From Gammaproteobacteria bacterium (GTDB taxonomy: Bacteria > Pseudomonadota > Gammaproteobacteria > UBA4575): a stretch of 64,000 nucleotides of DNA. The translations under genes were made by a program, and so were the position numbers. Shown here one piece after another: positions 1 through 64,000 of this stretch (position 1 is its first letter; each line of letters starts with the position of its first letter). Below the pieces are notes generated by a model. It was not told the DNA's origin. It did no database searches and worked only from the letters and a program-made list of their open reading frames with translations. The DNA is taken from positions 1,218,962-1,282,961 of the forward strand of contig OZ244850.1 in NCBI GenBank assembly GCA_965220895.1. The letters run 5' to 3'.

Positions 1-1022
1 GCCGACCAGAAAGCGTTCTTCCGGCAGTTCAAGGGCAGCAGCTTCATCGGTTTCCTGGTAACCCAAGGCAAACGTTGCAGGCAGGCCAGCAAGTTTGAAA
101 TCCATGGCGGCTTCAACCATGTAGCTGGTCGGCTCGGCACCTTTTCCTTCAAATTTCATTTCGCCCATCTCGAAGTCTTCCGTTGCATCAAGATACTCGG
201 TGAAAAATGACAGGTTGCCAAAACGCAGCATGGCACTCGCAGACCAGCCACTCACGTGGTCGCTGTATATGCCATCTTCACCTAGATTGTCTGCGACCAG
301 TTCCTGCAGGTTGTCGGAATCACCGATGTTGCTGATATACGACAGGTTCAGGCCAAACCCTGTGTCTTCCCCTTCTGCAGAGTAGCCAACGGCCACACCG
401 AAACTGTCGACCTCGGAGTCTCCATCTTCATCGAGATCACCGTTGAAAGTATAGACCGCACCATGAAGGCCACCGGATTCAATACCGAATTGCAATGCGG
501 ATTCCCTTGTTTCCCCGAGCTCGAGGGTCAAGGAGTCAGAGATGAAGTTGCTCTCGAACACCCCGAACGGGACAAAATACTGGCCTGCCTTGAATGACCA
601 GAGGCCTGGCCCGAACGTCATCACGGCTATATTGACTTCCAAGGGCGTGTCATCTTCCTCATAGCGAAGAGCCACTTCGGCACCTACCATGTCCGTGATC
701 TGGGCTGCAATTCCAAGTTCTACCTTTGCCACATCAGATTCCTCACCCTCTCCACTCAGGTCCACGTAGGCAGCCTCGATTTGCACGAGACCACCAATCT
801 CAACGGAGTTGAACCAGCCGTCCTCTTGTCCGGATCGCTTTGCCAGCTGGCTGCCCTTTTCGATAATTACTTCATCCTCAGCGGCAACCCGCGCTTCCAA
901 ATGTTGTGTACCCCGTTCCATATTGGCAAGACGTTCTTCGATGACTTCTTGAGCCTGTGCCGGCATGTGCCCGCCAAGAATGACTACGCACAAAATAATG
1001 AGGTTCCCTAAATTTCTCGCAT
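1..1022 (-). CDS. LbtU-family (siderophore/iron) outer-membrane porin; runs off the left edge; start codon problematic
   Basis: Manual translation: signal peptide ...LIILCVVILGGHMPAQA, a coiled-coil, then NSVEIGGLVQIEAAY...KVELGIAAQI...VALRYEEDDTPLEV and GQYFVPFGVFESNFISDSLTLELGETRE, as in LbtU-like porins. The SD-preceded ATG at 1022 is out of frame; an in-frame ATG lies at 1056. Confidence 0.7.
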
Positions 1023-1038
1023 TATGCTCCCAAATACT

Positions 1039-1057
1039 AATGCGTATTATTATCATT
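1039..1057. promoter_or_regulatory. Fur-box-like 19-bp operator
   Basis: AATGCGTATTATTATCATT (minus strand AATGATAATAATACGCATT), a 9-1-9 inverted repeat immediately upstream of the porin. Confidence 0.7.
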
Positions 1058-1452
1058 TCTGTTTGTGTATGTAAACCACTCTTTCTCTATAAAAGCAACG
1101 ACGGGCTGACAGCTAAGTATCTAGCCAAGATGCATTGAAGACCTGATGGATATCTCCAAGTTGTCTGAAACTTTAGGGAATTATCCTCTTTGTATATTGC
1201 TTGCAGAGCTTGCCCTACCTAGTCCCTAAACCTTGCTAAGTGTACAGGTATGCTTGGTCTGTGGGTCAATGGGTCGTCAAATGTTGACCCTATTTTTCGC
1301 TGCAAGCTCGAGATACTCCTCAATAAAACAAGCAACTTGTGTCCTGACTGGTGCCTTCGCATTCGCTAACTGAACAACTGCCAAAGCCTTCATGGTCGTA
1401 AATCGCGAGAATAATTCCACCACCACCTTCTCAAATCAAGGTTTGGCAAAAT

Positions 1453-2961
1453 TCAGGGATTTGTCCTCAGATGTCGCCAGGCAATAGTGATGGACGTCAG
1501 CGAAAATAATGCAACTGCGCCGCATAGCAGTATAAGCAAAATGTCCCAAAGTGGTCGGCGTTGGATCAGGATATTGAAATCCAGTGTATGCAGTCCGTTG
1601 TAGAGCCATCGTTGTACACGTTTTTTGAAAGTCAATCGCCCCAGTAACTGGCCTGTTTGGACATGAATATGAAACCATGTCGATTCAGGATCTGAAAATT
1701 TGACTCTTATCACCGGCATTGGGCGAAAACGCTCATGGTGCGAATAATAATAGCTGTCATAGTCTTCCAGGTACTCCATGGATGATGCTTCACTGTCCGG
1801 GAGCAAATGGTTTATCGCCGATTGTATCTGTGGAGCCAAGTCGGCTTCAGTAAGTGGATTCTTGCCGTGCAAAGACCGGAACACATCAGGGGAATGGTGC
1901 AGGGCAAGCAAGGACTGCCCTGCAACCCAATGCCAGTTCAATTCCTTGATATCGTCAGCCTGGTGTTGTTGCAGTAGTTGACGGATTTCCTCCGCAGTGG
2001 AATAGACCAGCTTCAAACTGCCGATATCCGCCCGCTGCTGGTAACGCCATAATTGTTGCGCAAAGCTGGTTTTGGCATCGAACAGGCCCCAGGGTGTCAT
2101 CGACATGAAGCCGCTGAACATAAAGGTCGTCAAAAAAAATGCAAAGGTCAAACCGGCAATGTGATGGAGTTTCATCACCCCCTCGTAGGGACTCACATCC
2201 TTCCCCCGGTAACGCCGCCGGACACGCAGGCTCATGAGGCCGATGACAATGCCGCTTAGCACCGAGGATAACCCCACCAGGGAAAGTGCGATCAATAAAT
2301 TTGCCCACACCGTACGGTGTTTGCGCAGCTGCACCGGATAAATCCAGTGCAAGTTGGCACCAAGCCAGTTCCAGACACGTTCGTTGCGCGTCACATCCCG
2401 GACCACCTGGCCTGTACTGGAAGAGACATAAAGCCAGGTTGCGGCAGTGTCCTGTAGTGTGACTTTATGCAGCGGCCGGTGTGAGTTCAGCGCGCTGGAA
2501 ACCGTCCACTGGTCCACTTCCAGCAGGCTCAGGTGAAGAGCCTCGGTCGATTTCTCTTGAGCCTGCTGCGTCTGAAAAAACGTCCTGGCAGCACTTGTGG
2601 CGTGCTCGGCCGTCGGTTTTTCCAGCCACTCGCCGGTGTCAGCATAAAGCCCCAGCCAGGGATGTCCTGCCTGTTTCAATAAATAGGCAGGGCGGCTTGA
2701 GACACTGCTTAAACTGAATTGCGTGACTGGGGCGTCAGGCGAGGCGCGTTGCAACAGCTTCGATGGCCCTGCGCGAATCTGCCCAGCGTCAAGGACGGGC
2801 AGACCTGCATACCGTTCTTTCTCTGTGAGTTCCGGAAAACCGACATACATCATCACCATGCCGCTCAGCGGCCACATGATAAACAACAGGCACATGCCGA
2901 CGCCGAGCCAGCGGTGAAAAAGGAACAGCCAGCGCTTGAGTTTCACGGCAACCCTCAGCAA
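1453..2961 (-). CDS. PepSY-associated TM-helix membrane protein (metal-chelate reductase type)
   Basis: FHRWLG, GANLHWIY, KLHHIAG and LYNGLHTLDF His motifs; lies downstream of a TonB receptor. Confidence 0.85.
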   Translation of the reverse strand: MLRVAVKLKRWLFLFHRWLGVGMCLLFIMWPLSGMVMMYVGFPELTEKERYAGLPVLDAGQIRAGPSKLLQRASPDAPVTQFSLSSVSSRPAYLLKQAGHPWLGLYADTGEWLEKPTAEHATSAARTFFQTQQAQEKSTEALHLSLLEVDQWTVSSALNSHRPLHKVTLQDTAATWLYVSSSTGQVVRDVTRNERVWNWLGANLHWIYPVQLRKHRTVWANLLIALSLVGLSSVLSGIVIGLMSLRVRRRYRGKDVSPYEGVMKLHHIAGLTFAFFLTTFMFSGFMSMTPWGLFDAKTSFAQQLWRYQQRADIGSLKLVYSTAEEIRQLLQQHQADDIKELNWHWVAGQSLLALHHSPDVFRSLHGKNPLTEADLAPQIQSAINHLLPDSEASSMEYLEDYDSYYYSHHERFRPMPVIRVKFSDPESTWFHIHVQTGQLLGRLTFKKRVQRWLYNGLHTLDFNILIQRRPLWDILLILLCGAVALFSLTSITIAWRHLRTNP

Positions 2962-3009
2962 ACGGCTAGCCCGGCTTCAAAGGCCGGGCCAGCGCATTCT
3001 GGATGCAAC

Positions 3010-5126
3010 TTAAAAGAAGCGATAATCCAGGCTCAGGTTGTACGTGCGTGGTTTGCCAACCAGCCACATATCAGCAAGGTAATACGGTGAAGAGGCATAA
3101 AGCTCATCAAATACATTGTCAACGCGCATTACAATGGACAGGTCCTCATTGAAGTGCCAGCGTGCAGAGGTATCGACGACCGTGTATGAAGGAATCGAGT
3201 TGTCAGGGTTCCAACGCTTACCGACATAGCGGGCATCGGCCAATAGCTGCAGCCTGTCCAGCGGAGCCCAGGCCAATCCCAGGTTGTAGGTTTCTTCAGG
3301 TGCCTCTACATCTCCTCCCCAAAATCCACCGGAAACCGTTCTATCCACATCCACAAAAGCCGCATTGGCTGTCAACTTCAAGGTATTGGTCGGCGCATAT
3401 GTCAGGCTGAGCTCTACCCCTTCGGAAGTCTTCTCCGGAATGACGATCGTAGCCTCACGGTCATCTGGATTATTTTCAACCAAGTCATTCTTGACGATGT
3501 CAAACAAGGCCAGGGTCCAGTGCAAGCGATTATCCAGCAGGCTTTGGTTGATACCGACTTCGATCAGTTCAGTCTTGGTGAAATCCAGTTCCCGGTTCAC
3601 TCTCCTGGTCTGCACGATGCTGTTGTTCGGATGGGTCGCACCGGTAGCGTACTGGGCATAAAGCACCGTAGTATCGCTCAGATCAAAGACCAGTCCCGCC
3701 CGCCCGGTCATCTCGTCCACCTCTTGATCGAAGGGCGGCGGATTGCTGATATCTTCGAAATCCGTTTCAACGTCCTCATGACGTAATCCCAGCACCAGCG
3801 TCAGCGATTTGGTGAGGCCGATCTGGCCCTCGGCAAATACCGCGTATTGGGTGACATCAGAAGTGGTTTCCGTTCGGGCCACAGAAGAAGTGAGGTCGGA
3901 GAACGTCCTGGGGTTGAAATTAAAGGCATCGACGACATCCCTGTCATTTTCCCAATCTTGTCCATTAGGATTTCCGCTGCCAAAATTGACTGCCCGCTTG
4001 AAGGTTAGATCGTTGATTTCAAAGCCTAGCGAGGTTTTCAGCTTCCGTTCGCCATCACTCGCATCAAACACAAAGTTGGTACGAAAGCCGTCGTGCTCGA
4101 CATCATGCGCGAAGATCCCCGGGTTACCGCGCATAACCGTGCCGGCAGCCCGGTCGTAGTCGTACCAATCGAGCGTTCTCCAGAAACGATCACTCTCCAG
4201 GCGGTACAGCTCAGACTGCATGAACAGGCGTTCACTTATATTCCAGTCAGCCTTAATCCGGGCAGCGCTATCTTTGTGGTGGATAGTCCCATCGCTGACG
4301 TCATAGTTTTTTTTCAGTAGTTCAGAGGGGAAATCCCCGTCGACCAGCGGTGTTCCAGAGTATCGCATGGGCTCCTGGTCACCCCAATCGTAGCGCGCTG
4401 TCAGCGAGAAATCCTTGGTGACCTGCCACAGCAATGAAGCAGAAATCATCTCGGTTTCGCTGTCAGCCCTCTCCACCCAGTTATCGGATTGGTTGTTGCT
4501 GTAATCCAGCCGGTAAGCGAGGTTATTGGTGAGCCCGCCGGTCAGGCCGAGGCCGATGAAACGGGTATCGTCTTCACCGGTGGTTATACGCAGATCACCC
4601 CTGGGTTCCTGCTGCGGCCGTTTGGGGATAACATTGTACGCACCGCCAATGCCGCCTTCACCGTACAGTACGGAGGAAGGCCCCTTCAGTACCTCGATAC
4701 GCTCAACGCCCCAGGTATTGAAGGGAAAGCTGATGGTGTTCCATGCAGTATAGTAATTGGTGCCGTCGAACAACTTGGTGACAGTCCCCTGGGTATGAAA
4801 ACCCCTAGCGGCGATGTCTTGGCCACCCTCGGCATGGTGTGCATCATTGGTGAAACCGGCGGAACGGGTGACGGCCTCTACAATGCTCGTATCCATGCGT
4901 TCACGAATTGTATCGCCCTCGATGATTTCCACCGTTGCCGGTGTTTCCTTGATGGTTAGTCCCAGCCGGCTGCCCGTCTCGTTGTCAGTATTAATGGACT
5001 CGCCATAGATCGTAATTTTTTAAGTTGAGCTCTGTCGTTTTCTTGGGCATTTAATCCCGCTGTTGTCACCAGGGTAGCAATGAAGACACCCAGTAATAGA
5101 GAAGATATATATTTTTTCGTTTTCAT
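3010..5126 (-). pseudogene. TonB-dependent receptor split by a 1-nt frameshift in an A6 run (5016-5021)
   Basis: Signal peptide MKTKKYISSLLLGV...NAQE is in one frame; ITIYGE..TGSRLGLTIKETPATVEII, the plug motif ERIEVLKGPSSVLYG and the C-terminal YRFF are in another. One extra A restores a single ORF. Confidence 0.8.
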
Positions 5127-5296
5127 CCTGATTTGCCTCTGCACTTCAGACTGGCACGGAAGCCTTTAAATTAAGAGAAAGCGGTCTTGCTACTGTCCCG
5201 CGTCAGGTACACCAACACTTGCCAAGTTTCTTCTGTGTTCTTTGGAGATAGAACTGTTAACCTCGCGTGACGTGCGATGGTATATTTTAAAAGCGC

Positions 5297-5319
5297 GAAA
5301 TGCTATAATATAACATTAT
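5297..5319. promoter_or_regulatory. Zur-box-like operator between divergent genes
   Basis: GAAATGCTATAATATAACATTAT versus the gammaproteobacterial Zur consensus GAAATGTTATAnTATAACATTTC. Confidence 0.8.
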
Positions 5320-5354
5320 GCTATAACACAACTCTATAGCATGATCCTATAAGA

Positions 5355-6833
5355 TTGCCTATCTTAGCAGCCATTTTCCTATGTATAACTCTCGCTCCCC
5401 TTTCCGGAGCGGCGGATGTGGAGCGCGAGCGGGTCCTAGCTGTTATAGAGCCTGCCGAAGATTTCACTCGGGCAGAAGCCTACGAACTTCGGCCTGGCGG
5501 AGCAGCCACTGTTTTCAAAATGCAGAATCGAGATGCCTTCTCGCATCCATCTGCCAACATGCCCTTTGAGCGTCAACTCGATTTCCGGATAGGCAATGGA
5601 ATTTTCAGAAAAATATGGGTGTCATCCCCGAGTTCGACCACGTCTTCAGATGGTTTGGGGCCACTTTTTAATGCGCGTTCTTGCCAGCGCTGTCACCTGA
5701 AAGACGGGCGCGGACATCCTCCAGCAGAGGGTAAAAAAGCCGAGTTGATGCTTCTGAAGCTGTCAATTCCACCACAAAATGAAACCCAGCGGTCTGCACT
5801 TTTGCAAAACCGCATCAGCAACATCCCTGAGCCCACGTACGGAACCCAGTTGCAGAATTTCTCAGTTCAGGGCATACGAAGCGAGGGAGAATTCACCCTT
5901 CGGTACAAGGAGTTGCCCGTGCAGCTTGCCGATGGGGAAATCATCAATCTCAGCGCCCCGACGTACCGAATCGTGGACCTCCAGTACGGTGCCTTGCATC
6001 CCGATACGATGGTCTCGCCCCGGGTCGCCCCGCCAGTGATCGGGATGGGTCTGCTTGAGGCTATCCCGGAAGCGGACATCTTGCGTCATGCCGACCCGGA
6101 TGACCTCGACGGGGATGGTATTTCCGGGCGGCCAAGACAGGTGTGGAGCGACGAACATCAGAACGTGATGCTGGGTCGGTTCGGCTGGAAAGCCGGACAG
6201 GCCACCATCGTGCAGCAGGCGGCCAGCGCCTTCCAGACCGACATCGGAATTTCTACCCCCCTCTATCCTGTCCCGTACGGCGACTGTACCCCTACCCAGG
6301 GGTACTGTGTGGCAGGCCCGCATGGGGATGTTCCTGCCCAGGATGGCATCGAGGCCGTGACAGAGATGTTCGACCTGTTGGTTTTCTACACCCGCAATCT
6401 GGCTGTCCCGGCAAGGCGCAAGGTCGATGATCCGCAGGTGCTTGAAGGCAAGCGCCTGTTCTATGAAGCGCAGTGTGCTGCATGCCATGTGCCGAAATTT
6501 GTGACTCGGCGAGACTCGATAGGTGAGGAGCAGTCTTTCCAGCTCATCTGGCCCTACACGGACCTGTTGTTGCACGACATGGGAGAAGGCTTGGCGGACC
6601 ATCGGCCCGAGGGTCAGGCCACTGGGCGAGAATGGCGCACTCCACCTCTTTGGGGAATTGGACTCACAGAAACGGTCAGTGGCCATACCCGCTTTTTGCA
6701 TGATGGCCGTGCGCGAAACCTTCTTGAAGCCATACTCTGGCATGATGGCGAGGCACGGGCTGCCAAGCTTCGAGTTACCCAGATGACCCAAGCAGAGCGC
6801 AGCGCACTGCTAGCTTTCCTGAACTCGCTTTGA
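5355..6833 (+). CDS. Di-heme oxidoreductase family protein (DUF1111)
   Basis: Two CxxCH motifs (CQRCH, CAACH), DGLGPLFNA, GRFGWKA, WRTPPLWGIG and LHDGRAR motifs; signal peptide. Confidence 0.88.
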   Translation: MPILAAIFLCITLAPLSGAADVERERVLAVIEPAEDFTRAEAYELRPGGAATVFKMQNRDAFSHPSANMPFERQLDFRIGNGIFRKIWVSSPSSTTSSDGLGPLFNARSCQRCHLKDGRGHPPAEGKKAELMLLKLSIPPQNETQRSALLQNRISNIPEPTYGTQLQNFSVQGIRSEGEFTLRYKELPVQLADGEIINLSAPTYRIVDLQYGALHPDTMVSPRVAPPVIGMGLLEAIPEADILRHADPDDLDGDGISGRPRQVWSDEHQNVMLGRFGWKAGQATIVQQAASAFQTDIGISTPLYPVPYGDCTPTQGYCVAGPHGDVPAQDGIEAVTEMFDLLVFYTRNLAVPARRKVDDPQVLEGKRLFYEAQCAACHVPKFVTRRDSIGEEQSFQLIWPYTDLLLHDMGEGLADHRPEGQATGREWRTPPLWGIGLTETVSGHTRFLHDGRARNLLEAILWHDGEARAAKLRVTQMTQAERSALLAFLNSL

Positions 6834-7000
6834 TGAAGGGGCTGAGACTGATGAGAGCCTCAATCAGGCAGGCTGTACCGGACAATGCGGTCAGTGATTG
6901 TCTCAATCTGCCTCAAGGACTGCAGACGACAGTCCGATAAAATCGGCTTATACCTCTTTTTGGCGAGGGAGAAGTGAGGTGTCTACCCATATCGTGCTGT

Positions 7001-7027
7001 GAACTTTCAAGGATATTTGCCCTCTAA
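7001..7027 (+). promoter_or_regulatory. sigmaE (RpoE/AlgU) promoter
   Basis: GAACTT-N16-TCTAA, an exact consensus match. Confidence 0.8.
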
Positions 7028-7032
7028 GCAAT

Positions 7033-7148
7033 AGTGCTAGTGCTACGAGCACGACCCGCTTCCCTCCCTAAAGCGGGCATTTTCGACTTGGATTTCCAAC
7101 CGAGTCACGATTCGCCCCGGTTCTCCTTTAGACCGGGGCACTTTTTTA
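7033..7148 (+). ncRNA. Putative sigmaE-dependent small RNA convergent with engB (positional analogue of ErsA/Spot 42)
   Basis: sigmaE promoter, four hairpins (7040-7052, 7055-7077, 7085-7106, 7114-7139) with CU-rich loops, and a U-tract terminator. Confidence 0.7.
7114..7148 (+). terminator. Rho-independent terminator
   Basis: GCCCCGGT-loop-ACCGGGGC followed by ACTTTTTT. Confidence 0.8.
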
Positions 7149-7154
7149 TCCCGA

Positions 7155-7766
7155 TCAGTGTTGCCCTAAAGTCTGGTCGACCCAGGCGGAAATTTTTTCC
7201 TGTACCTGAGCGATGCCGATCCTCTGTGTAGCGGAAAATATCTGTGTACCTGCATGGCATCCATGCTGCTCCATCTCGGAAGTGACTTGAGTCAACGATT
7301 TGGCCATTGAATTTCTGCTCACCTTGTCGGCCTTGGTCAGCAGGATGTGAAGAGCGAGTTTGTAATATTGGCTCCAGCGAATCATGGTCCAGTCTATCTC
7401 GGTCAGTGGATGACGAATATCCATCAATAAAATCAGACCACATAATGCATGGCGGTGAACCAGGTAGGATTCCATTAGGCCTTGCCACTGGCGTTGTACA
7501 TGTGCAGGCGCTTTTGCATAGCCATAACCGGGCAGATCAACCAGTCGGGTGTCCCCATCCAGCCTGAAAAAATTGATTAACTGTGTGCGTCCAGGGGTCT
7601 TGCTGGTGCGGGCCAAGTTGCTTTGTCGGCATATTGCATTGATTGTGCTTGACTTACCGGCATTGGAGCGCCCACAAAAGGCAACTTCTGCCCCTGCATC
7701 CTCAGGGAAGTCTTGCAGGCTGCCGGCACTTGTTAAAAATCGTACTTGTTGAAAGGGCAGGCTCAT
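7155..7766 (-). CDS. engB: Ribosome biogenesis GTPase EngB/YihA
   Basis: GRSNAGKSS, TSKTPGRTQLINFF, DLPGYGYA, TKADK. Confidence 0.96.
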   Translation of the reverse strand: MSLPFQQVRFLTSAGSLQDFPEDAGAEVAFCGRSNAGKSSTINAICRQSNLARTSKTPGRTQLINFFRLDGDTRLVDLPGYGYAKAPAHVQRQWQGLMESYLVHRHALCGLILLMDIRHPLTEIDWTMIRWSQYYKLALHILLTKADKVSRNSMAKSLTQVTSEMEQHGCHAGTQIFSATQRIGIAQVQEKISAWVDQTLGQH

Positions 7767-7927
7767 GTCACCACAGTTACTGCGTGATTCCAGATCTCGG
7801 CAATAGGTCTCGTGATCGATTCAGGGACTGAAAGCCACTGCCCCGCGCCACAGGGTAGCAACGGGTTCCGCGCAGTTCATCTTCTGGGATCTCACCTCTA
7901 ATATTTCAACTTTAGCTTGAACCTGAT

Positions 7928-8245
7928 TCAGTTGTTATTTCCTTCATAAAGCTTTCTGGCGCTTTTCAAATCCTGTTCCCATACTGCCATCGCGAGCTTG
8001 AGAAGAAACGCCCTCCACGTTTCCAGGCTGTCCCTTTCAGCATCCGGGTACGGGATCTTGTGTTTTTTCAGGATTTCCCTGGACAAGTAATCGAGTTTTA
8101 CAATGATATGGTCCGGCATGTCCTGTCGTTTTTGGCTGGCGCATATCAGCACATCATCCAGACATCCTTCCACCATGAACTGACAGTCCCGTTGAAACCT
8201 GTGGCTAGGACGTAGTCGTTGCCAGAATTTACGCATCCGCTTCAT
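7928..8245 (-). CDS. Hypothetical protein
   Basis: 105-aa ORF with protein-like composition filling the intergenic gap; no recognisable motif. Confidence 0.55.
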   Translation of the reverse strand: MKRMRKFWQRLRPSHRFQRDCQFMVEGCLDDVLICASQKRQDMPDHIIVKLDYLSREILKKHKIPYPDAERDSLETWRAFLLKLAMAVWEQDLKSARKLYEGNNN

Positions 8246-8650
8246 GTCACTTTGTCATGCAGCTGGTGTGGTGCCAGTAACAGCCAAAAACTTGTCTCAT
8301 GACCCATATAGGGGTATATGCCCTTGAAATCAGGTGTTGTCCTGCATAGTTTTCAAATCCCGGATCTCAGGTAGCTAAGCTGTCCCGTACGGTGGCACTT
8401 GAGCACTTTCTGAACTCTTGAATGTCTGGCCGTCGGTTCAATCCTGCTTGCAAAATGATTCACGTACCCATCTTACACCTCTTGATTTTAGGTTGCAGGG
8501 GCGAGGCACCCGTATTTGAGGTCGACGATACTTTGCGGCTGTGCCTGCTTTTATGATATACAACGGCTTCTTTGGTCGGCCCATATCTGTACGGCGTTGA
8601 CCTCTAACTGCAGTACGATACAGCAGGATTTTTTATTCAGGACCGGATGT

Positions 8651-9277
8651 ATGAAGAGACTGTGCATGTTGGCGCTTTGCCTGATATTTACCACGTGGGT
8701 CAGCGCGGGGGGTGACCCAGATGCTGGAAAGCAAAAAGCGACCGCTTGTGCGGCATGTCATGGGGTTGATGGGAACAGCGCCAATCCAGCCTGGCCAAAA
8801 CTTGCGGGTCAGGGCGAAAAATACTTGGCCGGACAAATGCGTTTGTTCAAGAACAAGATTCGTGTGAATACCTTGATGAATCTTCAGGTGGAAAATTTGT
8901 CCGAGCAGGATATACAGGACATCGCGGCCTATTTTTCCAGCCAGGTGGCGAATTTGGGCACTGCCGATGCTGACAAGGAGCATCAGGGCGAAAAATTGTA
9001 CAAGATTGGAGAAAGAATTTATCGTGGCGGCAATGCTGCGACAGGTGTGCCGGCCTGCATGTCTTGTCATGGTCCCAACGGGTTCGGCAATGTACCAGCA
9101 CAATTCCCACGTCTTGCGGGCCAGCATGCACAATATACTGCAGCGCAACTGCGGGCATATCAAAGTGGTGCGAGGTACCATCCAGAGGATCACTTGAATA
9201 CGATGCCGGGCATTGTCGGCTACATGACGGAGGTCGAAATCGATGCAGTTGCAGAATACATTGCAGGCCTACATTAG
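8651..9277 (+). CDS. Cytochrome c4 (di-heme)
   Basis: Signal peptide from MKRLCML, CAACH and CMSCH, PKLAGQ; usual engB-c4-dsbA synteny. Confidence 0.93.
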   Translation: MKRLCMLALCLIFTTWVSAGGDPDAGKQKATACAACHGVDGNSANPAWPKLAGQGEKYLAGQMRLFKNKIRVNTLMNLQVENLSEQDIQDIAAYFSSQVANLGTADADKEHQGEKLYKIGERIYRGGNAATGVPACMSCHGPNGFGNVPAQFPRLAGQHAQYTAAQLRAYQSGARYHPEDHLNTMPGIVGYMTEVEIDAVAEYIAGLH

Positions 9278-9367
9278 GGCAGGTATCGCTGCGATGCATT
9301 GATGAATGTGAGGCAGGGTCTCAGCAGGGGCATGCGATTTGCAATTAGCTGGCCTGATGTGCGCCTG

Positions 9368-10018
9368 ATGAAAAATACAAACATACCTCGTAGTTCCATT
9401 TTTTGGCTGCTGATTGCGTTCATCGCTACTGTCTTCACGACAGCGTCGGCGGATGAGTTTGAAGAGGGCTACCACTACCACAGGATATCGCCTGCTTTGC
9501 CATTGCAGGTGGATGCCGGTCATGTGGAAGTTTTAGAGTTGTTTTGGTATGGCTGTCCCCATTGTTACGTCTTTGAAGAGTATCTGACTGAATGGGAACG
9601 GGAAAAGGCGGACCATGTGAAGCTTGTGCGTTTGCCGGCAGTCATGAATCGCAACTGGGTGCCACAGGCCCGTGCATATTTTGCCTTGCAGAAGATGGGA
9701 GAAGCAGAAAGGGTGCATGCCCTTTTTTATGAAGCTCTCCATGTGCAGGGACGGCGATTGCGAGACATGAAATCCATTTCACGCTTTCTGGGCCAGCATG
9801 GCATTGACACAGGCTCGTTTGAAGAAGTTTACAGGTCTCCCGGTGTTTCCGAACAAATTCAGCATTCCAGGCAACTGGCACGGGACTCTGGGGCCAGATC
9901 TGTACCCACAATCATTGTGAATGGAAAGTACCGGTCCACGGCTGGCGATGTCGGCAGCTATGACCTGCTCCTGCAACTTATGGATCACCTTGTTTTGCAG
10001 GAAACGAATTCACCCTGA
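9368..10018 (+). CDS. dsbA: Thiol:disulfide interchange protein DsbA
   Basis: FWYGCPHC active site and cis-Pro SVPTIIVNGKY; start chosen at MKNTN. Confidence 0.92.
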   Translation: MKNTNIPRSSIFWLLIAFIATVFTTASADEFEEGYHYHRISPALPLQVDAGHVEVLELFWYGCPHCYVFEEYLTEWEREKADHVKLVRLPAVMNRNWVPQARAYFALQKMGEAERVHALFYEALHVQGRRLRDMKSISRFLGQHGIDTGSFEEVYRSPGVSEQIQHSRQLARDSGARSVPTIIVNGKYRSTAGDVGSYDLLLQLMDHLVLQETNSP

Positions 10019-10113
10019 TCGGAAAACTAGCGAGAGTACCTACATGTCAAGTAGCAAAGATCAGCGTTCGCCTGCACTGGAAATGAAGTTTCTACAATAC
10101 ATGAGGCTGCATC

Positions 10114-11883
10114 ATTAGCACTGACGCTTTTAGCCAGCACACAAGTGTCCGTTATCAGCCTGATGAAAATCCCCCGGCTGCACTGGCTTTTGGCCTTGGT
10201 CTGCAACTGGCAATTCTCTGTATCTCTGGCATCGTACTGACTCCGGCAATCATCGTCCGTGCGGCGGGCGGGAGTGAAGCTTTTCTGTCATGGGCTGTAT
10301 TCGCTGCCGTTGCAGTCAGCGGTATCAGTACGATACTGCAAGCAAAACGGGTAGGACGGGTTGGCGCGGGCTATGTACTGGCGATGGGTACTTCTGGGGC
10401 CTTCATCGCAATTTGCGTCACGGCAATTGCCGAGGGCGGTCCGGCCATGCTGGCCACACTGGTGGTAGTTTCATCTTTCTTTCAGTTTGCACTTTCAGCA
10501 CGGTTGTCCCTGTTTCGCAGGATCCTGACCCCGACTGTAGCGGGTACAGTCATCATGTTGATACCGGTCACGGTTATGCCGATAATTTTTGGTTTCTTGA
10601 AGAACGTTCCGGACGCGGTGCCTGTCTCGGCCGCACCGATGAGTGCGCTTGCGACCTTGCTCTGCATCGTCTTCATTGCTCTAAAAGCGACGGGAGTACT
10701 GCGTCTTTGGGCACCAGTCATCGGGGTCGTAGTCGGTTCGGTGGTTGCAGGGTTTTATGGTCTCTACGACGCTGAACGTGTTGCCGCTGCTGCATGGCTA
10801 GGTTTCCCGACCGGCGAGTGGCCAGGCCTGGATCTAAGCTTCGGGCCAGTCTTTTGGACGCTTCTTCCCGCATTTGTGTTTGTTACTTTGGTGGGTGCGA
10901 TTGAAACAATCGGGGATTCAATCGCAATTCAACGGGTTTCTTGGCGTCGGCCTCGAGCCGCAGATTTTCGGGCAGTGCAGGGTACGGTGGCCGCCGATGG
11001 CGTGGGCAATCTCTTATCGGGTCTTCTGGGTACTGTACCCAACACAACCTACTCAACGAGTGTTGCCGTAGCAGAGCTTACCGGGGTTGGCGCACGCTGG
11101 GTCGGCATTGCACTGGGGCTTGTCTTTATTGTGTTGGCGTTCATTCCAAAAGCGCTGGCTGTCATTTTGGCGATCCCCGGGCCTGTGGCTGCTGCTTATA
11201 TCGGTGTGCTGTTGGCGATGTTGTTCATCGTTGGCATGAAGGTCGCCATTCAGGACGGAATTGACTATCGCAGGGGTCTGGTTGCCGGTGCTGCATTCTG
11301 GATCGGAGTTGGCCTCCAGAACGGATGGATATTCCCCGAGTATGCTTCGAAGTTTGCCGGTGGGCTTTTGGAGAACGGGATGACAGCGGGAGGTTTGGTC
11401 GCTATCCTGATGACGTTGTTTGTGGAGTTGACCGAGCCGCGCCGTAGCAGAATCGAAATGGTGCTTGACCTGTCGGCTTTACCGAAAATCAAGGCGTTTC
11501 TCGGTGAATTTGCATCTCGCAGCAACTGGGATGCAGTCATGGCAAACCGCCTTGTAGGAGCAGCCGAAGAGACCCTGCTGACACTCCTTAAGCATGGTCA
11601 GGGTCAAAGTTCAGAAAAGCAGCCACGCCGCTTGCTTCTGATGGCTCACAAGGAGAGTGGCCAGGGTGTGCTTGAATTTGTGGCCGCGACAGGTGAGGAA
11701 AACCTTCAGGACCGTATTGCGCTGCTCGGTGAGCGTACGGATGCCGAGACCACCGAATGGGATGTCTCACTTAGGCTTTTGCGACATCTGGCTTCCTCTG
11801 TCCGCCACCAGCAATACCATGATACGGATATTGTAACGGTGCATGTGGATGCCCCTCAATCCATGCCCTCGGTACAGACATAG
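10114..11883 (+). CDS. NCS2 (xanthine/uracil) permease fused to a C-terminal RsbW/HATPase-like domain; probable ATT start
   Basis: The frame stays open upstream of Met 10384 through the NCS2 N-terminus VRYQPDENPP..GLGLQ; ETIGD, ADGVGN and PNTTYS motifs; about 145-aa soluble C-terminal extension. Confidence 0.8.
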   Translation: MSTDAFSQHTSVRYQPDENPPAALAFGLGLQLAILCISGIVLTPAIIVRAAGGSEAFLSWAVFAAVAVSGISTILQAKRVGRVGAGYVLAMGTSGAFIAICVTAIAEGGPAMLATLVVVSSFFQFALSARLSLFRRILTPTVAGTVIMLIPVTVMPIIFGFLKNVPDAVPVSAAPMSALATLLCIVFIALKATGVLRLWAPVIGVVVGSVVAGFYGLYDAERVAAAAWLGFPTGEWPGLDLSFGPVFWTLLPAFVFVTLVGAIETIGDSIAIQRVSWRRPRAADFRAVQGTVAADGVGNLLSGLLGTVPNTTYSTSVAVAELTGVGARWVGIALGLVFIVLAFIPKALAVILAIPGPVAAAYIGVLLAMLFIVGMKVAIQDGIDYRRGLVAGAAFWIGVGLQNGWIFPEYASKFAGGLLENGMTAGGLVAILMTLFVELTEPRRSRIEMVLDLSALPKIKAFLGEFASRSNWDAVMANRLVGAAEETLLTLLKHGQGQSSEKQPRRLLLMAHKESGQGVLEFVAATGEENLQDRIALLGERTDAETTEWDVSLRLLRHLASSVRHQQYHDTDIVTVHVDAPQSMPSVQT

Positions 11884-12108
11884 CAGGCTGCACAAAATCC
11901 TGGTGAACCCGGATTTGACTGCATCAGATGCAGCTCCTTGTGGTGCCATAAGAGCGTGGTCGTATTGCTGGAATGAGCTGTTCCTATCTCCACTGGGCAA
12001 TGCAGCTATGGCAAGCAAGATAGGCCATAAAGAGTATTTGGTTTCACACCCAGCATTCACTATAATTCGCAGCGCATCAAAGCAGAACCAACTGGAATAG
12101 GAGTTCAT

Positions 12109-12600
12109 GTGGCCGACCAAAAGTTTGTAAAAACATTAAAAGTCGTATTTGGGGTGCTGGTGGGATCGACAATCGGGATTCTGGCACTGGCAAATGTACT
12201 TATTTCAGATGCGGACTACTCCCATGAGACCGTGATTCAGGAGAATATCGAGGACCGCATCCGGCCTGTCGGCAACGTACACCTGTCCGGCAAGTCCGTG
12301 ACGGCCGAAGCAGAAGTCGCCGCCGAGAAAGTCGAGCCTGTGCAGGTTGCCGCGGCTGCAGAAAAATCGGTCGAGGAAATTTACCAGGCCTGCGCCGTGT
12401 GCCATGGTTCCGGGGTCTTGAATGCTCCGAGGTTAGGGGATAAGGCAAATTGGGAGCCACGCTTGGCAAAAGGGGTTGAACAGCTTTATGCGAATGCCAT
12501 CAATGGCGTGGGCACCATGCCTCCCAAGGGTGGTCGTCTTGATTTCTCTGACGAAGAAATCAGGAGAGTCGTGGACTATATGCTGGATTCAGTACGCTAG
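12109..12600 (+). CDS. Cytochrome c5
   Basis: N-terminal anchor, RIRPVG, CAVCH, WEPRLAKG and MPPKGG. Confidence 0.92.
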   Translation: MADQKFVKTLKVVFGVLVGSTIGILALANVLISDADYSHETVIQENIEDRIRPVGNVHLSGKSVTAEAEVAAEKVEPVQVAAAAEKSVEEIYQACAVCHGSGVLNAPRLGDKANWEPRLAKGVEQLYANAINGVGTMPPKGGRLDFSDEEIRRVVDYMLDSVR

Positions 12601-12700
12601 TTGCCGGAGCAGGTGGTCTTACAGTTCCGCTGGCGAATTTTAGACCAACGGAACCCTTGCAGGGCCAGGCAGTTGCAACTGTCTCGACGTGGCTGACCCG

Positions 12701-12955
12701 CTATTTACTTGGTTTTTTCCCTTCAAGTTCCTGTACTCGTTGTTCTAACTCCTTGACGCGCAGTTGGCTTTGAGCCAGCATCTCGCTTTGTGCATCGAAT
12801 TCCTTGCGCGTGACAAGATCGAGTCGCTGAAATACGCTTTCCGCAGCAGTACGTACATTTTTCTCAAGCCTGTCCCTGCCTTTTTTCAAGTCATCGGGAA
12901 GCACCTCATCAATTTTGCGAGTCAACTCATCCAAAATACTGGAACCGAGTTTCAT
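12701..12955 (-). CDS. ubiK: Ubiquinone accessory factor UbiK (YqiC/BMFP)
   Basis: RLDLVTRKEFDAQ motif, coiled-coil, located next to glnK. Confidence 0.85.
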   Translation of the reverse strand: MKLGSSILDELTRKIDEVLPDDLKKGRDRLEKNVRTAAESVFQRLDLVTRKEFDAQSEMLAQSQLRVKELEQRVQELEGKKPSK

Positions 12956-13023
12956 GGCTGAATACTCCTTTTCTTATATCTAAGTACGAACCTTACACAA
13001 TATCATACCTGTTTGAAGTCCAA

Positions 13024-13040
13024 TGCACTGATACTGTGCG
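13024..13040. promoter_or_regulatory. NtrC-type enhancer site
   Basis: TGCAC-N7-GTGCG about 100 bp upstream of a sigma54 promoter. Confidence 0.65.
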
Positions 13041-13134
13041 TCCGGGGTTCAGCAAGGTGCATCAACTCTACTGCCGGATGCGACCGGCATCCATGTGGCT
13101 CCCGTAACTCTTTGTTTTATAAAGCAAGGGAATG

Positions 13135-13151
13135 TTGGCACGGTGTGTGCT
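13135..13151 (+). promoter_or_regulatory. sigma54 -24/-12 promoter of the porin-glnK-amtB operon
   Basis: TTGGCACGGTGTGTGCT (GG-N10-GC). Confidence 0.8.
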
Positions 13152-13191
13152 TATTCCCTATAAAGAATTCATAGATATGGGGAGGAAGTCG

Positions 13192-13890
13192 ATGAGCAAA
13201 ACGATTTACAAAGTGATGATACTGGCCGTTCTGGTCAGTCCGGTGATCCCGTTTTCAGCTGGTGCTGAGATGAGTGTGTCAGGCAATGCTGGAATCCTGT
13301 CGGACTATATTTTCCGGGGTATTCCTCAAGATTCCGGCGTTGCAAATGGGGGCATCGATTTGGAAGCCGGTGGTTTTTATCTGGGCACCTGGATCGCGGA
13401 TGTAGGTGAAGGGATCGAGCAGGATTTCTATACTGGGTATGTCATGGAGTTGCCCAGCGGGCTGTATCTGGGCGCCGGGTTTACCAGTTACCAGTACTCT
13501 GACGACTTCGACGACGAATACAACGAAGTCAACCTGTATGCCGGCTGGGCCAGTGACAATTTGTCTCTGGACCTGGAGTACACAGACGGCGAGTACAACG
13601 GGGTGTTCACAGAACTCGTGGGTGGTCAGGAAGTTGAAAAAGGCGACGAGTACGGCTTTTTTGCAGCGACCCTGGGCTATGGGGGCGCGTACCTGACCTA
13701 CGGAGACTTTACCGATGACGCAGACGAAATGCTGGGAGATTACCTGGAATTCGGTTATTCGCTCGAGGTTTCGGGTTTTGAAGTGACAGCCGCAGTTGTA
13801 CATACGGATGCCGATATTCTGCAGGATGAGGAGGATGATGACGAAACTGAAGCCTACATCAGCATTCACCACAGCTTTGACCTTATGTAG
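13192..13890 (+). CDS. TorF-family putative porin
   Basis: SGNAGILSDYIFRGI and GFYLGTW motifs; upstream of glnK; SD GGAGG. Confidence 0.85.
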   Translation: MSKTIYKVMILAVLVSPVIPFSAGAEMSVSGNAGILSDYIFRGIPQDSGVANGGIDLEAGGFYLGTWIADVGEGIEQDFYTGYVMELPSGLYLGAGFTSYQYSDDFDDEYNEVNLYAGWASDNLSLDLEYTDGEYNGVFTELVGGQEVEKGDEYGFFAATLGYGGAYLTYGDFTDDADEMLGDYLEFGYSLEVSGFEVTAAVVHTDADILQDEEDDDETEAYISIHHSFDLM

Positions 13891-13957
13891 CGGGATAAGT
13901 GGCAACGGATCAACAACGTTTCTGCCAGGGTATCCAGTTCGAATTTGAATCTCTTAG

Positions 13958-14323
<366 letters not shown>

Positions 14324-14351
14324 CGAAAAATACATTCCTTAGGAGGGAGTT

Positions 14352-15617
14352 GTGGTTGATCAAATCTTTGAATTGCAATACGCGATTGACACCTTTTACT
14401 TTTTGGTGTGTGGCGCATTAGTGATGTGGATGGCTGCCGGCTTTTCCATGCTCGAATCAGGACTTGTACGGAGCAAAAACACGGCTGAGATTCTGACCAA
14501 AAATGTCACGCTGTATTCGATTGCCTGCATCATGTACATGATTTGCGGGTACATGATCATGTATGACGGCACGCTGTTTTTGTCTGGAATTGCAGGGGGC
14601 GAAAGCCTGGTAGATGATGTTTTGGCAGCCTCTGCTGAGAATGGCTTCCACGGTGATTCTGTATATTCGGATGCATCGGACTTCTTTTTCCAGGTCGTAT
14701 TTGTTGCAACATCCATGTCGATCGTATCGGGCGCGGTAGCTGAGCGGATGAAAATGTGGTCATTTCTTCTGTTTGTCGTGGTATTCACAGGGCTCATCTA
14801 CCCGCTGGAAGGCAGTTGGACCTGGAACGGGAAAGATGTGTTCGGCTGGTTCAATCTTGGCGATGCAGGATTCTCCGATTTTGCAGGGTCGGGTATCGTC
14901 CATATGGCAGGCGCAACGGCTGCATTGGCCGGGGTCATGTTGCTCGGAGCACGCCAGGGCAAATATGGGCCAGATGGAAAGGTAGTCGCTATTCCTGGGG
15001 CCAACCTGCCGCTTGCCACGCTGGGGACATTTATTCTGTGGATGGGATGGTTCGGCTTCAACGGCGGGTCAGTGCTGAAGCTCGGAGATGCTGCCAGCGC
15101 CAATGCCGTGGCCATGGTGTTCCTGAACACCAATACCGCGGCTGCAGGCGGGCTGATGGCAGCTTTGGTCACTGCACGTCTCTGGTTTGGCAAGGCGGAC
15201 CTGACCATGGCCCTGAACGGCGCACTGGCCGGCCTGGTGGCTATTACGGCTGAACCTTCTACTCCTTCAGCCCTGATCGCTACTCTGATCGGTGCAGCTG
15301 GCGGGGTCCTTGTCGTGCTGTCGATTGTGCTGCTGGATAAACTCAGAATAGATGACCCGGTAGGGGCAATTTCCGTGCACGGAACTGTTGGACTGTGGGG
15401 GCTGCTGGCCGTGCCGCTTACTAATCCCGACGTGACACTCAGCGGTCAGTTGCTCGGTGCGGCCACGATATTCGTCTGGGTGTTTCTGGCCAGCCTGGTC
15501 ATCTGGAGCGTGATCAAAGCAATCATGGGGCTTCGCATCAGTGAAGAAGAAGAGATGCAGGGGGCCGACATATCCGAGTGTGGCATGGAGGCCTACCCAG
15601 AGTTTGTGATCGAATAG
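14352..15617 (+). CDS. amtB: Ammonium transporter
   Basis: DFAGSGIVH, WFGFNGGS, DDPVGAISVHG. Confidence 0.96.
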   Translation: MVDQIFELQYAIDTFYFLVCGALVMWMAAGFSMLESGLVRSKNTAEILTKNVTLYSIACIMYMICGYMIMYDGTLFLSGIAGGESLVDDVLAASAENGFHGDSVYSDASDFFFQVVFVATSMSIVSGAVAERMKMWSFLLFVVVFTGLIYPLEGSWTWNGKDVFGWFNLGDAGFSDFAGSGIVHMAGATAALAGVMLLGARQGKYGPDGKVVAIPGANLPLATLGTFILWMGWFGFNGGSVLKLGDAASANAVAMVFLNTNTAAAGGLMAALVTARLWFGKADLTMALNGALAGLVAITAEPSTPSALIATLIGAAGGVLVVLSIVLLDKLRIDDPVGAISVHGTVGLWGLLAVPLTNPDVTLSGQLLGAATIFVWVFLASLVIWSVIKAIMGLRISEEEEMQGADISECGMEAYPEFVIE

Positions 15618-15639
15618 GCCTCGGGAAGTCTTGTAGGTC

Positions 15640-15670
15640 AAAGCGCCTCCTTTTAGGGGGCGCTTTTTTT
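15640..15670 (+). terminator. Rho-independent terminator (possibly bidirectional)
   Basis: AAAGCGCCTCCT-TTT-AGGGGGCGCTTTTTTT between convergent amtB and speE. Confidence 0.85.
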
Positions 15671-15681
15671 ATCTGCGCCCC

Positions 15682-16533
15682 TTATCCCTTGCCCATGAAC
15701 TGCGGTGTTGCAAAGCAGGCCAAGTGCACTGCGTGGTTGTAATACCGGGTTTGAATCTTTAATTGCCTGGCAGATTTCTCGCGGACAAAGGATAGCGGCT
15801 CAGATTTGCCCGCCAGGGTAGCGCTCCACCAGCCTGTCGGGTAGCAGGGTTGGGGGAAATAGATCAAGTCAATACTTGAAAATCCGGCAGCCTGCATCGA
15901 GTCATGCATCGGTTGAATAATACTCTCGAGATGGACCATAGGAGATTCGCTTTGCTGAACGAGTAAGCCCCTGGGCTTGAGTGTGCGCAAGCAGTCCTTA
16001 TAAAAGGCTGTCGAGTAGAGGCCTTCTGCAGGGCCTACGGGGTCTGTACTGTCCACGATAATGATGTCCACTGAACTGGACTTCCTCGTTTGGAACCACT
16101 TGATCGCATCCTCGAAAATGAACTCGATACGGGGATCGTTATTGGCCTCGCACAAGGCAGGAAAATATTTCTTCGACAACTGGGTAACCCGCTCATCAAT
16201 TTCAACCTGAAAAATTTCCTGTACACAAGAATGCTTTGCCACTTCGCGCAGGCTGCCGCAGTCTCCCCCTCCTGCAATGACCACGCTTGCTGGGTCTGGA
16301 TGGCTGAACAAGACCGGATGAGTCAGCATTTCATGGTATATAAAGTTGTCACGTTCCGTTAGCATGACAAATCCGTCTATCACCATCAGCATGCCGAAGC
16401 TTTTGGTGGAATAGATTTCTATTTTCTGAAAAGGAGTCCGTTCTTGGTGAAGTCTCTCCTTGATCTCGAATGAAAGCGCCGTGCCGCATTCCGTGCAGGC
16501 CTCAGTGAGCCATTTTTTCCTCTTGTCCAGCAC
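15682..16533 (-). CDS. speE: Polyamine aminopropyltransferase (spermidine synthase)
   Basis: YHEMLTHP, GGGDCG, IVDSTDPVGPAEGL; start uncertain (ORF open to 16596). Confidence 0.93.
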   Translation of the reverse strand: MLDKRKKWLTEACTECGTALSFEIKERLHQERTPFQKIEIYSTKSFGMLMVIDGFVMLTERDNFIYHEMLTHPVLFSHPDPASVVIAGGGDCGSLREVAKHSCVQEIFQVEIDERVTQLSKKYFPALCEANNDPRIEFIFEDAIKWFQTRKSSSVDIIIVDSTDPVGPAEGLYSTAFYKDCLRTLKPRGLLVQQSESPMVHLESIIQPMHDSMQAAGFSSIDLIYFPQPCYPTGWWSATLAGKSEPLSFVREKSARQLKIQTRYYNHAVHLACFATPQFMGKG

Positions 16534-16620
16534 GTGAGTATGTAAATTAGAAGGAAAAGTTTCAGATACGGTAAAACGGGCGGCTTCAGTTAGCAAACAG
16601 ACAGATTATGCGTTATTGCT

Positions 16621-18561
16621 GTGGATATCCGTAAACATTGGAACGTAGCCGATGCCAAGGTTCATTACAGGATCCCCATCTGGGGAATGGGATTTTTTGA
16701 CATCAATGATACGGGCCGAGTCAGCGCCAAAGCGGGCGACCGTGAACTCGACCTGTATGCGCTGAGCAAAGACCTCAGAAAAAGGGGGATGGAATTTCCC
16801 GTTCTGCTGCGTTTCCCGCACATCCTGCAGCACATGTTAGACAGGTTGTATTGTGCATTCAAAAAAGCCATGACTTCCTGTAGGTACGCCGGTGACTATG
16901 TTGCCGCTTACCCGATCAAGGTAAACCAACAGGCATCCGTCATTCAATATTTTAGCCAGCAAAATCAGCACCCGGTCGCTTTTGAAGTGGGTAGCAAGGC
17001 AGAGTTGATAGCTTGTCTGGGAGTCACGCGTACGCAGACAATTATCTGTAATGGCTATAAGGATGAAGCTTATATACGACTGGCACTGACCGGATGCCTG
17101 CTGGGCCATGAAGTCATCATTGTCCTGGAGAGCCTGGGTGAATTCCAGCATGTGTTGAAACTATCAGCGAAAGTCAATGTTCAACCGGCTCTCGGGATGC
17201 GGGTTCGCCTGTCAGCCGTTGCAGATGGAAAATGGCAAAACACAGGGGGAAAGCGCTCAAAGTTTGGTCTGACCGCAGGTCAGGTTATGCAGTTGCTCCA
17301 GGAACTGAAGAAAAACGAGGCACTTGGATGGATGCGTATGCTGCATTTTCACATGGGGTCTCAGATCCCTTCCCTGAAGCATATCCGTGAAGGCGTTGCA
17401 GAAGGGATGAGTTATTTTGTGCAACTCCACAGGCTGGGGGTACATCTTGACCAGTTAAACGTGGGTGGCGGGCTGGCCGTCGATTATGAGGGCAGCCGTT
17501 CGAATTCATATTTTTCAAGAGAGTACAGCGTAGACGAATATGCTGACACCATCGTCCGTGCAGTCCACGCCGCATGCTTTGAAAGCAAGGTACCAGAACC
17601 TGCTATTTTCACCGAAAGTGGGCGTGCCATGACAGCACATCATGCTGTATTGGTCACCAACATGATTGATGCTGAGTACTGGAGGGAGAACGTCACTCAG
17701 GCATGTTCGGTTTTTAACAAGGATTCGGAGACTGAAGATGGAAAACTCAAGGAGCTGGCTGACTTGTGTCGACGTATCCGATCCAATTTCGAAAAGCCCG
17801 ATAGCCAAACCGATTATTCGCATACCTACGCCAGTTTGGTACAAGCTGCAAAACAGATTGATCAGGCTTTTTCTCGAGGAGACCTTTCATTAAGTCGTAA
17901 GGCCTACGCCGAGAAAATCATACAGGAGGCCTATCGGCATCTGTCGGAGTACAAAGAATGTCTCGATGTAAACAGCAGGCATGATCTTGAGGAAAATCTG
18001 GTTGACAAGTATTTCTGTAACTTTTCCTTGTTCCGGTCAACCCCGGATATCTGGGGTTTGAGCCAGCTCTTCCCGGTTTTGCCATTGCATCGGTTGGATG
18101 AAAGTCCAACCCGGCAGGTACGACTGCATGACCTTACCTGTGATTCGGATGGCCAGATTGACCGTTACATCGAAGCAGATTCGATTCAGTCTTACCTTTC
18201 CCTGCATGCACTTATCCCGGGACAGGACTACCTGATCGGCATATTTCTGGTGGGTGCATATCAGGAAATTTTAGGAGATTTGCACAATTTGTTTGGAGAC
18301 ACCCCTGCAGTAAATATCAAGGTGAATGCTGATGGAGGCTACCAGGTCGCTGAGCAGCAGCAAGGTGATACCGCTGAAAAGGTATTGTCCTATGTTCACA
18401 TTGATGCTGCAGAAATTCGCAAGACCTGGCATACACGACTGACTGAAATGAACGTACCCAAACCGCTTGCCAAACAGGCGTTGCATACGCTCGAGACTGC
18501 GCTGCAGGCCAATTGCTATCTGACATCGTCTTCAGATGAATACAGGCATTCTGGATCATGA
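16621..18561 (+). CDS. speA: Biosynthetic arginine decarboxylase
   Basis: YPIKVNQ (PLP lysine), EVGSKAEL, HFHMGSQI, TCDSDG, GAYQEILGDLHNLFG. Confidence 0.96.
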   Translation: MDIRKHWNVADAKVHYRIPIWGMGFFDINDTGRVSAKAGDRELDLYALSKDLRKRGMEFPVLLRFPHILQHMLDRLYCAFKKAMTSCRYAGDYVAAYPIKVNQQASVIQYFSQQNQHPVAFEVGSKAELIACLGVTRTQTIICNGYKDEAYIRLALTGCLLGHEVIIVLESLGEFQHVLKLSAKVNVQPALGMRVRLSAVADGKWQNTGGKRSKFGLTAGQVMQLLQELKKNEALGWMRMLHFHMGSQIPSLKHIREGVAEGMSYFVQLHRLGVHLDQLNVGGGLAVDYEGSRSNSYFSREYSVDEYADTIVRAVHAACFESKVPEPAIFTESGRAMTAHHAVLVTNMIDAEYWRENVTQACSVFNKDSETEDGKLKELADLCRRIRSNFEKPDSQTDYSHTYASLVQAAKQIDQAFSRGDLSLSRKAYAEKIIQEAYRHLSEYKECLDVNSRHDLEENLVDKYFCNFSLFRSTPDIWGLSQLFPVLPLHRLDESPTRQVRLHDLTCDSDGQIDRYIEADSIQSYLSLHALIPGQDYLIGIFLVGAYQEILGDLHNLFGDTPAVNIKVNADGGYQVAEQQQGDTAEKVLSYVHIDAAEIRKTWHTRLTEMNVPKPLAKQALHTLETALQANCYLTSSSDEYRHSGS

Positions 18562-18803
18562 AGTGCTATGTTTATAAAAGCTTGAAAAAAGAAGATACAT
18601 TTCTTTACTTGGGTGAGAAAGACCACTTCAGTCTTCTACCGGATGGGCTTCTGAATCTTTTCGGCGAGCCTGGTTTTGTACTGGAATTCGAGCTGACGCC
18701 GGATCGCATGCTGGCACAGGCTGATGCCAAGCAGGTGATGGCTGACCTGCATGAGCACGGATACTACCTGCAATTCCCGCCCCAAGACCCCAAACGAACC
18801 TGA
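18558..18803 (+). CDS. ycgL: YcgL domain protein
   Basis: MKCYVYKSLKK..LY, LFGEP, GYYLQFPP. Confidence 0.88.
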   Translation: MKCYVYKSLKKEDTFLYLGEKDHFSLLPDGLLNLFGEPGFVLEFELTPDRMLAQADAKQVMADLHEHGYYLQFPPQDPKRT

Positions 18804-18921
18804 TCCAAACGGCTGCGTATGTCTTTCGGTATGGCAACCACCTTCATGCGAGAAATCCTGCATAGACCAGAAAGCGGTGACTGTACGCCGGTGTCATTCA
18901 GACGGATGTTTTAGCTGAATT

Positions 18922-19971
18922 TCAATTGGCAACAAAATCGAGCATCCGGTGGGTAGAACGGTATGCTTTCCCGCGTATTTCTTCCGCCACGTGAATCTCG
19001 TTTTCGCCTGACTCCAGTACTGCCTCAAGATTATGTAGTCCGTTCATGGCCATCCATGGACAATGTGCACAGCTTTTGCAGGTGGCTCCTTCTCCTGCCG
19101 TAGGGGCCTCGATGAAAATCTTGTCAGGCGCAGCCTTCTTCATCTTGTAAAAAATGCGATTGTCTGTGGCTACGATGAATGACCGGTGAGGCAGCTCTTG
19201 GGCTGCCCGGATGAGGGCCGTGGTCGAACCAACAACATCGGCTGCCTCAATGACAGCTTCCGGAGACTCTGGATGCACCAGAATCCCCGCATCCGGGTGC
19301 TTTGCAATCAGACCCCCTAGAGCACGTGCCTTGAACTCTTCATGCACGACACAGGCCCCCTGCCATGAGATCATGTCAGCGCCTGTAACTTTTTCAATAT
19401 AGCGACCCAGATGTCGGTCCGGTGCCCAGAGGATTCTTTTGTCCTGATCCATCAGGTGCGAAACAACTTTGAGTGCAATGCTTGAGGTGACGACCCAGTC
19501 TGCTCGCGCCTTGACCTCGGCACTTGTGTTGGCATATACGACGACTTCGTGGTCCGGGTGCTGGTCGCAAAAAGCACTGAATTCCTTGGCGGGGCAACCA
19601 AGATCAAGTGAGCAGGTCGCCTGCAGAGTGGGCATCAAAACCCGTTTCTCGGGATTGAGGATTTTTGCAGTTTCGCCCATGAAGCGGACTCCTGCCACGA
19701 TTAACGTGGTGGCACTGTGGCGGCTGCCAAATCGTGCCATTTCCAATGAGTCAGAAACGTAGCCTCCCGTCTCTTCTGCAATTCTTTGCAGGGTTTCATG
19801 GGTGTAATAATGTGCAATCAGGACCGCGTTTTCTTTCTTGAGCAGGAATTTTATGCGATCGATTTTTTCTTTTCTCTGCTTGGCCGAATACACCGGCAAG
19901 CTTGCCTGGACAGCTGCTGTTTCAGGGATGTCCTGCAGGGGCACGGCGGCTTCAAGTGATGTGTCTAGCAT
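18922..19971 (-). CDS. nadA: Quinolinate synthase
   Basis: [36 protein letters not shown]; start uncertain. Confidence 0.95.
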
Positions 19972-20135
19972 GCTAATACTACAAATACCTGTTGGCCTAT
20001 ATATAAAGAGGTGCGGGGGGTAAATCAAGCCAGCACACTGCAGCGCATAGAGTTTATGAGGTGTAAGATGGTTGTCATAAGGAAAAGTAATTACAACGTC
20101 GCTATCCCCATACAAGCAGGCACCGGAATGCTTCC

Positions 20136-21956
20136 ATGAATGACACTGACTACATCACTCCTGAAGCTGCACAGACCCTGCCAGGCTTGTTCCATGAACG
20201 TGTGATGCGTTCTCCCGATGCACAGGCCTATGGCTTTTTTGATAACGAGAATGACACTTGGGAAAGTTTGACCTGGTCGCAGGTGGAACAGTGTGCAGCC
20301 AGGATACAGGCAGGGCTGCAAAGCAAAGCGGTCATCAAGGGTGATCGTGTAGCTATCATGTTGCGCAATTGTCCGGAATGGATCATGTTTGATGTGGCTG
20401 CACTCGGTCTTGGCCTGGTCACAGTGCCTCTGTACACAAATGACCGGGCAGAAAATGTGGCCTACATTGTTCAAAACGCCGGCATCAAGGTGATGCTTGT
20501 TCAAAATCAGCGCCAGTGGCGGCAACTGTCGAAAATTGAAAGTATCCGAAAGGCATTGCAGTGCGTAATCAGTGTTGCTCCGATCACGAACGTATCTGAT
20601 CACGAGCCCTGTTTGGTGCATATACAGGACTGGATTGATCGAGACATTCATGCCAAATACCAGCTAGCGCCCTTGGATGGCAGTCACCTCGCCACGATTA
20701 TCTACACATCCGGTACAACGGGACGTCCCAAAGGAGTGATGCTGAGCCACCGGAATATTCTTTCCAATGCCTTTGCAGCTTTGCAGTGCTCTGACATTTT
20801 TGAAAAAGACGTATTTCTATCCTTTCTTCCGTTATCGCATGCCATGGAACGTACAGCAGGATGTTTCATGCCCATGATGGCCAACTCGAGAGTGTTTTTT
20901 GCTCGATCAATACCGCAGTTGGGGGAAGATTTGCAGGAGGTTCGCCCAACCGTGTTTGTGTCGGTGCCACGAATTTACGAGATCGTTTTTACAAAGATTT
21001 TGAGCCAAGTGGCACAGATGTCTTATCTAGGGAAAAAAATGTTTGCATGGACACAGCAAATCGGCTGGCGATACCTCCAGTTCAGATTAGGCAAGGCTGG
21101 GCGGCATTGGAGCCTGCTTTTGTGGCCATTGATGGATCGCCTGGTAGCTGCAAAGATCAAGCAAAGGCTGGGCGGCAGGTTGCGCTATGCCATTGTCGGT
21201 GGCGCTGCACTCGATAAAACAATCACGAAGTTTTTTGTCAGTTTCGGAATTCCGGTTTATCAAGGCTATGGGATGACAGAAAGCAGCCCGGTGATCAGTG
21301 TAGGGCGGCCCGGTGCCAACGACCCTTTCAGTGTCGGCAAGGCCTTGCCCGGTATTGATGTGAAACTTACGGCAGAAGGTGAGCTATGTACGCGAAGCGA
21401 CTGCGTGATGCTTGGATACTATGACAACCCGCAGGCAACCCAGCAGATGATTGATGCCGAAGGCTGGTTACACACCGGTGATATTGTGCGTATTACAGAT
21501 GAGGGCTATCTGCATATTACGGGCAGGATCAAGGATATCATCGTCTTGGCAAATGCCGAGAAAGTGCCTCCCCAGGACATGGAAACTGCGATTTGTGCCG
21601 ACCCTTTGTTTGACCAGGCCATGATACTGGGTGAAGGACAGCCTTTTCTGTGTGCATTGCTGGTGCTGAACGAGGCAGAATGGAATTCCCTAGCCGAATC
21701 CATGCAGCTTGACAGCGGCATACAGGAAAATCTGCAGGATGCTTCTGTACACAAATATGTGTTGCGGCGTTTGGGCGATTGTTTGAAAGAATTTCCCGGA
21801 TATGCCCAGGTACGCAGGGTGAGTATCTATCTGGAAGCTTGGACCATCGAGAACAACTTGCTTACCCCGACCCTTAAAACCAGAAGAAAGCTGTTAATGA
21901 AGTTGTTTGCAGAAGACATAGAAGCTATGTACAACTCCATGGAAAAACAACGATAG
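20136..21956 (+). CDS. Long-chain acyl-CoA synthetase (AMP-dependent, FAA1 type)
   Basis: [29 protein letters not shown]. Confidence 0.92.
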
Positions 21957-21972
21957 GGCATCCCTTGGCAGT

Positions 21973-22518
21973 CTATTGTTTTGCCTGCATCAAAATTGTA
22001 TCGATCTGATGGGTGCGCAGACGTACCCTGATTTGTTCCAGCGCCTGCCTGTCGTTTGAGGGACCAACTCGCACCCGGTGCCACTGGATATTGTTTACAT
22101 CCACAGATTGAACGTTGGCCTCAATGCCCAGCAATGCAAGTCGTGCCTTCAGGCTGTCTGCATCTTCATGACTCTTGAACGAACCTGCCTGCAGCAAGTA
22201 ACCACCCTTGTGTGTTGGAGGCATAGTTTGTTGGGCAGGTTGTTTGTCGGGCAAGTCTGTTTCTTCTTGTGGGATTACAATTTCCAATTCAGGCAGCAGT
22301 GTATAGAAGTCAAAGCTCCGTTTTATCGGCGGTTCTGCAGTTTTTTCCGCTTCTTGCGCAACTGACGGAGTCTGGGTCTTATCCACATACCAGCCGTCGA
22401 TGTCTATCAGCATGGCAATCCCGATACCTGTCACGATACCAAGTGCCAGCCAGGCCCAGGCCGGTACGGTGTTTGATGATCGGGTTGATCTTTTTTTCTT
22501 TCTAACAGGCACAGTCAC
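21973..22518 (-). CDS. SPOR-domain cell division protein (FtsN-like)
   Basis: TM helix, FDFYTLLP, LQAGSF, WHRVRVGP; downstream of argS. Confidence 0.88.
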   Translation of the reverse strand: MTVPVRKKKRSTRSSNTVPAWAWLALGIVTGIGIAMLIDIDGWYVDKTQTPSVAQEAEKTAEPPIKRSFDFYTLLPELEIVIPQEETDLPDKQPAQQTMPPTHKGGYLLQAGSFKSHEDADSLKARLALLGIEANVQSVDVNNIQWHRVRVGPSNDRQALEQIRVRLRTHQIDTILMQAKQ

Positions 22519-22520
22519 CT

Positions 22521-24272
22521 CTACATTTGTTCAGGTGCACTTACATCAAGCAGTTTCAGGCCGTTGCCCAGCACAATTTGCGTGGCCCGGATCAGCTTAA
22601 GACGTGCATTCCGCATTTCAGTTTCAGGCACAAGAACCTGATGCGCGTTATAAAAACGATGAAAGGAACTTGCAAGTTCGCGTAAATAATTGACGATAAT
22701 GTGCGGCGCCAGCTGGTCTGCTGCTGCCCGTACACTTTCCGGGAATTGCGCCAGTTGTTTTACCAGGTTTTTCTCCTGTATCGATACCAGCGGCCGGTCA
22801 TCGATGTCTGCCAAAATTTCATCCTGCAAAGGAGAAGTGCTTTGTTTCAATATGCTGCAAATTCTTGCGTGCGCATACTGCACGTAATAGACCGGATTAT
22901 CTTGGGTTTTTGAGGTCGCCAGGTCCAGGTCGAATTCCAGGTGTTGTTCGCATCTTCGCATGACATAGAAAAACCGTGCGGCATCCTTGCCGATCTGCTT
23001 GCGCAATTGACGCAGGGTCACGAATTCTCCGGAGCGCGTGGACATGGGAAGCCTTTCACCATTCTTATAAAGATTGGCAAACTGTACGAGCAGGATCTGT
23101 AAACAGCCGGTGTCTTTGCCAAGTGCCTGCATGGCGGCCTGCATTCGTGCTATATAGCCATGGTGGTCTGCGCCCCATATGTTGATCAGTTGATCAAAGT
23201 TGCGGTCATACTTGTCCAAGTGATACGCAATGTCAGAGGCAAAATAAGTTGCCTTGCCGTTTTTCCGTATCAGCACGCGGTCTTTCTCATCACCGAATGC
23301 CGTGCTTCTGAACAGCAAAGCGCCATCCTTTTGGTAGGTGTGCCCGTTCTCTGTCAAAGTGTTGAGGACATCCTGTATTCTCGCCTGACCCAATGATTGC
23401 TCTGAATACCACTGATCGAAGGTGACAGCGAACAAGTCTAGATCGTTTCGGATATCACGTGTCAGCGTATCGAGTGCATAGCCAAGCAATATGTTGTAGC
23501 CGTCTTCTGCAAGCAGTTTTTTTGCCTTGTCGATGACTGCATCGATGCGACTCTCCGCATCCGCTTCTTCAACGGCGTGTTCGTCAGACGGCAGGTCCAA
23601 GACCTCTGCAGGATGAAAGAAATCATGCTTATGCTCACGGTGTACGGATGCCGCAATATCCCATATATAGTCGCCCTGGTAGGCATTGACAGGAAAGTGC
23701 AGGGTCTGTCCACAAAGCTCCAAGTACCTGAGCCACACGGAAACAGCCAGAATATCCATCTGGCGACCGGTATCATTTATGTAGTATTCGCGCTGTACCT
23801 CGTGGCCTGCGGCCTCAAGGAGGTGGGCAATGGAGGCTCCATAAGCGGCTCCTCGTCCGTGTCCTACATGTAGAGGTCCGGTAGGGTTGGCCGAGACAAA
23901 CTCGATCAGTATCTTTCTGCCCGTGTGTATTTTGCTGTGTCCAAAACACTCCTTGCCCTGAAGGATTTGACGCAGTATTTCTGCCTCATGGGCTGTGCGT
24001 AAATAAAAATTTATAAATCCGGGACCTGCAATCTCAACTTTCGCGATGCCGGAGTCCTGCGGGATGTGTTCTGCTATTTTTTCAGCCAGTGTACGTGGCG
24101 GCACCTCGGCAATTTTGGACAGCTGGAGTGCTAGGTTGGACGCAAAATCGCCATGTGTGCTGTCTTTGCTGCGAGTCACCTGAACTTCAGTGTTCGTGTC
24201 TGCGGGCAAATCTCCTGTTTCCTGCAGACTGGATACCGCAGCAGCTAGCAGTTTCGAGATTTGTGCTTGCAT
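22521..24272 (-). CDS. argS: Arginine-tRNA ligase
   Basis: SANPTGPLHVGHGR, FGDEKDRV, NPVYYVQYAHAR, APEQM. Confidence 0.97.
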   Translation of the reverse strand: MQAQISKLLAAAVSSLQETGDLPADTNTEVQVTRSKDSTHGDFASNLALQLSKIAEVPPRTLAEKIAEHIPQDSGIAKVEIAGPGFINFYLRTAHEAEILRQILQGKECFGHSKIHTGRKILIEFVSANPTGPLHVGHGRGAAYGASIAHLLEAAGHEVQREYYINDTGRQMDILAVSVWLRYLELCGQTLHFPVNAYQGDYIWDIAASVHREHKHDFFHPAEVLDLPSDEHAVEEADAESRIDAVIDKAKKLLAEDGYNILLGYALDTLTRDIRNDLDLFAVTFDQWYSEQSLGQARIQDVLNTLTENGHTYQKDGALLFRSTAFGDEKDRVLIRKNGKATYFASDIAYHLDKYDRNFDQLINIWGADHHGYIARMQAAMQALGKDTGCLQILLVQFANLYKNGERLPMSTRSGEFVTLRQLRKQIGKDAARFFYVMRRCEQHLEFDLDLATSKTQDNPVYYVQYAHARICSILKQSTSPLQDEILADIDDRPLVSIQEKNLVKQLAQFPESVRAAADQLAPHIIVNYLRELASSFHRFYNAHQVLVPETEMRNARLKLIRATQIVLGNGLKLLDVSAPEQM

Positions 24273-24461
24273 GAAGAAAGGATAATCCTGTAGGGCAGGC
24301 TGCATTGTACCCAAATGCAACTATCCTGTACGTGAATTTGACAGGGTAGATGCTTGGCAAATTTTTGACTTTGGCTGCACATCAAACCAGGATGTCAAAC
24401 GGTAGAGAATGCTGGTGCAGATCGAAGCACGACGAAATCATGTCGTCGGCGAAGTTGCTGG

Positions 24462-26666
24462 TCAACCGGTTTCCAGCGGGTCCACCTCGATGCTCCAGCG
24501 CACACGTTTTGAAAGCGGATGTTGCTGCATCACTGTGGCCCAATCGGGCAGGTGCGCCTGTATTACCGCCCTACTCGTTGAAATCACCACCAACTGACTC
24601 TGGTACATTCCGGCCTTGCGTTCCAGGCTGGCAGGAATAGGTCCAAACAGGTTCAGACCTGATGAAGCCGAGGGCAGCATCAAAGATTTGATTTCCCGCA
24701 AGAATTGGTAAGTTAAATTCTGTTGATGTGCGCGGGCGCGCACTAGCAACATGAAGGAAAAGGGCGGCAGTGAACAACGTTCACGTTGCCGAAGGACTTC
24801 TTGGGAAAAATCCTGATAGCCATGCTTCAGTAAGCGGTTGAGCAAGGGATGCTCGGGCTGATGGGTCTGCAGCAGCACCCTGCCTTTATTTTCAGAGCGT
24901 CCTGCCCTGCCTGACACCTGTACGACCAATTGTGCCAAGCGTTCTGAGGCGCGGAAGTCGCTGCTTAATAATCCGTGGTCAACATTCAGGATGCCTACCA
25001 AAGTTACATTGGGAAAGTCATGTCCCTTGGCGAGCATCTGCGTGCCTATGATGATTTGATACTTTCCCTGGCGGACCTCTTCCAGTTTCTCCTGCAGGGT
25101 GTGTTTTTTGCGTGTGCTGTCGCGGTCGATGCGAATCATGGCGATGTCGGGGAAAATTTTCTTGAGACAGCTTTCGATTCGTTGTGTCCCCTCGCCTAAA
25201 AACATCAGATTTTCAGAACCGCATTGCGGACATGTGGCCGGTGCTTTTTCTTGTCTCAGGCAGTGATGACACTTGACGATGTTCTGTTCCTTGTAAAAAA
25301 CCATGTGTGAGTCGCAGCGCGCACATTCGGCAGTCCAGGCACAGTCATGGCAGAGCAGAACAGGAGCGAAACCGCGCCGGTTCAAAAAAAGCAGGATCTG
25401 GTGATTTTGTTTGAGTTCGGCCTCGATGGCCTGCAACAATTCATTCGACAGCCCGTCCTTGGCTTGCTTGGAGCGCAGGTCGATCAGCTTTACCTGGGGG
25501 ATCTTGGCCAGTTTTGCGCGTTTGCTCAAAGTGACATTTCGATAATGACCCAGACGGACATTGTGCTGGCTTTCCAAAGAAGGTGTTGCACTGCCTAGAA
25601 CGATGGGGATGGAGAGTTGTTTCGCCCGATAGACCGCAACATCACGCGCGCTGTATAGAATGCCTTCCTGTTGTTTGAAGGACAGGTCGTGCTCCTCATC
25701 GACTACGATCAGGCCAAGATTCCAGAAAGGTAAGAAGATGGCGGACCGGGTGCCCACCACGATGCTCACCTGGCCCGTGCCGGCCTGCAGCCATGTCTGG
25801 GCTCCTTCACCCGCACTCAAGTCAGAGTGCATCAGTGCGACCGGTACATTCAGCCTGGTTTCGATTCTCTGTACCAGCTGTGGTGTCAGCCCGATCTCAG
25901 GGACTAGCACCAGCACCTGCTTGCCACGCCCGATAACATCCTGCGCCAGCGCGAGATACACCTCGGTCTTGCCGCTACCGGTCACACCTGCAAGCAGGTG
26001 AACACCGAATTGATGAATTTTTCGGTGGATCTGCTCATAGGCATGACGTTGTTCCTGGTTGAGGGTGAGGGATTCTGCTACAGCACGAGGGGGTTTGGCC
26101 GAGATGTCGCTATTCGTGATCTTCTGAACAAGCTTTTTGGCAATCAAGGCACGAGCAAACGGGCGCCAGTGACTGATCTTTGCAGCTATTTCATCTGCTG
26201 TGAGGCCTGCTGGGTGAGCCCTGATGAGCTCAAACACTTGCCGTTGCTTTGGCGCCCTGTGCAACAGTTGGTCGATGGCTTTTCTAGTGCAGGCCCGGTA
26301 GACGGCATTGGAGTCCGTGCTGATTTGTCTCTGTTTGCGCAATACCTTGGGGAGGGCAGCATTTAGCACTTCACCTGGTGGCTGCTGATAATACCGTGCA
26401 ACCCAGAACAGCAATTTTTTCAACACGGGATCAAACACAGGCTCAGCATCCAGAATTTCCAGAACTGTCCTGAGCTGATCAGATGCAAGTGAAGAATGGG
26501 AACACTTCTCCACCACGATGCCTGTGAGTATTCGCCGGCCGAATGGTACGCGGACACGCACACCCGTCTGGATGCGGTTGAAGGCAACACCTTGAGGAGG
26601 TCTGTACTCGAAGTATTGGTACAGTGGCACAGGCAGTGCAATTTTTAAAACGGGAGGTGTAGGCAT
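24462..26666 (-). CDS. priA: Primosomal protein N'
   Basis: GVTGSGKT, DEEHD, four CxxC motifs, QVSGRAGR. Confidence 0.97.
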   Translation of the reverse strand: MPTPPVLKIALPVPLYQYFEYRPPQGVAFNRIQTGVRVRVPFGRRILTGIVVEKCSHSSLASDQLRTVLEILDAEPVFDPVLKKLLFWVARYYQQPPGEVLNAALPKVLRKQRQISTDSNAVYRACTRKAIDQLLHRAPKQRQVFELIRAHPAGLTADEIAAKISHWRPFARALIAKKLVQKITNSDISAKPPRAVAESLTLNQEQRHAYEQIHRKIHQFGVHLLAGVTGSGKTEVYLALAQDVIGRGKQVLVLVPEIGLTPQLVQRIETRLNVPVALMHSDLSAGEGAQTWLQAGTGQVSIVVGTRSAIFLPFWNLGLIVVDEEHDLSFKQQEGILYSARDVAVYRAKQLSIPIVLGSATPSLESQHNVRLGHYRNVTLSKRAKLAKIPQVKLIDLRSKQAKDGLSNELLQAIEAELKQNHQILLFLNRRGFAPVLLCHDCAWTAECARCDSHMVFYKEQNIVKCHHCLRQEKAPATCPQCGSENLMFLGEGTQRIESCLKKIFPDIAMIRIDRDSTRKKHTLQEKLEEVRQGKYQIIIGTQMLAKGHDFPNVTLVGILNVDHGLLSSDFRASERLAQLVVQVSGRAGRSENKGRVLLQTHQPEHPLLNRLLKHGYQDFSQEVLRQRERCSLPPFSFMLLVRARAHQQNLTYQFLREIKSLMLPSASSGLNLFGPIPASLERKAGMYQSQLVVISTSRAVIQAHLPDWATVMQQHPLSKRVRWSIEVDPLETG

Positions 26667-26754
26667 GATGAAGCTATAGTCTACCAAGGCACTACAGCGA
26701 CTGTTTGAGCCTAGGCCGGTGCGTATCAAGGCTTCTTTGCCTGATCCGGAGTGC

Positions 26755-26936
26755 TGTGGATAATTCTGTGGATAAAAGAGGGTATAGAGCGCCCATGCCG
26801 CACCAGCTTCCCTTGGATAGGCTGGAATTCTCGAAAATCATCAAATGAATCCTTTAAAATCAATGATCTGCACGGATACAAAGATTCCAGCAATCCGGTC
26901 AGTGAACGCGGCATGCTTAGCACCAAATGTGAATAA
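26755..26936. promoter_or_regulatory. DnaA-box/IHF cluster 1 (datA-like)
   Basis: TGTGGATAA at 26755 and 26767, IHF-like AATCAATGATCTG at 26858, TGTGAATAA at 26928. Confidence 0.65.
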
Positions 26937-27075
26937 ACCACATCAATATTGAAGGATATCCCTTTCATAGCACATGTGCGCACCGGCGTTGTTGGCATGT
27001 CGGGAGGATGGGAGGTCATTGCAGGTGTAGAAATAGTGTAGTATTCACATGCTCTAATTTTACACGTGCGGCAAG

Positions 27076-27705
27076 GTGTGTTCCGAGCACGTTGAAAGTG
27101 GCTCCGGTAAACCAGTGAACAACTTCAACCTACAAATACTGCGCACGGATGTTTCAGGCATGCCCATGGAATGGGTGAATTATCAAGATGCAGTACGCCT
27201 GTACCATATTGAACAGGTCGCCTATACATGTGGAGAACGCCTGTATGTGGTGCGTGGCGGCATCAATGCGCGCAGTGGACTTCGCAGTCAAATCGAGGTC
27301 CATTCCATCATCGCCACACAGGGCAGCAACCGCTCCTTGCGTGACAGCTACATCCCTCCCCTGAATAATCGCGCGTTGTTCAAACGAGATGCCAATATGT
27401 GCATGTATTGTGGACAACAATTTACCCGACGTGACTTGTCAAGAGATCATGTGCGCCCCCTGAGCCAAGGTGGTTACGATGACTGGAACAATGTCGTCAC
27501 GGCCTGCAAACGCTGCAATAATCACAAAGCAGGGCAAACCCCCGAGCAAGCCAACATGCAGTTACTTGCAATTCCCTTCACTCCCACCCATGCGGAGTAC
27601 ATTTTTTTGCAGGGACACCGTGTACTCGCTGACCAGATGAAATTCTTGCTGGCGCATTTTCCTCGCACCAGCCCTTTGCATAAGCGTTTCAACAAACTGG
27701 CATAA
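27076..27705 (+). CDS. HNH endonuclease (McrA-like family)
   Basis: RD...CMYCG...SRDHVRP..QGG..WNNVVTACKRCNNHK. Confidence 0.88.
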   Translation: MCSEHVESGSGKPVNNFNLQILRTDVSGMPMEWVNYQDAVRLYHIEQVAYTCGERLYVVRGGINARSGLRSQIEVHSIIATQGSNRSLRDSYIPPLNNRALFKRDANMCMYCGQQFTRRDLSRDHVRPLSQGGYDDWNNVVTACKRCNNHKAGQTPEQANMQLLAIPFTPTHAEYIFLQGHRVLADQMKFLLAHFPRTSPLHKRFNKLA

Positions 27706-27820
27706 TTGGCAGCAACCTGGGAAGAACAAAAATTGTGTCGGCTGTTCTGGTCGATGGGCCACATTCTTCCCTGCGGTACGACCGGGATTCACTGCAGCTG
27801 AAGTTAAGCAGTTCACATTG

Positions 27821-28924
27821 ATGTCGAAATACAAAGGCAAAAAGGATTATGTCCACGGGGACGACACCTGCCTTGGTGTACTGATAGTCAACCTGGGTAC
27901 GCCGGATGCGCCCACGGTCCGTGCGATCAGGAAATTTCTCGCAGAATTTTTATGGGATCCAAGGGTTGTTGAAATGCCCAGAATCCTGTGGTGGTTGATT
28001 CTGCATACGCTAGTATTACAGCTGAGGCCGCGAAAAAAAGTCGAGTCCTATATCAAAATCTGGACTGAAGAAGGCTCGCCACTGTTGGTCATCGGCAAAA
28101 AGCAAGAAGCTGCATTGCAGGCGGCTTTGCAGGAGTCATGTGCCGGCAGGGTAAAGGTGGTCCTCGCCATGCGTTATGGCCAGCCTTCGATGACATCAGC
28201 CTTACAAGTTCTGCAGGAGAATAATGCTCGCCGCATACTGGTATTTCCAATGTATCCGCAGTATTCCGCCAGTACCGCAGCCTCTACATTTGACGAGCTG
28301 GCGAAACAGTTTGAGCGGTTGAGGTGGATTCCGGAAGTGCGCATGATCAACAGTTATGGTGCCGAACCCGAATATATCCGTGCTTGTGCAGAACGGATCA
28401 GTTCGTATTGGGAGCAGCACCCGCGCAGCCAAAAGTTGCTGTTTTCTTTTCACGGACTGCCAAAGCGCAGTCTCCTGCAGGGAGACCCCTATCACTGTGA
28501 GTGCCATCAAACGGCGCGATTGATTGCAGAACAGCTGGGCTTGAGCAACAGCGACTGGGTGCTTACATTTCAATCGCGGTTCGGTATGACAGAATGGCTG
28601 CAGCCCTATACCGACAAAACCCTGAAAAAACTGCCTTCTGAAGGGATCGAGTCGGTCGATGTATTTTGTCCCGGATTTTCAGCCGACTGCATCGAGACTC
28701 TGGAAGAAATCGATATGCAGAACCATGAAATATTCCTGAGCAGTGGAGGAAAGTCTTTCAACTACATTCCAGCCCTGAATGACACACACGCACACATCCA
28801 GGCCTTGATGCAGATCATCTCCCGGCATATCCAGGGTTGGCCGGAATGCACCCAGAGACCCCGATCGCCCGAAGAACGGGAAACCGTTCGCCAGCGCGCA
28901 TTGCAGCTGGGCGCAAAACAATAA
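27821..28924 (+). CDS. hemH: Ferrochelatase
   Basis: NLGTP, YPQYS, FSFHGLP, FQSRFG..WLQP, DCIETLEEI. Confidence 0.96.
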   Translation: MSKYKGKKDYVHGDDTCLGVLIVNLGTPDAPTVRAIRKFLAEFLWDPRVVEMPRILWWLILHTLVLQLRPRKKVESYIKIWTEEGSPLLVIGKKQEAALQAALQESCAGRVKVVLAMRYGQPSMTSALQVLQENNARRILVFPMYPQYSASTAASTFDELAKQFERLRWIPEVRMINSYGAEPEYIRACAERISSYWEQHPRSQKLLFSFHGLPKRSLLQGDPYHCECHQTARLIAEQLGLSNSDWVLTFQSRFGMTEWLQPYTDKTLKKLPSEGIESVDVFCPGFSADCIETLEEIDMQNHEIFLSSGGKSFNYIPALNDTHAHIQALMQIISRHIQGWPECTQRPRSPEERETVRQRALQLGAKQ

Positions 28925-28945
28925 CGGGGAGGTTCTGACAACTGG

Positions 28946-29854
28946 CTACTTGAGCTCGCTGAGTACCTTCAGGCAAGTTTGCTCGGCCTGGCTGGCATAA
29001 CCGCCACCAAACAGGTTGAAATGGTTTAAGACGTGATAAAGATTGTAGAAATCCTTGCGTACACGGTAGCCCGCATCCAGCGGATATGCCTCCATGTAGG
29101 CGCCGTAAAATTCTTGGCTGAAGCCACCAAATAGCTCAGTCATGGCGAGATCGGTTTCCCGGTCTCCGTAGTAGCATGCCGGGTCATAAACTACCGGCCT
29201 CGCCTTTGCATCGAAGGCAAAATTTCCTGACCAAAGATCACCATGCAGCAGGCTGAATTCGGGTGAGTAATTCACAAACAACCCGTCCATGTCACACAGT
29301 AAATGTTCGCCATGTTCAAGCAATGCGTGCGGGGCACCGTTGTGCTTCGCCAGCTTCAGCTGGTGTGCAAGTCGTTGGTGGCGCCAGAATGAAACCCAGT
29401 CCGTGCACTTCGTGTTCGGCTGAGAAGTCGTGCCGATCCAGTTGTCCTCGAACCAGCCACAGTAGTCTTCTGTGTGTTGATGCAAGCGGGCAAGCTGCCT
29501 GCCCAGGGCTGCACCGGGCCCACTTCGGTGAAGCTCCAGGAATTCCAGTAACAGATAACAGCGAGCGCCGATCTGTCCGTGTGCCATAGGCAACGGAATA
29601 CGCAAGGCCCCTGTCTTGGCCAGAGCCTCCAGATTTCGTGCTTCGCTTTGCAGCATGGGATACATGCCTTGACGATGAAGTTTTAAAAAATAAGGTTCGA
29701 GGCTGCACTGGACTTTGAAGGTCTTGCTGATGTCACCGCCTGCAACCGGTGTGATTTTTTCAATGTGCAGGGGCCGCGCGATTTTGTGGCTCAGTTGCGC
29801 TTCCAGCAACCTCGGGTCGATACATGAGCTTGCCGTTTCAGGCGCCAAGGACAC
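28946..29854 (-). CDS. Fructosamine kinase family protein
   Basis: GGDI, LLHGDLWSGN, YDPACYYGDRETDLAMTELFGGF. Confidence 0.92.
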   Translation of the reverse strand: MSLAPETASSCIDPRLLEAQLSHKIARPLHIEKITPVAGGDISKTFKVQCSLEPYFLKLHRQGMYPMLQSEARNLEALAKTGALRIPLPMAHGQIGARCYLLLEFLELHRSGPGAALGRQLARLHQHTEDYCGWFEDNWIGTTSQPNTKCTDWVSFWRHQRLAHQLKLAKHNGAPHALLEHGEHLLCDMDGLFVNYSPEFSLLHGDLWSGNFAFDAKARPVVYDPACYYGDRETDLAMTELFGGFSQEFYGAYMEAYPLDAGYRVRKDFYNLYHVLNHFNLFGGGYASQAEQTCLKVLSELK

Positions 29855-30728
29855 TCAACCATCGCTCACGCCGATATTTGCTGAACCCGAATTTGTCAAA
29901 CAGCACTTCAAGGGCGGGGAAATCGGGAGGTTTCCTTTCTAGGTTGATCTCATCGGAGAAGTCAATATCACAATAAATCGTTGTCAGCTTTTTATACAGC
30001 AACAGGTGCTCCTGGTGATTCTCTATCAGACCCTGGATACGCTTGGCTCCACGAATATTCATCGAACTGATTTTTGCACAGTTGCGGAGCAAGTCTTCGA
30101 GGCTGGGAAACTGGTTCAGCAGCTTGGCCGCAGTAGCCATACCAATGCCGGGCGCGCCCTCGATGTTATCCGTCTTGTCACCTGCGATGGCGAGTTGGTC
30201 GGCGATCTGACTGGGGTCGACGCCAAACTGTTTTCTGATTTGGGGAATGGAATGCCGCTGGCCCTTGGCAAAATTCCATAGAATATCGTTTTCAAAAATG
30301 AGCTGTGCCAGATCCTTGTCCGAGGTCACTATGGTGATCGGATGACCGCGCTTGCGCATTTGTCTGGCCAGCGTACCTATGATGTCATCCGCTTCATACC
30401 GGGGTTGTGCAGTCTCGAACAACCCCGAGGCCTGTAAAAGTTCCCGACAGTAGGCAAACTGCCGTTTGAGTTCTTGGGGGGCAGGTTCACGGTTGGCCTT
30501 GTATTCAGGATATAGCTGGTTGCGAAAGGAGGTGCTGAGGCTGTCGTCAAAGGCAAAGGCAATGTACTTGGCTTGGGTTTGTTTCAGGAACTGGTGTGCG
30601 AAGTCGACAAAACCATACACGGCGTTTACAGGCTCATTGTCTGGGTTCACGATATGATCCGGCACGGTAAACCAAGCGCGAAACACGTAGATACTGGAAT
30701 CGATGAGGTAGACCTTGTCGGGTGTCAT
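29838..30728 (-). CDS. Stand-alone 5'-3' exonuclease/flap endonuclease
   Basis: LIDSS, YKANR, EADDIIGTL, SDKDLAQL, GDKTDNIEGAPGIG (H3TH). Confidence 0.9.
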   Translation of the reverse strand: MTPDKVYLIDSSIYVFRAWFTVPDHIVNPDNEPVNAVYGFVDFAHQFLKQTQAKYIAFAFDDSLSTSFRNQLYPEYKANREPAPQELKRQFAYCRELLQASGLFETAQPRYEADDIIGTLARQMRKRGHPITIVTSDKDLAQLIFENDILWNFAKGQRHSIPQIRKQFGVDPSQIADQLAIAGDKTDNIEGAPGIGMATAAKLLNQFPSLEDLLRNCAKISSMNIRGAKRIQGLIENHQEHLLLYKKLTTIYCDIDFSDEINLERKPPDFPALEVLFDKFGFSKYRRERWLSVLGA

Positions 30729-30777
30729 GGGTAAGGCCGGGGGAAGTCAGCAGGGAGGGCAGGCATGCACAATACAC

Positions 30778-32229
30778 TCACTGGACGATTTTGATCCATT
30801 GGCCGGGTTTGGGCTCGCCCTTGGGATACATGCCATTGATCAGACGCAACCGTTCTACGGGGTGATTGGGAAGAGTCGATTGTTTTGCCAGGGAAGCGAA
30901 AGTATCGCCTGACTTTGCACGAATCAGCCGGATGCGCTGGGACTCAGCCAATTTTTTTTCACCTCCCTTGAGGTTTCGCATGCTCAGAACCGTCTTGAGC
31001 ACGGCACTGTCGTGGCGGTCCAAGGCACCCTGGTCTTTGCCGACAGCCGTAATCGTGTAGACACGTGTATCCTGGATCACTGCTGCTACACGTCCCGGCC
31101 TGGACGCTCCCTTGATGTTCAGGGTGGTATACCCTGTGTATCCCGCGAAATCTGCAGTCTGTATGTCTTGACCCTGATGGAGTCGCCCTCGGGTTTGCCG
31201 TGCCAGAAATTCCTTGGAGGTCAGGTACCTGTTCAGGTCCTGTGCAGTGATTACCAGCTGCAGCTCCCTGTCTGCAGGTCTTGCCACCAGGCGACTGGGC
31301 AGGTTTTCTATTTTCCAGCCTTCGGGAAACTCAATAAAGAGATCAAGATCACCATGATAGAACTTTTTGCCTCGCAATATACCGTCGCTTTCGGCAGGGC
31401 CGACCGTGAGTCCCTCAATGTAGTGCAAAAATTTCTCGCGATTGACCTTGCGGGCGACTGTTGACTTGAATTTGTCTGCTGCCTGTACCACCTCATGAAG
31501 ACGCGTGTCGTTATCCGGGTGGGTTGCAAAGATACCGTGATAAACGTTGGGTTCGCGTCCTTCTCGTTCAGCCAGATTCCTTTCGAACTCTTCCTGGGAT
31601 TTAAGGATGCCCAGAACGCTGATCATCTCCTCGGGGTCATAGCCGGTACGGGCCAGATACTCGGCACCCAGGCGATCCGCTTCCAGTTCGTGCTTGCGTC
31701 CGTAACCGCGGATCAGTGCGACACTCCCGATCCCTGCAGCCTGTGATGCAATTTGGCTTCCTGTCAGAACCTCGATGCCCGCACCCAGTAAATCGGTCAA
31801 TTTCCCGGCACTTTGCTGGCGGACTCCGTGCCGAGCCGTGACATGACCGATTTCATGACCAAGCACACCTGCCAGCTCGGCTTCTGAATTCATGTAGGCC
31901 ATGATGCCGCGTGTGATGTATATGTAGCCTCCTGGCAAGGCGAAGGCATTGATCTGTGGGCTGTCCAGAACCGTTACATGGAATACTAGGTCTTTGCGGT
32001 GACTTTGTTGCGACAGTTCCCGAACAATCCCTTCAACATAGTCTTGCAGTTCAGGGTCATTGTATGGGCGGTATTGCCGCATCATTTCCCGGTGTGCCTG
32101 CCGGCCCAGGCTGATCTCCTGATCTTCGCTCATCAGCACCAGATCCTGTTTGCCCGTGACCGGGTTGGTGGCGCATCCTGAAAAGAACAGACATCCTGAG
32201 AGGATCAAGCACGTGACAAAAGATTTCAT
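30778..32229 (-). CDS. M48 metalloprotease lipoprotein with C-terminal LysM
   Basis: Lipobox FSGC, NAFALPGG, HEIGH, ELEAD, THP, GDTFASLA. Confidence 0.9.
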   Translation of the reverse strand: MKSFVTCLILSGCLFFSGCATNPVTGKQDLVLMSEDQEISLGRQAHREMMRQYRPYNDPELQDYVEGIVRELSQQSHRKDLVFHVTVLDSPQINAFALPGGYIYITRGIMAYMNSEAELAGVLGHEIGHVTARHGVRQQSAGKLTDLLGAGIEVLTGSQIASQAAGIGSVALIRGYGRKHELEADRLGAEYLARTGYDPEEMISVLGILKSQEEFERNLAEREGREPNVYHGIFATHPDNDTRLHEVVQAADKFKSTVARKVNREKFLHYIEGLTVGPAESDGILRGKKFYHGDLDLFIEFPEGWKIENLPSRLVARPADRELQLVITAQDLNRYLTSKEFLARQTRGRLHQGQDIQTADFAGYTGYTTLNIKGASRPGRVAAVIQDTRVYTITAVGKDQGALDRHDSAVLKTVLSMRNLKGGEKKLAESQRIRLIRAKSGDTFASLAKQSTLPNHPVERLRLINGMYPKGEPKPGQWIKIVQ

Positions 32230-32440
32230 CCTTGGAAGCATGGGCTTTCCCGGAATGGTCGTCAACCAAACAGGGCCTGGCAGCATTCAGGAGTACTTAT
32301 TTGGTGTCGCATCTTGAGCGGGCCAGCGCAAAGCCGGCGGCATTCTTGGTGACTGGCGACAGGCTGGCAGCTACGTCAGGGCCGCTCGAGCGGGCCTTCA
32401 GGTGTTCAAAAATTGCTGGATGCTGGCAGGATGCGGTGGA

Positions 32441-32650
32441 TCAGCTTTTTTGGCCATAGCGCTTTCTGAACTTGTCCACCTGTCCGGCAGTATCCACGAT
32501 CTTCTGCTTGCCTGTGAAGAAAGGGTGACATTGTGAGCATACGTCGATATGCAGGGACTCGGCTCCGTAGGTCGAGCGCGTGGTAAAGCGGTTCCCACAG
32601 TTGCAAATTACCTCGACTTCCTGATAATCGGGATGGATATTGGCTTTCAT
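32441..32650 (-). CDS. rpmE: 50S ribosomal protein L31 (Zn-binding type)
   Basis: [26 protein letters not shown]. Confidence 0.97.
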
Positions 32651-32802
32651 AATCTTGACGTCTCCTGCAAAGTGGCAGGGAGCATACTGAACCCCAACCA
32701 TCAACTCAAGTGCTTGACCCGGAGAGGTTAAGTTAGCCGATTCCTTTAAAGTATTTTTAACCATTTTTACTTAACTAATTGTCCATGGGAAGGTTTATGG
32801 CG

Positions 32803-33013
32803 TAATCCACAAATTTTGTGGATAAGATTGTGGACAATTCTCAAACATCGCTACAAATCCCGAGAAATATGACATATTTGTTAGACTGCTTAAATAACGT
32901 ACGATATTCTAATTAATTGATTATTAATGATATATTTCGTGCTTGTCGTTTTGAGCCAGGCACCGTCATGCAAAAACTCGCCTGGTTCGGCTTTTTATTT
33001 CAGTTGTGCATAA
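32803..33013. promoter_or_regulatory. DnaA-box/IHF cluster 2 (datA-like)
   Basis: TAATCCACA at 32803, TGTGGATAA at 32817, TGTGGACAA at 32829, IHF consensus (minus strand AATCAATTAATTA) at 32910-32922, TGTGCATAA at 33005. Confidence 0.65.
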
Positions 33014-33185
33014 CTCCATGCCCGAAACGGCAGATTCAGGGCAATTTCTCCACACCGGGACGCCTCGAGACCGGTGTCAGCAGGCCTCAGGCGATGTTCC
33101 AATGAAGCCGCCTGGCGGGCCGAATCCGGGCAGAAGGCGAGCTGCGCGCTGATCCGGTGCAGGCCCTGCGCAGTCCTCCCGCGGG

Positions 33186-34367
33186 CTACTGGGTGCCGAG
33201 GGGTGTTGCCGGTGCTTCGGGAAGCAGGCGCATCAGGAGGTCGTCCAGGTAGCGGTACCCGGTTTCACTGCAGTGCAAGCCGTCATCGAGGCGGACCACA
33301 AGCCCCTCCTGGACCAGGGCCTGAAGTTTCGTTGACAGCCAGGTAAAGGAAAGGCCGGTATTGCGTTCGAACAGTTGCCGGGTGAATCCCGATTTCATGC
33401 GCAGGGCATTCAACAAAAACTCGAAAACCAGCTCATCGTGACTCAGGCGATGACGCGTGGGTTCGGCAGAAGGGCTATTGAGTGCCTGTTCCATGTATTG
33501 CAGCGGATTTTTGGGTTTTTCGCTGCGCCAGACGCCAGTCTGGTCAAAGCTGATCTTCTGGTGCGCTCCGGCCCCGATGCCGAGGTAGTCTCCAAACTGC
33601 CAGTAATTCGTGTTGTGGATGCATTTGAACTGGTCTTTTGCGTAGGCGGAAATCTCGTACTGTTGCCAGCCTTGCCGGGACAGCAGGTCTGCCCCCTGCT
33701 GATGGATGGCCCAGCCGAGCTCATCGTCCGGGAGCGTGGGTGGGTGACGGTAAAAGTGTGTATGCGGTTCGAGTGTCAGCTGGTAATAGGAAATATGGGA
33801 AGCTGCCAGGGCGATGGCCTGTTCGACGTCCCGCCGGGCCTGCTCCAGGGTCTGCCCCGGCAGGGCGTACATCAGGTCGATGTTGATATTTTCAAAGTGT
33901 GCCTGCTTGGCTGCGAGCACGGCCTGTTTCGCAGTGCCAGCGTCGTGGATGCGCCCAAGTGCGCGCAGCAGGGTATCGTCAAAGCTCTGTGCGCCAATCG
34001 AGATTCGATTGACTCCAGCACTTCGAAAGCCGGCAAAGTTTTGCTGATCGAAGGTGCCCGGGTTGGCTTCGATCGTAATTTCCGCATCTTGTGCCAGGGC
34101 GGTTTCATGTGCGACCGCATCCAGCAGCCGTTCGATGCTGTGAGCAGAGAACAGGCTGGGCGTGCCCCCGCCTATGTAAACACTGTCGATGCTTCGCCCG
34201 GTCACGGCATTCGCCTGTTTTTTCAGGTCCGCAATCAGTGCATCGACATAGCGGGTTTCGGGCAGGGCAGATCGTTTTTGGTGTGAGTTAAAGTCACAGT
34301 ACGGACACTTTCTGACACACCAGGGGATGTGGACATAAAGTGACAGGGGTATTTCGACGGCCTGCAT
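33186..34367 (-). CDS. hemW: Radical SAM heme chaperone HemW
   Basis: YVHIPWCVRKCPYCDF, GGGTPS, HNTNYW. Confidence 0.94.
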   Translation of the reverse strand: MQAVEIPLSLYVHIPWCVRKCPYCDFNSHQKRSALPETRYVDALIADLKKQANAVTGRSIDSVYIGGGTPSLFSAHSIERLLDAVAHETALAQDAEITIEANPGTFDQQNFAGFRSAGVNRISIGAQSFDDTLLRALGRIHDAGTAKQAVLAAKQAHFENINIDLMYALPGQTLEQARRDVEQAIALAASHISYYQLTLEPHTHFYRHPPTLPDDELGWAIHQQGADLLSRQGWQQYEISAYAKDQFKCIHNTNYWQFGDYLGIGAGAHQKISFDQTGVWRSEKPKNPLQYMEQALNSPSAEPTRHRLSHDELVFEFLLNALRMKSGFTRQLFERNTGLSFTWLSTKLQALVQEGLVVRLDDGLHCSETGYRYLDDLLMRLLPEAPATPLGTQ

Positions 34368-34391
34368 TCGGGTGGCGCGAATTGCGCGGCT

Positions 34392-34982
34392 TCAGCTGAG
34401 TCTGTGCATCAGTTTTTGCAGGGCCTGGGCCCGGTGGCTGATGCGGTTTTTCTCGGCGGGGTCGAGTTGTGCAGAGGAGCAGTCATGGGACGGGACATAA
34501 AACAGGGGGTCGTAACCGAACCCGTTGCAGCCTGCGGTCTCGTGCAGAATACGGCCTTCCCAGGTACCTTGGCAGAGGATGGGCATGGGGTCGTGCGCAT
34601 GTCGCATGTACACGATGACGCACCGGAAGCGTGCAGTGCGTTCGTGGTCGGGCACCCCCCGAAGCTCGGCAAGCAATTTTTCATTGTTTGCCGCATCACT
34701 GGCATGTTCACCTGCATAACGTGCGCTGTAGATGCCAGGAGCACCTCGCAGCGCATCCACTTCGATGCCTGAGTCATCCGCCAATGCGCCCAGCCCGCAT
34801 TGCAATGCCGCATGCCGCGCCTTGATGATTGCATTTTCCACGAAGGTAGTGCCGGTTTCGGCAACCTCTCCGACCTGCAGTTCGGATTGCGCGATGAACC
34901 GGTATCGTTGCTTGTCGACCACGGCCTGGATTTCCCTGAGCTTGGCGGCGTTGTTGCTGGCTAGAACAATCTTTTCGGCCAT
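34392..34982 (-). CDS. rdgB: dITP/XTP pyrophosphatase
   Basis: ADDSG, PGIYSARY, GFGYDPLF, ISHR. Confidence 0.96.
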   Translation of the reverse strand: MAEKIVLASNNAAKLREIQAVVDKQRYRFIAQSELQVGEVAETGTTFVENAIIKARHAALQCGLGALADDSGIEVDALRGAPGIYSARYAGEHASDAANNEKLLAELRGVPDHERTARFRCVIVYMRHAHDPMPILCQGTWEGRILHETAGCNGFGYDPLFYVPSHDCSSAQLDPAEKNRISHRAQALQKLMHRLS

Positions 34983-35711
34983 TTAGATTCCCAGGCAGTC
35001 CTTTTGGCACTGGATAATCTCCTGGATGCCCTGGTCGGCAAGCTCCAGCAGGGCTGCCAGCTCCTCACGGGAGAAGGCCTGCTGTTCGGCGGTCCCCTGG
35101 ACTTCGATGAACGATTGTGCATCGGTCATGACAATGTTCATGTCGGTATGCGCAGTACAGTCTTCCACATAATCGAGATCCAGTACCGGAACGTGATCGC
35201 AGATACCGACCGATACTGCTGCCACGAAATGTTGCACGGGATTTGCTGGGATCTTGTCGGCCTCGACCAGTCGCATAAGTGCCATGTACAAGGCAATAAA
35301 CCCGCCGGAGATCGAAACCGTACGTGTCCCTCCATCGGCTTGGATCACGTCACAGTCGACCGTGACGGCATACCCGTCCAGCCCTTGCAGGTCCACGCCA
35401 GCACGCAGGGAACGGCCAATCAGGCGCTGGATTTCCAGGGTGCGTCCTCCCTGTCTGCCACGCGCTGCCTCCCGGGGCATGCGCTCGTTTGTCGAGCGTG
35501 GCAGCATGCCGTACTCGGCAGTGATCCAGCCTTGGGACTTGCCTTTGAGAAATTTCGGCACTTGATCCGTAGTAGTTGCGGTACAAACCACCCGGGTGTC
35601 TCCGAATTCCGCCAGTACGGAGCCTTCGGCATGTCGGGTATAGTCGAGTGTGAACCGAATCTCGCGCAGTTGGCCGGGACTGCGACCGCTGGGTCGGGTT
35701 GTAGGGTTCAT
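34983..35711 (-). CDS. rph: Ribonuclease PH
   Basis: [28 protein letters not shown]. Confidence 0.97.
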
Positions 35712-35809
35712 AAGTCAACCTGAGAGGGATCAAAGAGGCGTATTATACGGAAAAAGTTTGCTTGCGAAGGCGCAGGCTTTACCAGAACGGCTAGAAAAGG
35801 AACCATCTC

Positions 35810-36676
35810 ATGCTCTGCAGTATGACAGGATTTGCGCGCGTCGAGGACACAGCCCAGCAGGGAAGCCTGTGCTGGGAGGTGCGCTCGGTCAACCACCGTT
35901 ACCTGGACGTGAATTTCCGCCTGCCGGAGGAGGTTCGCAGACTGGAGGCGCGATTGCGCAGCCATCTTCAAAATCGGCTTGCACGCGGGAAAATTGACTG
36001 TGTATTTCGCTATCGAATGACGGAGTCGCAAACCGCGGCACTGGAATTGAACCGGCCGCTGCTAGACAGTCTGGTGCAGCAAATTCGCAAGGTGAATGAA
36101 AAGCTACCCATTTCTGCACCGGTCACCGCGACAGACATCCTGGCCTGGCCCGGTATGATTCAGGCCGTTGAGGATGACCAGGAAAGTTTCCATGTAGCCT
36201 GTTTCAGCCTGTTTGAGGAGGCCATTGGCCAGCTTGTAGACATGCGTGCAGCAGAAGGTCGAAGGATCGAAAAAATATTGCAGGACAAGTGTGCTGAGGT
36301 TCAATCGATTGTCCGCGATGTGCGGGTCCAGCATCCTCAGGCATTGGCCTCAATCCGGGAAAAGCTGCAACAACGCATCGAAGAGTTGCTGGATGGAGTG
36401 GATCAGGCGCGTTTCGAGCAGGAACTCGTCTACCTCGCACAGAAAATGGATATCATGGAAGAGTTGGACCGCTTGGACAGCCACTTGGATGAAATGGAAT
36501 CCATATTTGCATGTCAGGAAGCTACCGGCCGACGACTGGATTTCCTGATGCAGGAATTTCATCGTGAAGCGAACACCCTGGCGGCAAAATCTGCAGATGT
36601 GGAAACCACCCAGGCCGCGGTCGATTTGAAGGTGTTGATTGAGCAGATGCGTGAACAAGTTCAGAACGTGGAATAA
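35810..36676 (+). CDS. yicC: YicC/YloC endoribonuclease
   Basis: SMTGF, RSVNHRYL, GRRLDFLMQE, REQVQNVE. Confidence 0.95.
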   Translation: MLCSMTGFARVEDTAQQGSLCWEVRSVNHRYLDVNFRLPEEVRRLEARLRSHLQNRLARGKIDCVFRYRMTESQTAALELNRPLLDSLVQQIRKVNEKLPISAPVTATDILAWPGMIQAVEDDQESFHVACFSLFEEAIGQLVDMRAAEGRRIEKILQDKCAEVQSIVRDVRVQHPQALASIREKLQQRIEELLDGVDQARFEQELVYLAQKMDIMEELDRLDSHLDEMESIFACQEATGRRLDFLMQEFHREANTLAAKSADVETTQAAVDLKVLIEQMREQVQNVE

Positions 36677-36696
36677 ACCGTGAGCATACAGATCCA

Positions 36697-37218
36697 ATGA
36701 CAAACGAGACGCACTCCGAAAGGCATCAGGTAAAAATTTTCTGTACCGGGGGGACGCTGGACAAGGTGTACTTTGATGCACTGAGCGAATACCAGATCGG
36801 CGACCCCGTAGTGAACGATATCCTCGAAGAGGCCCGGGCCAGGTTTCCGTTCGAGGTGCAATCCATCCTTAAAAAGGACAGCCTGGAGATCAGTCCTGAA
36901 GACCGGCAGCAGATCGTTGAGCACGTCAAGGCCGAACCCTGTACACGTATACTGATTACCCATGGCACCGATACCATGGTGGATACGGCACGCTGCCTGC
37001 AGGGCATCCCTGACAAGACGATTGTGCTGACAGGGGCCATGCAGCCTGCACGGTTTCGTAGTACCGATGCCATCTTCAATATCGGCTATGCCATTGCTGC
37101 GGTCCAGCACCTTCCTCATGGTGTGTACCTGGCCATGAACGGAGAGCTTTTCAGTCCGAAGTCCGTGCAAAAGAACCGCGAGGCAGGACAATTCGAGTGG
37201 GTCCAGGATAGCGAGTAA
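36697..37218 (+). CDS. Short asparaginase-domain protein
   Basis: TGGTLDK, THGTDTM, LTGAMQP; N-terminal domain only. Confidence 0.85.
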   Translation: MTNETHSERHQVKIFCTGGTLDKVYFDALSEYQIGDPVVNDILEEARARFPFEVQSILKKDSLEISPEDRQQIVEHVKAEPCTRILITHGTDTMVDTARCLQGIPDKTIVLTGAMQPARFRSTDAIFNIGYAIAAVQHLPHGVYLAMNGELFSPKSVQKNREAGQFEWVQDSE

Positions 37219-37233
37219 AAATGACCTCCCGGC

Positions 37234-37259
37234 CTTGAAAAAATCTTTTCAGCCCACAT
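37234..37259 (+). promoter_or_regulatory. sigma32 heat-shock promoter
   Basis: CTTGAAA-N13-CCACAT upstream of hsp20. Confidence 0.75.
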
Positions 37260-37305
37260 TTCTATAAGCATCTACCGTTTAAATTTTTATTTCAGGAGGT
37301 GCAAG

Positions 37306-37743
37306 ATGCTTGCAAGAAGGATATACCGTGACCCGTGGGAAACATTACGGGAATTCCAGGGGGAAGTGGACCGAATTCTGCACGGCAGCACAGCAGGCTA
37401 CACAGACACTGCATCCGACTGGGTGCCGCCGATCGATATCAAGGAAGGTGAAGATGCCTATGAGGTCAGTGCCGATGTGCCCGGTGTGGACCCGAAGGAT
37501 ATCGAAGTTTCTCTTGAAGATGGCGTGTTGACTGTGAAAGGTGAGCGCAGGACAGAAAGTCAGGACGAGAATCTTGGCTATACTCGTACAGAGCGGGCCT
37601 ATGGAAGTTTTTTCCGACGCTTTACCCTGCCTGACACCGCCGACGCAGACAACATTTCTGCCAGAACGGAGCATGGGGTGCTCAAGCTCCATGTGCCGAA
37701 GAAGGAGAAAGCGTTACCGAAAAAGATCTCGGTACAGGGATAA
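37306..37743 (+). CDS. Hsp20 small heat-shock protein
   Basis: WVPPIDI, DVPGV, ERAYGSFFRRFTLP, GVL..PK. Confidence 0.95.
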   Translation: MLARRIYRDPWETLREFQGEVDRILHGSTAGYTDTASDWVPPIDIKEGEDAYEVSADVPGVDPKDIEVSLEDGVLTVKGERRTESQDENLGYTRTERAYGSFFRRFTLPDTADADNISARTEHGVLKLHVPKKEKALPKKISVQG

Positions 37744-37775
37744 ACCCGGTTCCGGTCCAGCGTGTCCGGCACCAC

Positions 37776-37805
37776 CAGAATGCCGCGGCAAGCCGCGGCA
37801 TTCTG
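37776..37805. other. Perfect GC-rich inverted repeat between hsp20 and cbpA
   Basis: CAGAATGCCGCGGC-AA-GCCGCGGCATTCTG, with no U-tract. Confidence 0.7.
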
Positions 37806-37835
37806 CAAGGGTTTGCCGCATAGTTTGGTGCGCGT

Positions 37836-38744
37836 ATGCAATACAAAGACTACTATGAGGTACTGGGTGTCAAGCGTGATGCAAAAGAGGCTGAAATCAA
37901 AGCCGCCTATCGCCGCCTTGCGCGAAAATACCATCCGGATGTCAGCAAGGAACCTCATGCGGAACAGAACTTCAAGGAAGTGGGCGAGGCCTATGAAGTC
38001 CTGAAGGACCCCAAAAAACGACAGGCCTATGACCAGTTGGGTGCGAACTGGCGCGCAGGCCAGGATTTTCAGCCGCCGCCGGGCTGGCGGGATACGCACT
38101 TCACAGGCCCGGGTTTTTCACACCATACTTTTTCACAGGCAGGATTCGGAGCCTCCGGTTTCAGCGATTTTTTTGAATCGCTGTTCGGCGAGGACTTCCT
38201 GCATGAAGCATCACAGAAGACCCGAGGAGTCGACCAGCGTTCAAGCCTGGAGATATCCCTGGAAGAGGCCTTTTCCGGAACGAATAAGCATGTCCGTCTG
38301 CAGAATGGGCGCAGCCTCGAAGTCAAGATTCCACCCGGGGTGACTTCAGGGAAACGGATACGGCTTGCCGGTCAGGGCGCAGCAGGGCGCAAGGGGGGTC
38401 ACCGTGGCGATCTTTATTTTGAAGTCGTGGTTCGCCCACACAGGCTTTATCGGCTGGATGGCCGGGATGTCCTGCTGGATCTTCCAATTTGTCCATGGGA
38501 GGCCGCGTTGGGTGCGAGTGTCCAGGTTCCCACGCTTGGTGGCCGTGTACAGACCCGCATACCGACCGGCTCGAAGTCAGGCAACCGATTACGCTTGAAA
38601 AACCGTGGCTTGCCTGGGTCCCCCACCGGGGATCAGATTGTCACATTGCAAATCGTTACACCCGAGGCAGGCGACGAGGCGGACCGGGAGTTCTATCAGG
38701 AGATGGCAAGGCGCTTCAAATTCAACCCGCGTGAATACTTTTAG
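37836..38744 (+). CDS. cbpA: DnaJ class B protein (CbpA-like)
   Basis: J-domain HPD, G/F region, no Zn finger, PWEAALG. Confidence 0.85.
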   Translation: MQYKDYYEVLGVKRDAKEAEIKAAYRRLARKYHPDVSKEPHAEQNFKEVGEAYEVLKDPKKRQAYDQLGANWRAGQDFQPPPGWRDTHFTGPGFSHHTFSQAGFGASGFSDFFESLFGEDFLHEASQKTRGVDQRSSLEISLEEAFSGTNKHVRLQNGRSLEVKIPPGVTSGKRIRLAGQGAAGRKGGHRGDLYFEVVVRPHRLYRLDGRDVLLDLPICPWEAALGASVQVPTLGGRVQTRIPTGSKSGNRLRLKNRGLPGSPTGDQIVTLQIVTPEAGDEADREFYQEMARRFKFNPREYF

Positions 38745-38804
38745 TCGTGTTTGCCCGTATAATCTTGGTCGGCCATCTTTCCGGGATATTCGGATTCAAT
38801 AATT

Positions 38805-40151
38805 ATGCTTAAAGTAGTGTTTCGAACGTTTGCGGCGACCGTCCTGTTGGGAGTCATTGCAGTGAGTGGCTTGGCTGTCGGTTCAGACAGCCAAACCCTG
38901 CCGACTTTGGCACCAATGCTGGAAAGGACCACTTCTGCGGTGGTCAATATTTCAACGACGGGCAAGGTGGTGGTGCGCGATCCTTTCTTCGATGATCCCT
39001 TCTTTCGAAGGTTTTTCGACGTGCCCAGGCAGCGGCGCGAGAGACGGATTTCCGGCTTGGGCTCGGGCGTTATCTTTGATGCTGATGACGGCTATATCGT
39101 GACCAATTCGCACGTGATCGACAAAGCCGAGGATATCGTGGTCACCCTGGAGAATGGCCAGCGCTTTGATGCCACCGTCATCGGCAAGGATCCGGGTGCA
39201 GACATTGCCGTGATTCAGGTCGAGGCAGACAACTTGACGGAAATCCCCCTGGGGGACTCGGACGAGCTGCGACAGGGCGATTTCGTGGTGGCCATCGGCA
39301 ATCCATTCGGTTTGGGTCAGACAGTGACTTCCGGAATTGTCAGTGCCCTTGGGCGCAGCGGGCTTGGCATTGAGTCGTATGAAGATTTCATCCAGACGGA
39401 CGCCTCCATCAATCCCGGAAATTCCGGGGGAGCCCTGGTCAACCTGCGTGGGGAATTGATCGGGATCAACACTGCCATTTACGGGTCGGGGGGCAATATC
39501 GGGATCGGTTTTGCCATCCCTGTCAACATGGCCAAGCAGATTACTTCCCAGCTGATCGAACACGGCGAAGTCCGGCGGGGCCGGCTGGGGTTTGTGGTGC
39601 AGGACCTGACTCCTGAACTAGCTGAAGCGTTTGGAGTGGCCCACAAAAAAGGTGTGGTGGTTGCGCGCGTAGAGGCAAAGTCTCCTGCACAAAAAGCAGA
39701 CATAAGAGTCGGGGATGTCATTGTCACAGTGAACGGGCGTGAGGTGGAAAATTCTGCGCAAGTACGCAATGAAATTGGACTGCTGCGCGTTGGTGCGCAG
39801 GTCAAGATCGAAGTATTGCGGGATGGCAAGCCCCGTACCTTGACGGCATCGGTGGGCAAGCACCTGAAACAGACCGTCAGCGGAAAATCGTTAAGCGATA
39901 AGTTGGCGGGTGCGAAGCTGAGTGAGGCCATGGAGGATCCTTCCCGTGGCACTGCGGCGGGTATTCAGGTGGTTGAGGCTGGAGGCCGAGCGGCCGCTGC
40001 CGGGATCCGCAAAGGGGATATCATTATCAGCGTGAACAAAAAGCGGGTAAAAACAGTTCCAGACATGAAGGCCGCGATCAAGAAAAACCCCAAAACGCTG
40101 TTGCTGAATATTCAGCGTGAGAGGCGGGGCCTGTTCATTCTGATCCGCTAA
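38805..40151 (+). CDS. degQ: HtrA/DegQ serine protease
   Basis: TNSHV, IQTDASINPGNSGG, two PDZ domains. Confidence 0.9.
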   Translation: MLKVVFRTFAATVLLGVIAVSGLAVGSDSQTLPTLAPMLERTTSAVVNISTTGKVVVRDPFFDDPFFRRFFDVPRQRRERRISGLGSGVIFDADDGYIVTNSHVIDKAEDIVVTLENGQRFDATVIGKDPGADIAVIQVEADNLTEIPLGDSDELRQGDFVVAIGNPFGLGQTVTSGIVSALGRSGLGIESYEDFIQTDASINPGNSGGALVNLRGELIGINTAIYGSGGNIGIGFAIPVNMAKQITSQLIEHGEVRRGRLGFVVQDLTPELAEAFGVAHKKGVVVARVEAKSPAQKADIRVGDVIVTVNGREVENSAQVRNEIGLLRVGAQVKIEVLRDGKPRTLTASVGKHLKQTVSGKSLSDKLAGAKLSEAMEDPSRGTAAGIQVVEAGGRAAAAGIRKGDIIISVNKKRVKTVPDMKAAIKKNPKTLLLNIQRERRGLFILIR

Positions 40152-40197
40152 CGGCCGATACAGCAAGCCCCTGAAGCACAGGCCTGTGCTGCGCAGG

Positions 40198-40431
40198 TCA
40201 TCCACCCGTGACCGGAGGGAAGAAAGCTACCTCGTCGCCGTCGTGGACCACCTGTGTGAAGTCCGCATATTCCTGGTTGATGGCGACCAGCACCCGTACA
40301 GGGCGTTGCATGCCACTCGTCGTTTGTTGCCAGATCTCTTCCACGGTGGCTTGGCCGGTGATTGAGATCTCATCACTGGACCGTCCAATCGTTTCCCGCA
40401 GACTGGCAAAATACTTTACATGGACAGGCAT
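40198..40431 (-). CDS. moaD: Molybdopterin synthase sulfur carrier
   Basis: YFASLRE...GDEVAFFPPVTGG. Confidence 0.93.
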   Translation of the reverse strand: MPVHVKYFASLRETIGRSSDEISITGQATVEEIWQQTTSGMQRPVRVLVAINQEYADFTQVVHDGDEVAFFPPVTGG

Positions 40432-40521
40432 TGGCTGTATGTCAGTATTTGTTCGACAATATGAAAGAATGGTTTGCACAGAATAGTACCATTACTGTCT
40501 GGGCAACATGGAGTCGATGAC

Positions 40522-41004
40522 GTGGATAAATTTACACATTTCAATGCTGCCGGAGAGGCGCATATGGTCAATATTGGTGAAAAACCTGTGGCACGTCGCA
40601 TTGCGGTTGCCGATGGGCGGATCTGCATGCGACAAGACACGCTGCAGCAAATACAAAGTGGCGGCCATGCCAAGGGTGATGTGTTGGGTATTGCGCGGAT
40701 TGCCGGGATAGCCGGTGCAAAAAAAACCCCGGACCTGGTTCCTTTGTGCCACTTGATTCCGCTGACCTCGGTGCAAATTGAGTTTGTCGTCGAGGACACT
40801 GCACCAGCCGTGTACTGCAAGGCCACTGTGGAAACGCTTGGTCAAACGGGCGCGGAAATGGAAGCCCTCACTGCCGTGCAAATTGCGTTATTGACAATCT
40901 ACGACATGTGCAAGGCCGGTGATCGCGGTATGACCATGCAAGCCATAGGGCTGGTCAAGAAATCCGGAGGGAAATCTGGGCTGTGGGAACGTGACAGGCA
41001 GTGA
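40522..41004 (+). CDS. moaC: Cyclic pyranopterin monophosphate synthase
   Basis: THFN..GEAHMV, PLCH, EMEALT, YDMCKA, KSGGKSG. Confidence 0.95.
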
Positions 41005-41076
41005 GATTGGTCCTGAGGGTTTCTGGCATGAGCCCTTGCAGGATACAGCCCATTCAAGCAGCTTCGGTAGGCAGCC

Positions 41077-42120
41077 GTGAGCGGTGATTTCAGCGACCGG
41101 GTTCTCGCCTGGTTTGATCAGCATGGTCGCAAAAACTTACCTTGGCAATACGGGCGCGATCCATACCGAGTCTGGGTATCGGAAATCATGCTGCAGCAGA
41201 CGCGTGTGGATACAGTGATTCCCTACTATGAAAAATTCACACAACGCTTTCCGAGCGTACAAGAACTGGCAGCGGCAGGAATAGATGAGGTGCTGTATCA
41301 CTGGACAGGCCTGGGGTACTACGCGCGTGCACGCAACATGCATAAAACCGCACAAAAACTTTGCCAACAGTTTCAAGGAAGGTTCCCTGAAGACATGGCG
41401 GCAATGAAGGCACTGCCTGGCGTGGGGCGTTCCACGGCGGCTGCGATCTTGGCACTGGGCTTTGGCCAGCGTCATGCCATACTGGATGGGAATGTAAAAC
41501 GTGTGCTTGCGAGATATTTTGCAGTGGAAGGGTGGCCGGGTGAGACCAAGGTGGAAAAGCAGCTCTGGGCGCATGCGGAGTCACTGCTGCCACAGCATCG
41601 TATTGCAGACTATACACAGGCCATGATGGATCTTGGCGCCACACTGTGCACCCGTACGCGCCCGGCCTGTCCGTTGTGTCCGGTTCGCGGCAGCTGTAGT
41701 GCATCTGGACAAAGCCGCCAACACGAACTGCCGGCACCTCGGCCATCCCGTGACCTGCCGCAACGGAATGTACACATCGTGCTGGTCAGGAACAAGGAGG
41801 ATGCCGTGTGGCTGGAAAAACGTCCTCCAACCGGGATCTGGGGAGGACTCTATAGTTTCCCTGAATTCGAGGATGAAGCCGATGCGCAGAGGTGGTTGGA
41901 CAAGACATGTAAAACCGACAACTTGGCAACGGAGACGTTGCCCGTAATCACACACACCTTCTCGCACTTTCGGCTTCACATGTACCCGACGATGGTGCAA
42001 ATCGACTACAACCCCATTGGTGTAATGGAAGATGATGCTGGGGTTTGGTATAAAGCCACCGGTGAAAAGATCGGTCTAGCGGCCCCCGTCAATAAGGCCT
42101 TGCAACAAGTAACGAAATGA
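41077..42120 (+). CDS. mutY: A/G-specific adenine glycosylase
   Basis: [25 protein letters not shown], Fe-S Cys cluster, HTFSHF. Confidence 0.97.
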
Positions 42121-42136
42121 GCGAGAGGTAACTGGC

Positions 42137-42412
42137 ATGGCACGCATGGTCCAATGTGTAAAGCTTCATAAAGAAGCGGAAGGGCTCGAATACATGCCTT
42201 ACCCGGGGGAACTGGGACAAAAGATATACGACAATGTCTCCAAGGAAGGGTGGCAACAGTGGGTGAGTCATCAAACCATGTTGATGAATGAATACAGATT
42301 GACTCCTGTTGATCCCAAGGCACGTAAATTCTTAGAAGAGGAAATGGAAAAATTCTTTTTTGGCGAAGGCTCGGCCAAACCCAAGGAATTTGTGGAGCCT
42401 GATAGTCAGTAA
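42137..42412 (+). CDS. yggX: Oxidative damage protection / Fe(II) trafficking protein
   Basis: [30 protein letters not shown]. Confidence 0.95.
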
Positions 42413-42496
42413 CAGACAGCAAGTCGAAGCCTGTGCGGATCACCTTACCATTGGAAGCCCTTAAACCACAGTCTTGAAACAAGCCCTCCAGTCCTT

Positions 42497-42572
42497 GGCC
42501 AGGTAGCTCAGTCGGTAGAGCAGTGGACTGAAAATCCTCGTGTCGGTGGTTCGATTCCGCCCCTGGCCACCA
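42497..42572 (+). tRNA. tRNA-Phe (GAA)
   Basis: GGCCAGG acceptor stem, anticodon loop CTGAAAA, GGTTCGATTCC T-loop, encoded CCA. Confidence 0.96.
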
Positions 42573-42582
42573 TCTTCAACCG

Positions 42583-43880
42583 GGTCCTTTCCGGGCACAT
42601 GGGTCACAGATTATTCCGGGGACATGGGTAACACTTTTGCGGCGAAGGGGTTTTCGCCGACGGGTTCCACCCGGTTCTCACTGTGATCGAAGAAGCCTAT
42701 ATCATAGTGCATGAAGCTGACAAGCCAGATGTTGTCGGCGACCTCTCGTATGCCCACGGTCTGGCCGGCGAAGACGGTACTGAGGTTGATCTTGCGTCGT
42801 CCGATACAGATGCGCCCGCACCGGGTGACCTTGATGGTGCGGTCGTGGAAGGGGTAGTGCGGGCGCTGCGGGGTCTGGAAGGCCTGCACTGAGGGTGTGT
42901 ACACCTCGGCGGGGTACTGACCGTTGAGGGCTTGGTGGGGGCGTTCGTGGTTGTAGACCCGGATAAAGGTCTCGAAGCGGCTTTGCTGCTGCAGGAAGTT
43001 GAAGCCCGGGGGCCGGGTGGCTTCTTTCTTGAGGGTCAGGTGCATGCGTTCATGGCGCCCGTTCTGCTGCGGGCACCCGGGCTGGATGCGTTCGATGCGG
43101 ATGCCCAGGCGCAGCCACCAGACGGCCAGGCGGCTGAGGCCGAACAGGGCATGGGGGCTGGCGAAGGGGATGCCGTGGTCGGTGCGGATGGCCTCGGGCA
43201 GTCCGAAGGTCTTGAAGGTGTGCTCGAACACCGGGAAGGCGGTGTGTTCTTTGGTGGACTCGAGGCCTTCGCAGGCGAGCAGGTAGCGGGAGTGGTGGTC
43301 AGTGAGGGTGAGGGGATAGCAGTAGGCCTGGTTGCCGAGGCGGAACTGGCCCTTGTAGTCGGCACACCACAGGGCGTTGGGGGCAGCCCCTGCGCCGAGC
43401 GGCGTGCCCTGGGCCTTGTAGCGGCGGCGTTTGCGCCGCTTGACCAGGCCGTGGCGGTCGAGCACGGCATGGATGGTGCTGGCGGCGGGCGGATGCAGGC
43501 CGGCATGTTCCTTGATCAGCTTTTCGCGGATCTTGGGCGCGCCCCAGCTGGGATAGTCCCGCTTGATGCGCAGGATCGTGCGCTCCAGCTGGTAGGGCAG
43601 CCGGTTGGCATGACGATAGGGTCTGCGACTGCGATCCTCAAGCCCCTGCAGACCATCCTCCTTGTAGCGCTTGAAGAGCTTGTAGCCGGTCTTCCTGGAG
43701 ATGCCGAACTCCCGGCACACCACCGCCATCTTCTCGCCATCGAGCAGCCGGGCGACAAATCGTATACGTTCATCCATAGGTTTACACTCTCTCCAGGGCA
43801 TCGGAAGTTCCCCCCAAATGCCCGATTGTGTAACCTATGTCTCCGGAATACTGTGTAACCTATGTGTCGGGAACCACACC
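42583..43880 (-). mobile_element. IS481-family insertion sequence; ends approximate
   Basis: Imperfect terminal IRs, each with a duplicated ACAT(A/G)GGT.ACA unit; visibly more GC-rich than the flanks; about 10 bp from the tRNA 3' end. Confidence 0.85.
42611..43801 (-). CDS. IS481-family DDE transposase
   Basis: MPW..., HTH CREFGISRKTGYK, WCADYKG, RTDHG.PF, QNGRHERMH, YNHERPH. Confidence 0.93.
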   Translation of the reverse strand: MPWRECKPMDERIRFVARLLDGEKMAVVCREFGISRKTGYKLFKRYKEDGLQGLEDRSRRPYRHANRLPYQLERTILRIKRDYPSWGAPKIREKLIKEHAGLHPPAASTIHAVLDRHGLVKRRKRRRYKAQGTPLGAGAAPNALWCADYKGQFRLGNQAYCYPLTLTDHHSRYLLACEGLESTKEHTAFPVFEHTFKTFGLPEAIRTDHGIPFASPHALFGLSRLAVWWLRLGIRIERIQPGCPQQNGRHERMHLTLKKEATRPPGFNFLQQQSRFETFIRVYNHERPHQALNGQYPAEVYTPSVQAFQTPQRPHYPFHDRTIKVTRCGRICIGRRKINLSTVFAGQTVGIREVADNIWLVSFMHYDIGFFDHSENRVEPVGENPFAAKVLPMSPE

Positions 43881-43955
43881 GTACCTACGGGAAATTTCTG
43901 TTTTCAATCGAGTTTCGTGCGGTACACTTTTGCCATGCCCATACTGGAGTAGCCC

Positions 43956-44858
43956 ATGGCGACTTCTGCCGACCCTCCTTCGGATCCCTGCAATACCACT
44001 GCCCGCAGGCAAGACCCGACTTCCCACGACATTCCACAGGTTCGCGACCCGCACCGGTTTATCAATGATCTTGACCCCAGTGCGATCAACGGCTTGATCG
44101 ACCGACTCGAGAGTCGTGGCAAGGAGCATGCCTTTACCTGCTTATTTGAGACCTATGCGTCCAAACTTGGTTTACCCAAAAATGCCAAGGTGCTTGAGAT
44201 CGGTTCAGGGACCGGTGTCATTGCACGGCTGCTTGCCTCCATGACAGACAAGGGAATCCATATTGCGGGCATAGATCAGAGTCCGGCCTTGGTAGAGGTC
44301 GCCAAGCAGTTCGCAGCACGTGAGAAGCTTGAAGACAGACTGGTGTTCAGGGTGGAAGATGCGCATGCGCTGCAGTCGATATCCGGGCACTTTGATGCCG
44401 TGATCGCACACACGGTAATCAGTCACGTTACAGATCCTGCAATGGTGCTGAAAGAAGCCTACCGTGTATTGAAACCAAAAGGCACTCTGGTGGTGTTCGA
44501 TGGCGACTACGCATCGCTGACCTACGGGTTTGATGATGTTGAGATAGGTCGGAGTGTGGATTGGGCACTGGCCCGGACGGTTTTCAACAACCCCGTGGTC
44601 ATGAGGCACATGTCCCAGTTGCTTGTGACCGCAGGTTTCGAGTTGACTGAAATCCTCTCCGACCTGGTGTCAGAAATTGGCCAAGGGAGCTATTTTCGCA
44701 GTATGGCCGATACCTATGCTCCTTTGATGGCGGAGTCCGGTCTCGTGCCGAAGGCGGACATAGATAGGTGGATCAATGCACAACACAGGGCGATTGAGGA
44801 GCATCGTTTCTTTGCCTCGTGCAACTACTACAGTTTTATTGCCAGCCGACCTGGCTGA
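43956..44858 (+). CDS. Class I SAM-dependent methyltransferase
   Basis: LEIGSGTG, GIDQS, EDAHAL, RVLKPKG. Confidence 0.88.
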   Translation: MATSADPPSDPCNTTARRQDPTSHDIPQVRDPHRFINDLDPSAINGLIDRLESRGKEHAFTCLFETYASKLGLPKNAKVLEIGSGTGVIARLLASMTDKGIHIAGIDQSPALVEVAKQFAAREKLEDRLVFRVEDAHALQSISGHFDAVIAHTVISHVTDPAMVLKEAYRVLKPKGTLVVFDGDYASLTYGFDDVEIGRSVDWALARTVFNNPVVMRHMSQLLVTAGFELTEILSDLVSEIGQGSYFRSMADTYAPLMAESGLVPKADIDRWINAQHRAIEEHRFFASCNYYSFIASRPG

Positions 44859-45043
44859 AAAGAGTATCCGTTTCTTATACTGGTTTAATAGGCATGTACT
44901 CCACCCGGGGGCATGGATGTATGCGGATGTCCGGGTTTCCCCGATTCCCAGCCAGCTACCAGGCTGGCTCACAAATTAGTCCCGGGCCAAATGCAATAAT
45001 GTAGTAATGTGATGTGTCTGAGTTTGCCTGTAGCAACACTATT

Positions 45044-45787
45044 ATGAAAGTCCATATTCTGAATGACCTGCACATTGAATTTGAAGACTTCAAGCCGCCG
45101 ACAACGAATGCAGATGTCGTGGTGCTAGCGGGTGATATTGGAGTCGGTCTGGAAGGCTTGCACTGGGCGCAGAAGCAGTTTCCCGATCAACCCGTAATCT
45201 ACGTGCCAGGCAACCACGAGTACTACCGGAACAACACGGACTTGATCGATGACCTGAAGGCATTGGCTTTGCAGGACATGCATGTCCTGAACGATGACCA
45301 GGTGATTATCAACGGGGTACGATTTCTGGGCAGCACCCTGTGGACCGACTTTGCCTTGCTAGGCCCGGATAAGCGAGTGCCAGCCATGCTTGAGGCACAA
45401 CAGTATATGACGGACTTTATGGTCATCGGGCATGAGGACCGCAGCTTTACGCCCCGGGATGCCCTGCAACTACACACGGACAGCCGGGCTTGGCTGACTT
45501 CCATGCTGGCGCAGCCCTTCAGCGGCAAAACGGTGGTGGTGACACACCACGCACCTTCCTCGCGGTCGATTTCCCGACGCTACGTAGGTGACCTGTTATC
45601 CCCTGCCTTTGCCAGTAACCTGGAAAGCCTGATGGGTGAGCGCCGGACAGTACTGTGGATCCATGGGCATGTCCATGATTCTTTTGATTATGCGGTCGAT
45701 GGGACCCGGGTGGTCTGCAACCCTAGGGGTTATGCCCCCATCGCCCTGAACCAGGATTTTGTCCCGGACAAGGTAGTCGCATTCTGA
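45044..45787 (+). CDS. Calcineurin-like metallophosphoesterase
   Basis: DLH, AGD, GNHE, THHAP, HGHVH, NPRGY. Confidence 0.9.
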   Translation: MKVHILNDLHIEFEDFKPPTTNADVVVLAGDIGVGLEGLHWAQKQFPDQPVIYVPGNHEYYRNNTDLIDDLKALALQDMHVLNDDQVIINGVRFLGSTLWTDFALLGPDKRVPAMLEAQQYMTDFMVIGHEDRSFTPRDALQLHTDSRAWLTSMLAQPFSGKTVVVTHHAPSSRSISRRYVGDLLSPAFASNLESLMGERRTVLWIHGHVHDSFDYAVDGTRVVCNPRGYAPIALNQDFVPDKVVAF

Positions 45788-45817
45788 ACCGCGATTTGGA
45801 CTGCCGGTTCTACTTGC

Positions 45818-46327
45818 TTATTGCCTGTGCCACTGGCAGTGGTTAGCCGTGTTCACCGTCCAGTTATCTGCCAGATATTCGACGCTGTACTCACAAGTTC
45901 CTGACACCCCGGCATACTTCCCGGTTCCTCCCAGAAACTTCCAGACACCGGTGCCGCCACCCCCTGCTTCAGTGTCGCCATCGTGTCTTCTTGCCCCCAT
46001 GTGAAATTTGTCATTTGAGGAGTCGGTCAGGGTGCAATGTGCCTCAAGATTGTGCTCGTCTTCTGATTTCTTCGCATAGACCAGGCACTTCGAGACGCTG
46101 TGCTCGCCTGCCACGAAGGGACTGTGGCTGCTTTCAAGAATGGTCATGATCCCTTCGAGTGTGCCGACAGTGACAGCACGCCCGGGGCGCTCAAGTGTTT
46201 GGTAGTCGTGCACCCAGCTTGTGATCATGCTGAAGCTCCCGCCTTCATCGGCATGGATGCTGTGGGTGGTGCACAGTAGCCCCGTCAGAACCAGTGCCGT
46301 TGCAATTTTCCTGCCTGCGCGCATCAT
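45818..46327 (-). CDS. Secreted hypothetical protein (probably all-beta)
   Basis: Signal peptide, GGTGKYAGVSG motif, paired Cys; SD GGGAGAGG. Confidence 0.7.
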   Translation of the reverse strand: MMRAGRKIATALVLTGLLCTTHSIHADEGGSFSMITSWVHDYQTLERPGRAVTVGTLEGIMTILESSHSPFVAGEHSVSKCLVYAKKSEDEHNLEAHCTLTDSSNDKFHMGARRHDGDTEAGGGGTGVWKFLGGTGKYAGVSGTCEYSVEYLADNWTVNTANHCQWHRQ

Positions 46328-46486
46328 CCTCTCCCTTTGATCTTCAGTCGCGCAGAATTATATATGCCCGGGATCGTGTCTCACAATCCTGATTCTGGGC
46401 TTGTGTGTAACCTGACAGGGGTGCTCCTATAGGCAATCCGCGTGTTGCAGAAAGTCAGCGCTTCACTGCCGGGGTCTTTTCCTAGC

Positions 46487-47182
46487 CTAGGCTGCGGAGG
46501 GATCTTCGGTTGTGCCTCCGAAATGCCTGTAGAACAGTGCGCAAAAAACGCCGAGCAGAACCCAGAAAATCGCATTCGTCACCAAGGTTGCGACAGTGAA
46601 CGAAGCTCTCAGTTCATCGGGAGCCAGTCCCCCGTGCGTTTCCGGATGCGGTGCACCGAACAGGTGGGGCAGCACCAGCAGGGCGACTCCGAAAAGCTTC
46701 AGGTAGGGTTTGGGCTGAAAGGCAATGATCCAAAGACCAGCTGCCGTCACCGCGGCCGTTAGGATCCACCATACCTGCCGCTGTTCAAGTCCTGCGGCGG
46801 CATCCCCCGGAAGTTCTGGAGGAAGGCCGAGCGAAGGTGCGAGGTTGAATACCGCAAAACCCGCGAGCCCCCACAGTATCCCGCCGTGCCAGGTGATTTT
46901 CCCGCGCAAGGCATAACATGCAGTCAGGAGCAGGCCGAATCCGATCCCCACCAGCATGCTGTTCAGCACCGTCCAAAACATTCGTTCAGTTCCGTCTTCA
47001 GGAGCCCACGCCTCCTCCTCATCATCCGGGGCAACCTCTTCCTCCTCGGCTCCGCCCGTTTCGTATGTCTCGGCTTCAAGGATCAGGGGGACCACGGTAA
47101 TCTGCTGCACACCCCCAAGAACCAAGCCGGCAAGCCCGCCTGCCAGCAAGGCTGTCAACAGGATTGTATTGAAAGCCTTCAT
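46487..47182 (-). CDS. cbtA: Cobalt transporter subunit CbtA
   Basis: PLILEAETYE, WAPEDG.ER, APSLGLPPELPG, RQVWW, PHLFGAP. Confidence 0.92.
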   Translation of the reverse strand: MKAFNTILLTALLAGGLAGLVLGGVQQITVVPLILEAETYETGGAEEEEVAPDDEEEAWAPEDGTERMFWTVLNSMLVGIGFGLLLTACYALRGKITWHGGILWGLAGFAVFNLAPSLGLPPELPGDAAAGLEQRQVWWILTAAVTAAGLWIIAFQPKPYLKLFGVALLVLPHLFGAPHPETHGGLAPDELRASFTVATLVTNAIFWVLLGVFCALFYRHFGGTTEDPSAA

Positions 47183-47194
47183 GGGCGGGTTCTG

Positions 47195-47392
47195 TCAGTG
47201 GCAGGGAAAGGCCAGTCCGTGGCGCAGGTCATGTGCAGCATTGTGCACAACCTCGGGTCCTGCAAAACCGACGGCTGTAATGATCAGGGTACCGATCAGA
47301 ATGGCAGCGGTCACCGCCAGGACAGTTCCCAGGGATGCCATCCCGGTTTGCATTGAAGCTGGGATATGGTTTGTGTTTTGGCCTGTATTCAT
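47195..47392 (-). CDS. cbtB: Cobalt transporter subunit CbtB
   Basis: TM helix plus HNAAHDLRHGLAFPCH; SD GGAGAGGAG. Confidence 0.92.
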   Translation of the reverse strand: MNTGQNTNHIPASMQTGMASLGTVLAVTAAILIGTLIITAVGFAGPEVVHNAAHDLRHGLAFPCH

Positions 47393-47588
47393 TTTATTTC
47401 TCCTCTCCGGTTCCTTGGTCACTGGCAGGGTTCGCCCGACCAAACATCTAGTCTAAAGGAACCCGGCCAGACAGCCAATAAATAGGCCTATGTGTTCCAT
47501 GAATTCTAACTATCTGTTATTTAAATTATATAGATGAAAAGAATATAGATACCCTGCCTGGGCTTGTCCCGGAGCGTCCCCGGGACAT

Positions 47589-48473
47589 TCACTGGACATA
47601 ATGGATTTTCGTGTCGATACGGCCTCTCGTGTTCAATTCAACGAAGCGGTAGGCGGGAGGGAGCGGGTCGGTGAGATGAACCGGGGTATTCGGCTTGAAC
47701 TGGTGGCAGGTGGAAGGGGTCGACAAGAAGCGAAGCCGATTGAACTGCTGATCGACGTTCTGGTGCACATGCCCGAATAGCACTAGCAGATATTTGGAAT
47801 GGTTGTCCAGAATCTGCAAAAAATCGGTCTTGTTCTGCAGCCCGATTTCATCCAGCCATTTGCTGTTCACAGGCACCGGCGGATGATGCAGGACAAGCAC
47901 ATTGAGTTGGTCTTTACAATTTTGCAGATGTTCGCGCAGTTGCGCGAGGCAGCGTTGAGAAATTTTTCCGTGGTGCCTGTCAGCGATCCAGGTGCTGATC
48001 AGCACGAGCGAAAACTTGCCCATCGCAATGACGCGGATTGAGTCCACCGGAGATTCAGGGATCACCTGCTGCAAAAGCTGCGGCATGTCATGATTTCCGG
48101 GAACACAGTAGACCGGCACGTCATAATCGCGAATCGCAGACTCGAACAGGGCGTAGCTTTTCTTTGCGCCTGTTTGCGAAATATCGCCTGTAAACAGCCA
48201 GAAGTCAGCATCCGGATAGCGGGATGCACAATGGCCCAGCACGGCCTGCAGGCTTTGCTTGGTGTTGATTTGATGGAAAGTGTCATCGGCGCCATCGAGT
48301 ATGTGGGTATCCGTCATATGGATGAACCTCAGAATATCCTGCGGGTGGCGGCTTGATTCGCTGGACATCGCTCTGGAGGATTCACATGAAGACAGGGTGG
48401 AACATGGCTCCCGGGCAGCAGTACTCATCAGGGCATGCTTATCGACCTTGCGGTCGGTTATACGCCCCTGCAC
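47589..48473 (-). CDS. CpdA-like cyclic-nucleotide phosphodiesterase; true start probably near 48368
   Basis: DTH, TGDISQ, PGNHD, LHHPP, GHVHQ, PSTCHQF. Confidence 0.85.
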   Translation of the reverse strand: MQGRITDRKVDKHALMSTAAREPCSTLSSCESSRAMSSESSRHPQDILRFIHMTDTHILDGADDTFHQINTKQSLQAVLGHCASRYPDADFWLFTGDISQTGAKKSYALFESAIRDYDVPVYCVPGNHDMPQLLQQVIPESPVDSIRVIAMGKFSLVLISTWIADRHHGKISQRCLAQLREHLQNCKDQLNVLVLHHPPVPVNSKWLDEIGLQNKTDFLQILDNHSKYLLVLFGHVHQNVDQQFNRLRFLSTPSTCHQFKPNTPVHLTDPLPPAYRFVELNTRGRIDTKIHYVQ

Positions 48474-48718
48474 ATGTATGTGGCTGGGTCGTTTGCGAAC
48501 ATGAACCTGCAGTTTTCATTTTGCAACACCTTGGGAAATCCTGGAGAGCACCAGTGCCAATACTATCGCTCCCGGAATAGCAACGGCAATACCACGCCCT
48601 GTAGCCTCTTTTCACCGAGGTGAAACATGCAGGCTGTTTGCCGGGTCGGTCATCGTTTTCAAGGGCACAGGGCCTGCTTCCATATGCCTGCAGGATAGTA
48701 GAAAATATCCAGGCACTG

Positions 48719-49720
48719 ATGAAACGTGTTTACTTCCAGCCCGGTGGACGCGAGATCACCAGCAGGGATGGAGAGACGGTGCTTTCTGCTGCGCTTCGCC
48801 AGGGCCTTGTTTTTCCCCACAGCTGTCGCAGCGGAAACTGCGATACGTGTCATGCCCGTCTCGTCTCAGGGGAAATTGCCCCGGGTGCGACACCCCGGCT
48901 AGAGCCGGACCCCCCCACCTGCCGGCCCGGGACCATCCTGCTTTGTCAGGCCGTACCGCTTTCCGACGTGGTGATCGAAGCCCATGAGCTTGAAACCATG
49001 GCAGGCATGCAGGTCCGTACGCTGTCCGCCCGGGTGCTGGGCCTGGAACCGCTTGCCCGCAATGTAACCGCCCTCACGCTGGGTCTTGCGAAAGGACGTG
49101 GCACCCTGGAGTTTTGTGCAGGGCAGTACGTTGATCTCCTGCTGTGGGATCATGGTCGGCGCAGTTACTCGATTGCCAGTTCACCCGCAGACTCCGAAGT
49201 GATCGAGCTGCATGTGAGGAGAATTCCGGGTGGCCGGTTCAGCGAGCAGGAGTTGTCTGCCCTGAAGCCCCTGGATGTACTGCCCGTCATGGGACCCTTG
49301 GGAACTTTTTTCCTGCGTGATGACCCGCGTCCCACGATTTTTGTGGCCGCAGGCACAGGTTTTGCTCCGGTCGCCGCCATGATGGAGGATCTGCGAAGGC
49401 GTGGCACACGAAGGCAGATACGGTTCTACTGGGGAGTGCGTTCTCAAGCAGACCTGTACCGCCTCGATCAGATAGCCATCTGGGAACGGGACCTCGGCCT
49501 CGAGTTCTCGCCGGTATTGTCCGAGCCTGATCCGGGCTGGGACGGGCGATGCGGGCGAGTGCACGAAGCCGTACTCGCAGAGCATGCCGATTTGTCAGGG
49601 ATGCAGGTGTATGCCAGTGGATCTTCGGAAATGGTGGCCGCGGTTCGTGCGTATTTCCCCCGACATGGGCTGCAGGCCGATGTACTGCACTGCGAGCCTT
49701 TCGGGCATGCGGTGGATTAA
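48719..49720 (+). CDS. 2Fe-2S ferredoxin-FAD/NAD(P)H reductase (AscD-like)
   Basis: CRSGNCDTC...LLC, RSYSIAS, AAGTGFAP. Confidence 0.88.
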   Translation: MKRVYFQPGGREITSRDGETVLSAALRQGLVFPHSCRSGNCDTCHARLVSGEIAPGATPRLEPDPPTCRPGTILLCQAVPLSDVVIEAHELETMAGMQVRTLSARVLGLEPLARNVTALTLGLAKGRGTLEFCAGQYVDLLLWDHGRRSYSIASSPADSEVIELHVRRIPGGRFSEQELSALKPLDVLPVMGPLGTFFLRDDPRPTIFVAAGTGFAPVAAMMEDLRRRGTRRQIRFYWGVRSQADLYRLDQIAIWERDLGLEFSPVLSEPDPGWDGRCGRVHEAVLAEHADLSGMQVYASGSSEMVAAVRAYFPRHGLQADVLHCEPFGHAVD

Positions 49721-49768
49721 TCCGCTTGGGGCATCGATTTTTCCGGGAGGTGCATTATCATGGGAAGG

Positions 49769-49789
49769 TCAGGCGTCAGGCGTCAGGCG
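49769..49789 (+). repeat. Heptamer tandem repeat (TCAGGCG)3
   Basis: Three exact copies directly after an SD-preceded ATG at 49760. Confidence 0.85.
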
Positions 49790-49827
49790 TCTGGTCAAAA
49801 GTGCAAAAGGATACCGGGCCGTTCGAG

Positions 49828-50106
49828 ATGAAAAACAGTGTGGTGCAAAAGATCGTCGATGGATTCGTTGATGTAATCACGGCGGGCAACCGGCCGTTTC
49901 GTATCCTGTTGTTCGGGGGGATATTCCTGGCCTTGCTGATCATGAACATTCTGGCCCGGGTCCTTGGCATCAGGACCGACATCGGCGGAGATGTCGAATT
50001 GGCGAATGTCATCCTGATTGTGGTTTCCCTGTTCCTGGGTTTCGGAATCTCCTACAGCATCATCTATTTTTCAGACGCCAGCAAACGCAAACGTGCACGG
50101 AGGTAG
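49828..50106 (+). CDS. Small membrane protein with two TM helices
   Basis: Two hydrophobic helices and a basic C-terminus; start uncertain (see findings). Confidence 0.65.
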   Translation: MKNSVVQKIVDGFVDVITAGNRPFRILLFGGIFLALLIMNILARVLGIRTDIGGDVELANVILIVVSLFLGFGISYSIIYFSDASKRKRARR

Positions 50107-50149
50107 GCGCTCTCGGTGGGTCCGGGATGCCCGGCCCGCAGCCGGGGTA

Positions 50150-50473
50150 TCAAGGACTCGCTTGCCAGGTCAGGGCATACCTTGATTGGTCCACCTTGCC
50201 CCGGTTTTGGTGCAGGGTGATCTCGGCCCCATGGGATTTCAGGGCTTGGTTGATGGCGCTTCGAAAAACGAGCTGGCGAAACTGGCCGTATTCGAGCGTA
50301 GAAAAGGCCAGGTCTTGGCCCTGCAGGAAGGCATGCAGCCCCGGCAGCGTGAAGCACCAGCATTCTGGCTCCAGCTCGAAGCCCGGTTCTTCTTGCAGCT
50401 CTCCCAGCAACCCCGGGTCTTTTTGAGCGACCCGTTCAAAGAAACACAGCAGCTTCTGTTGCAAGTCCTGCAT
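50150..50473 (-). CDS. Hypothetical protein downstream of cynS
   Basis: 107-aa ORF on the same strand as cynS; no motif recognised. Confidence 0.55.
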   Translation of the reverse strand: MQDLQQKLLCFFERVAQKDPGLLGELQEEPGFELEPECWCFTLPGLHAFLQGQDLAFSTLEYGQFRQLVFRSAINQALKSHGAEITLHQNRGKVDQSRYALTWQASP

Positions 50474-50645
50474 GCGGACAGACTGCGCTCTACTGCCGAA
50501 GCGGTGCCGTCAGGTGCTCAAACGGTGCTGACACCGGTGGCCAGAGACGTCATCACCGTTTGTGGAGCCCCCTTTCCAGGGAACGATCAGCGCACGGCCT
50601 CCACCGGCAGGCCATTCTCCGGATGTCCTCCCGGGCGGTGCACTA

Positions 50646-51086
50646 CTACCATGTGGTGTACTTCAGAAATTTTCCATTCATGGTGATCACGACGCGATCC
50701 CCCTTCGGGTTCTCTTCCTTGTCGATGTCCATGGAGAAGTCGATCGCACTCATGATGCCATCGCCGAACTTCTCACCGATGATTTGCTTGATCGTGTAGG
50801 CGTAGACACCGACGATCTCGTAGAACCGGTACATGACAGGATCCTGGGGAATGATCTTCTCCCAGGTCTTGTTGGGGAATTCCTGCAGTGCAGCACAAAC
50901 CCCTTCATCCAACTCAAGAACCTCACACAGGCTTTTCGCGGCATCCTCCGGCATGCTGTTCATCCCGTAGCAGGCAGAAGCCACCCACACCTCGCCCATG
51001 TCCATCTTGCCGGCGACGGTTTCCCAAGTGAATCCCTTGGCCTTTTTCGCAGCCAGAATCAGGTCAGTCATTTCTTCTTTGGTCAT
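50646..51086 (-). CDS. cynS: Cyanase (cyanate hydratase)
   Basis: DPVMYRFYEI..VY, EKFGDGIMSAIDF, GDRVVITMNGKFL; SD GGAGG before MTKEEM. Confidence 0.95.
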   Translation of the reverse strand: MTKEEMTDLILAAKKAKGFTWETVAGKMDMGEVWVASACYGMNSMPEDAAKSLCEVLELDEGVCAALQEFPNKTWEKIIPQDPVMYRFYEIVGVYAYTIKQIIGEKFGDGIMSAIDFSMDIDKEENPKGDRVVITMNGKFLKYTTW

Positions 51087-51122
51087 TTCAATTCCTCCGT
51101 ATAAAACTGCATGATTAGATTC

Positions 51123-51139
51123 AGCAAAAAACGAGCCAA
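51123..51139 (-). promoter_or_regulatory. sigma54 -24/-12 promoter of cynS
   Basis: Minus strand TTGGCTCGTTTTTTGCT (GG-N10-GC). Confidence 0.8.
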
Positions 51140-51211
51140 CCCGGTGAACCACGAAATTTCATGGATTTGTCACGCCGAGTACGATGGGGCTGGCACACAT
51201 TGTCCGAAAAA

Positions 51212-51249
51212 TGCACTATATTAGTGCAATATTGCACCAAAACTGTACA
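51212..51249. promoter_or_regulatory. Tandem NtrC enhancer sites
   Basis: TGCACTATATTAGTGCA (51212-51228) and TGCACCAAAACTGTACA (51233-51249). Confidence 0.8.
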
Positions 51250-51301
51250 ATCCTCTACTGCGTGCGCGATTCGCACTGGTTGAAGCCCCCGATCTAGGGT
51301 A

Positions 51302-52237
51302 TCAGCCCAGGCTTTTTCCCTGAAGCATATCGGAGGACCAAGCCGAGGCCAGCTCCAGAAAGGCAAGGCATGCCGGGCTTTTGTACCCGCTTTTGTGCCA
51401 GATCATGCTGACGGTGTGATGTGGAAGCTCGGGCACCACGGCGATGGGATAAAGTCCGTCTTGCGTGTTGATGATCGTGCTGGGCAAGACCGTGGCAAGT
51501 GAGCCGAGCTCGACCAGCTCGATGATCACGGTCAGCGAATTGGTCTCGATCACGTTGCGGGGTTCGATGCCGCAATCATGGCAGTAGCGATCGATATGGT
51601 GTCGAAGGGCGAAGTCCGTATTGAGCTGGACCAAGGATTCCTTGCCAAAGTCCTGGGCACTGATCCGCTTTCTTTTCTGGGCATGCCTCGGATGCGCTTC
51701 GCCGACGGCGAGATAAAGGGCCTCCTCGAACAGGGTGAATGTCTCGGTATGGCCGGAATTTTCCTCGGAATGGTGCGGTTTGCTGAACGCGATCCCGATA
51801 TCGATCCGGGCTTCGGAGATGGCCGGTTCTATATCGTCCTGGGGCATGTCCAGCGTGCTCAGGGTGATGCCCGGGTACAACTGGTTGTAGCGGGACAGCA
51901 AGGAACAGGTCAGATAGTCGGTGATCGGGGTCCAGCCCAGTCGCAGGGAGCCGCGGCTGAGGTCCTGTACATCCTGAATTGCCCGCGTACCAATGTTCAG
52001 TTCTCCCCATGCGCGCCGCGCATGCCGGAGAAAAATTTTTCCGGCATCAGTCAGCTGTACAGTACGGCCTGAGCGGTCCAGCAAAGGAGATTGGAGGTAT
52101 TCTTCTAGTTGCTTGATTTGCTGGGATAAGGTTGGCTGGGAGACGTGCAGGGCTTCGGCCGCTCGCGTATAACTGCCATATTCTGATATCGCAATCAGGT
52201 ATTGAAGGGAGCGCGGAAAAATGTCTCGCCTATCCAT
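51302..52237 (-). CDS. cynR: CynR-like LysR-family regulator
   Basis: HTH SYTRAAEALHVSQPTLSQQIKQLE, DVQDLSRGSLRL, DIGIAF, DFALRHHIDRY; located between cynS and the scn operon. Confidence 0.85.
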   Translation of the reverse strand: MDRRDIFPRSLQYLIAISEYGSYTRAAEALHVSQPTLSQQIKQLEEYLQSPLLDRSGRTVQLTDAGKIFLRHARRAWGELNIGTRAIQDVQDLSRGSLRLGWTPITDYLTCSLLSRYNQLYPGITLSTLDMPQDDIEPAISEARIDIGIAFSKPHHSEENSGHTETFTLFEEALYLAVGEAHPRHAQKRKRISAQDFGKESLVQLNTDFALRHHIDRYCHDCGIEPRNVIETNSLTVIIELVELGSLATVLPSTIINTQDGLYPIAVVPELPHHTVSMIWHKSGYKSPACLAFLELASAWSSDMLQGKSLG

Positions 52238-52300
52238 AGTTAAACCCTATGAGTTTGATAAATATAAAGTCTTGGATTAATAACATAACTCCTTTAGACT
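52233..52300 (+). promoter_or_regulatory. LysR operator plus sigma70 promoter of the scn operon
   Basis: CATAG-N7-CTATG (52235-52251) overlapping the cynR start codon; TTGGAT-N17-TAGACT (52272-52300). Confidence 0.8.
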
Positions 52301-52430
52301 TGTCATTATCTCATATTACGACCCTATAAAATAAGTATATAAGAAAATACTGAAGTACCCCGAAACAACCAGCATGCAAGGTAGCGTGTTTGACATCCAG
52401 ATATGCAGAAAATAAGAGGAGTTCAAAGTC

Positions 52431-52862
52431 ATGCCATCTGATACCAGACAAAAAGTTTTGCGGCACATTGACATTGTTGGTCAATTGCAACCAGCTCTGC
52501 ATCAGCCGCAGCATGCCCCCCTTCCTACGGAGATCGATAACGCCCACTACAGGGCTTACATGAGGACTTCACACGATGTCGGTGGAGAGCCTGATGTGAC
52601 GATCCAGTGGCACGAAAAAGAAGAGGAACAGTGGGAATTGAACACCTACGTGACGTGCGAGTGTCTAGCATGGCGTGGCGTCTGGAATGCCGAGGAAAGA
52701 CGCCGCCGGCAGAATGTTGACCTGGGACAGACCCAGTACCTGGGCCTGCCTTATTACGGGCGTTGGCTGCTATCTGCTGCAAGGATCATGGTCGATAAAC
52801 AGCACATTACTCTCACGGAACTAATGGATAAGATTGATGAGGTTAAAAAGCGCTATGAGTAG
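52431..52862 (+). CDS. scnB: Thiocyanate hydrolase beta subunit
   Basis: QPALHQ..HAP.PTEI, HDVGGE, CECLAWRGVW.AEERRR.QN.D.GQT.YLG.PYYGRW. Confidence 0.93.
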   Translation: MPSDTRQKVLRHIDIVGQLQPALHQPQHAPLPTEIDNAHYRAYMRTSHDVGGEPDVTIQWHEKEEEQWELNTYVTCECLAWRGVWNAEERRRRQNVDLGQTQYLGLPYYGRWLLSAARIMVDKQHITLTELMDKIDEVKKRYE

Positions 52863-53208
52863 AGGTCATCATGCTGAGAAAGCCACTGGGAAAGGTGATC
52901 CACAATGTTTCCGGGGCGAGGCGACACCACCAAAATTCAAAGTCGGTGATCGAGTGCGGATCCGGGATTTGCCGGACATCTTCTACACCCGGTGCCAGGT
53001 GTATACACGGGGTGCAGAGGGAGTGGTGGCCGTTGTCACGCATGAAAGCCCCGCCCCTGAGGATGAGGCTTGGGACAATGTCGACAAGCCCGAGTGGTTC
53101 TACATTGTACGCTTCAAGCAAAAGGAACTCTGGCCCGAATATCCTGACGTTTATGAAAATGACACATTACAGACAGAATTTTCTGAGCGTTGGCTGGAGC
53201 TCGCATGA
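52855..53208 (+). CDS. scnA: Thiocyanate hydrolase alpha subunit
   Basis: HHA..ATG.GDPQCF, GDRVRIRDLPD.FYTR, ESPAPEDEA, LWPEY, NDTL.TE; ATG overlaps the scnB end. Confidence 0.93.
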   Translation: MSRGHHAEKATGKGDPQCFRGEATPPKFKVGDRVRIRDLPDIFYTRCQVYTRGAEGVVAVVTHESPAPEDEAWDNVDKPEWFYIVRFKQKELWPEYPDVYENDTLQTEFSERWLELA

Positions 53209-53256
53209 AACCGGCTGATTGGATCGACAAAGAGAATTGTATAGAGGGGAATAATC

Positions 53257-53949
53257 ATGGCAGATAAACATAAGCCTGCGCCTATGGTGGATGAAGTTAG
53301 CGACTTCGAGGTTCTGGAAGTCGCGGTTCGTGAGTTGGCCATTGAAAAGGGCCTTTTCAGTGCTGAGGACCATCGGCGTTTTGCAGAATTTGCGCACAGC
53401 ATAGGTCCACTGCCGGCCGCGCGGCTCGTGGCGAAGTCCTGGCTGGACCCTGAATTCAAGAAGCTGGCGCTGGAGGACGGGTTCACTGCGAGCAAGGAAG
53501 TGGGGATTGACTGGCTGAACCCAACGGGATTCGGGACTCCGAGTGACTACTGTGATTTGCGCGTGCTTGAGAACACTCCATCCGTGCATCATGTAGTGGT
53601 ATGCACGTTGTGTTCGTGTTACCCGAGGCCGATTTTGGGCCATTCCCCCGAGTGGTACAGGACTCCCAATTATCGTCGCAGACTGGTTCGCTGGCCACGT
53701 CAGGTGTTGTCAGAGTTTGGTCTGCAGATTCCAGCAGATGTCGAGGTGAGAGTTGAGGATTCCAACCAGAAGTGCCGTTTCATGGTCTTGCCAATGCGAC
53801 CTGAAGGTACCGAGGACTGGAGTGAAGACCAGCTCACTGAAATTGTGACGCGTGACTGCATGCTGGGAGTAGCCCTGCCACATCCGGAGCGCAAGGCCGA
53901 TGACAAACGGCCCGTGCACAAGGCAGCCAACCCGGTTCATGGGCACTAA
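53257..53949 (+). CDS. scnC: Thiocyanate hydrolase gamma subunit (Co-binding)
   Basis: KPAPMV.EV.DFE.LE.AVRELAIEKG, Co-type VCTLCSCYPRP, PEWYR.PNYRRRLVRWPR. Confidence 0.95.
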   Translation: MADKHKPAPMVDEVSDFEVLEVAVRELAIEKGLFSAEDHRRFAEFAHSIGPLPAARLVAKSWLDPEFKKLALEDGFTASKEVGIDWLNPTGFGTPSDYCDLRVLENTPSVHHVVVCTLCSCYPRPILGHSPEWYRTPNYRRRLVRWPRQVLSEFGLQIPADVEVRVEDSNQKCRFMVLPMRPEGTEDWSEDQLTEIVTRDCMLGVALPHPERKADDKRPVHKAANPVHGH

Positions 53950-53958
53950 AGTGACAGC

Positions 53959-54348
53959 GTGATGGACAGCCAGGAAAAAAATGATGGGACTGTCTCGGTG
54001 AGCCAGGAGCCGGAATTTTCTTCGGTTTCGCTGCTGGAGAAGGTCCGCAAGCAGGGAAGGGTCTGGGAGGATTTGGCCAAGAAGTACGGTGTGGATAATC
54101 CTGATCCCCCCTGGAAGATCAATCTGGACTCAACCTGCGAGGCACTTTCCGCTGAGCAGTGCGCACTTCCTGTATTGGAGCGCAGGACTGAGGAGGATGT
54201 GCTCTCCGAGAGCCTGTATCAAGATGTTCCTTATCCGGAGCGTCAGCTGCTGGCTCTTGCCCATTCGATGATTGAGCGTGGATTGATTGATGAAGATGAA
54301 CTGGCACTTCGCATGAAGTTTGTCAGCAAGCGTCTCAACGGTGCCTGA
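53959..54348 (+). CDS. Probable SCNase activator/metallochaperone (P15K-like)
   Basis: About 15 kDa, directly after scnC; C-terminus (PYPERQLLALAHSMIERGLIDEDEL) resembles the NHase-beta helical region. Confidence 0.72.
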   Translation: MMDSQEKNDGTVSVSQEPEFSSVSLLEKVRKQGRVWEDLAKKYGVDNPDPPWKINLDSTCEALSAEQCALPVLERRTEEDVLSESLYQDVPYPERQLLALAHSMIERGLIDEDELALRMKFVSKRLNGA

Positions 54349-54422
54349 TGATATGCATGCGGTCAGGCAGAGTACAGGGTGAGTGCATGACAGATAGACG
54401 GTGATACTAAGGACGATAGCCG

Positions 54423-54785
54423 ATGGCAAATATATTCATGAAGTCTTCATGGGGGAGCGATGACCCGACACGGGCGGCAATGGTTTTCGGGCATGCGAAT
54501 GCCCTGGCAAGTGCAGGCCATGAGGTACGGATATTCCTACTCGGTGAGGCCGTTTGCCTGGCACGCCCTGTGGTTCGTGAGAACATGGTTCCACTGGGTT
54601 GGCCGTCTGTCGCCGAACAGTGGGATGAAGCCATTGGGAATGGTGTACGCATTGAATGCTGTGGCGCATGTTCCAGAGCTAGGGGCGTGAGTGAAGACGA
54701 CATGGCGAAAGCTGGAGCCCAGCCTGGTAATCCCACCACCTTCGTGGAAAGTGTTGAATGGTCCGACAAGATTATCGCGGAATGA
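54423..54785 (+). CDS. DsrE/DsrF-family protein
   Basis: V.IFLLGEAV, CCGACSRARG, WSDKII. Confidence 0.85.
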   Translation: MANIFMKSSWGSDDPTRAAMVFGHANALASAGHEVRIFLLGEAVCLARPVVRENMVPLGWPSVAEQWDEAIGNGVRIECCGACSRARGVSEDDMAKAGAQPGNPTTFVESVEWSDKIIAE

Positions 54786-54913
54786 AAGATGACAGTGGCC
54801 AGAACAGATCAGATCCGACCCTTGCCTAATCTTTTGTTCCGTGTATGCGTGTAAGACAGATGAAGCGGCAAGCTACAGAAGATGAAGACCGACCGTAGAG
54901 GCAGAGAACATAT

Positions 54914-55744
54914 ATGGAAAGACGCACCGGCGTACGCATCGATATTGGCGACCTTACCCATCGCTATTCCGCGAAAGCCCCGATTACCTTTGAGCAAGTT
55001 AATATCACGGCGGAACCCGGCGAAGCATTGGTTGTCATTGGTCGGTCCGGTTGCGGGAAATCAACGCTTCTGCATATCTTGGCCGGCCTGCTGGAAAAAA
55101 CCAGCGGCGTTGTACAACTGGACGGAAAAGATGTTACGGAGCCCTCCTCACATTGGATAATGATGTTTCAAGCACCGCATCTTTTTCCCTGGATGACGGT
55201 AGAACAGAACGTTGGCACAGGCCTGCGCTTTGCGCGTTGGTCGGAGGAGAAAATGAAAAAACGGGTGGCCGAGGTGATTAATCTCGTACACCTTGATGAA
55301 TTTGCGCAGAACAACACGCAAGACCTCTCCGGTGGTCAGCAACAGCGTGTTGCGCTTGCTCGCTCTCTGGTGATGGAACCTGATCTATTGCTACTGGATG
55401 AGCCATTTTCGGCACTGGATGCCTTCACGCGAGCAACACTGCAAAAAGATGTAAGAGCGATCTCGAAACAGTTGGGATTTAACCTGGTGATGGTCACCCA
55501 CGATATCGATGAGGCAGTCATTATGGCCGATCGTGCATTGGTCATGGCGGGTTCGCCCGGCAAGATTGTCCATGACTTTAAGGTGGATCTGGATGATCCG
55601 CGAGAAAGGCAGGATCCCGAGGTTCAGGCAATGCGTGCTAAACTGATGGAGATATTTCATCAGGCGGCAGGTGTGCCTGTTGACAGTTCCAATGAGGAAG
55701 GAGACGACGCCGGTCAACCGGATGTTGAACTGGCAGGCAACTAG
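54914..55744 (+). CDS. ABC transporter ATP-binding subunit (NrtD/SsuB type)
   Basis: GRSGCGKS, LSGGQQQR, LLDEPFSALD, VTHD. Confidence 0.93.
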   Translation: MERRTGVRIDIGDLTHRYSAKAPITFEQVNITAEPGEALVVIGRSGCGKSTLLHILAGLLEKTSGVVQLDGKDVTEPSSHWIMMFQAPHLFPWMTVEQNVGTGLRFARWSEEKMKKRVAEVINLVHLDEFAQNNTQDLSGGQQQRVALARSLVMEPDLLLLDEPFSALDAFTRATLQKDVRAISKQLGFNLVMVTHDIDEAVIMADRALVMAGSPGKIVHDFKVDLDDPRERQDPEVQAMRAKLMEIFHQAAGVPVDSSNEEGDDAGQPDVELAGN

Positions 55745-55808
55745 AATAATATCTGAAAGTGCACTTCAGACCTATTAACTACGAGAGTAACGATTGAGGA
55801 ATTCCGAC

Positions 55809-57101
55809 ATGAAGAAAATTTACGACAAACATGGCGACGGGATACAGACCGATGATCCCAGGCTCGCCATAGAGTACGACCCGCTGTTCAAGGGGGTGCT
55901 AGGTACCGGTATCAACCGGCGTGAATTGCTGCAGGTGGGAGGCCTGGCTGCTCTGGGAGGTGGAGCCGGTGCCTTGCCGATGCCTACCTTCGCTAAGAAA
56001 AAGTGGGACCCGGTTATCAAGATTGGGTACATCCCCATCACGGATGCAGCCGCACTCCTTATCGCCCATGATCTGGGCTATTTCAAGGATGAAGGCATTG
56101 ATTCTGTGAAGCCGACACTGATTCGTGGCTGGTCGCCACTGGTGGAAGCCTTTGCAGCGCATCGCTTCAACCTGACGCATATGTTGATACCGATTCCGGT
56201 ATGGATGCGCTACAACAACAAGTACCCGATCAAGATCACAGCTTGGGACCACACTAACGGGTCTGCTGTGCTGGTGGGTAAGAAAAGCGGTATCAATGAG
56301 CCGAAGGACTTTGGTGGCAAGCAGTTTGCTGTACCGTACTGGTACTCGATCCACAACATTGTTTCGCAAAGGATCATGAAAGCGGCCGGCATCAAGCCGG
56401 TCATCAGACCCCAATCTGCGAAGCTGGCGGATGACGAGTGCAACTTCCTCGTCTTGGCGCCGCCCTCCATGCCGCCTGCGCTGGCAGCGGGAACCATTGA
56501 CGGCTACTGTGTGGCTGAACCTTTCAACGCTTTGGGTGAGCTCAAGGCGGGTGGAAAGGTACTGCGCTTCACCGGGGATGCCTGGAAAGGACACCCCTGC
56601 TGCGTCGTTGTGATGCATGAAGAAGACGCCATGGACCCGGATCGTGCTGCTTGGGCCCAGGGGGTACACAACGCAGTGGTCAGGGCGCAGATCACACTCG
56701 CTGAGAACCGGGAGTCAATGTCTGAGCGGCTTTCACGTGACGGCAAGGGTTACCTGCCGGTACCGAAAGAAGTCGTAAAACGGGCAATGATGTTCTACGA
56801 CCCCGCTTATTACAAGAATCCGCCTGCCATCAAGCATCCGGAATGGGGACAGAACAGGATTGACTTCCAGGCATGGCCGTATCGCTCGGCCACGGAACTC
56901 GTGGTCAGTGACCTCAAGGAAACTGTGGTCACAGGTGATGCGCGATTCCTGGAGACGCTCACTCCACAGCATGTTTCCGACGATCTGGTCAATTATGACT
57001 ATGTGAAGAATGCGCTGGAAGCGAATCCGAAATGGAGAAATGATGCGAGCGTGCCGCAAGAAGGCGATCCGTACATTCGATCCGAGGTGTTCGTACTTTG
57101 A
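55809..57101 (+). CDS. NrtA/CmpA-like anion-binding protein, Tat-exported
   Basis: NRRELLQ twin-arginine signal, IGYIPITDAAALL, FAVPYWYSIHN, VAEPFN, HPCC. Confidence 0.88.
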   Translation: MKKIYDKHGDGIQTDDPRLAIEYDPLFKGVLGTGINRRELLQVGGLAALGGGAGALPMPTFAKKKWDPVIKIGYIPITDAAALLIAHDLGYFKDEGIDSVKPTLIRGWSPLVEAFAAHRFNLTHMLIPIPVWMRYNNKYPIKITAWDHTNGSAVLVGKKSGINEPKDFGGKQFAVPYWYSIHNIVSQRIMKAAGIKPVIRPQSAKLADDECNFLVLAPPSMPPALAAGTIDGYCVAEPFNALGELKAGGKVLRFTGDAWKGHPCCVVVMHEEDAMDPDRAAWAQGVHNAVVRAQITLAENRESMSERLSRDGKGYLPVPKEVVKRAMMFYDPAYYKNPPAIKHPEWGQNRIDFQAWPYRSATELVVSDLKETVVTGDARFLETLTPQHVSDDLVNYDYVKNALEANPKWRNDASVPQEGDPYIRSEVFVL

Positions 57102-57952
57102 GTAACGGCAAAGCGGATGTGGTGGATGTCGATGCGGGCGCTTCCGCATCGTCGCTGAAGGCTGCGCAAAACGCGAAAAAAGCCAAGTCGCTGGGCAAGA
57201 GCCTGTTCAACTGGGCTGCTGGCCTGGCGATCCTTTTCGTGCTTTGGTGGTTTGGCGGGTATCTCATTGAGATCAATCCCGATACCACGAACTTCAGTGA
57301 CTTTGGGCCGATCCCGACGTTTAAGGCATTTCCGGAACTGTTTGCAATTGGTAAGATCCAGGCAGCGGTCATAACCAGTGGCTATCGTCTGGGGGCAGGA
57401 CTGCTCATTGCCATTGTCGTTGGGATACCCATTGGAATCCTGCTTGGACGTAGCACGGTCTTTCGTGAGCTCAGCAATTCGCCATTTCAGTTGATCCGTA
57501 TGATCAGCCCGCTTTCCTGGGAGCCCATTGCCGTGATCGTGTTTGCCACCTGGAACGGGGCAATCGTATTCCTGATCGCGGTCGCCGCGGTCTGGCCCGT
57601 CGTCTTTGCTACGGCAGCCGGTCTGGCGAAGGTGGACCCTGCCTGGTTCAAGGTGGCCCGTAACCTGGGTGCCAAGCCCTGGCACATGGTGACGGAAATC
57701 ATCCTGCCAGCCATCATGTTCGATATCCTGACGGGCGTACGGCTCGCTCTGGGTGTTGGATGGATTGTGCTGGTACCGGCAGAGTTTCTCGGGGTGACCT
57801 CGGGACTTGGCTACTCCATTGCGGATGCCAGGGAGACACTCTCGTATGACCATTTGACGGCGATGGTGCTGACCATCGGGATCATGGGCTACATACTTGA
57901 CAGTTCCTGTGCGATGTTGATCAAGCGCTACAGCTGGCACCACGGAAGATAA
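57098..57952 (+). CDS. ABC transporter permease (NrtB/SsuC type)
   Basis: RMISPLSW, EAA-like ARNLGA, WIVLVPAE.LG..SGLGY. Confidence 0.9.
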   Translation: MSNGKADVVDVDAGASASSLKAAQNAKKAKSLGKSLFNWAAGLAILFVLWWFGGYLIEINPDTTNFSDFGPIPTFKAFPELFAIGKIQAAVITSGYRLGAGLLIAIVVGIPIGILLGRSTVFRELSNSPFQLIRMISPLSWEPIAVIVFATWNGAIVFLIAVAAVWPVVFATAAGLAKVDPAWFKVARNLGAKPWHMVTEIILPAIMFDILTGVRLALGVGWIVLVPAEFLGVTSGLGYSIADARETLSYDHLTAMVLTIGIMGYILDSSCAMLIKRYSWHHGR

Positions 57953-58014
57953 GCAAATACCAAACGAACACTAATTAATTTGCTGATTTAACTAAATCGA
58001 GGAAAAAGATAACC

Positions 58015-58212
58015 ATGCAAAATCAGATAGCAAGCAGTGTAAAACTGCATGATGGAACGATTTCCAAGGCAACACGGCGTCCGTTGTTACAGATTGCCGC
58101 TGCCTTTTTGTTGGGCGCCGTAATCTTGTACGGTGTAGGCTTTGCACATTCGGCCGCGGTGCACAATGCGGCCCATGATGTTCGCCATACCCAAGCCTTC
58201 CCTTGCCACTAG
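58015..58212 (+). CDS. cbtB: Second CbtB-family cobalt-binding membrane peptide
   Basis: TM helix plus VGFA....HNAAHDVRHTQAFPCH. Confidence 0.88.
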   Translation: MQNQIASSVKLHDGTISKATRRPLLQIAAAFLLGAVILYGVGFAHSAAVHNAAHDVRHTQAFPCH

Positions 58213-59045
58213 GCATTAGGGGAAATATCACAGGAAACTGCTGAGAATTCCTCTCGATGGCTTGGCCCACGGTCAGGATGACCTCGGGCCAAGCCTGTGT
58301 TTTTTAGCTGGCTTGTAAATACAGGTCGGCATCCTTGCGCTATAAATCCTGATCGGACGAAGGTCCGTCTTACTGTCAGAAAATCCACCTGTGCTGAGGC
58401 AGGGTGGGGGGTAGCTTGGTATGACGAAAACAGTACGGGCATCCTGACAGCCATCGGCACAAGCTGGTATGGCAGCTCTCCATGAGTGTGCCCACCAAGG
58501 TCGTGAACCGCTTGCTGAGTGCCCTGCCCTTAAGCAACGCACCTTTTGCATTCTGTAAACCTCAGCATGCCTGCAGTGGATGCACAGGTAATGCCCCCCG
58601 GCCATCGTGCATTAATCAGGTATTTGCAGGGAAGCAGCTTGGTCAGGGAATTGCTCAAGAAACTCAAGGGCCTTGGGTCCCTAATCGTGGGGACAGTGGG
58701 GACAGCGTCCATGGGTCACTGAACAAACCAGGGTACGGTGGTTGCAATGAATTTCGGGAACGTAACATCTGCCGCCAGTTGGGATCAGCATCCAAAGAAG
58801 TATTAAGGGCATAACCGCAATGGTGAACGCCAGCCCTGAAGCCAACCACGCGAGATCAACGGATTAGGTATAACGCGTAGTGCGTGAAGGTCTGATGAGG
58901 GTTCCTGGCATTTGTGAATAGTATGCGCATATTGTCGACAATTCACCTGTACATGGCCTGTTTGGTGGCACTGCGCTGTTATTTAGGGATGAGTTTCACT
59001 CAATGATTTACGCAAGGAATAGCAACTGGCGATAGACCTTCACAC

Positions 59046-59075
59046 AAAAAAAGAGGGGTGCAATTTGCACCCCTC
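59046..59075 (-). terminator. Rho-independent terminator of the porin gene
   Basis: Minus strand GAGGGGTGC-AAATT-GCACCCCTC followed by TTTTTTT. Confidence 0.85.
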
Positions 59076-59122
59076 GGTTTGGTGTAAGTTTGCCTTCCAG
59101 TGAAGGCTACGTACTACGGTAG

Positions 59123-60721
59123 TTATTTGAAGCGATATTGGAGCAGTGTCCAAAACTTCTTGGTGTCCGTAGAGAACCCGTCCTCACTTTCGAAGTCCGT
59201 GTACTTGATTGCGAACAGGAATTTACCCTTAAAGGGTTTACCCCACAGTATGCCCCATTCATCTCCATAATCAGAAATGCGGTTGCCTCCTGACATGTAG
59301 GATCGGTCCGTGCTGTAGTCGTGATAATTGATGACGAGCTTGTTCTTGCCAATTTTGTTGCCCATAAGACCCAAAATTGTCAGGGTCACGCTGGTGTCCT
59401 CGATGCCACCAAGAGGGGTTGCCGAGCCACCAGGAGCGGCTACAAACTTATCAGCCCAGCCATTGAAGGCATGCACTGTAGCCAAAGGGGTTTGTATTGC
59501 ATTGTTGCCGTTACTCTCCAAGACCTCGTAACCGACTCTTATCTGGTAGGTAGGCTCGCCAATGGGCATGAAGCCTAGGTTATCTACCCGTGTGCCGCCA
59601 AACCTGATCCCGAACTCAATATTGTAATAATCATTGTCGTCCAGTTTCTGCATGGTCTGCACATTGACACCTGCATCGTCAGTTGGGTCCTGGTTCGCAT
59701 ACTCTAGCTCACTCTGGATATCCAACGTGTCACTGAATTCGTGCCTGCCGGTAAAGCGTACACCGTAGGTCTCCGAATCAAAAATTACGGGACCAATGAA
59801 AGATGGTGCCATGCCTGTACCTTCAGGGAACGGGGTACGGGGATTATCATCAAAATCCAGCAGATAGCCGTAGGCGACCAGTTTGCCATTGAATTGCGGG
59901 AGCTTGTAGGAAATATTGATGAGGTGGGAGTCGTCCATTTTCCATTCATCAAAAATTGAATCTGGACCAAATAGTCGCTTTACCTTGTCAAGATAGGTAT
60001 AAGAGATCCCAAGTTTTCCGAGCGTCTTATCTACCCTGAATGCGTCCATAGCAACGTTGTTTCCACGCCAGATCACATCACCAACCCACCGGTGGTTGTC
60101 ATAAATGACAGTTTGCCGTCCCAATTTAAACGACAAGGGACCATCGCAAGGACCCGGTGCACTAGGACAGCCGCCCGTTGGTGCACGCCATCCGATATAG
60201 GCTTCATTGATTTCTTCAAAATCATTGTCCGGGATAATGCCATAACCCTCAATATAACGGTTCATCGCTGGTAGGTTACCCCGTATAGGCGCTGGTATTC
60301 CTCCTATTCCGCCTACAGCACCGACGTTGGGAGGCACAGTAAAATCACCATCAAGATTTAGTGCCCTGTCCGAGTTCAGGACGTCGTTCACCTCCCCTTC
60401 GATCCGGGCATAAAAACCATGGAGGCGGCCTGTGGTATAGCCCAGCGCATTGCGCAAGACAATCATGTCGGCCTTGTCGGTGTCAGAAAGAGGGTGTCCA
60501 CTCGCAAAATCATCCTCCACGCTCTCATAACGTATGCGTGACCAGAAATCGAAACGGCCATTGGTTAATGCTTCACCAAGGTTTGTGTGGTCCGGCGTCA
60601 TTTTGTGATGGGGGTTATGATGGGTGTTGGGGACATCCGGCAAGCCCACCGCTCCGACACCCTGCGCAAGCACTAGAATGGCTGCGGCCATGAGACATGG
60701 CAGAGGTTTAAAGTTGACCAT
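59123..60721 (-). CDS. Alginate-export (AlgE-like) family outer-membrane porin
   Basis: Signal peptide, RIRYESV, KLGRQ.V.YDNHRWVG.V.WR, QTPLATVHAFNGWADKF, DTKKFW..LQYRF; SD GGAGGAG. Confidence 0.85.
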   Translation of the reverse strand: MVNFKPLPCLMAAAILVLAQGVGAVGLPDVPNTHHNPHHKMTPDHTNLGEALTNGRFDFWSRIRYESVEDDFASGHPLSDTDKADMIVLRNALGYTTGRLHGFYARIEGEVNDVLNSDRALNLDGDFTVPPNVGAVGGIGGIPAPIRGNLPAMNRYIEGYGIIPDNDFEEINEAYIGWRAPTGGCPSAPGPCDGPLSFKLGRQTVIYDNHRWVGDVIWRGNNVAMDAFRVDKTLGKLGISYTYLDKVKRLFGPDSIFDEWKMDDSHLINISYKLPQFNGKLVAYGYLLDFDDNPRTPFPEGTGMAPSFIGPVIFDSETYGVRFTGRHEFSDTLDIQSELEYANQDPTDDAGVNVQTMQKLDDNDYYNIEFGIRFGGTRVDNLGFMPIGEPTYQIRVGYEVLESNGNNAIQTPLATVHAFNGWADKFVAAPGGSATPLGGIEDTSVTLTILGLMGNKIGKNKLVINYHDYSTDRSYMSGGNRISDYGDEWGILWGKPFKGKFLFAIKYTDFESEDGFSTDTKKFWTLLQYRFK

Positions 60722-60869
60722 GGTTTTACTCCTCCCTTGCAAGGGTTTTGGCCAGATTGTCCTTGAGTAACCCGGCCATAACAGTTTCAGGACCCTGAAT
60801 TATAAGTTTTAAGCCTACTCCCTTCACATAAGCTTAATAATCTATCTATAGTAAATAATTGCTTTCCCG

Positions 60870-60913
60870 TCCAAGACTTTATCTTTATTGAAACCATAGA
60901 TTTTGACTATGGA
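60870..60913 (-). promoter_or_regulatory. Second copy of the LysR operator/-35 element
   Basis: Minus strand TCCATAGTCAAAATCTATGGTTTCAATAAAGATAAAGTCTTGGA; 36/44 identical by hand to 52233-52276. Confidence 0.85.
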
Positions 60914-61055
60914 CCAATTAATAGTTATTACATTATAAGGGTGCAGGCAATAAATACAATTGCCGGCGTGCCTTCGCTGGCTATAAAGATCAAAACCTTA
61001 GGCCTGCAATCCGGGTATTCCGGCAATGGGTTGAGGGCATTTTTAAGGAGCTTTT

Positions 61056-62345
61056 TCAGTAGCCGGCAGGGTCTGGCGCCTTGAGCCACCTTGGATCGGC
61101 TGCAAGCGGTCCCGAGAGGGTGTGCAGGAATGCTTCAAGCTGCTTAGCCTCTTTGCGTCTCAAGGACAGTGCTTTGGCCTCGTTGTGTCCCACCATGGCT
61201 GCGGGAGCACGGTCATAATGATCGATTACTTCCTGGAGCGTTGCCAGCTGTCCTGCATGCATGTAGGGGCCGGTCTTTGCGGTATTCCTGAGCGACGGCG
61301 TCTTGTGGGCACCCACCAGGTTGTCGCCGGTTTGGATAAAGCGCAGCTCAGTACACTCCCTAGGGTTGATGTCACTGAAATCGCCCCGGCAGTTGAACGG
61401 GTCGTCCAGTACGGCCTGCACTGCAATGATCCGGCCTCTGCTTGGAAGCGAGCCCGGGCTGGACAGTAACGCTGTGTTGTGGAACTCGTGATTGGTGAGT
61501 AGCGGACCATTATGGCAGTTGATGCACTGTGCCTTGCCGATGAACAGCCTCAGGCCGGCACGTTCATCCTTGCTCAGGATTTCGGCGGGTTCACGGCTTC
61601 CTGCCACCAGCGCTTCCACGTAGTGATCAAATCGCGCTGCCCCCGGCATTAACAAGCGCTCATAGGCAGCGATGGCCTTGCCGATATTCGCGAACACCCT
61701 TGTTACCGCTTTTTGATTATCCGGGGACATGGACTGCCAGTTCTCATCCAGATTCTTGTCGCTTACGGGACCTGCAGCCGCTGGAAAACGCGAAGGATCG
61801 GAAAAATCATCCAGGGGTCCAAACAAGGCCTCGTACTGTATACGGTAGTGCTCGTCTTGTGCGACAAGACGCACGAGCTGCATGCGCGAACTCCCGTGCT
61901 CCAGCGGGTTTTCAAGCGGAGACAGGGCCTGGGACCAAAGGCTGTCCTTGCGCCCGTCCCAGAACAGCCAGGGGCTGTAGGCCGTACCGACGATGCTCAT
62001 GGTATTTCGCTTGCCGGTGTCGAGCCCTTCGGCAACTTCCAGGCCGTCCGTAAAAAAGTGTTCGGGCCGGTGACAGCTTGCGCAGGAGATTTGTCCATTG
62101 GCGCTCAGGCGTTTGTCGAAAAATAGACGATGGCCGAATTCTGCAGCCTGTAGATTGTCGGCTACGGCATTGCTCGTGCCCGTTGGCAGGGGCGGAAGGT
62201 TGGCGATCCAGAGCGAGCGAATCAGGTTGATCTCCGAGTCCGTCCAGGCATCGCTGTTCCTGTCAGGCCAGGCATACCACCACCCGGCACCGGCCAGGAT
62301 GACCAGGATGGTTGCTGTGAGCGTGCCCCGGAGCGCTTCCGACAT
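61056..62345 (-). CDS. Di-heme cytochrome c peroxidase/MauG-family protein
   Basis: LFFDKRLS, CASCH, FWDGR, CINCH, KTPSLRN, PYMHAG; N-terminal anchor. Confidence 0.88.
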   Translation of the reverse strand: MSEALRGTLTATILVILAGAGWWYAWPDRNSDAWTDSEINLIRSLWIANLPPLPTGTSNAVADNLQAAEFGHRLFFDKRLSANGQISCASCHRPEHFFTDGLEVAEGLDTGKRNTMSIVGTAYSPWLFWDGRKDSLWSQALSPLENPLEHGSSRMQLVRLVAQDEHYRIQYEALFGPLDDFSDPSRFPAAAGPVSDKNLDENWQSMSPDNQKAVTRVFANIGKAIAAYERLLMPGAARFDHYVEALVAGSREPAEILSKDERAGLRLFIGKAQCINCHNGPLLTNHEFHNTALLSSPGSLPSRGRIIAVQAVLDDPFNCRGDFSDINPRECTELRFIQTGDNLVGAHKTPSLRNTAKTGPYMHAGQLATLQEVIDHYDRAPAAMVGHNEAKALSLRRKEAKQLEAFLHTLSGPLAADPRWLKAPDPAGY

Positions 62346-62352
62346 GCCGCGC

Positions 62353-62787
62353 CTACAGGTCCAGGTCAAAGGTCACGCGGTCTGAAGTTTCCCCTTGCTG
62401 GATCAGGAGCATGACCTGCCACCGACCGCCCATGTGGAACTTCATGCCCTCGAGCAGGTAGTCCCCTCTGCCCAGGTTTTCCGTGACCCTTGGCCGTGTG
62501 GGTAACCCATGGTCATGGTCCGGCATCCCTCCCTCGATCTGGACCGTGGCATCGGTGACGGGCTTGCCCGAGCGGTCCTGGATGTGCAGCGTCCATGCAT
62601 GCATGGTGTTAATCGCGATGGGATCGAGATGGCTGGTGAAGCGAACCTCGAAGTGTTGCTCATCCGAGAGCCTGGAGGCCTCGGTGTCGGGCTGCTCTGA
62701 ACTGCCTTGTGTCCATGCAAACGCTGCATACACGCAAACTGCGAGAAATGTTGCTTTCATGATCCTCATGGCTTCAGTCCTCACCAT
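62353..62787 (-). CDS. YtkA/FixH-like periplasmic protein
   Basis: GGMPDHDHG and G.Y....KFHMGG.W motifs. Confidence 0.78.
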   Translation of the reverse strand: MVRTEAMRIMKATFLAVCVYAAFAWTQGSSEQPDTEASRLSDEQHFEVRFTSHLDPIAINTMHAWTLHIQDRSGKPVTDATVQIEGGMPDHDHGLPTRPRVTENLGRGDYLLEGMKFHMGGRWQVMLLIQQGETSDRVTFDLDL

Positions 62788-63403
62788 GTGATTGATTACG
62801 TTTTAAAATCCTGCGTATGCGTGCATAGCCGCCGCTCATCAGCCAGTAATTCAGTTGCAGGAACACGGCCAGTGCGACGAACCAGGGAATCAATCCCCAG
62901 TCGGCCCCACCCACCCGAAATGGGAACATGGCCGTGTACGTCTTGCTGCCTTCAGGACTTTTGGCAGTAACGATGCCGATGTAGTTGCCCTCCTCGGTGA
63001 ACCGGTACATGGCGAGAAATACACCGTCGCGTTCGATCAGGGGGGGCTGGTGAAACACGGTATTGCGCTGCACACCCTCTTTGATGTCGTTCCATCTCGC
63101 AAACCGGCCGCGGTTGTCCACGTCCTCGATGATGCGAAATTCGACCGGGACTTCTCTCAGGCTGTCGTGCAGGTACTCGAGAACGAATATGCTCTCATCG
63201 ACATGGGGGATATCCTCGCACCATTCCTCGTGCTGGCTTTTCTGCGGCTGGTAGATTTTGAAATGGGCCCTGTAAAAGCCGATCTGGATGACGCAAAGAT
63301 CGTCTTCCATGAACACCCCTCCATGTGCATGAATGTTCTGGCAAGGCCACAGGGCCAGACAGGCCAGAAGAAGTACCGAGCGTGCCGAGGAAATGTGCGT
63401 CAA
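62774..63403 (-). CDS. PmoD/AmoD-like periplasmic copper protein with C-terminal TM helix
   Basis: Signal-HGG..MEDD.C...G...AHF..YQP....EE.CEDIP...LREVPVEFRII pattern recalled from the PmoD family. Confidence 0.68.
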   Translation of the reverse strand: MTHISSARSVLLLACLALWPCQNIHAHGGVFMEDDLCVIQIGFYRAHFKIYQPQKSQHEEWCEDIPHVDESIFVLEYLHDSLREVPVEFRIIEDVDNRGRFARWNDIKEGVQRNTVFHQPPLIERDGVFLAMYRFTEEGNYIGIVTAKSPEGSKTYTAMFPFRVGGADWGLIPWFVALAVFLQLNYWLMSGGYARIRRILKRNQSHGED

Positions 63404-63505
63404 GATTCAGGCAGGGTATCCACTCGATCGGCCACGGGTGGCTGCCATGGCAGGCACACCGGGGTCTCGGTGGGTCCTGGTCGGGATCCTGTCTGCCTTG
63501 GAAAA

Positions 63506-63871
63506 CTAGTGGCCGGATGCGTGGTGGTGTTCAACAACGGGCGCTTCGTCCACTCCGAAAAACTCGGCGCGCGACAGGTACGTGTAGTCCCCTTCGATGG
63601 ACATCATGCCAATGAGCACCAGCAATGCCAGGGGCGGCAGCAGGATTGCGGTGATCAGTGCCAGGCGCTCCCAAGCCATGTGCATGAAGATAGCGACGAT
63701 GAACCCCGCCTTGAGCATCATGAAAATCAGGATCAGGTTCCACCTGAGATAGCCCTGGAACTGGTAGTAATCCACCATGTAGGAGAACGCACTGAATACG
63801 AATAACAGCAGCCAGATCCCGATATAGATACTGAGTGGATGTTGTTGACCTTCTTCTGGTGTAGCCGCCAT
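63506..63871 (-). CDS. Heme-copper oxidase subunit IV (CoxQ-like)
   Basis: QQHP..IY..IW.LLF, KAGFIVAIFMHMAWE. Confidence 0.85.
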   Translation of the reverse strand: MAATPEEGQQHPLSIYIGIWLLLFVFSAFSYMVDYYQFQGYLRWNLILIFMMLKAGFIVAIFMHMAWERLALITAILLPPLALLVLIGMMSIEGDYTYLSRAEFFGVDEAPVVEHHHASGH

Positions 63872-63884
63872 GAGTTGTTACCCT

Positions 63885-64000
63885 CTACCAAAGATAAAAG
63901 AATGCGAAAATGAATACCCAGACCAGATCGACGAAGTGCCAGTACAGTCCGGCGATCTCGACGATGTCGTAGCCCTTCTTCTCGTAACGCCCGTTCAGGA
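63885..64000 (-). CDS. Heme-copper oxidase subunit III (C-terminal fragment)
   Basis: Manual translation VEIAGLYWHFVDLVWVFIFAFFYLW*. Confidence 0.9.
   Translation of the reverse strand, partial: LNGRYEKKGYDIVEIAGLYWHFVDLVWVFIFAFFYLW

Follow-up and report, generated by a model that had tools for sequence, protein, structure and literature searches.

Does this locus encode a true system for the uptake and breakdown of thiocyanate, and does its ABC transporter belong to that system? The window (the whole stretch of DNA that was analysed, 64,000 nucleotides long) carries a thiocyanate hydrolase operon of the Thiobacillus thioparus type that also includes an activator, genes for cobalt and an ABC importer, as the earlier note had claimed and as matches to protein families and PDB chains bore out. 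Judged from its genes, the cluster is genuine for thiocyanate uptake and breakdown and has a layout known from other sulfur bacteria. We give a probability of about 0.75 to the reading that the region is a real COS-pathway thiocyanate-utilisation island, in which the importer and the CynR-type regulator look like a cyanate-uptake set taken over for thiocyanate. The features are the following:

43956-44858, +: SAM-dependent methyltransferase (Pfam Methyltransf_31/11/25; no NCBIfam equivalog reached)
46487-47182, -: cbtA, predicted cobalt transporter membrane subunit (PF09490 178.2 bits; TIGR02458 248.1 against a cut-off of 182.9)
47195-47443, -: cbtB copy 1, paired with cbtA (PF09489 63.9 bits; TIGR02459 63.0, slightly below the cut-off of 64.4)
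50646-51152, -: cynS, cyanase (TIGR00673 169.5 bits against 113.3; NF002773 202.6 against 150)
51302-52237, -: LysR regulator of the cynR type, divergent with respect to scnB (NF008416 339.3 bits, cut-off 277)
52431-52862, +: scnB, thiocyanate hydrolase beta subunit (2dd4_B E 3.7e-64, residues 1-141; PF21006 65.5 bits)
52855-53208, +: scnA, thiocyanate hydrolase alpha subunit (2dd4_A E 1.3e-46)
53257-53949, +: scnC, gamma subunit, catalytic, with the cobalt site (TIGR03887 393.4 bits, cut-off 291.45; 2dd4_C E 3.2e-116)
53959-54348, +: P15K-type activator, nitrile hydratase beta-like accessory protein (weak NHase_beta_N (PF21006) match, 22.0 bits, E 1.8e-4)
54423-54785, +: dsrE-family protein, lineage-specific at this position (PF02635 58.0 bits)
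54914-55744, +: ABC transporter ATPase, NitT/TauT type (PF00005 125.9 bits; in 53 of 64 groups, among the matches listed)
55809-57101, +: periplasmic substrate-binding protein, NrtA/CmpA/CynA fold family (PF13379 126.9 bits; twin-arginine signal)
57098-57952, +: ABC transporter permease (PF00528 75.2 bits; in 56 of 64 groups, among the matches listed)
58015-58212, +: cbtB copy 2, at the end of the operon (PF09489 76.3 bits; TIGR02459 74.3 against a cut-off of 64.4)
59123-60742, -: AlgE/OprD-like 18-strand outer-membrane channel, 539 aa, convergent with the operon (predicted model and Foldseek)

All the genes and orientations named in the earlier note were present in the list of open reading frames and in the family searches. 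The genes from scnB to cbtB copy 2 (52431-58212, + strand) all run in one direction with little space between them and are probably a single operon, with cynR and cynS upstream of scnB on the opposite strand and the convergent channel gene downstream. The span given in that note, 50646-60913, misses the methyltransferase gene and the cbtB-cbtA pair, which sit 4-8 kb upstream of the operon. The core order was kept both in the proteobacterial loci L001-L008, L010 and L011 and in metagenome loci, and because it was found again in dozens of independent loci the arrangement is not a matter of chance. Contigs from three RNA libraries (two studies) covered scnB through cbtB at 90-99% identity. The two closest genomes, G001 and G002 (1.6-1.7 Mb), encoded SoxB and RuBisCO, suggesting that the host is probably a small-genome, sulfur-oxidising autotroph.

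That a cluster with these parts was undescribed is largely contradicted by the excerpted text of Berben 2017 (PMC5328954), in which the core layout is in print for T. thioparus and Thioalkalivibrio thiocyanodenitrificans; its Figure 3 text names scnABC, a hypothetical protein, a NitT/TauT ABC transporter, a DsrE/F-like protein, tusA and sqr, and a cyanase, a methylase and a cobalt transporter subunit stand upstream of scn in T. thioparus. Our locus counts (64 groups, 41 metagenome loci and 30 SCNase loci) are a sample, taken among the matches listed in two collection scans, and T. thioparus itself is absent from the sampled loci. A separate sample of the class comprised about 400 genomes (401 scored for scnC, 400 for the binding protein).

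Enzymes of the ScnABC family contain cobalt and convert SCN- to COS and NH3, and the P15K-type activator aids cobalt insertion into the T. thioparus enzyme. In the window, scnA begins with an ATG at 52855 that overlaps the scnB stop, in the frame of the open reading frame 52834-53208; another candidate for scnA, 52871-53218, was in the wrong frame and without any family or PDB match. The C-T-L-C-S-C stretch of ScnC aligned with 2dd4_C and was invariant in 12 sequences, and scnC scored above the TIGR03887 cut-off in 10 of the 401 genomes of the class sample. An activator homologue followed scnC in 28 of 30 SCNase loci, including actinobacterial ones (genome scan, among the matches listed).

A nitrile hydratase whose substrate is an organic nitrile or isonitrile, and not thiocyanate, would agree with the family of the enzyme, that of Co-type nitrile hydratases, and with the matches of ScnC to TIGR01323 (208.3 bits) and to nitrile hydratase alpha chains (E 1e-60 to 1e-43). 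However, the TIGR01323 score was below its cut-off of 249.85, whereas TIGR03887 was well over its own, and ScnB and ScnA divide the beta subunit between them, as in SCNase. Moreover, loci with scnC identity of at most 57% were without P15K and the transporter (genome scan, among the matches listed), with the exception of the short locus L029, where P15K occurs together with the binding protein and cbtB. A nitrile hydratase is thus extremely improbable, and we treat the enzyme as a thiocyanate hydrolase. A second alternative concerns the ABC system, which could import cyanate (or nitrate, nitrite or bicarbonate) and merely travel with scn, feeding the cyanase or giving it bicarbonate, while SCN- enters otherwise. 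In the metagenome loci selected by the binding protein, counting those that extend 4.5 kb or more upstream of it, scnC was present in 40 of 41 (32 of 33 dereplicated groups; among the matches listed), whereas cynS was inside the fetched flanks of only 20 of 64 groups (among the matches listed). In the class sample, binding proteins at 62-99% identity occurred in 9 of 400 genomes, all of them among the 10 with scnC, and the two genes share a contig, 2-3 kb apart; in the tenth, G160, scnC lies at a contig end. None of the 10 genomes with binding-protein relatives at 46-56% identity had scnC. A branch with SH-aLRT 99 set the 60 scn-type rows apart from the others in a quick tree without bootstrap, so that the scn-linked proteins constitute a well-supported clade of their own, with identity of at least 62% inside and at most 56% outside. 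The sister clade, the nearest one, adjoined cynS in 5 of 8 fetched loci, which favours cyanate as the substrate, as does the presence of cynR and cynS in the cluster. The fold family also takes in nitrate and bicarbonate binders (profile of the binding protein against NrtA 2g29, E 1.3e-14; against CmpA, E 4.7e-6), and such systems are promiscuous, since CynABD of S. elongatus accepts nitrite as well, and cyanate may be a substrate of nitrate/nitrite transporters in P. pseudoalcaligenes (PMC6627978, excerpted text). Nevertheless, none of the curated equivalogs for nitrate, taurine or sulfonate reached its cut-off; the best NCBIfam matches of the ATPase (e.g. ntrCD, 202.2 bits against 291.8) and those of the permease (ntrB, 117.7 against 209; SaoP, 140.4 against 295) were under their cut-offs. 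In addition, the SCNase alignments, taken by themselves, gave no sign of export, the alignment of ScnB beginning at residue 1 and that of ScnC at residue 4, and if the SCNase is cytoplasmic, SCN- must be imported. We therefore consider a merely co-travelling importer of cyanate or of one of these other anions rather improbable.

The preferred reading, a probable thiocyanate importer, had been proposed in the earlier note for SCN- and perhaps OCN-, and is much strengthened by the scnC linkage and the cyanase-linked sister clade. Two sister-clade loci whose ORF of ~537 aa matched had a sigma-54 GAF/AAA/HTH_8 activator, and the sister-clade loci resemble the published cynFABDS cluster, as given in the excerpted text of PMC6627978. 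New here, at the level of sequence, is a binding-protein clade that is almost exclusive to scn and sister to a cyanase-linked clade, and the uptake system looks like a branch of the cyanate importers that has become specific to thiocyanate. The statement that no SCN- or OCN- importer was known to have been characterised did not hold for OCN-, since the cyanate importers CynABD, which are ABC systems, are already characterised (PMC6627978, excerpted text); for scn-linked transporters it stood, our literature search having found no binding or transport assay in print. The importer was missing from 13 of 22 SCNase genome loci with room for it (Actinobacteria and some others; among the matches listed), so the enzyme works without it. 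In locus L120, P15K and the transporter were kept, with two LysR genes and an alpha/beta hydrolase gene in place of scnBAC.

In the mechanism that we propose, SCN- would pass the outer membrane via the AlgE/OprD-like channel, and the Tat-exported NrtA/CynA-family binding protein would capture it in the periplasm for the ABC transporter to pump inward, as linkage and the sister clade suggest. Cytoplasmic ScnABC would then carry out the reaction established for its family, with cobalt brought in by CbtAB, according to their predicted family function, and inserted with the help of the activator, as in T. thioparus. The cyanase may dispose of cyanate admitted by the importer, or cyanate may be a second nitrogen source, and DsrE probably passes sulfane or sulfide sulfur on towards Sox.

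The start of cynS is probably at 51086, because the family match covers residues 23-168 only. In 35 of 64 groups (among the matches listed) scn had a cynR homologue nearby (42-94% identity), which in most cases diverged from scnB. The earlier note had assigned cyanase normally to the other route of thiocyanate degradation; in the excerpted text of Berben 2017 (PMC5328954), on the contrary, it sits right in front of scn in T. thioparus and does not serve as a marker for the cyanate route.

The gene described before as a porin does seem to encode an outer-membrane channel in convergent orientation, more exactly an AlgE/OprD-like barrel according to an alignment-based model (pLDDT 75.9, pTM 0.78) that matched AlgE (8pz4, E 3.1e-15) and Occ/OprD porins (E ~1e-15) in Foldseek. 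Its start is probably at 60721, and there is a terminator-like hairpin at 59075-59053. The protein had no Pfam or NCBIfam match of its own; PF13372 was carried by 64 of 120 listed homologues (hand count), in agreement with the Atlas search. Contigs of all three RNA libraries touched the gene at 90-99% identity. Orthologues were detected in 4 of 401 genomes, three of them with scnC, including the close relative G002, and in G157 and G324 the gene lies 5-6 kb downstream of scnC and convergent. This recurrence of the channel gene 5-6 kb from scnC in independent genomes is new here, as is the RNA-library coverage of both operon and channel gene.

The channel and cbtB copy 2 could still be mere neighbours, the former a general anion or substrate channel and the latter left over from a lost cbtBA pair. 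Only a minority of the loci had the channel (4 of 64 groups, among the matches listed); searches of five scn genomes (G003-G007) did not find it, and G083 carries it without scnC. In other lineages cbtB follows the permease or binding protein, usually with cbtA (26 of 64 groups), and CbtA is near scn, usually straight after cbtB and downstream of the permease (22 of 64 groups; both among the matches listed). Unlike these, cbtB copy 2 has no cbtA after it, nor any cbtA remnant in 58212-59123, and a full cbtB-cbtA pair lies upstream. On the other hand, three of the four channel genomes have scnC, the gene being at most 6 kb away and convergent; the channel was also near scn in L087, L091 and L106 at just 49-54% identity; and RNA-library contigs span its gene along with the operon. 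Likewise, cbtB copy 2 is intact, above the TIGR02459 cut-off and inside the RNA contig 54312-58303. Taken together, we consider it somewhat unlikely that the two genes are only neighbours, and retain both in the thiocyanate system.

The dsrE product missed the TusD equivalog (19.9 bits against 89.25) and gave no BLASTP alignment with the common DsrE2 at E <= 10. Against the co-occurrence with scn that the earlier note had proposed to score, the dsrE type of the window was rare, being found in 3 of 64 groups (among the matches listed), and the channel too was in a minority. The usual DsrE2-TusA-SQR-hyp149 set, present in 40-45 of 64 groups (among the matches listed), was not found anywhere in the window. 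COS hydrolase belongs to the beta-class carbonic anhydrase family. No COS hydrolase was found within the window, and the three closest genomes (G001, G002 and G324), which may be incomplete, yielded no beta-class carbonic anhydrase, nor did G001 or G002 yield an alpha-class one. The module is therefore not self-contained or complete, as had been claimed, and its cbtA also lies beyond the span then assigned to it. Homologues of the methyltransferase were near scn in 13 of 64 groups, in other lineages (among the matches listed), and the gene may be compared with the methylase upstream of scn in T. thioparus (Berben 2017, PMC5328954, excerpted text).

The ORF map and the family scans bore out, with corrections, the genes that the earlier note had listed between 50646 and 60742. 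They are given below together with features lying further upstream, where the recurrent genes were picked by all-against-all ORF clustering of related loci.

Genes of the thiocyanate hydrolase (scn) region of the window; scores are in bits, with the cut-off after "against", and E values refer to chains of PDB 2dd4

42611-43801, (-) strand: IS481-family transposase (NF033577, 236.1 against 224), left edge of the module
43956-44858, (+) strand: SAM methyltransferase, which recurs beside scn elsewhere
46487-47182, (-) strand: cbtA (TIGR02458, 248.1 against 182.9), which recurs beside scn elsewhere
47195-47443, (-) strand: second copy of cbtB, preceding cbtA (TIGR02459, 63.0, just under 64.4; Pfam, 63.9 against 27)
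50646-51152, (-) strand: cyanase gene cynS (TIGR00673, 169.5 against 113.3; match from residue 23, start probably 51086)
51302-52237, (-) strand: CynR-type LysR regulator (NF008416, 339.3 against 277)
52431-52862, (+) strand: scnB (2dd4_B, E 3.7e-64)
52855-53208, (+) strand: scnA (2dd4_A, E 1.3e-46; ATG at 52855 overlapping the scnB stop)
53257-53949, (+) strand: scnC (TIGR03887, 393.4 against 291.45; 2dd4_C, E 3.2e-116)
53959-54348, (+) strand: P15K-type gene, 129 aa, nitrile-hydratase-beta-like
54423-54785, (+) strand: dsrE (PF02635, 58.0 against 22.7; TIGR03012, the TusD/DsrE equivalog, 19.9 against 89.25)
54914-55744, (+) strand: ABC ATPase (PF00005, 125.9)
55809-57101, (+) strand: binding protein (PF13379, 126.9)
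57098-57952, (+) strand: permease (PF00528, 75.2)
58015-58212, (+) strand: cbtB, the copy after the permease (TIGR02459, 74.3 against 64.4)
59123-60742, (-) strand: channel gene, 539 aa, convergent with the scn operon

The cyanase CynS and the regulator CynR were both above the cut-offs of their curated equivalogs, and an AT-rich spacer of 193 nt separates cynR from scnB. From its sequence, the enzyme encoded by scnBAC is predicted to be a thiocyanate hydrolase (SCNase) of the cobalt-type nitrile hydratase family, which would convert SCN- into COS and NH3. ScnC scored only 208.3 bits with the nitrile hydratase alpha model TIGR01323, under its cut-off of 249.85, and the nitrile hydratase beta chain is split in the window, ScnB corresponding to the N-terminal part and ScnA to the C-terminal part according to the 2dd4 chains. 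The metal-binding C-T-L-C-S-C stretch of ScnC aligned with that of the T. thioparus gamma chain, and C116, T117, L118, C119, S120 and C121 of this subunit were invariant in 12 sequences. P15K is an activator of thiocyanate hydrolase; the P15K-type gene begins 9 nt past scnC, and of the 30 SCNase loci listed in the genome scan whose scnC was 65% or more identical, 28 had a homologue of it. An scnA gene had been recognised previously in the frame 52871-53218. The gene is present, but this was a shadow frame without any family or PDB match, and the real start is at 52855.

An scn cluster has been described in T. thioparus DSM 505 and Thioalkalivibrio thiocyanodenitrificans ARhD 1 by Berben et al. 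(2017, PMC5328954), where the text accompanying Figure 3 names scnABC, a hypothetical protein, a NitT/TauT ABC transporter, a DsrE/F-like protein, tusA, sqr and a further hypothetical protein, with a cyanase, a methylase and a cobalt transporter subunit upstream. According to that text, those clusters and the window have in common scnBAC followed by the P15K-type hypothetical gene and the NitT/TauT ABC transporter, as well as a DsrE-like gene, a cyanase, a methylase and a cobalt-uptake gene nearby; by-eye estimates of the identity between the window subunits and the T. thioparus chains were about 80% (gamma), 70% (beta) and 65% (alpha). In contrast to the clusters in that text, the window has neither tusA and sqr nor the last hypothetical gene, it carries a dsrE of a different type ahead of the ATPase gene, its cobalt genes are cbtB and cbtA and not an ABC-type subunit, and an AlgE-like channel and a regulator of the CynR type come in addition. 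The window cluster belongs to a known, published kind and the layout itself is not new; the core had been published (same figure text).

The same text contradicts the view, expressed in the earlier note, that cyanase normally belongs to the other (cyanate) route, since it places cyanase beside the hydrolase and concludes that cyanase is no marker of that route. A passage of Huddy et al. (bioRxiv 10.1101/2020.04.29.067207) likewise mentions, for a Thiobacillus, "the necessary transporters and cyanase" next to the hydrolase, and cyanase and thiocyanate hydrolase are both transcribed in Thiodiazotropha, as stated in a passage of PMC11171427.

In order to place the window among related loci, we used a genome scan, in which a ScnC alignment was run against species-representative genomes (at least 80 loci), and a reverse scan, in which a binding-protein alignment was run against metagenome contigs (at least 80 loci). 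Among the genome loci listed with at least 4.5 kb downstream, the binding protein was present in 9 of 22, all nine Proteobacteria by record title; the 13 loci without it comprised 11 that were actinobacterial by name (Mycobacterium, Nocardia, Rhodococcus and others) and two "Proteobacteria bacterium" MAGs. In the opposite direction, 41 of the listed metagenome loci extended 4.5 kb or more upstream of the binder, and all but one of them carried scnC (40 of 41, or 32 of 33 groups when dereplicated at 95%). The sole exception (L120, 3758-6722) kept the P15K-type gene and the transporter and, where scnBAC would stand, had an alpha/beta hydrolase gene and two LysR genes instead.

Gene frequencies were counted in 91 listed loci falling into 64 groups, loci that could not be dereplicated being counted singly. 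Among these 64 groups we found the permease in 56, the ATPase in 53, P15K in 52, DsrE2 (another DsrE type) in 45, TusA in 44, an SQR-like flavoprotein in 41, a 149-aa unknown protein in 40, a CynR-type regulator in 35, cbtB in 26, cbtA in 22, cynS in 20, a CCG/4Fe-4S protein in 16, the methyltransferase in 13, CbiM in seven, the channel in four (within the fetched flanks) and the dsrE type of the window in three. Of the accessory genes whose co-occurrence with scn the earlier note proposed to score, the window's dsrE type is rare and the channel is confined to a minority of groups. The common order among the listed loci was cynR(-), scnB, scnA, scnC, P15K, ATPase, binder, permease, cbtB, cbtA, dsrE2, tusA, sqr and the 149-aa unknown. 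The window departs from it in four ways: cbtB still follows the permease and cbtA, accompanied by another cbtB, lies upstream; no dsrE2-tusA-sqr set was found anywhere in the 64 kb; a different dsrE type stands after P15K and before the ATPase gene; and the channel gene lies beyond the end of the scn operon. In one sub-lineage (L123, L127, L139-L145, L149 and L157-L160) P15K is followed by the binder and cbtB-cbtA, the ATPase and permease genes not standing between them; one of these loci (L158) has an ATPase homologue beyond cynR, at 11234, so the transporter genes of this sub-lineage may be rearranged and not lost.

All three parts of a NitT/TauT-type importer stand in one operon of the window, the binder being of NMT1_2 type, the permease of BPD_transp_1 type and the ATPase of ABC_tran type. 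The curated models for nitrate (NrtABCD), taurine (TauABC) and sulfonate (SsuABC) importers did not reach their cut-offs with any of these components: ntrCD gave 202.2 against 291.8 bits, ntrB 117.7 against 209.05, SsuA_fam 74.5 against 163.5 and the taurine binder 26.9 against 304.25. By PF13379 and by a profile match to NrtA (E 1.3e-14), the binding protein is a member of the NrtA/CmpA fold family; it bears a twin-arginine signal. It shares this family with the cyanobacterial nitrate and bicarbonate binders NrtA and CmpA (PDB 2g29 and 2i48), to which it is distant, and, unlike in the Nrt systems, none of the three window components reaches a curated nitrate equivalog.

ABC cyanate importers have been studied genetically and kinetically, with CynABD in Synechococcus elongatus and cynFABDS in Pseudomonas pseudoalcaligenes CECT5344, as described in a passage of PMC6627978. 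As far as that passage goes, CynABD and the window importer have in common an ABC importer with a NitT-type periplasmic binder, in the window a putative one, for a small linear pseudohalide anion and a tie to cyanase, and the nearest clade to the window binder stands beside cynS and a CynF-like sigma-54 Fis-type activator, resembling cynFABDS. Unlike CynABD, the window binder forms part of a separate clade linked to scn rather than to cynS, the order in the window is ATPase, binder, permease, and the regulator is of the LysR (CynR) type, that of P. pseudoalcaligenes being CynF.

This separation was evident in a class sample of genomes around the nearest genome (401 for scnC, 400 for the binder). 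ScnC was above the cut-off in 10 of 401 genomes, and binders with 62-99% identity to the window protein were present in 9 of 400, all nine within the ten scnC genomes, with binder and scnC on the same contig and 2-3 kb apart; in the tenth scnC genome, which had no binder of at least 62% identity, scnC lies at a contig end. The expected co-occurrence of scnC and binder was therefore found both here (9 of 10) and in the listed metagenome loci. Binder relatives with 46-56% identity occurred in ten further genomes, none of which had scnC, so that identity to the window protein was at least 62% inside the scn clade and at most 56% outside it. In eight sister loci fetched from among these ten genomes, cynS was found within the stretch in five, a CynF-like sigma-54 GAF/AAA/HTH_8 activator in two (L167 and L170), a two-domain rhodanese in two (L170 and L171) and ACAD-like and OsmC-like genes in one (L167); such neighbourhoods suggest a family of clusters concerned with pseudohalides. 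Among loci that have no scn, L167-L172 (genomes G268, G264, G321, G337, G355 and G358) hold the transporter's nearest relatives.

A quick maximum-likelihood tree of the binders, built with SH-aLRT support, separated 60 scn-type rows from the rest by a branch with a support of 99; the sister-locus set was adjacent to them (seven rows, five with cynS nearby; SH-aLRT 94) and the pANL type lay outside. The window binder fell in the scn-linked clade and not in the cyanase-linked set. The tree position, the sister loci and the linkage to scnC together support the reading of the scn-cluster importer as a thiocyanate-adapted offshoot of cyanate-type importers.

A related operon without scn is found on plasmid pANL of S. 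elongatus (NC_004073.2; L165, 38849-43308), whose binder is 44% identical to that of the window over 380 residues (E 8e-118) and whose order, ATPase, binder, permease, is the same. This operon and a similar one on an Agrobacterium plasmid (L166) consist of a DUF4242 or CMD-family gene, an acyl-CoA-dehydrogenase-family gene, ATPase, binder and permease. On pANL the operon is part of a sulfur region and has cysK and a gene for a chromate transporter as neighbours; this region or CysR was reportedly linked to thiocyanate as a sulfur source for S. elongatus by Nicholson and Laudenbach in 1995.

Two stretches of the binders were also conserved. In all scn-linked binders a stretch of some 30 residues preceding the twin-arginine motif was conserved (first ~37 residues of the window protein, 55809-55920), G-D-G, D-P and L-G being among several invariants, whereas the pANL-type binder begins merely ~10 residues before its twin arginine; a chaperone might dock on this conserved n-region of the Tat signal. 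In addition, Trp-Lys-Gly-His-Pro-Cys-Cys was invariant in eight of eight aligned scn-linked binders (residues ~258-270; window 56580-56610), and the adjacent Cys pair is present too in the pANL binder.

The channel gene lies beyond the scn operon, and its product did not match PF13372 or any other family at E <= 0.01, nor did its sequence match any PDB entry at E <= 1. Its homologues numbered 792 at E <= 1e-5, PF13372 being present in 64 of the 120 listed (hand count), and the Atlas placed it among alginate-export-family clusters (0.98). A single-sequence AlphaFold model was unusable (pLDDT 29.6), and an alignment-based model (41 sequences, pLDDT 75.9, pTM 0.78) was used instead. With this model, Foldseek found AlgE (8pz4, E 3.1e-15) and OprD/Occ porins, with target-normalised TM values of 0.59-0.77 overall and of 0.65-0.77 for OprD/Occ chains. 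The barrels of AlgE and OprD/Occ have 18 strands. The label "porin" given to this protein earlier was a fair one, and the model points more sharply to an AlgE/OprD-like monomeric channel. The likeness to the Pseudomonas AlgE and OprD/Occ proteins is in the predicted barrel fold, sequence identity being 9-14%, and, unlike in the setting of AlgE, alginate genes are absent near the window channel.

Channel orthologues (E <= 1e-40) were present in 4 of the 401 genomes of the class sample and three of these four had scnC, namely G002, a close relative of the window, and G157 and G324, in which the channel gene lies 5-6 kb downstream of scnC and convergent with it, like in the window; the fourth genome (G083) had the channel without scnC. 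Homologues at 49-54% identity lie near scn in three fetched loci (L087, L091 and L106), and no match to the channel was found in five scn genomes (G003-G007). The link between channel and scn is real and restricted to certain lineages. The 0.9 kb between cbtB and the channel gene (58212-59123) was unconserved in its middle even with respect to a 98% relative (L002), and since a convincing ORF, an Rfam match and a remnant of cbtA, dsrE2 or tusA were all looked for there and none was found, we treated it as variable intergenic DNA.

CbtAB is a predicted cobalt transporter, transport having been proposed at the family level. An IS481-family transposase gene stands at the left edge with housekeeping genes of the mutY, moaC and degP type beside it, and the G+C content is 0.48-0.55 over 52000-61000 against 0.57-0.59 in much of both flanks, suggesting that the module looks like an acquired island of about 17 kb. 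A gene for a MauG-like di-haem peroxidase lies beyond the channel gene. Further genes around the module (45014-45787 (+), 47589-48473 (-), 48620-49720 (+) and 61056-62369 (-)) encode two metallophosphoesterases, one of them CpdA-like, a Fer2-FAD-NAD reductase and this peroxidase; the four are syntenic in the closest relatives, and weak matches in the listed loci extend CpdA, FNR and MauG to one to three further groups (4, 2 and 2 of 64 groups, respectively). Two ORFs (49549-50106 and 50186-50686, both (+)) had no family match, and short homologues near scn or cynR occurred in 4 and 6 of 64 groups (listed loci); with starts further downstream, they may encode small conserved proteins. No Rfam family matched 48000-64000 at E <= 0.1, and two terminator-like hairpins were found. 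A consensus promoter scan was discarded, because it gave five sites, fewer than the shuffle mean of 8.7.

The earlier note had called the module "self-contained". The COS formed would have to be converted into sulfide, and no gene of a COS-hydrolase or carbonic-anhydrase family was found by family scans (PF00484 itself not among them) of the window genes at 37836-63805. Beta-class carbonic anhydrase (PF00484) was not found in G001, G002 and G324, and alpha-class (PF00194) not in G001 and G002, genomes that are possibly incomplete; G001 and G002 are the closest to the window. Three other scn genomes had a beta-class match, and that of G157 was weak (E 7.5e-5). A search for CsoSCA gave no matches, controls included, and is hence uninformative. 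With no candidate enzyme found for the step from COS to sulfide in the window lineage, the module is not self-contained. The earlier interpretation is supported in part: the hydrolase cluster with its candidate importer stands, and the self-containment does not. G001, G002 and G324 are small (1.6-1.7 Mb), and SoxB and RuBisCO are encoded in G001 and G002, suggesting that thiocyanate could be an energy source besides a source of N and S.

Thiocyanate is a common pseudohalide of natural and industrial origin. In the literature searched we found neither a demonstration, for any organism, of its entry into the cell nor a described thiocyanate transporter, the passages concerned listing the transporter without a function. 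The window locus and roughly 90 listed relatives single out one candidate, as the binder clade is almost confined to the neighbourhood of the hydrolase, which makes a direct test of binding or transport worthwhile. On genomic grounds the binder and its ABC components are a sharp, testable candidate thiocyanate importer, joined in some lineages by a putative partner in the outer membrane, and the binder would be a better genomic marker of real thiocyanate users than cyanase. Considered jointly, the results could be read, with a probability that we put at about 0.35, as a first dedicated two-membrane route of thiocyanate uptake, made up of binder, ABC transporter and AlgE-like channel, which would have evolved from a cyanate importer with CynR. 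The wider subfamily, whose neighbours are cyanase, rhodanese, sigma-54 CynF-like activators and ACAD-family, OsmC and CMD genes, and which includes the S. elongatus pANL operon, would then consist of unrecognised pseudohalide transporters, some maybe serving flavoenzymes that strip sulfur from SCN-, and the window lineage would dispose of COS by some means other than a canonical COS hydrolase.

Finally, public sequencing runs were searched for the operon. Part of 52300-58300 was present in 20 runs, five of them recorded as RNA. Three RNA runs (X7, X9 and X11) and one DNA run were compared over 43900-62400, and X1-X4, which held all sampled words and may be the source, were left out. The main RNA contigs of X9 covered 52345-54123, 54312-58303 and 59245-60907; X11 gave eight pieces over 52325-58251 and 59075-60907; and X7, from another study, gave listed pieces between 52324 and 58231 as well as 60524-60745. 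The contigs were 90-99% identical to the window and hence came from relatives. The scn operon and the channel gene occur in RNA libraries, as contigs that show neither strand, level nor a single transcript. The flanks (43900-52000 and 61176-62400) had little or no RNA-contig cover, a gap that we did not read as absence, and the DNA run of the X9 sample filled 30 of 30 bins. The runs were labelled "sponge metagenome" and "marine metagenome", and the RNA cover suggests that thiocyanate may be a live source of N, S or energy for small-genome sulfur oxidisers there. RNA contigs started at 52324 and 52325 in X7 and X11, from two studies, and ended with adapter letters at 60907 in X9 and X11, from one study; as a weak hint, 52324-52345 and 60907 may be the 5' ends of the transcripts of the operon and of the channel gene.

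Follow-up and report, generated by a model that had tools for sequence, protein, structure and literature searches.

In E. coli, the operator of the LysR-type regulator CynR contains ATAA-n7-TTAT repeats centred at -66, -44 and -34 and has a 60-bp footprint, according to a later summary of Lamblin and Fuchs 1993/1994 (PMC5002191), and cynT was induced by NaSCN, a response whose cause was left open in the authors' account of it (PMC12096828). Thiocyanate hydrolase clusters have so far been described as gene lists. In Thiobacillus thioparus and Thioalkalivibrio thiocyanodenitrificans, genes for a hypothetical protein, a NitT/TauT ABC transporter and a DsrE-like protein come after the scn genes, and a cyanase gene and genes for cobalt uptake are found in the vicinity; the account of the scn cluster in that report names no regulator and no outer-membrane channel ('porin', 0 occurrences) (PMC5328954). 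Our literature search returned nothing linking thiocyanate hydrolase to LysR/CynR control, or alginate-export porins to cyanate.

The locus analysed here, in a 64-kb stretch of DNA (hereafter the window), shares the genes and neighbourhood of these two clusters, and a distant relative (G010) has TusA and an SQR-like gene too, as in described scn clusters. Unlike the clusters as described in that account (PMC5328954), the module in the window includes a CynR-type regulator, an operator and a putatively co-regulated porin (Table 1). The scnC product scored 393.4 bits against TIGR03887 (cut-off 291.45) and contains VVCTLCSCY, which we take to be the Cys-cluster motif of the metal site, while the putative scnA product gave no family match. 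RNA contigs end at 58231-58303, around the hairpin that probably terminates the scn operon.

Table 1. Positions in the window of the genes, operator copies and predicted signals
Feature	Position	Strand	Remark
Cyanase, cynS	50646..51152	-	ORF as listed; family match begins at residue 23
CynR-type LysR regulator (311 aa)	51302..52237	-	Family, structure and sequence matches
Operator copy 1	52233..52276	+	Divergent cynR/scnB control region
Copy 1 IR1	52236-52250	+	ATAG-N7-CTAT; centre 52243
Copy 1 second element	52258-52272	+	ATAA-N7-GTCT
Predicted scn promoter	52272..52300	+	TTGGAT 52272-52277, 17 nt, TAGACT 52295-52300; read by eye
scnB, thiocyanate hydrolase beta subunit	52431..52862	+	NHase_beta_N
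Putative scnA	52871..53218	+	Assigned by position between scnB and scnC and by synteny
scnC, thiocyanate hydrolase gamma subunit	53257..53949	+	TIGR03887
Small NHase-beta-like protein	53959..54348	+	Activator-like accessory gene
DsrE-family protein	54423..54785	+
NitT/TauT-type ABC importer	54914..57952	+	Three genes
Importer ATPase	54914-55744	+
Importer binding protein	55794-57101	+	NMT1_2
Importer permease	57098-57952	+
CbtB-like small membrane protein	58015..58212	+	Last scn operon gene
Hairpin with T-run	58260..58306	+	Likely scn operon terminator
Terminator-like hairpin	59053..59075	-	After porin gene
Outer-membrane porin (532 aa)	59123..60721	-	18-strand beta-barrel, alginate-export superfamily
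Predicted porin promoter	60845..60874	-	TTGGAC 60874-60869, 18 nt, TATAGA 60850-60845; read by eye
Operator copy 2	60870..60913	-	Upstream of porin gene
Copy 2 IR1	60896-60910	-	ATAG-N7-CTAT within CCATAG-N7-CTATGG; centre 60903

The original prediction held that a duplicated 44-bp operator connects the scn operon with the porin gene, whose copy lies 8.6 kb from the scn-side copy. A script recount found 36/44 identical positions between the two 44-mers. In a repeat search of 51000-62000 they formed the longest inverted pair (44 nt, 82%), followed by a pair of 34 nt at 71%, and when the two intergenic regions were compared, their best-matching 44-mers agreed at 36 positions, against 23-28 in 60 dinucleotide-preserving shuffles. 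With zero mismatches, CATAG-N7-CTATG occurred in the whole window only at 52235-52251 and 60895-60911. A degenerate 44-mer consensus (≤3 mismatches) matched both operator copies and nothing else in the window, two such matches were reached in 0/100 shuffles, and a matrix built from related sites also matched the two operator places only. The predicted positions, strands and degree of identity were thus borne out by the sequence, the repeat search and the recount. Each copy is oriented towards its downstream gene, contains an inverted repeat with the T-N11-A of a LysR box and ends in TTGGA(T/C), so that the predicted dyad, followed by a block ending in a -35-like hexamer, is present in both. 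With the promoters as read by eye, position and spacing would agree with the published E. coli CynR operator layout. CAT at 52235-52237, inside copy 1, is the cynR start codon on the opposite strand.

Conservation was examined in alignments for which adjacent genes, rather than the motif itself, served as anchors. In 12 porin-upstream regions (from the window and 11 further loci, with the extra copy L004 omitted from the conservation line) and 10 scn/cynR intergenic regions, the 44-mer and the -10 region are conserved while the flanks have diverged, with porin identity down to 63% in the relatives used for the upstream alignments. The genome-wide scan suggested for checking the link was performed on 5 relatives' genomes (1.8-2.2 Mb) and gave exactly two sites in each (≤3 mismatches), one at scn and one at the porin, and 0 for the reversed-pattern control. 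Among 55 genomes of the order, 62 motif matches were found in 29 genomes, which are the same 29 with scnC over its cut-off; the 26 scnC-negative genomes had 0 motif matches and the control pattern had 0 in all 55. Porin orthologues (at least 56% identity) are present in 28/29 motif-positive genomes, the gene of G025 being a pseudogene, and the 26 scnC-negative genomes hold only 34-37% porin paralogues, in 5 of them.

The 62 distinct site contexts comprise 27 before scnB, 27 before the porin gene, a 28th porin site at the decayed gene of G025 (nearest porin match 943 nt away), 4 before cbtB(A) and 1 each before cynS, a DUF1348 gene and a TonB-dependent receptor gene. The extra sites, at cbtBA cobalt-transporter, cyanase, DUF1348 and TonB-dependent receptor genes, belong to more distant genomes. 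All 62 are directed at the downstream gene, 61 of them at 12-310 nt from its start (129-310 nt, the DUF1348, TonB-receptor and G025 sites excepted). ATAG..A....CTAT is kept across the 62 contexts; the distant sites were found with the window-derived pattern, which in part guarantees agreement at the positions it specifies.

The protein encoded next to copy 1 is CynR-like, as had been proposed. It scored 339.3 bits against NF008416 (CynR, NCBIfam; cut-off 277), its best solved relative is the effector domain of E. coli CynR (1e-41; next-best 1e-20), and it shares 44% of its residues with E. coli CynR, the HTH/recognition helix being nearly the same. CynR was over the cut-off in 27 of the 55 genomes, all within the 29 that carry the motif and scnC. 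At 18 of the 19 cynR-holding loci the cynR start codon lies within a site, and at the 19th it is 27 nt off. From this association we infer that CynR binds the 44-bp motif, and the promoter layout suggests that it activates rather than represses. Thiocyanate hydrolase does not produce cyanate; its products are COS and ammonia. The natural inducer may be thiocyanate, in line with the possible SCN- sensor of the original prediction, or cyanate, or both.

The promoters read by eye imply an scn start near 52307 and a porin start near 60838, which would place IR1 at about -64 and -65, respectively. Their hexamers are weak, fall below the threshold of the consensus promoter scan and are absent from its output; across 10 aligned relatives the scn promoter block shows little or no variation, and the porin promoter block is kept in 12. 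RNA contigs of relatives start at 52324, 52325 and 52326 in 3/4 runs (two studies), some 17 nt past the predicted scn start, and one contig over the porin 5' region extends upstream beyond the predicted porin start by about 18 nt, to 60856. If these ends are real starts, the dyads are not at -64/-65; they are weak hints, and strain variants at 52318-52323 and 60857-60860 could break contigs there.

The 44-bp block is probably a CynR operator that defines a thiocyanate/cyanate regulon including a dedicated porin. The operator would have two parts: the strong dyad ATAG-N7-CTAT (T-N11-A), whose centre lies some 64-65 bp before the predicted start, and, 22 bp on, a degenerate second element, ATAA-N7-GTCT, abutting or overlapping the weak -35 TTGGA(T/C). 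Both elements may be occupied by one CynR tetramer. If it acts as E. coli CynR does, its binding of a pseudohalide anion (thiocyanate or cyanate) would alter the bend of the DNA and bring in RNA polymerase. The thiocyanate hydrolase/ABC-importer/CbtB operon and the porin gene would then be switched on together, and at the scn site CynR would also restrict its own production. The porin would be the outer-membrane entry for the small anion, which the ABC importer would then carry across the inner membrane.

A real operator could also be used for repression at the porin gene. Just upstream of the porin operator lies a near-consensus TTGTAT-N16-TATAAT (60959-60932, -; read by eye), and its perfect TATAAT, 19 nt from the operator, is kept in the nearer relatives. 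If this promoter is active and drives the porin gene, CynR bound downstream would be a roadblock, causing repression instead of activation there, and the gene would be repressed either until the inducer is present or constitutively; the RNA contig reaching upstream of the predicted activator-dependent start fits such a case. We consider it unlikely. The more distant loci L010-L012 have kept the operator and the TATAGA/TATATA hexamer but not the upstream block. At the scn promoter and in all 62 contexts, the operator is oriented and spaced relative to a weak -35 just as it is at the porin gene, which is how activator sites are laid out. RNA contig ends, moreover, cannot define the porin start. 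It is very unlikely that the motif is bound by another regulator encoded elsewhere in the genome and not by the adjacent CynR homologue. Two motif-positive genomes, G019 and G025, are without a CynR match, but scnC lies at a contig end in both, and CynR was over the cut-off in 27/29 motif-positive versus 0/26 motif-negative genomes; the cynR start codon inside a site at nearly all loci and the agreement of dyad and spacing with the E. coli operator, as far as the latter is summarised (PMC5002191), point to CynR as well. That the similarity is a functionless leftover of promoter duplication has a negligible chance: the copies share orientation and a -35-like end, as expected of a duplicated promoter, but both are kept where the flanking intergenic DNA has diverged beyond alignment and the porins are 51-63% identical, and they are lost together with the genes, which contradicts this candidate.

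The porin had been called AlgE-like. Its structure model is an 18-strand barrel (pLDDT 72, pTM 0.76), with a signal-peptide-like N-terminus, and the top fold matches are AlgE and Occ channels (E about 1e-15; TM 0.5-0.56 by query length and 0.6-0.76 by target length). AlgE entries take ranks 2, 3 and 6-9 and Occ channels score equally, so the fold class is shared and not AlgE-specific. Many homologues at 45-63% identity have a precomputed PF13372 match. The porin itself gave 11.7 bits (E 0.11), below the Pfam gathering threshold of 25.2, and a profile from 48 family members matched no solved structure by sequence. The designation stands for the AlgE/Occ-like 18-strand fold and the PF13372 matches of homologues, and falls short in the porin's own sub-threshold score. 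No alginate genes were found in the window region or the relatives' loci, where the neighbours are mauG-like and scn genes. With the terminator-like hairpin behind it, the gene is monocistronic.

Its putative co-regulation with the scn operon makes the porin a candidate SCN-/OCN- channel. The regulon may be as described and the porin serve instead for cobalt supply to the Co-enzyme, for release of COS or sulfur species, or for general diffusion, which is possible but rather doubtful. The same operator elsewhere precedes cbtBA and a TonB-dependent receptor gene, and the mature N-terminus of the porin is His-rich, but across the family just a single His in this segment is conserved. Distant porin relatives (28-33% identity) adjoin nitrate/cyanate-type ABC importers and cyanase, not metal transporters: a same-strand NitT/TauT binding protein, permease or cyanase gene lies within 4.5 kb at 18/80 metagenomic loci, one of which holds a binding protein-ntrB-ntrCD-cyanase-porin row. 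The nearest solved folds, AlgE and Occ, are substrate channels for anionic or carboxylate compounds. We tentatively propose, as a possibility still short of even chances, that a large uncharacterised branch of the alginate-export porin superfamily are dedicated outer-membrane channels for small pseudohalide and N-oxyanions (thiocyanate, cyanate, nitrate) partnering NrtABC/CynABD-type importers, with one of them, in this lineage, under a thiocyanate-sensing CynR paralogue. If so, the locus would form a complete sense-import-degrade module with cobalt supply built in, and would act as a natural biosensor for thiocyanate.

What emerges is a defined operator, together with a candidate sensor protein that has a close relative of known structure, a regulon that is small and sharply bounded, and an initial clue to the function of alginate-export-like porins, a widespread group. 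These results bear on how uncultured sponge-associated sulfur oxidisers scavenge nitrogen and sulfur, as well as on thiocyanate biosensing and bioremediation.

Compared with E. coli cynR-cynTSX, as far as that system is summarised (PMC5002191), the regulator is of the same family and the divergent regulator gene overlaps the control region in both. Both have a 15-bp ATAR-n7-YTAT inverted repeat near -65 (relative to the predicted start here) and a second element 22 bp from the first, by a weak -35; the distances from the dyad centre to -35 and -10 differ by 1 bp, the overall layout agrees within about 1-2 bp, and the -10 hexamers are alike (TAGACT in the window, TAGTCT in E. coli). The half-sites are ATAG/CTAT here and ATAA/TTAT in E. 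coli, one base different per half-site. Here the target operon is one for thiocyanate hydrolase and an ABC importer; that of E. coli codes for carbonic anhydrase, cyanase and CynX. Unlike in E. coli cyn, the operator stands at two to four promoters, including those of the porin and cobalt-transporter genes, and cyanase lies downstream of cynR without a site of its own.

AlgE (PDB 3rbh, 4afk) and OprD/Occ are monomeric 18-strand barrels, as predicted for the porin, with a sequence identity to it of 10-14% only; unlike AlgE, the porin has a gene context of small-anion import and breakdown, not of alginate. In cynABD-cynS clusters, e.g. that described for Pseudomonas pseudoalcaligenes, an NrtABC/CynABD-type importer and cyanase form one module, likewise here (PMC6627978). 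Compared with that description, the module here has thiocyanate hydrolase as its enzyme, would be under LysR-type control through a defined operator, and includes a porin.

The original prediction placed two copies of a 44-bp LysR-type operator in this region, one before the thiocyanate hydrolase (scn) genes at 52233-52276 (+) and one before a porin gene at 60870-60913 (-). Both 44-mers were present at these positions, their 36/44 identity was reproduced by script, and the mismatch-free CATAG-N7-CTATG dyad was confined to the two sites when the window was scanned. A repeat search of 51000-62000 returned them as the longest inverted pair, followed by a runner-up of 34 nt with 71% identity. The best 44-mer identity between the scn and porin intergenic regions was 36, compared with 23-28 in 60 dinucleotide-preserving shuffles. 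With ≤3 mismatches, the degenerate consensus of the two sites matched nowhere in the 64-kb window except at these two places; two hits occurred in 0/100 shuffles. A position matrix from related sites gave them 71.6 and 68.2 bits, with everything else in the window at ≤8 bits. The surrounding genes are listed below.

Features of the scn and porin region in the window
Feature	Position	Strand	Basis or content
Cyanase (cynS)	50646-51152	-	gene/family search
LysR regulator (cynR)	51302-52237	-	NCBIfam CynR model, 339 bits (cut-off 277)
scnB	from 52431	+	gene/family search
Small ORF in scnA position	after scnB	+	position
scnC	after scnA-position ORF	+	TIGR03887, 393 bits (cut-off 291); VVCTLCSCY present
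Small NHase-beta-like protein, then DsrE-family protein	downstream of scnC	+	
NitT/TauT-type ABC importer	after DsrE gene	+	ATPase, NMT1_2 binding protein, permease
CbtB-like gene, last of scn operon	58015-58212	+	family assignment
Hairpin with T-run after CbtB-like gene	58260-58306	+	hairpin/repeat search
Porin, 532 aa, signal-peptide-like N-terminus	59123-60721	-	porin operator upstream
Terminator-like hairpin after porin gene	59075-59053	-	terminator scan

The hairpin behind the porin gene indicates that this gene is monocistronic. The approximately 750 nt between the convergent terminators (58307-59052) held short ORFs without family hits and no recognisable gene, and a gap of similar size separates the scn operon from the porin gene in the relatives. 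The CbtB-like gene closing the scn operon has no CbtA partner and is conserved in every near relative. The canonical cbtB-cbtA pair (47395-46502, -) lies 5 kb off behind a metallophosphoesterase gene, and no operator was found before it by the matrix scan at a threshold of 8 bits.

The regulator shared 44% identity with E. coli CynR, with a nearly identical helix-turn-helix, and its best solved relative was the CynR effector domain. In the window operators, the ATAG-N7-CTAT dyad is followed 22 bp further on by a second element, ATAA-N7-GTCT. The block ends in TTGGA(T/C), after which TAGACT (scn, 17 nt) or TATAGA (porin, 18 nt) follows, and with these predicted hexamers the dyads would be centred at about -64 and -65. 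Neither predicted promoter was listed by a consensus promoter scan; the hexamers are weak, which would be expected of activator-dependent promoters. A sigma-54-type spacing (GG...GC) was considered for both sites and rejected on reading the sequence, as no GC lies at the required spacing in the scn site. No convincing cynR promoter was found by eye in 52278-52345. A nearly invariant block, CTATAAAATAAGTATATAAG, was observed in 10 relatives at 52323-52342 (+), in the scn leader and upstream of cynR; a cynR promoter and a leader element are candidate roles, and the left edge of the block is exactly where three RNA contigs start.

Upstream of the porin operator by 19 nt lies a promoter-like block, TTGTAT-N16-TATAAT (60932-60959, -), which was conserved in the near relatives (loci L001-L009) and not in loci L010-L012. 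It may act as an additional, constitutive promoter of the porin gene, with transcription running through the operator, and CynR may be either an activator or a repressor of the porin.

Contigs of relatives (90-97% alike), from four metatranscriptome runs of two studies, covered the stretch from scnB through the permease gene as far as 58231-58303, as well as the 5' part of the porin gene. A single contig (52086-52282) extended across the operator and the 5' end of cynR. These contigs record presence in RNA libraries only and give no starts, strands or levels; because the contigs come from relatives that are 90-97% alike, the uncovered stretches (porin body, 58520-59320 and 60926-62500) are uninformative. 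Three of the four runs had contigs starting at 52324-52326, and a contig over the porin 5' region extended to 60856, so that contig ends fell 17-18 nt from the predicted starts (~52307 for scn and ~60838 for the porin), in opposite senses at the two sites. Since strain variants beside these points could break contigs, the ends are taken as weak hints and the predicted start sites as provisional.

Conservation was examined in 12 loci with porin relatives, found in Gammaproteobacteria MAGs of 1.8-2.2 Mb by scanning a single genome from each species. The order mauG-like gene, porin, gap, ABC importer, dsrE, scnCAB and divergent cynR with cynS was kept in 8 loci, in which ScnC was 94-99% and the porin 63-91% identical to the window proteins. 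Intergenic alignments were anchored on genes and not on the motif. In 12 porin-upstream and 10 scn/cynR regions, the 44-mer was conserved together with the -10 region behind it, amid intergenic DNA that had diverged; an extra porin copy in locus L004, though aligned, was excluded from the porin-upstream set. This copy (L004 7910-11599, genome G002) is 90% identical to the window's porin and lies directly behind a DDE transposase gene; its homology begins only ~35 nt before the ATG and the operator is absent. The syntenic porin copy of the same genome (72% identity) keeps the operator. Between loci L001-L011 and the window, ScnB, ScnC, DsrE and the binding protein were 94-99% identical, the mauG-like, cyanase and porin proteins only 63-86%, and the putative ScnA, as the least conserved, 41-82%. 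Such identities suggest either very strong constraint on the scn core or its recent exchange.

Genome-wide specificity was assessed in genomes of relatives: with ≤3 mismatches, each of five relatives had exactly 2 matches, at the scn and porin sites, and the reversed pattern gave none in the same five genomes. Across 55 genomes of the order, 62 motif matches were found in 29, and control matches in 0/55. The 29 motif-positive genomes were exactly those with scnC over the cut-off. CynR exceeded its cut-off in 27/55 genomes, all within the 29, and in the two motif-positive genomes lacking a CynR match scnC lay at the end of its contig. In 28/29 motif-positive genomes a porin orthologue (≥56% identity) was present; scnC-negative genomes held only paralogues of 34-37%, in 5/26. 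In genome G025 (locus L090, 4418-6100) the porin gene has decayed, with many stop codons in all matching frames, and its upstream operator is retained with 2 mismatches.

Twelve regions from more distant genomes (CynR 60-76%, porin 51-63% identity) were mapped for genes and sites, and, as in the window, one site lay at the scn promoter and another in front of the porin gene. Additional sites preceded the cbtB-cbtA cobalt transporter genes in three genomes (G009, G010 and G011) and, with 4 mismatches, in G006; others lay before a cyanase gene (G006), a DUF1348 gene (G010) and a TonB-dependent receptor gene followed by a PepSY protein gene (G014), with families assigned by Pfam. Thiocyanate hydrolase contains cobalt, so joint control with a cobalt transporter would be functionally plausible. 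In all DNA examined, 110 occurrences reduced to 62 distinct contexts, in which the downstream gene was scnB (27), the porin (27), the decayed G025 porin (1), cbtB (4), cynS (1), DUF1348 (1) or the receptor (1). All 62 sites were oriented towards the downstream gene, at 12-310 nt from its start in 61/62 contexts (129-310 nt excepting the DUF1348 and receptor sites); at the remaining site, that of G025, the nearest porin match was 943 nt away. The cynR start codon lay inside a site in 18/19 loci with cynR and 27 nt off in G011, and in G010 and G011 the site adjoining cynR faces cbtBA and not scn. The receptor behind the full G014 operator is related to the window's TonB-dependent receptor (3016-5112, -), ~220 nt upstream of which is a weak dyad-only match of 12 bits (5332-5354).

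The porin's own Alginate_exp Pfam score was far below threshold, and many homologues carry the hit. Its AlphaFold model from 48 sequences was a large beta-barrel (pLDDT 72, pTM 0.76) with AlgE and OprD/Occ 18-strand channels as top fold matches; a profile of 48 homologues gave no sequence match to solved structures, the sole hit (E 0.48) being spurious. Among 80 metagenomic loci of distant porin relatives (28-33% identity), 18 encoded a NitT/TauT binding protein, a permease or a cyanase on the same strand and no more than 4.5 kb away (15/59 of those with at least 4 kb of flank), and one row comprised binding protein, ntrB-type permease, ntrCD-type ATPase, cyanase and porin. These neighbours give independent support to a small-anion role of the porin. 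The motif was also found upstream of two closer metagenomic porin relatives (55% and 50% identity). Distant alginate-export-family porins (28-33%) directly adjoin nitrate/cyanate-type ABC importers in eight loci (L168, L141, L169, L094, L107, L117, L123 and L125), in three of which a cyanase is also beside the porin.

The best-supported reading is that a CynR operator, acting at two promoters here and up to four elsewhere, would define a module combining sensing, import across the outer and inner membranes, hydrolysis and supply of the cofactor. LysR-type operators are textbook elements; the apparent novelty lies in one having been recruited for thiocyanate hydrolase, in the dedicated porin and in how sharply the regulon is bounded. 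In the open-access papers and preprints searched, no link was found between thiocyanate hydrolase and a LysR/CynR regulator, or between cyanate and porins of the alginate-export type.

Among known systems, scn clusters have been described with an ABC transporter, DsrE, cyanase and cobalt uptake, the relevant passages naming no regulator or porin (PMC5328954). In G010 the scn operon extends into TusA and a sulfide:quinone-reductase-like flavoprotein (L079 14081-15474), an extension also described for Thiobacillus thioparus, whereas both genes are absent from the window cluster. In E. coli, NaSCN induced cynT, an effect whose cause its authors left open (PMC12096828). E. coli CynR is described as activating cynTSX with cyanate and repressing itself, and its operator as three ATAA-n7-TTAT repeats centred at -66, -44 and -34 within a 60-bp footprint (PMC5002191). 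The spacing of the -35 and -10 elements from the centre of the dyad differs by 1 bp between the E. coli promoter and those in the window.
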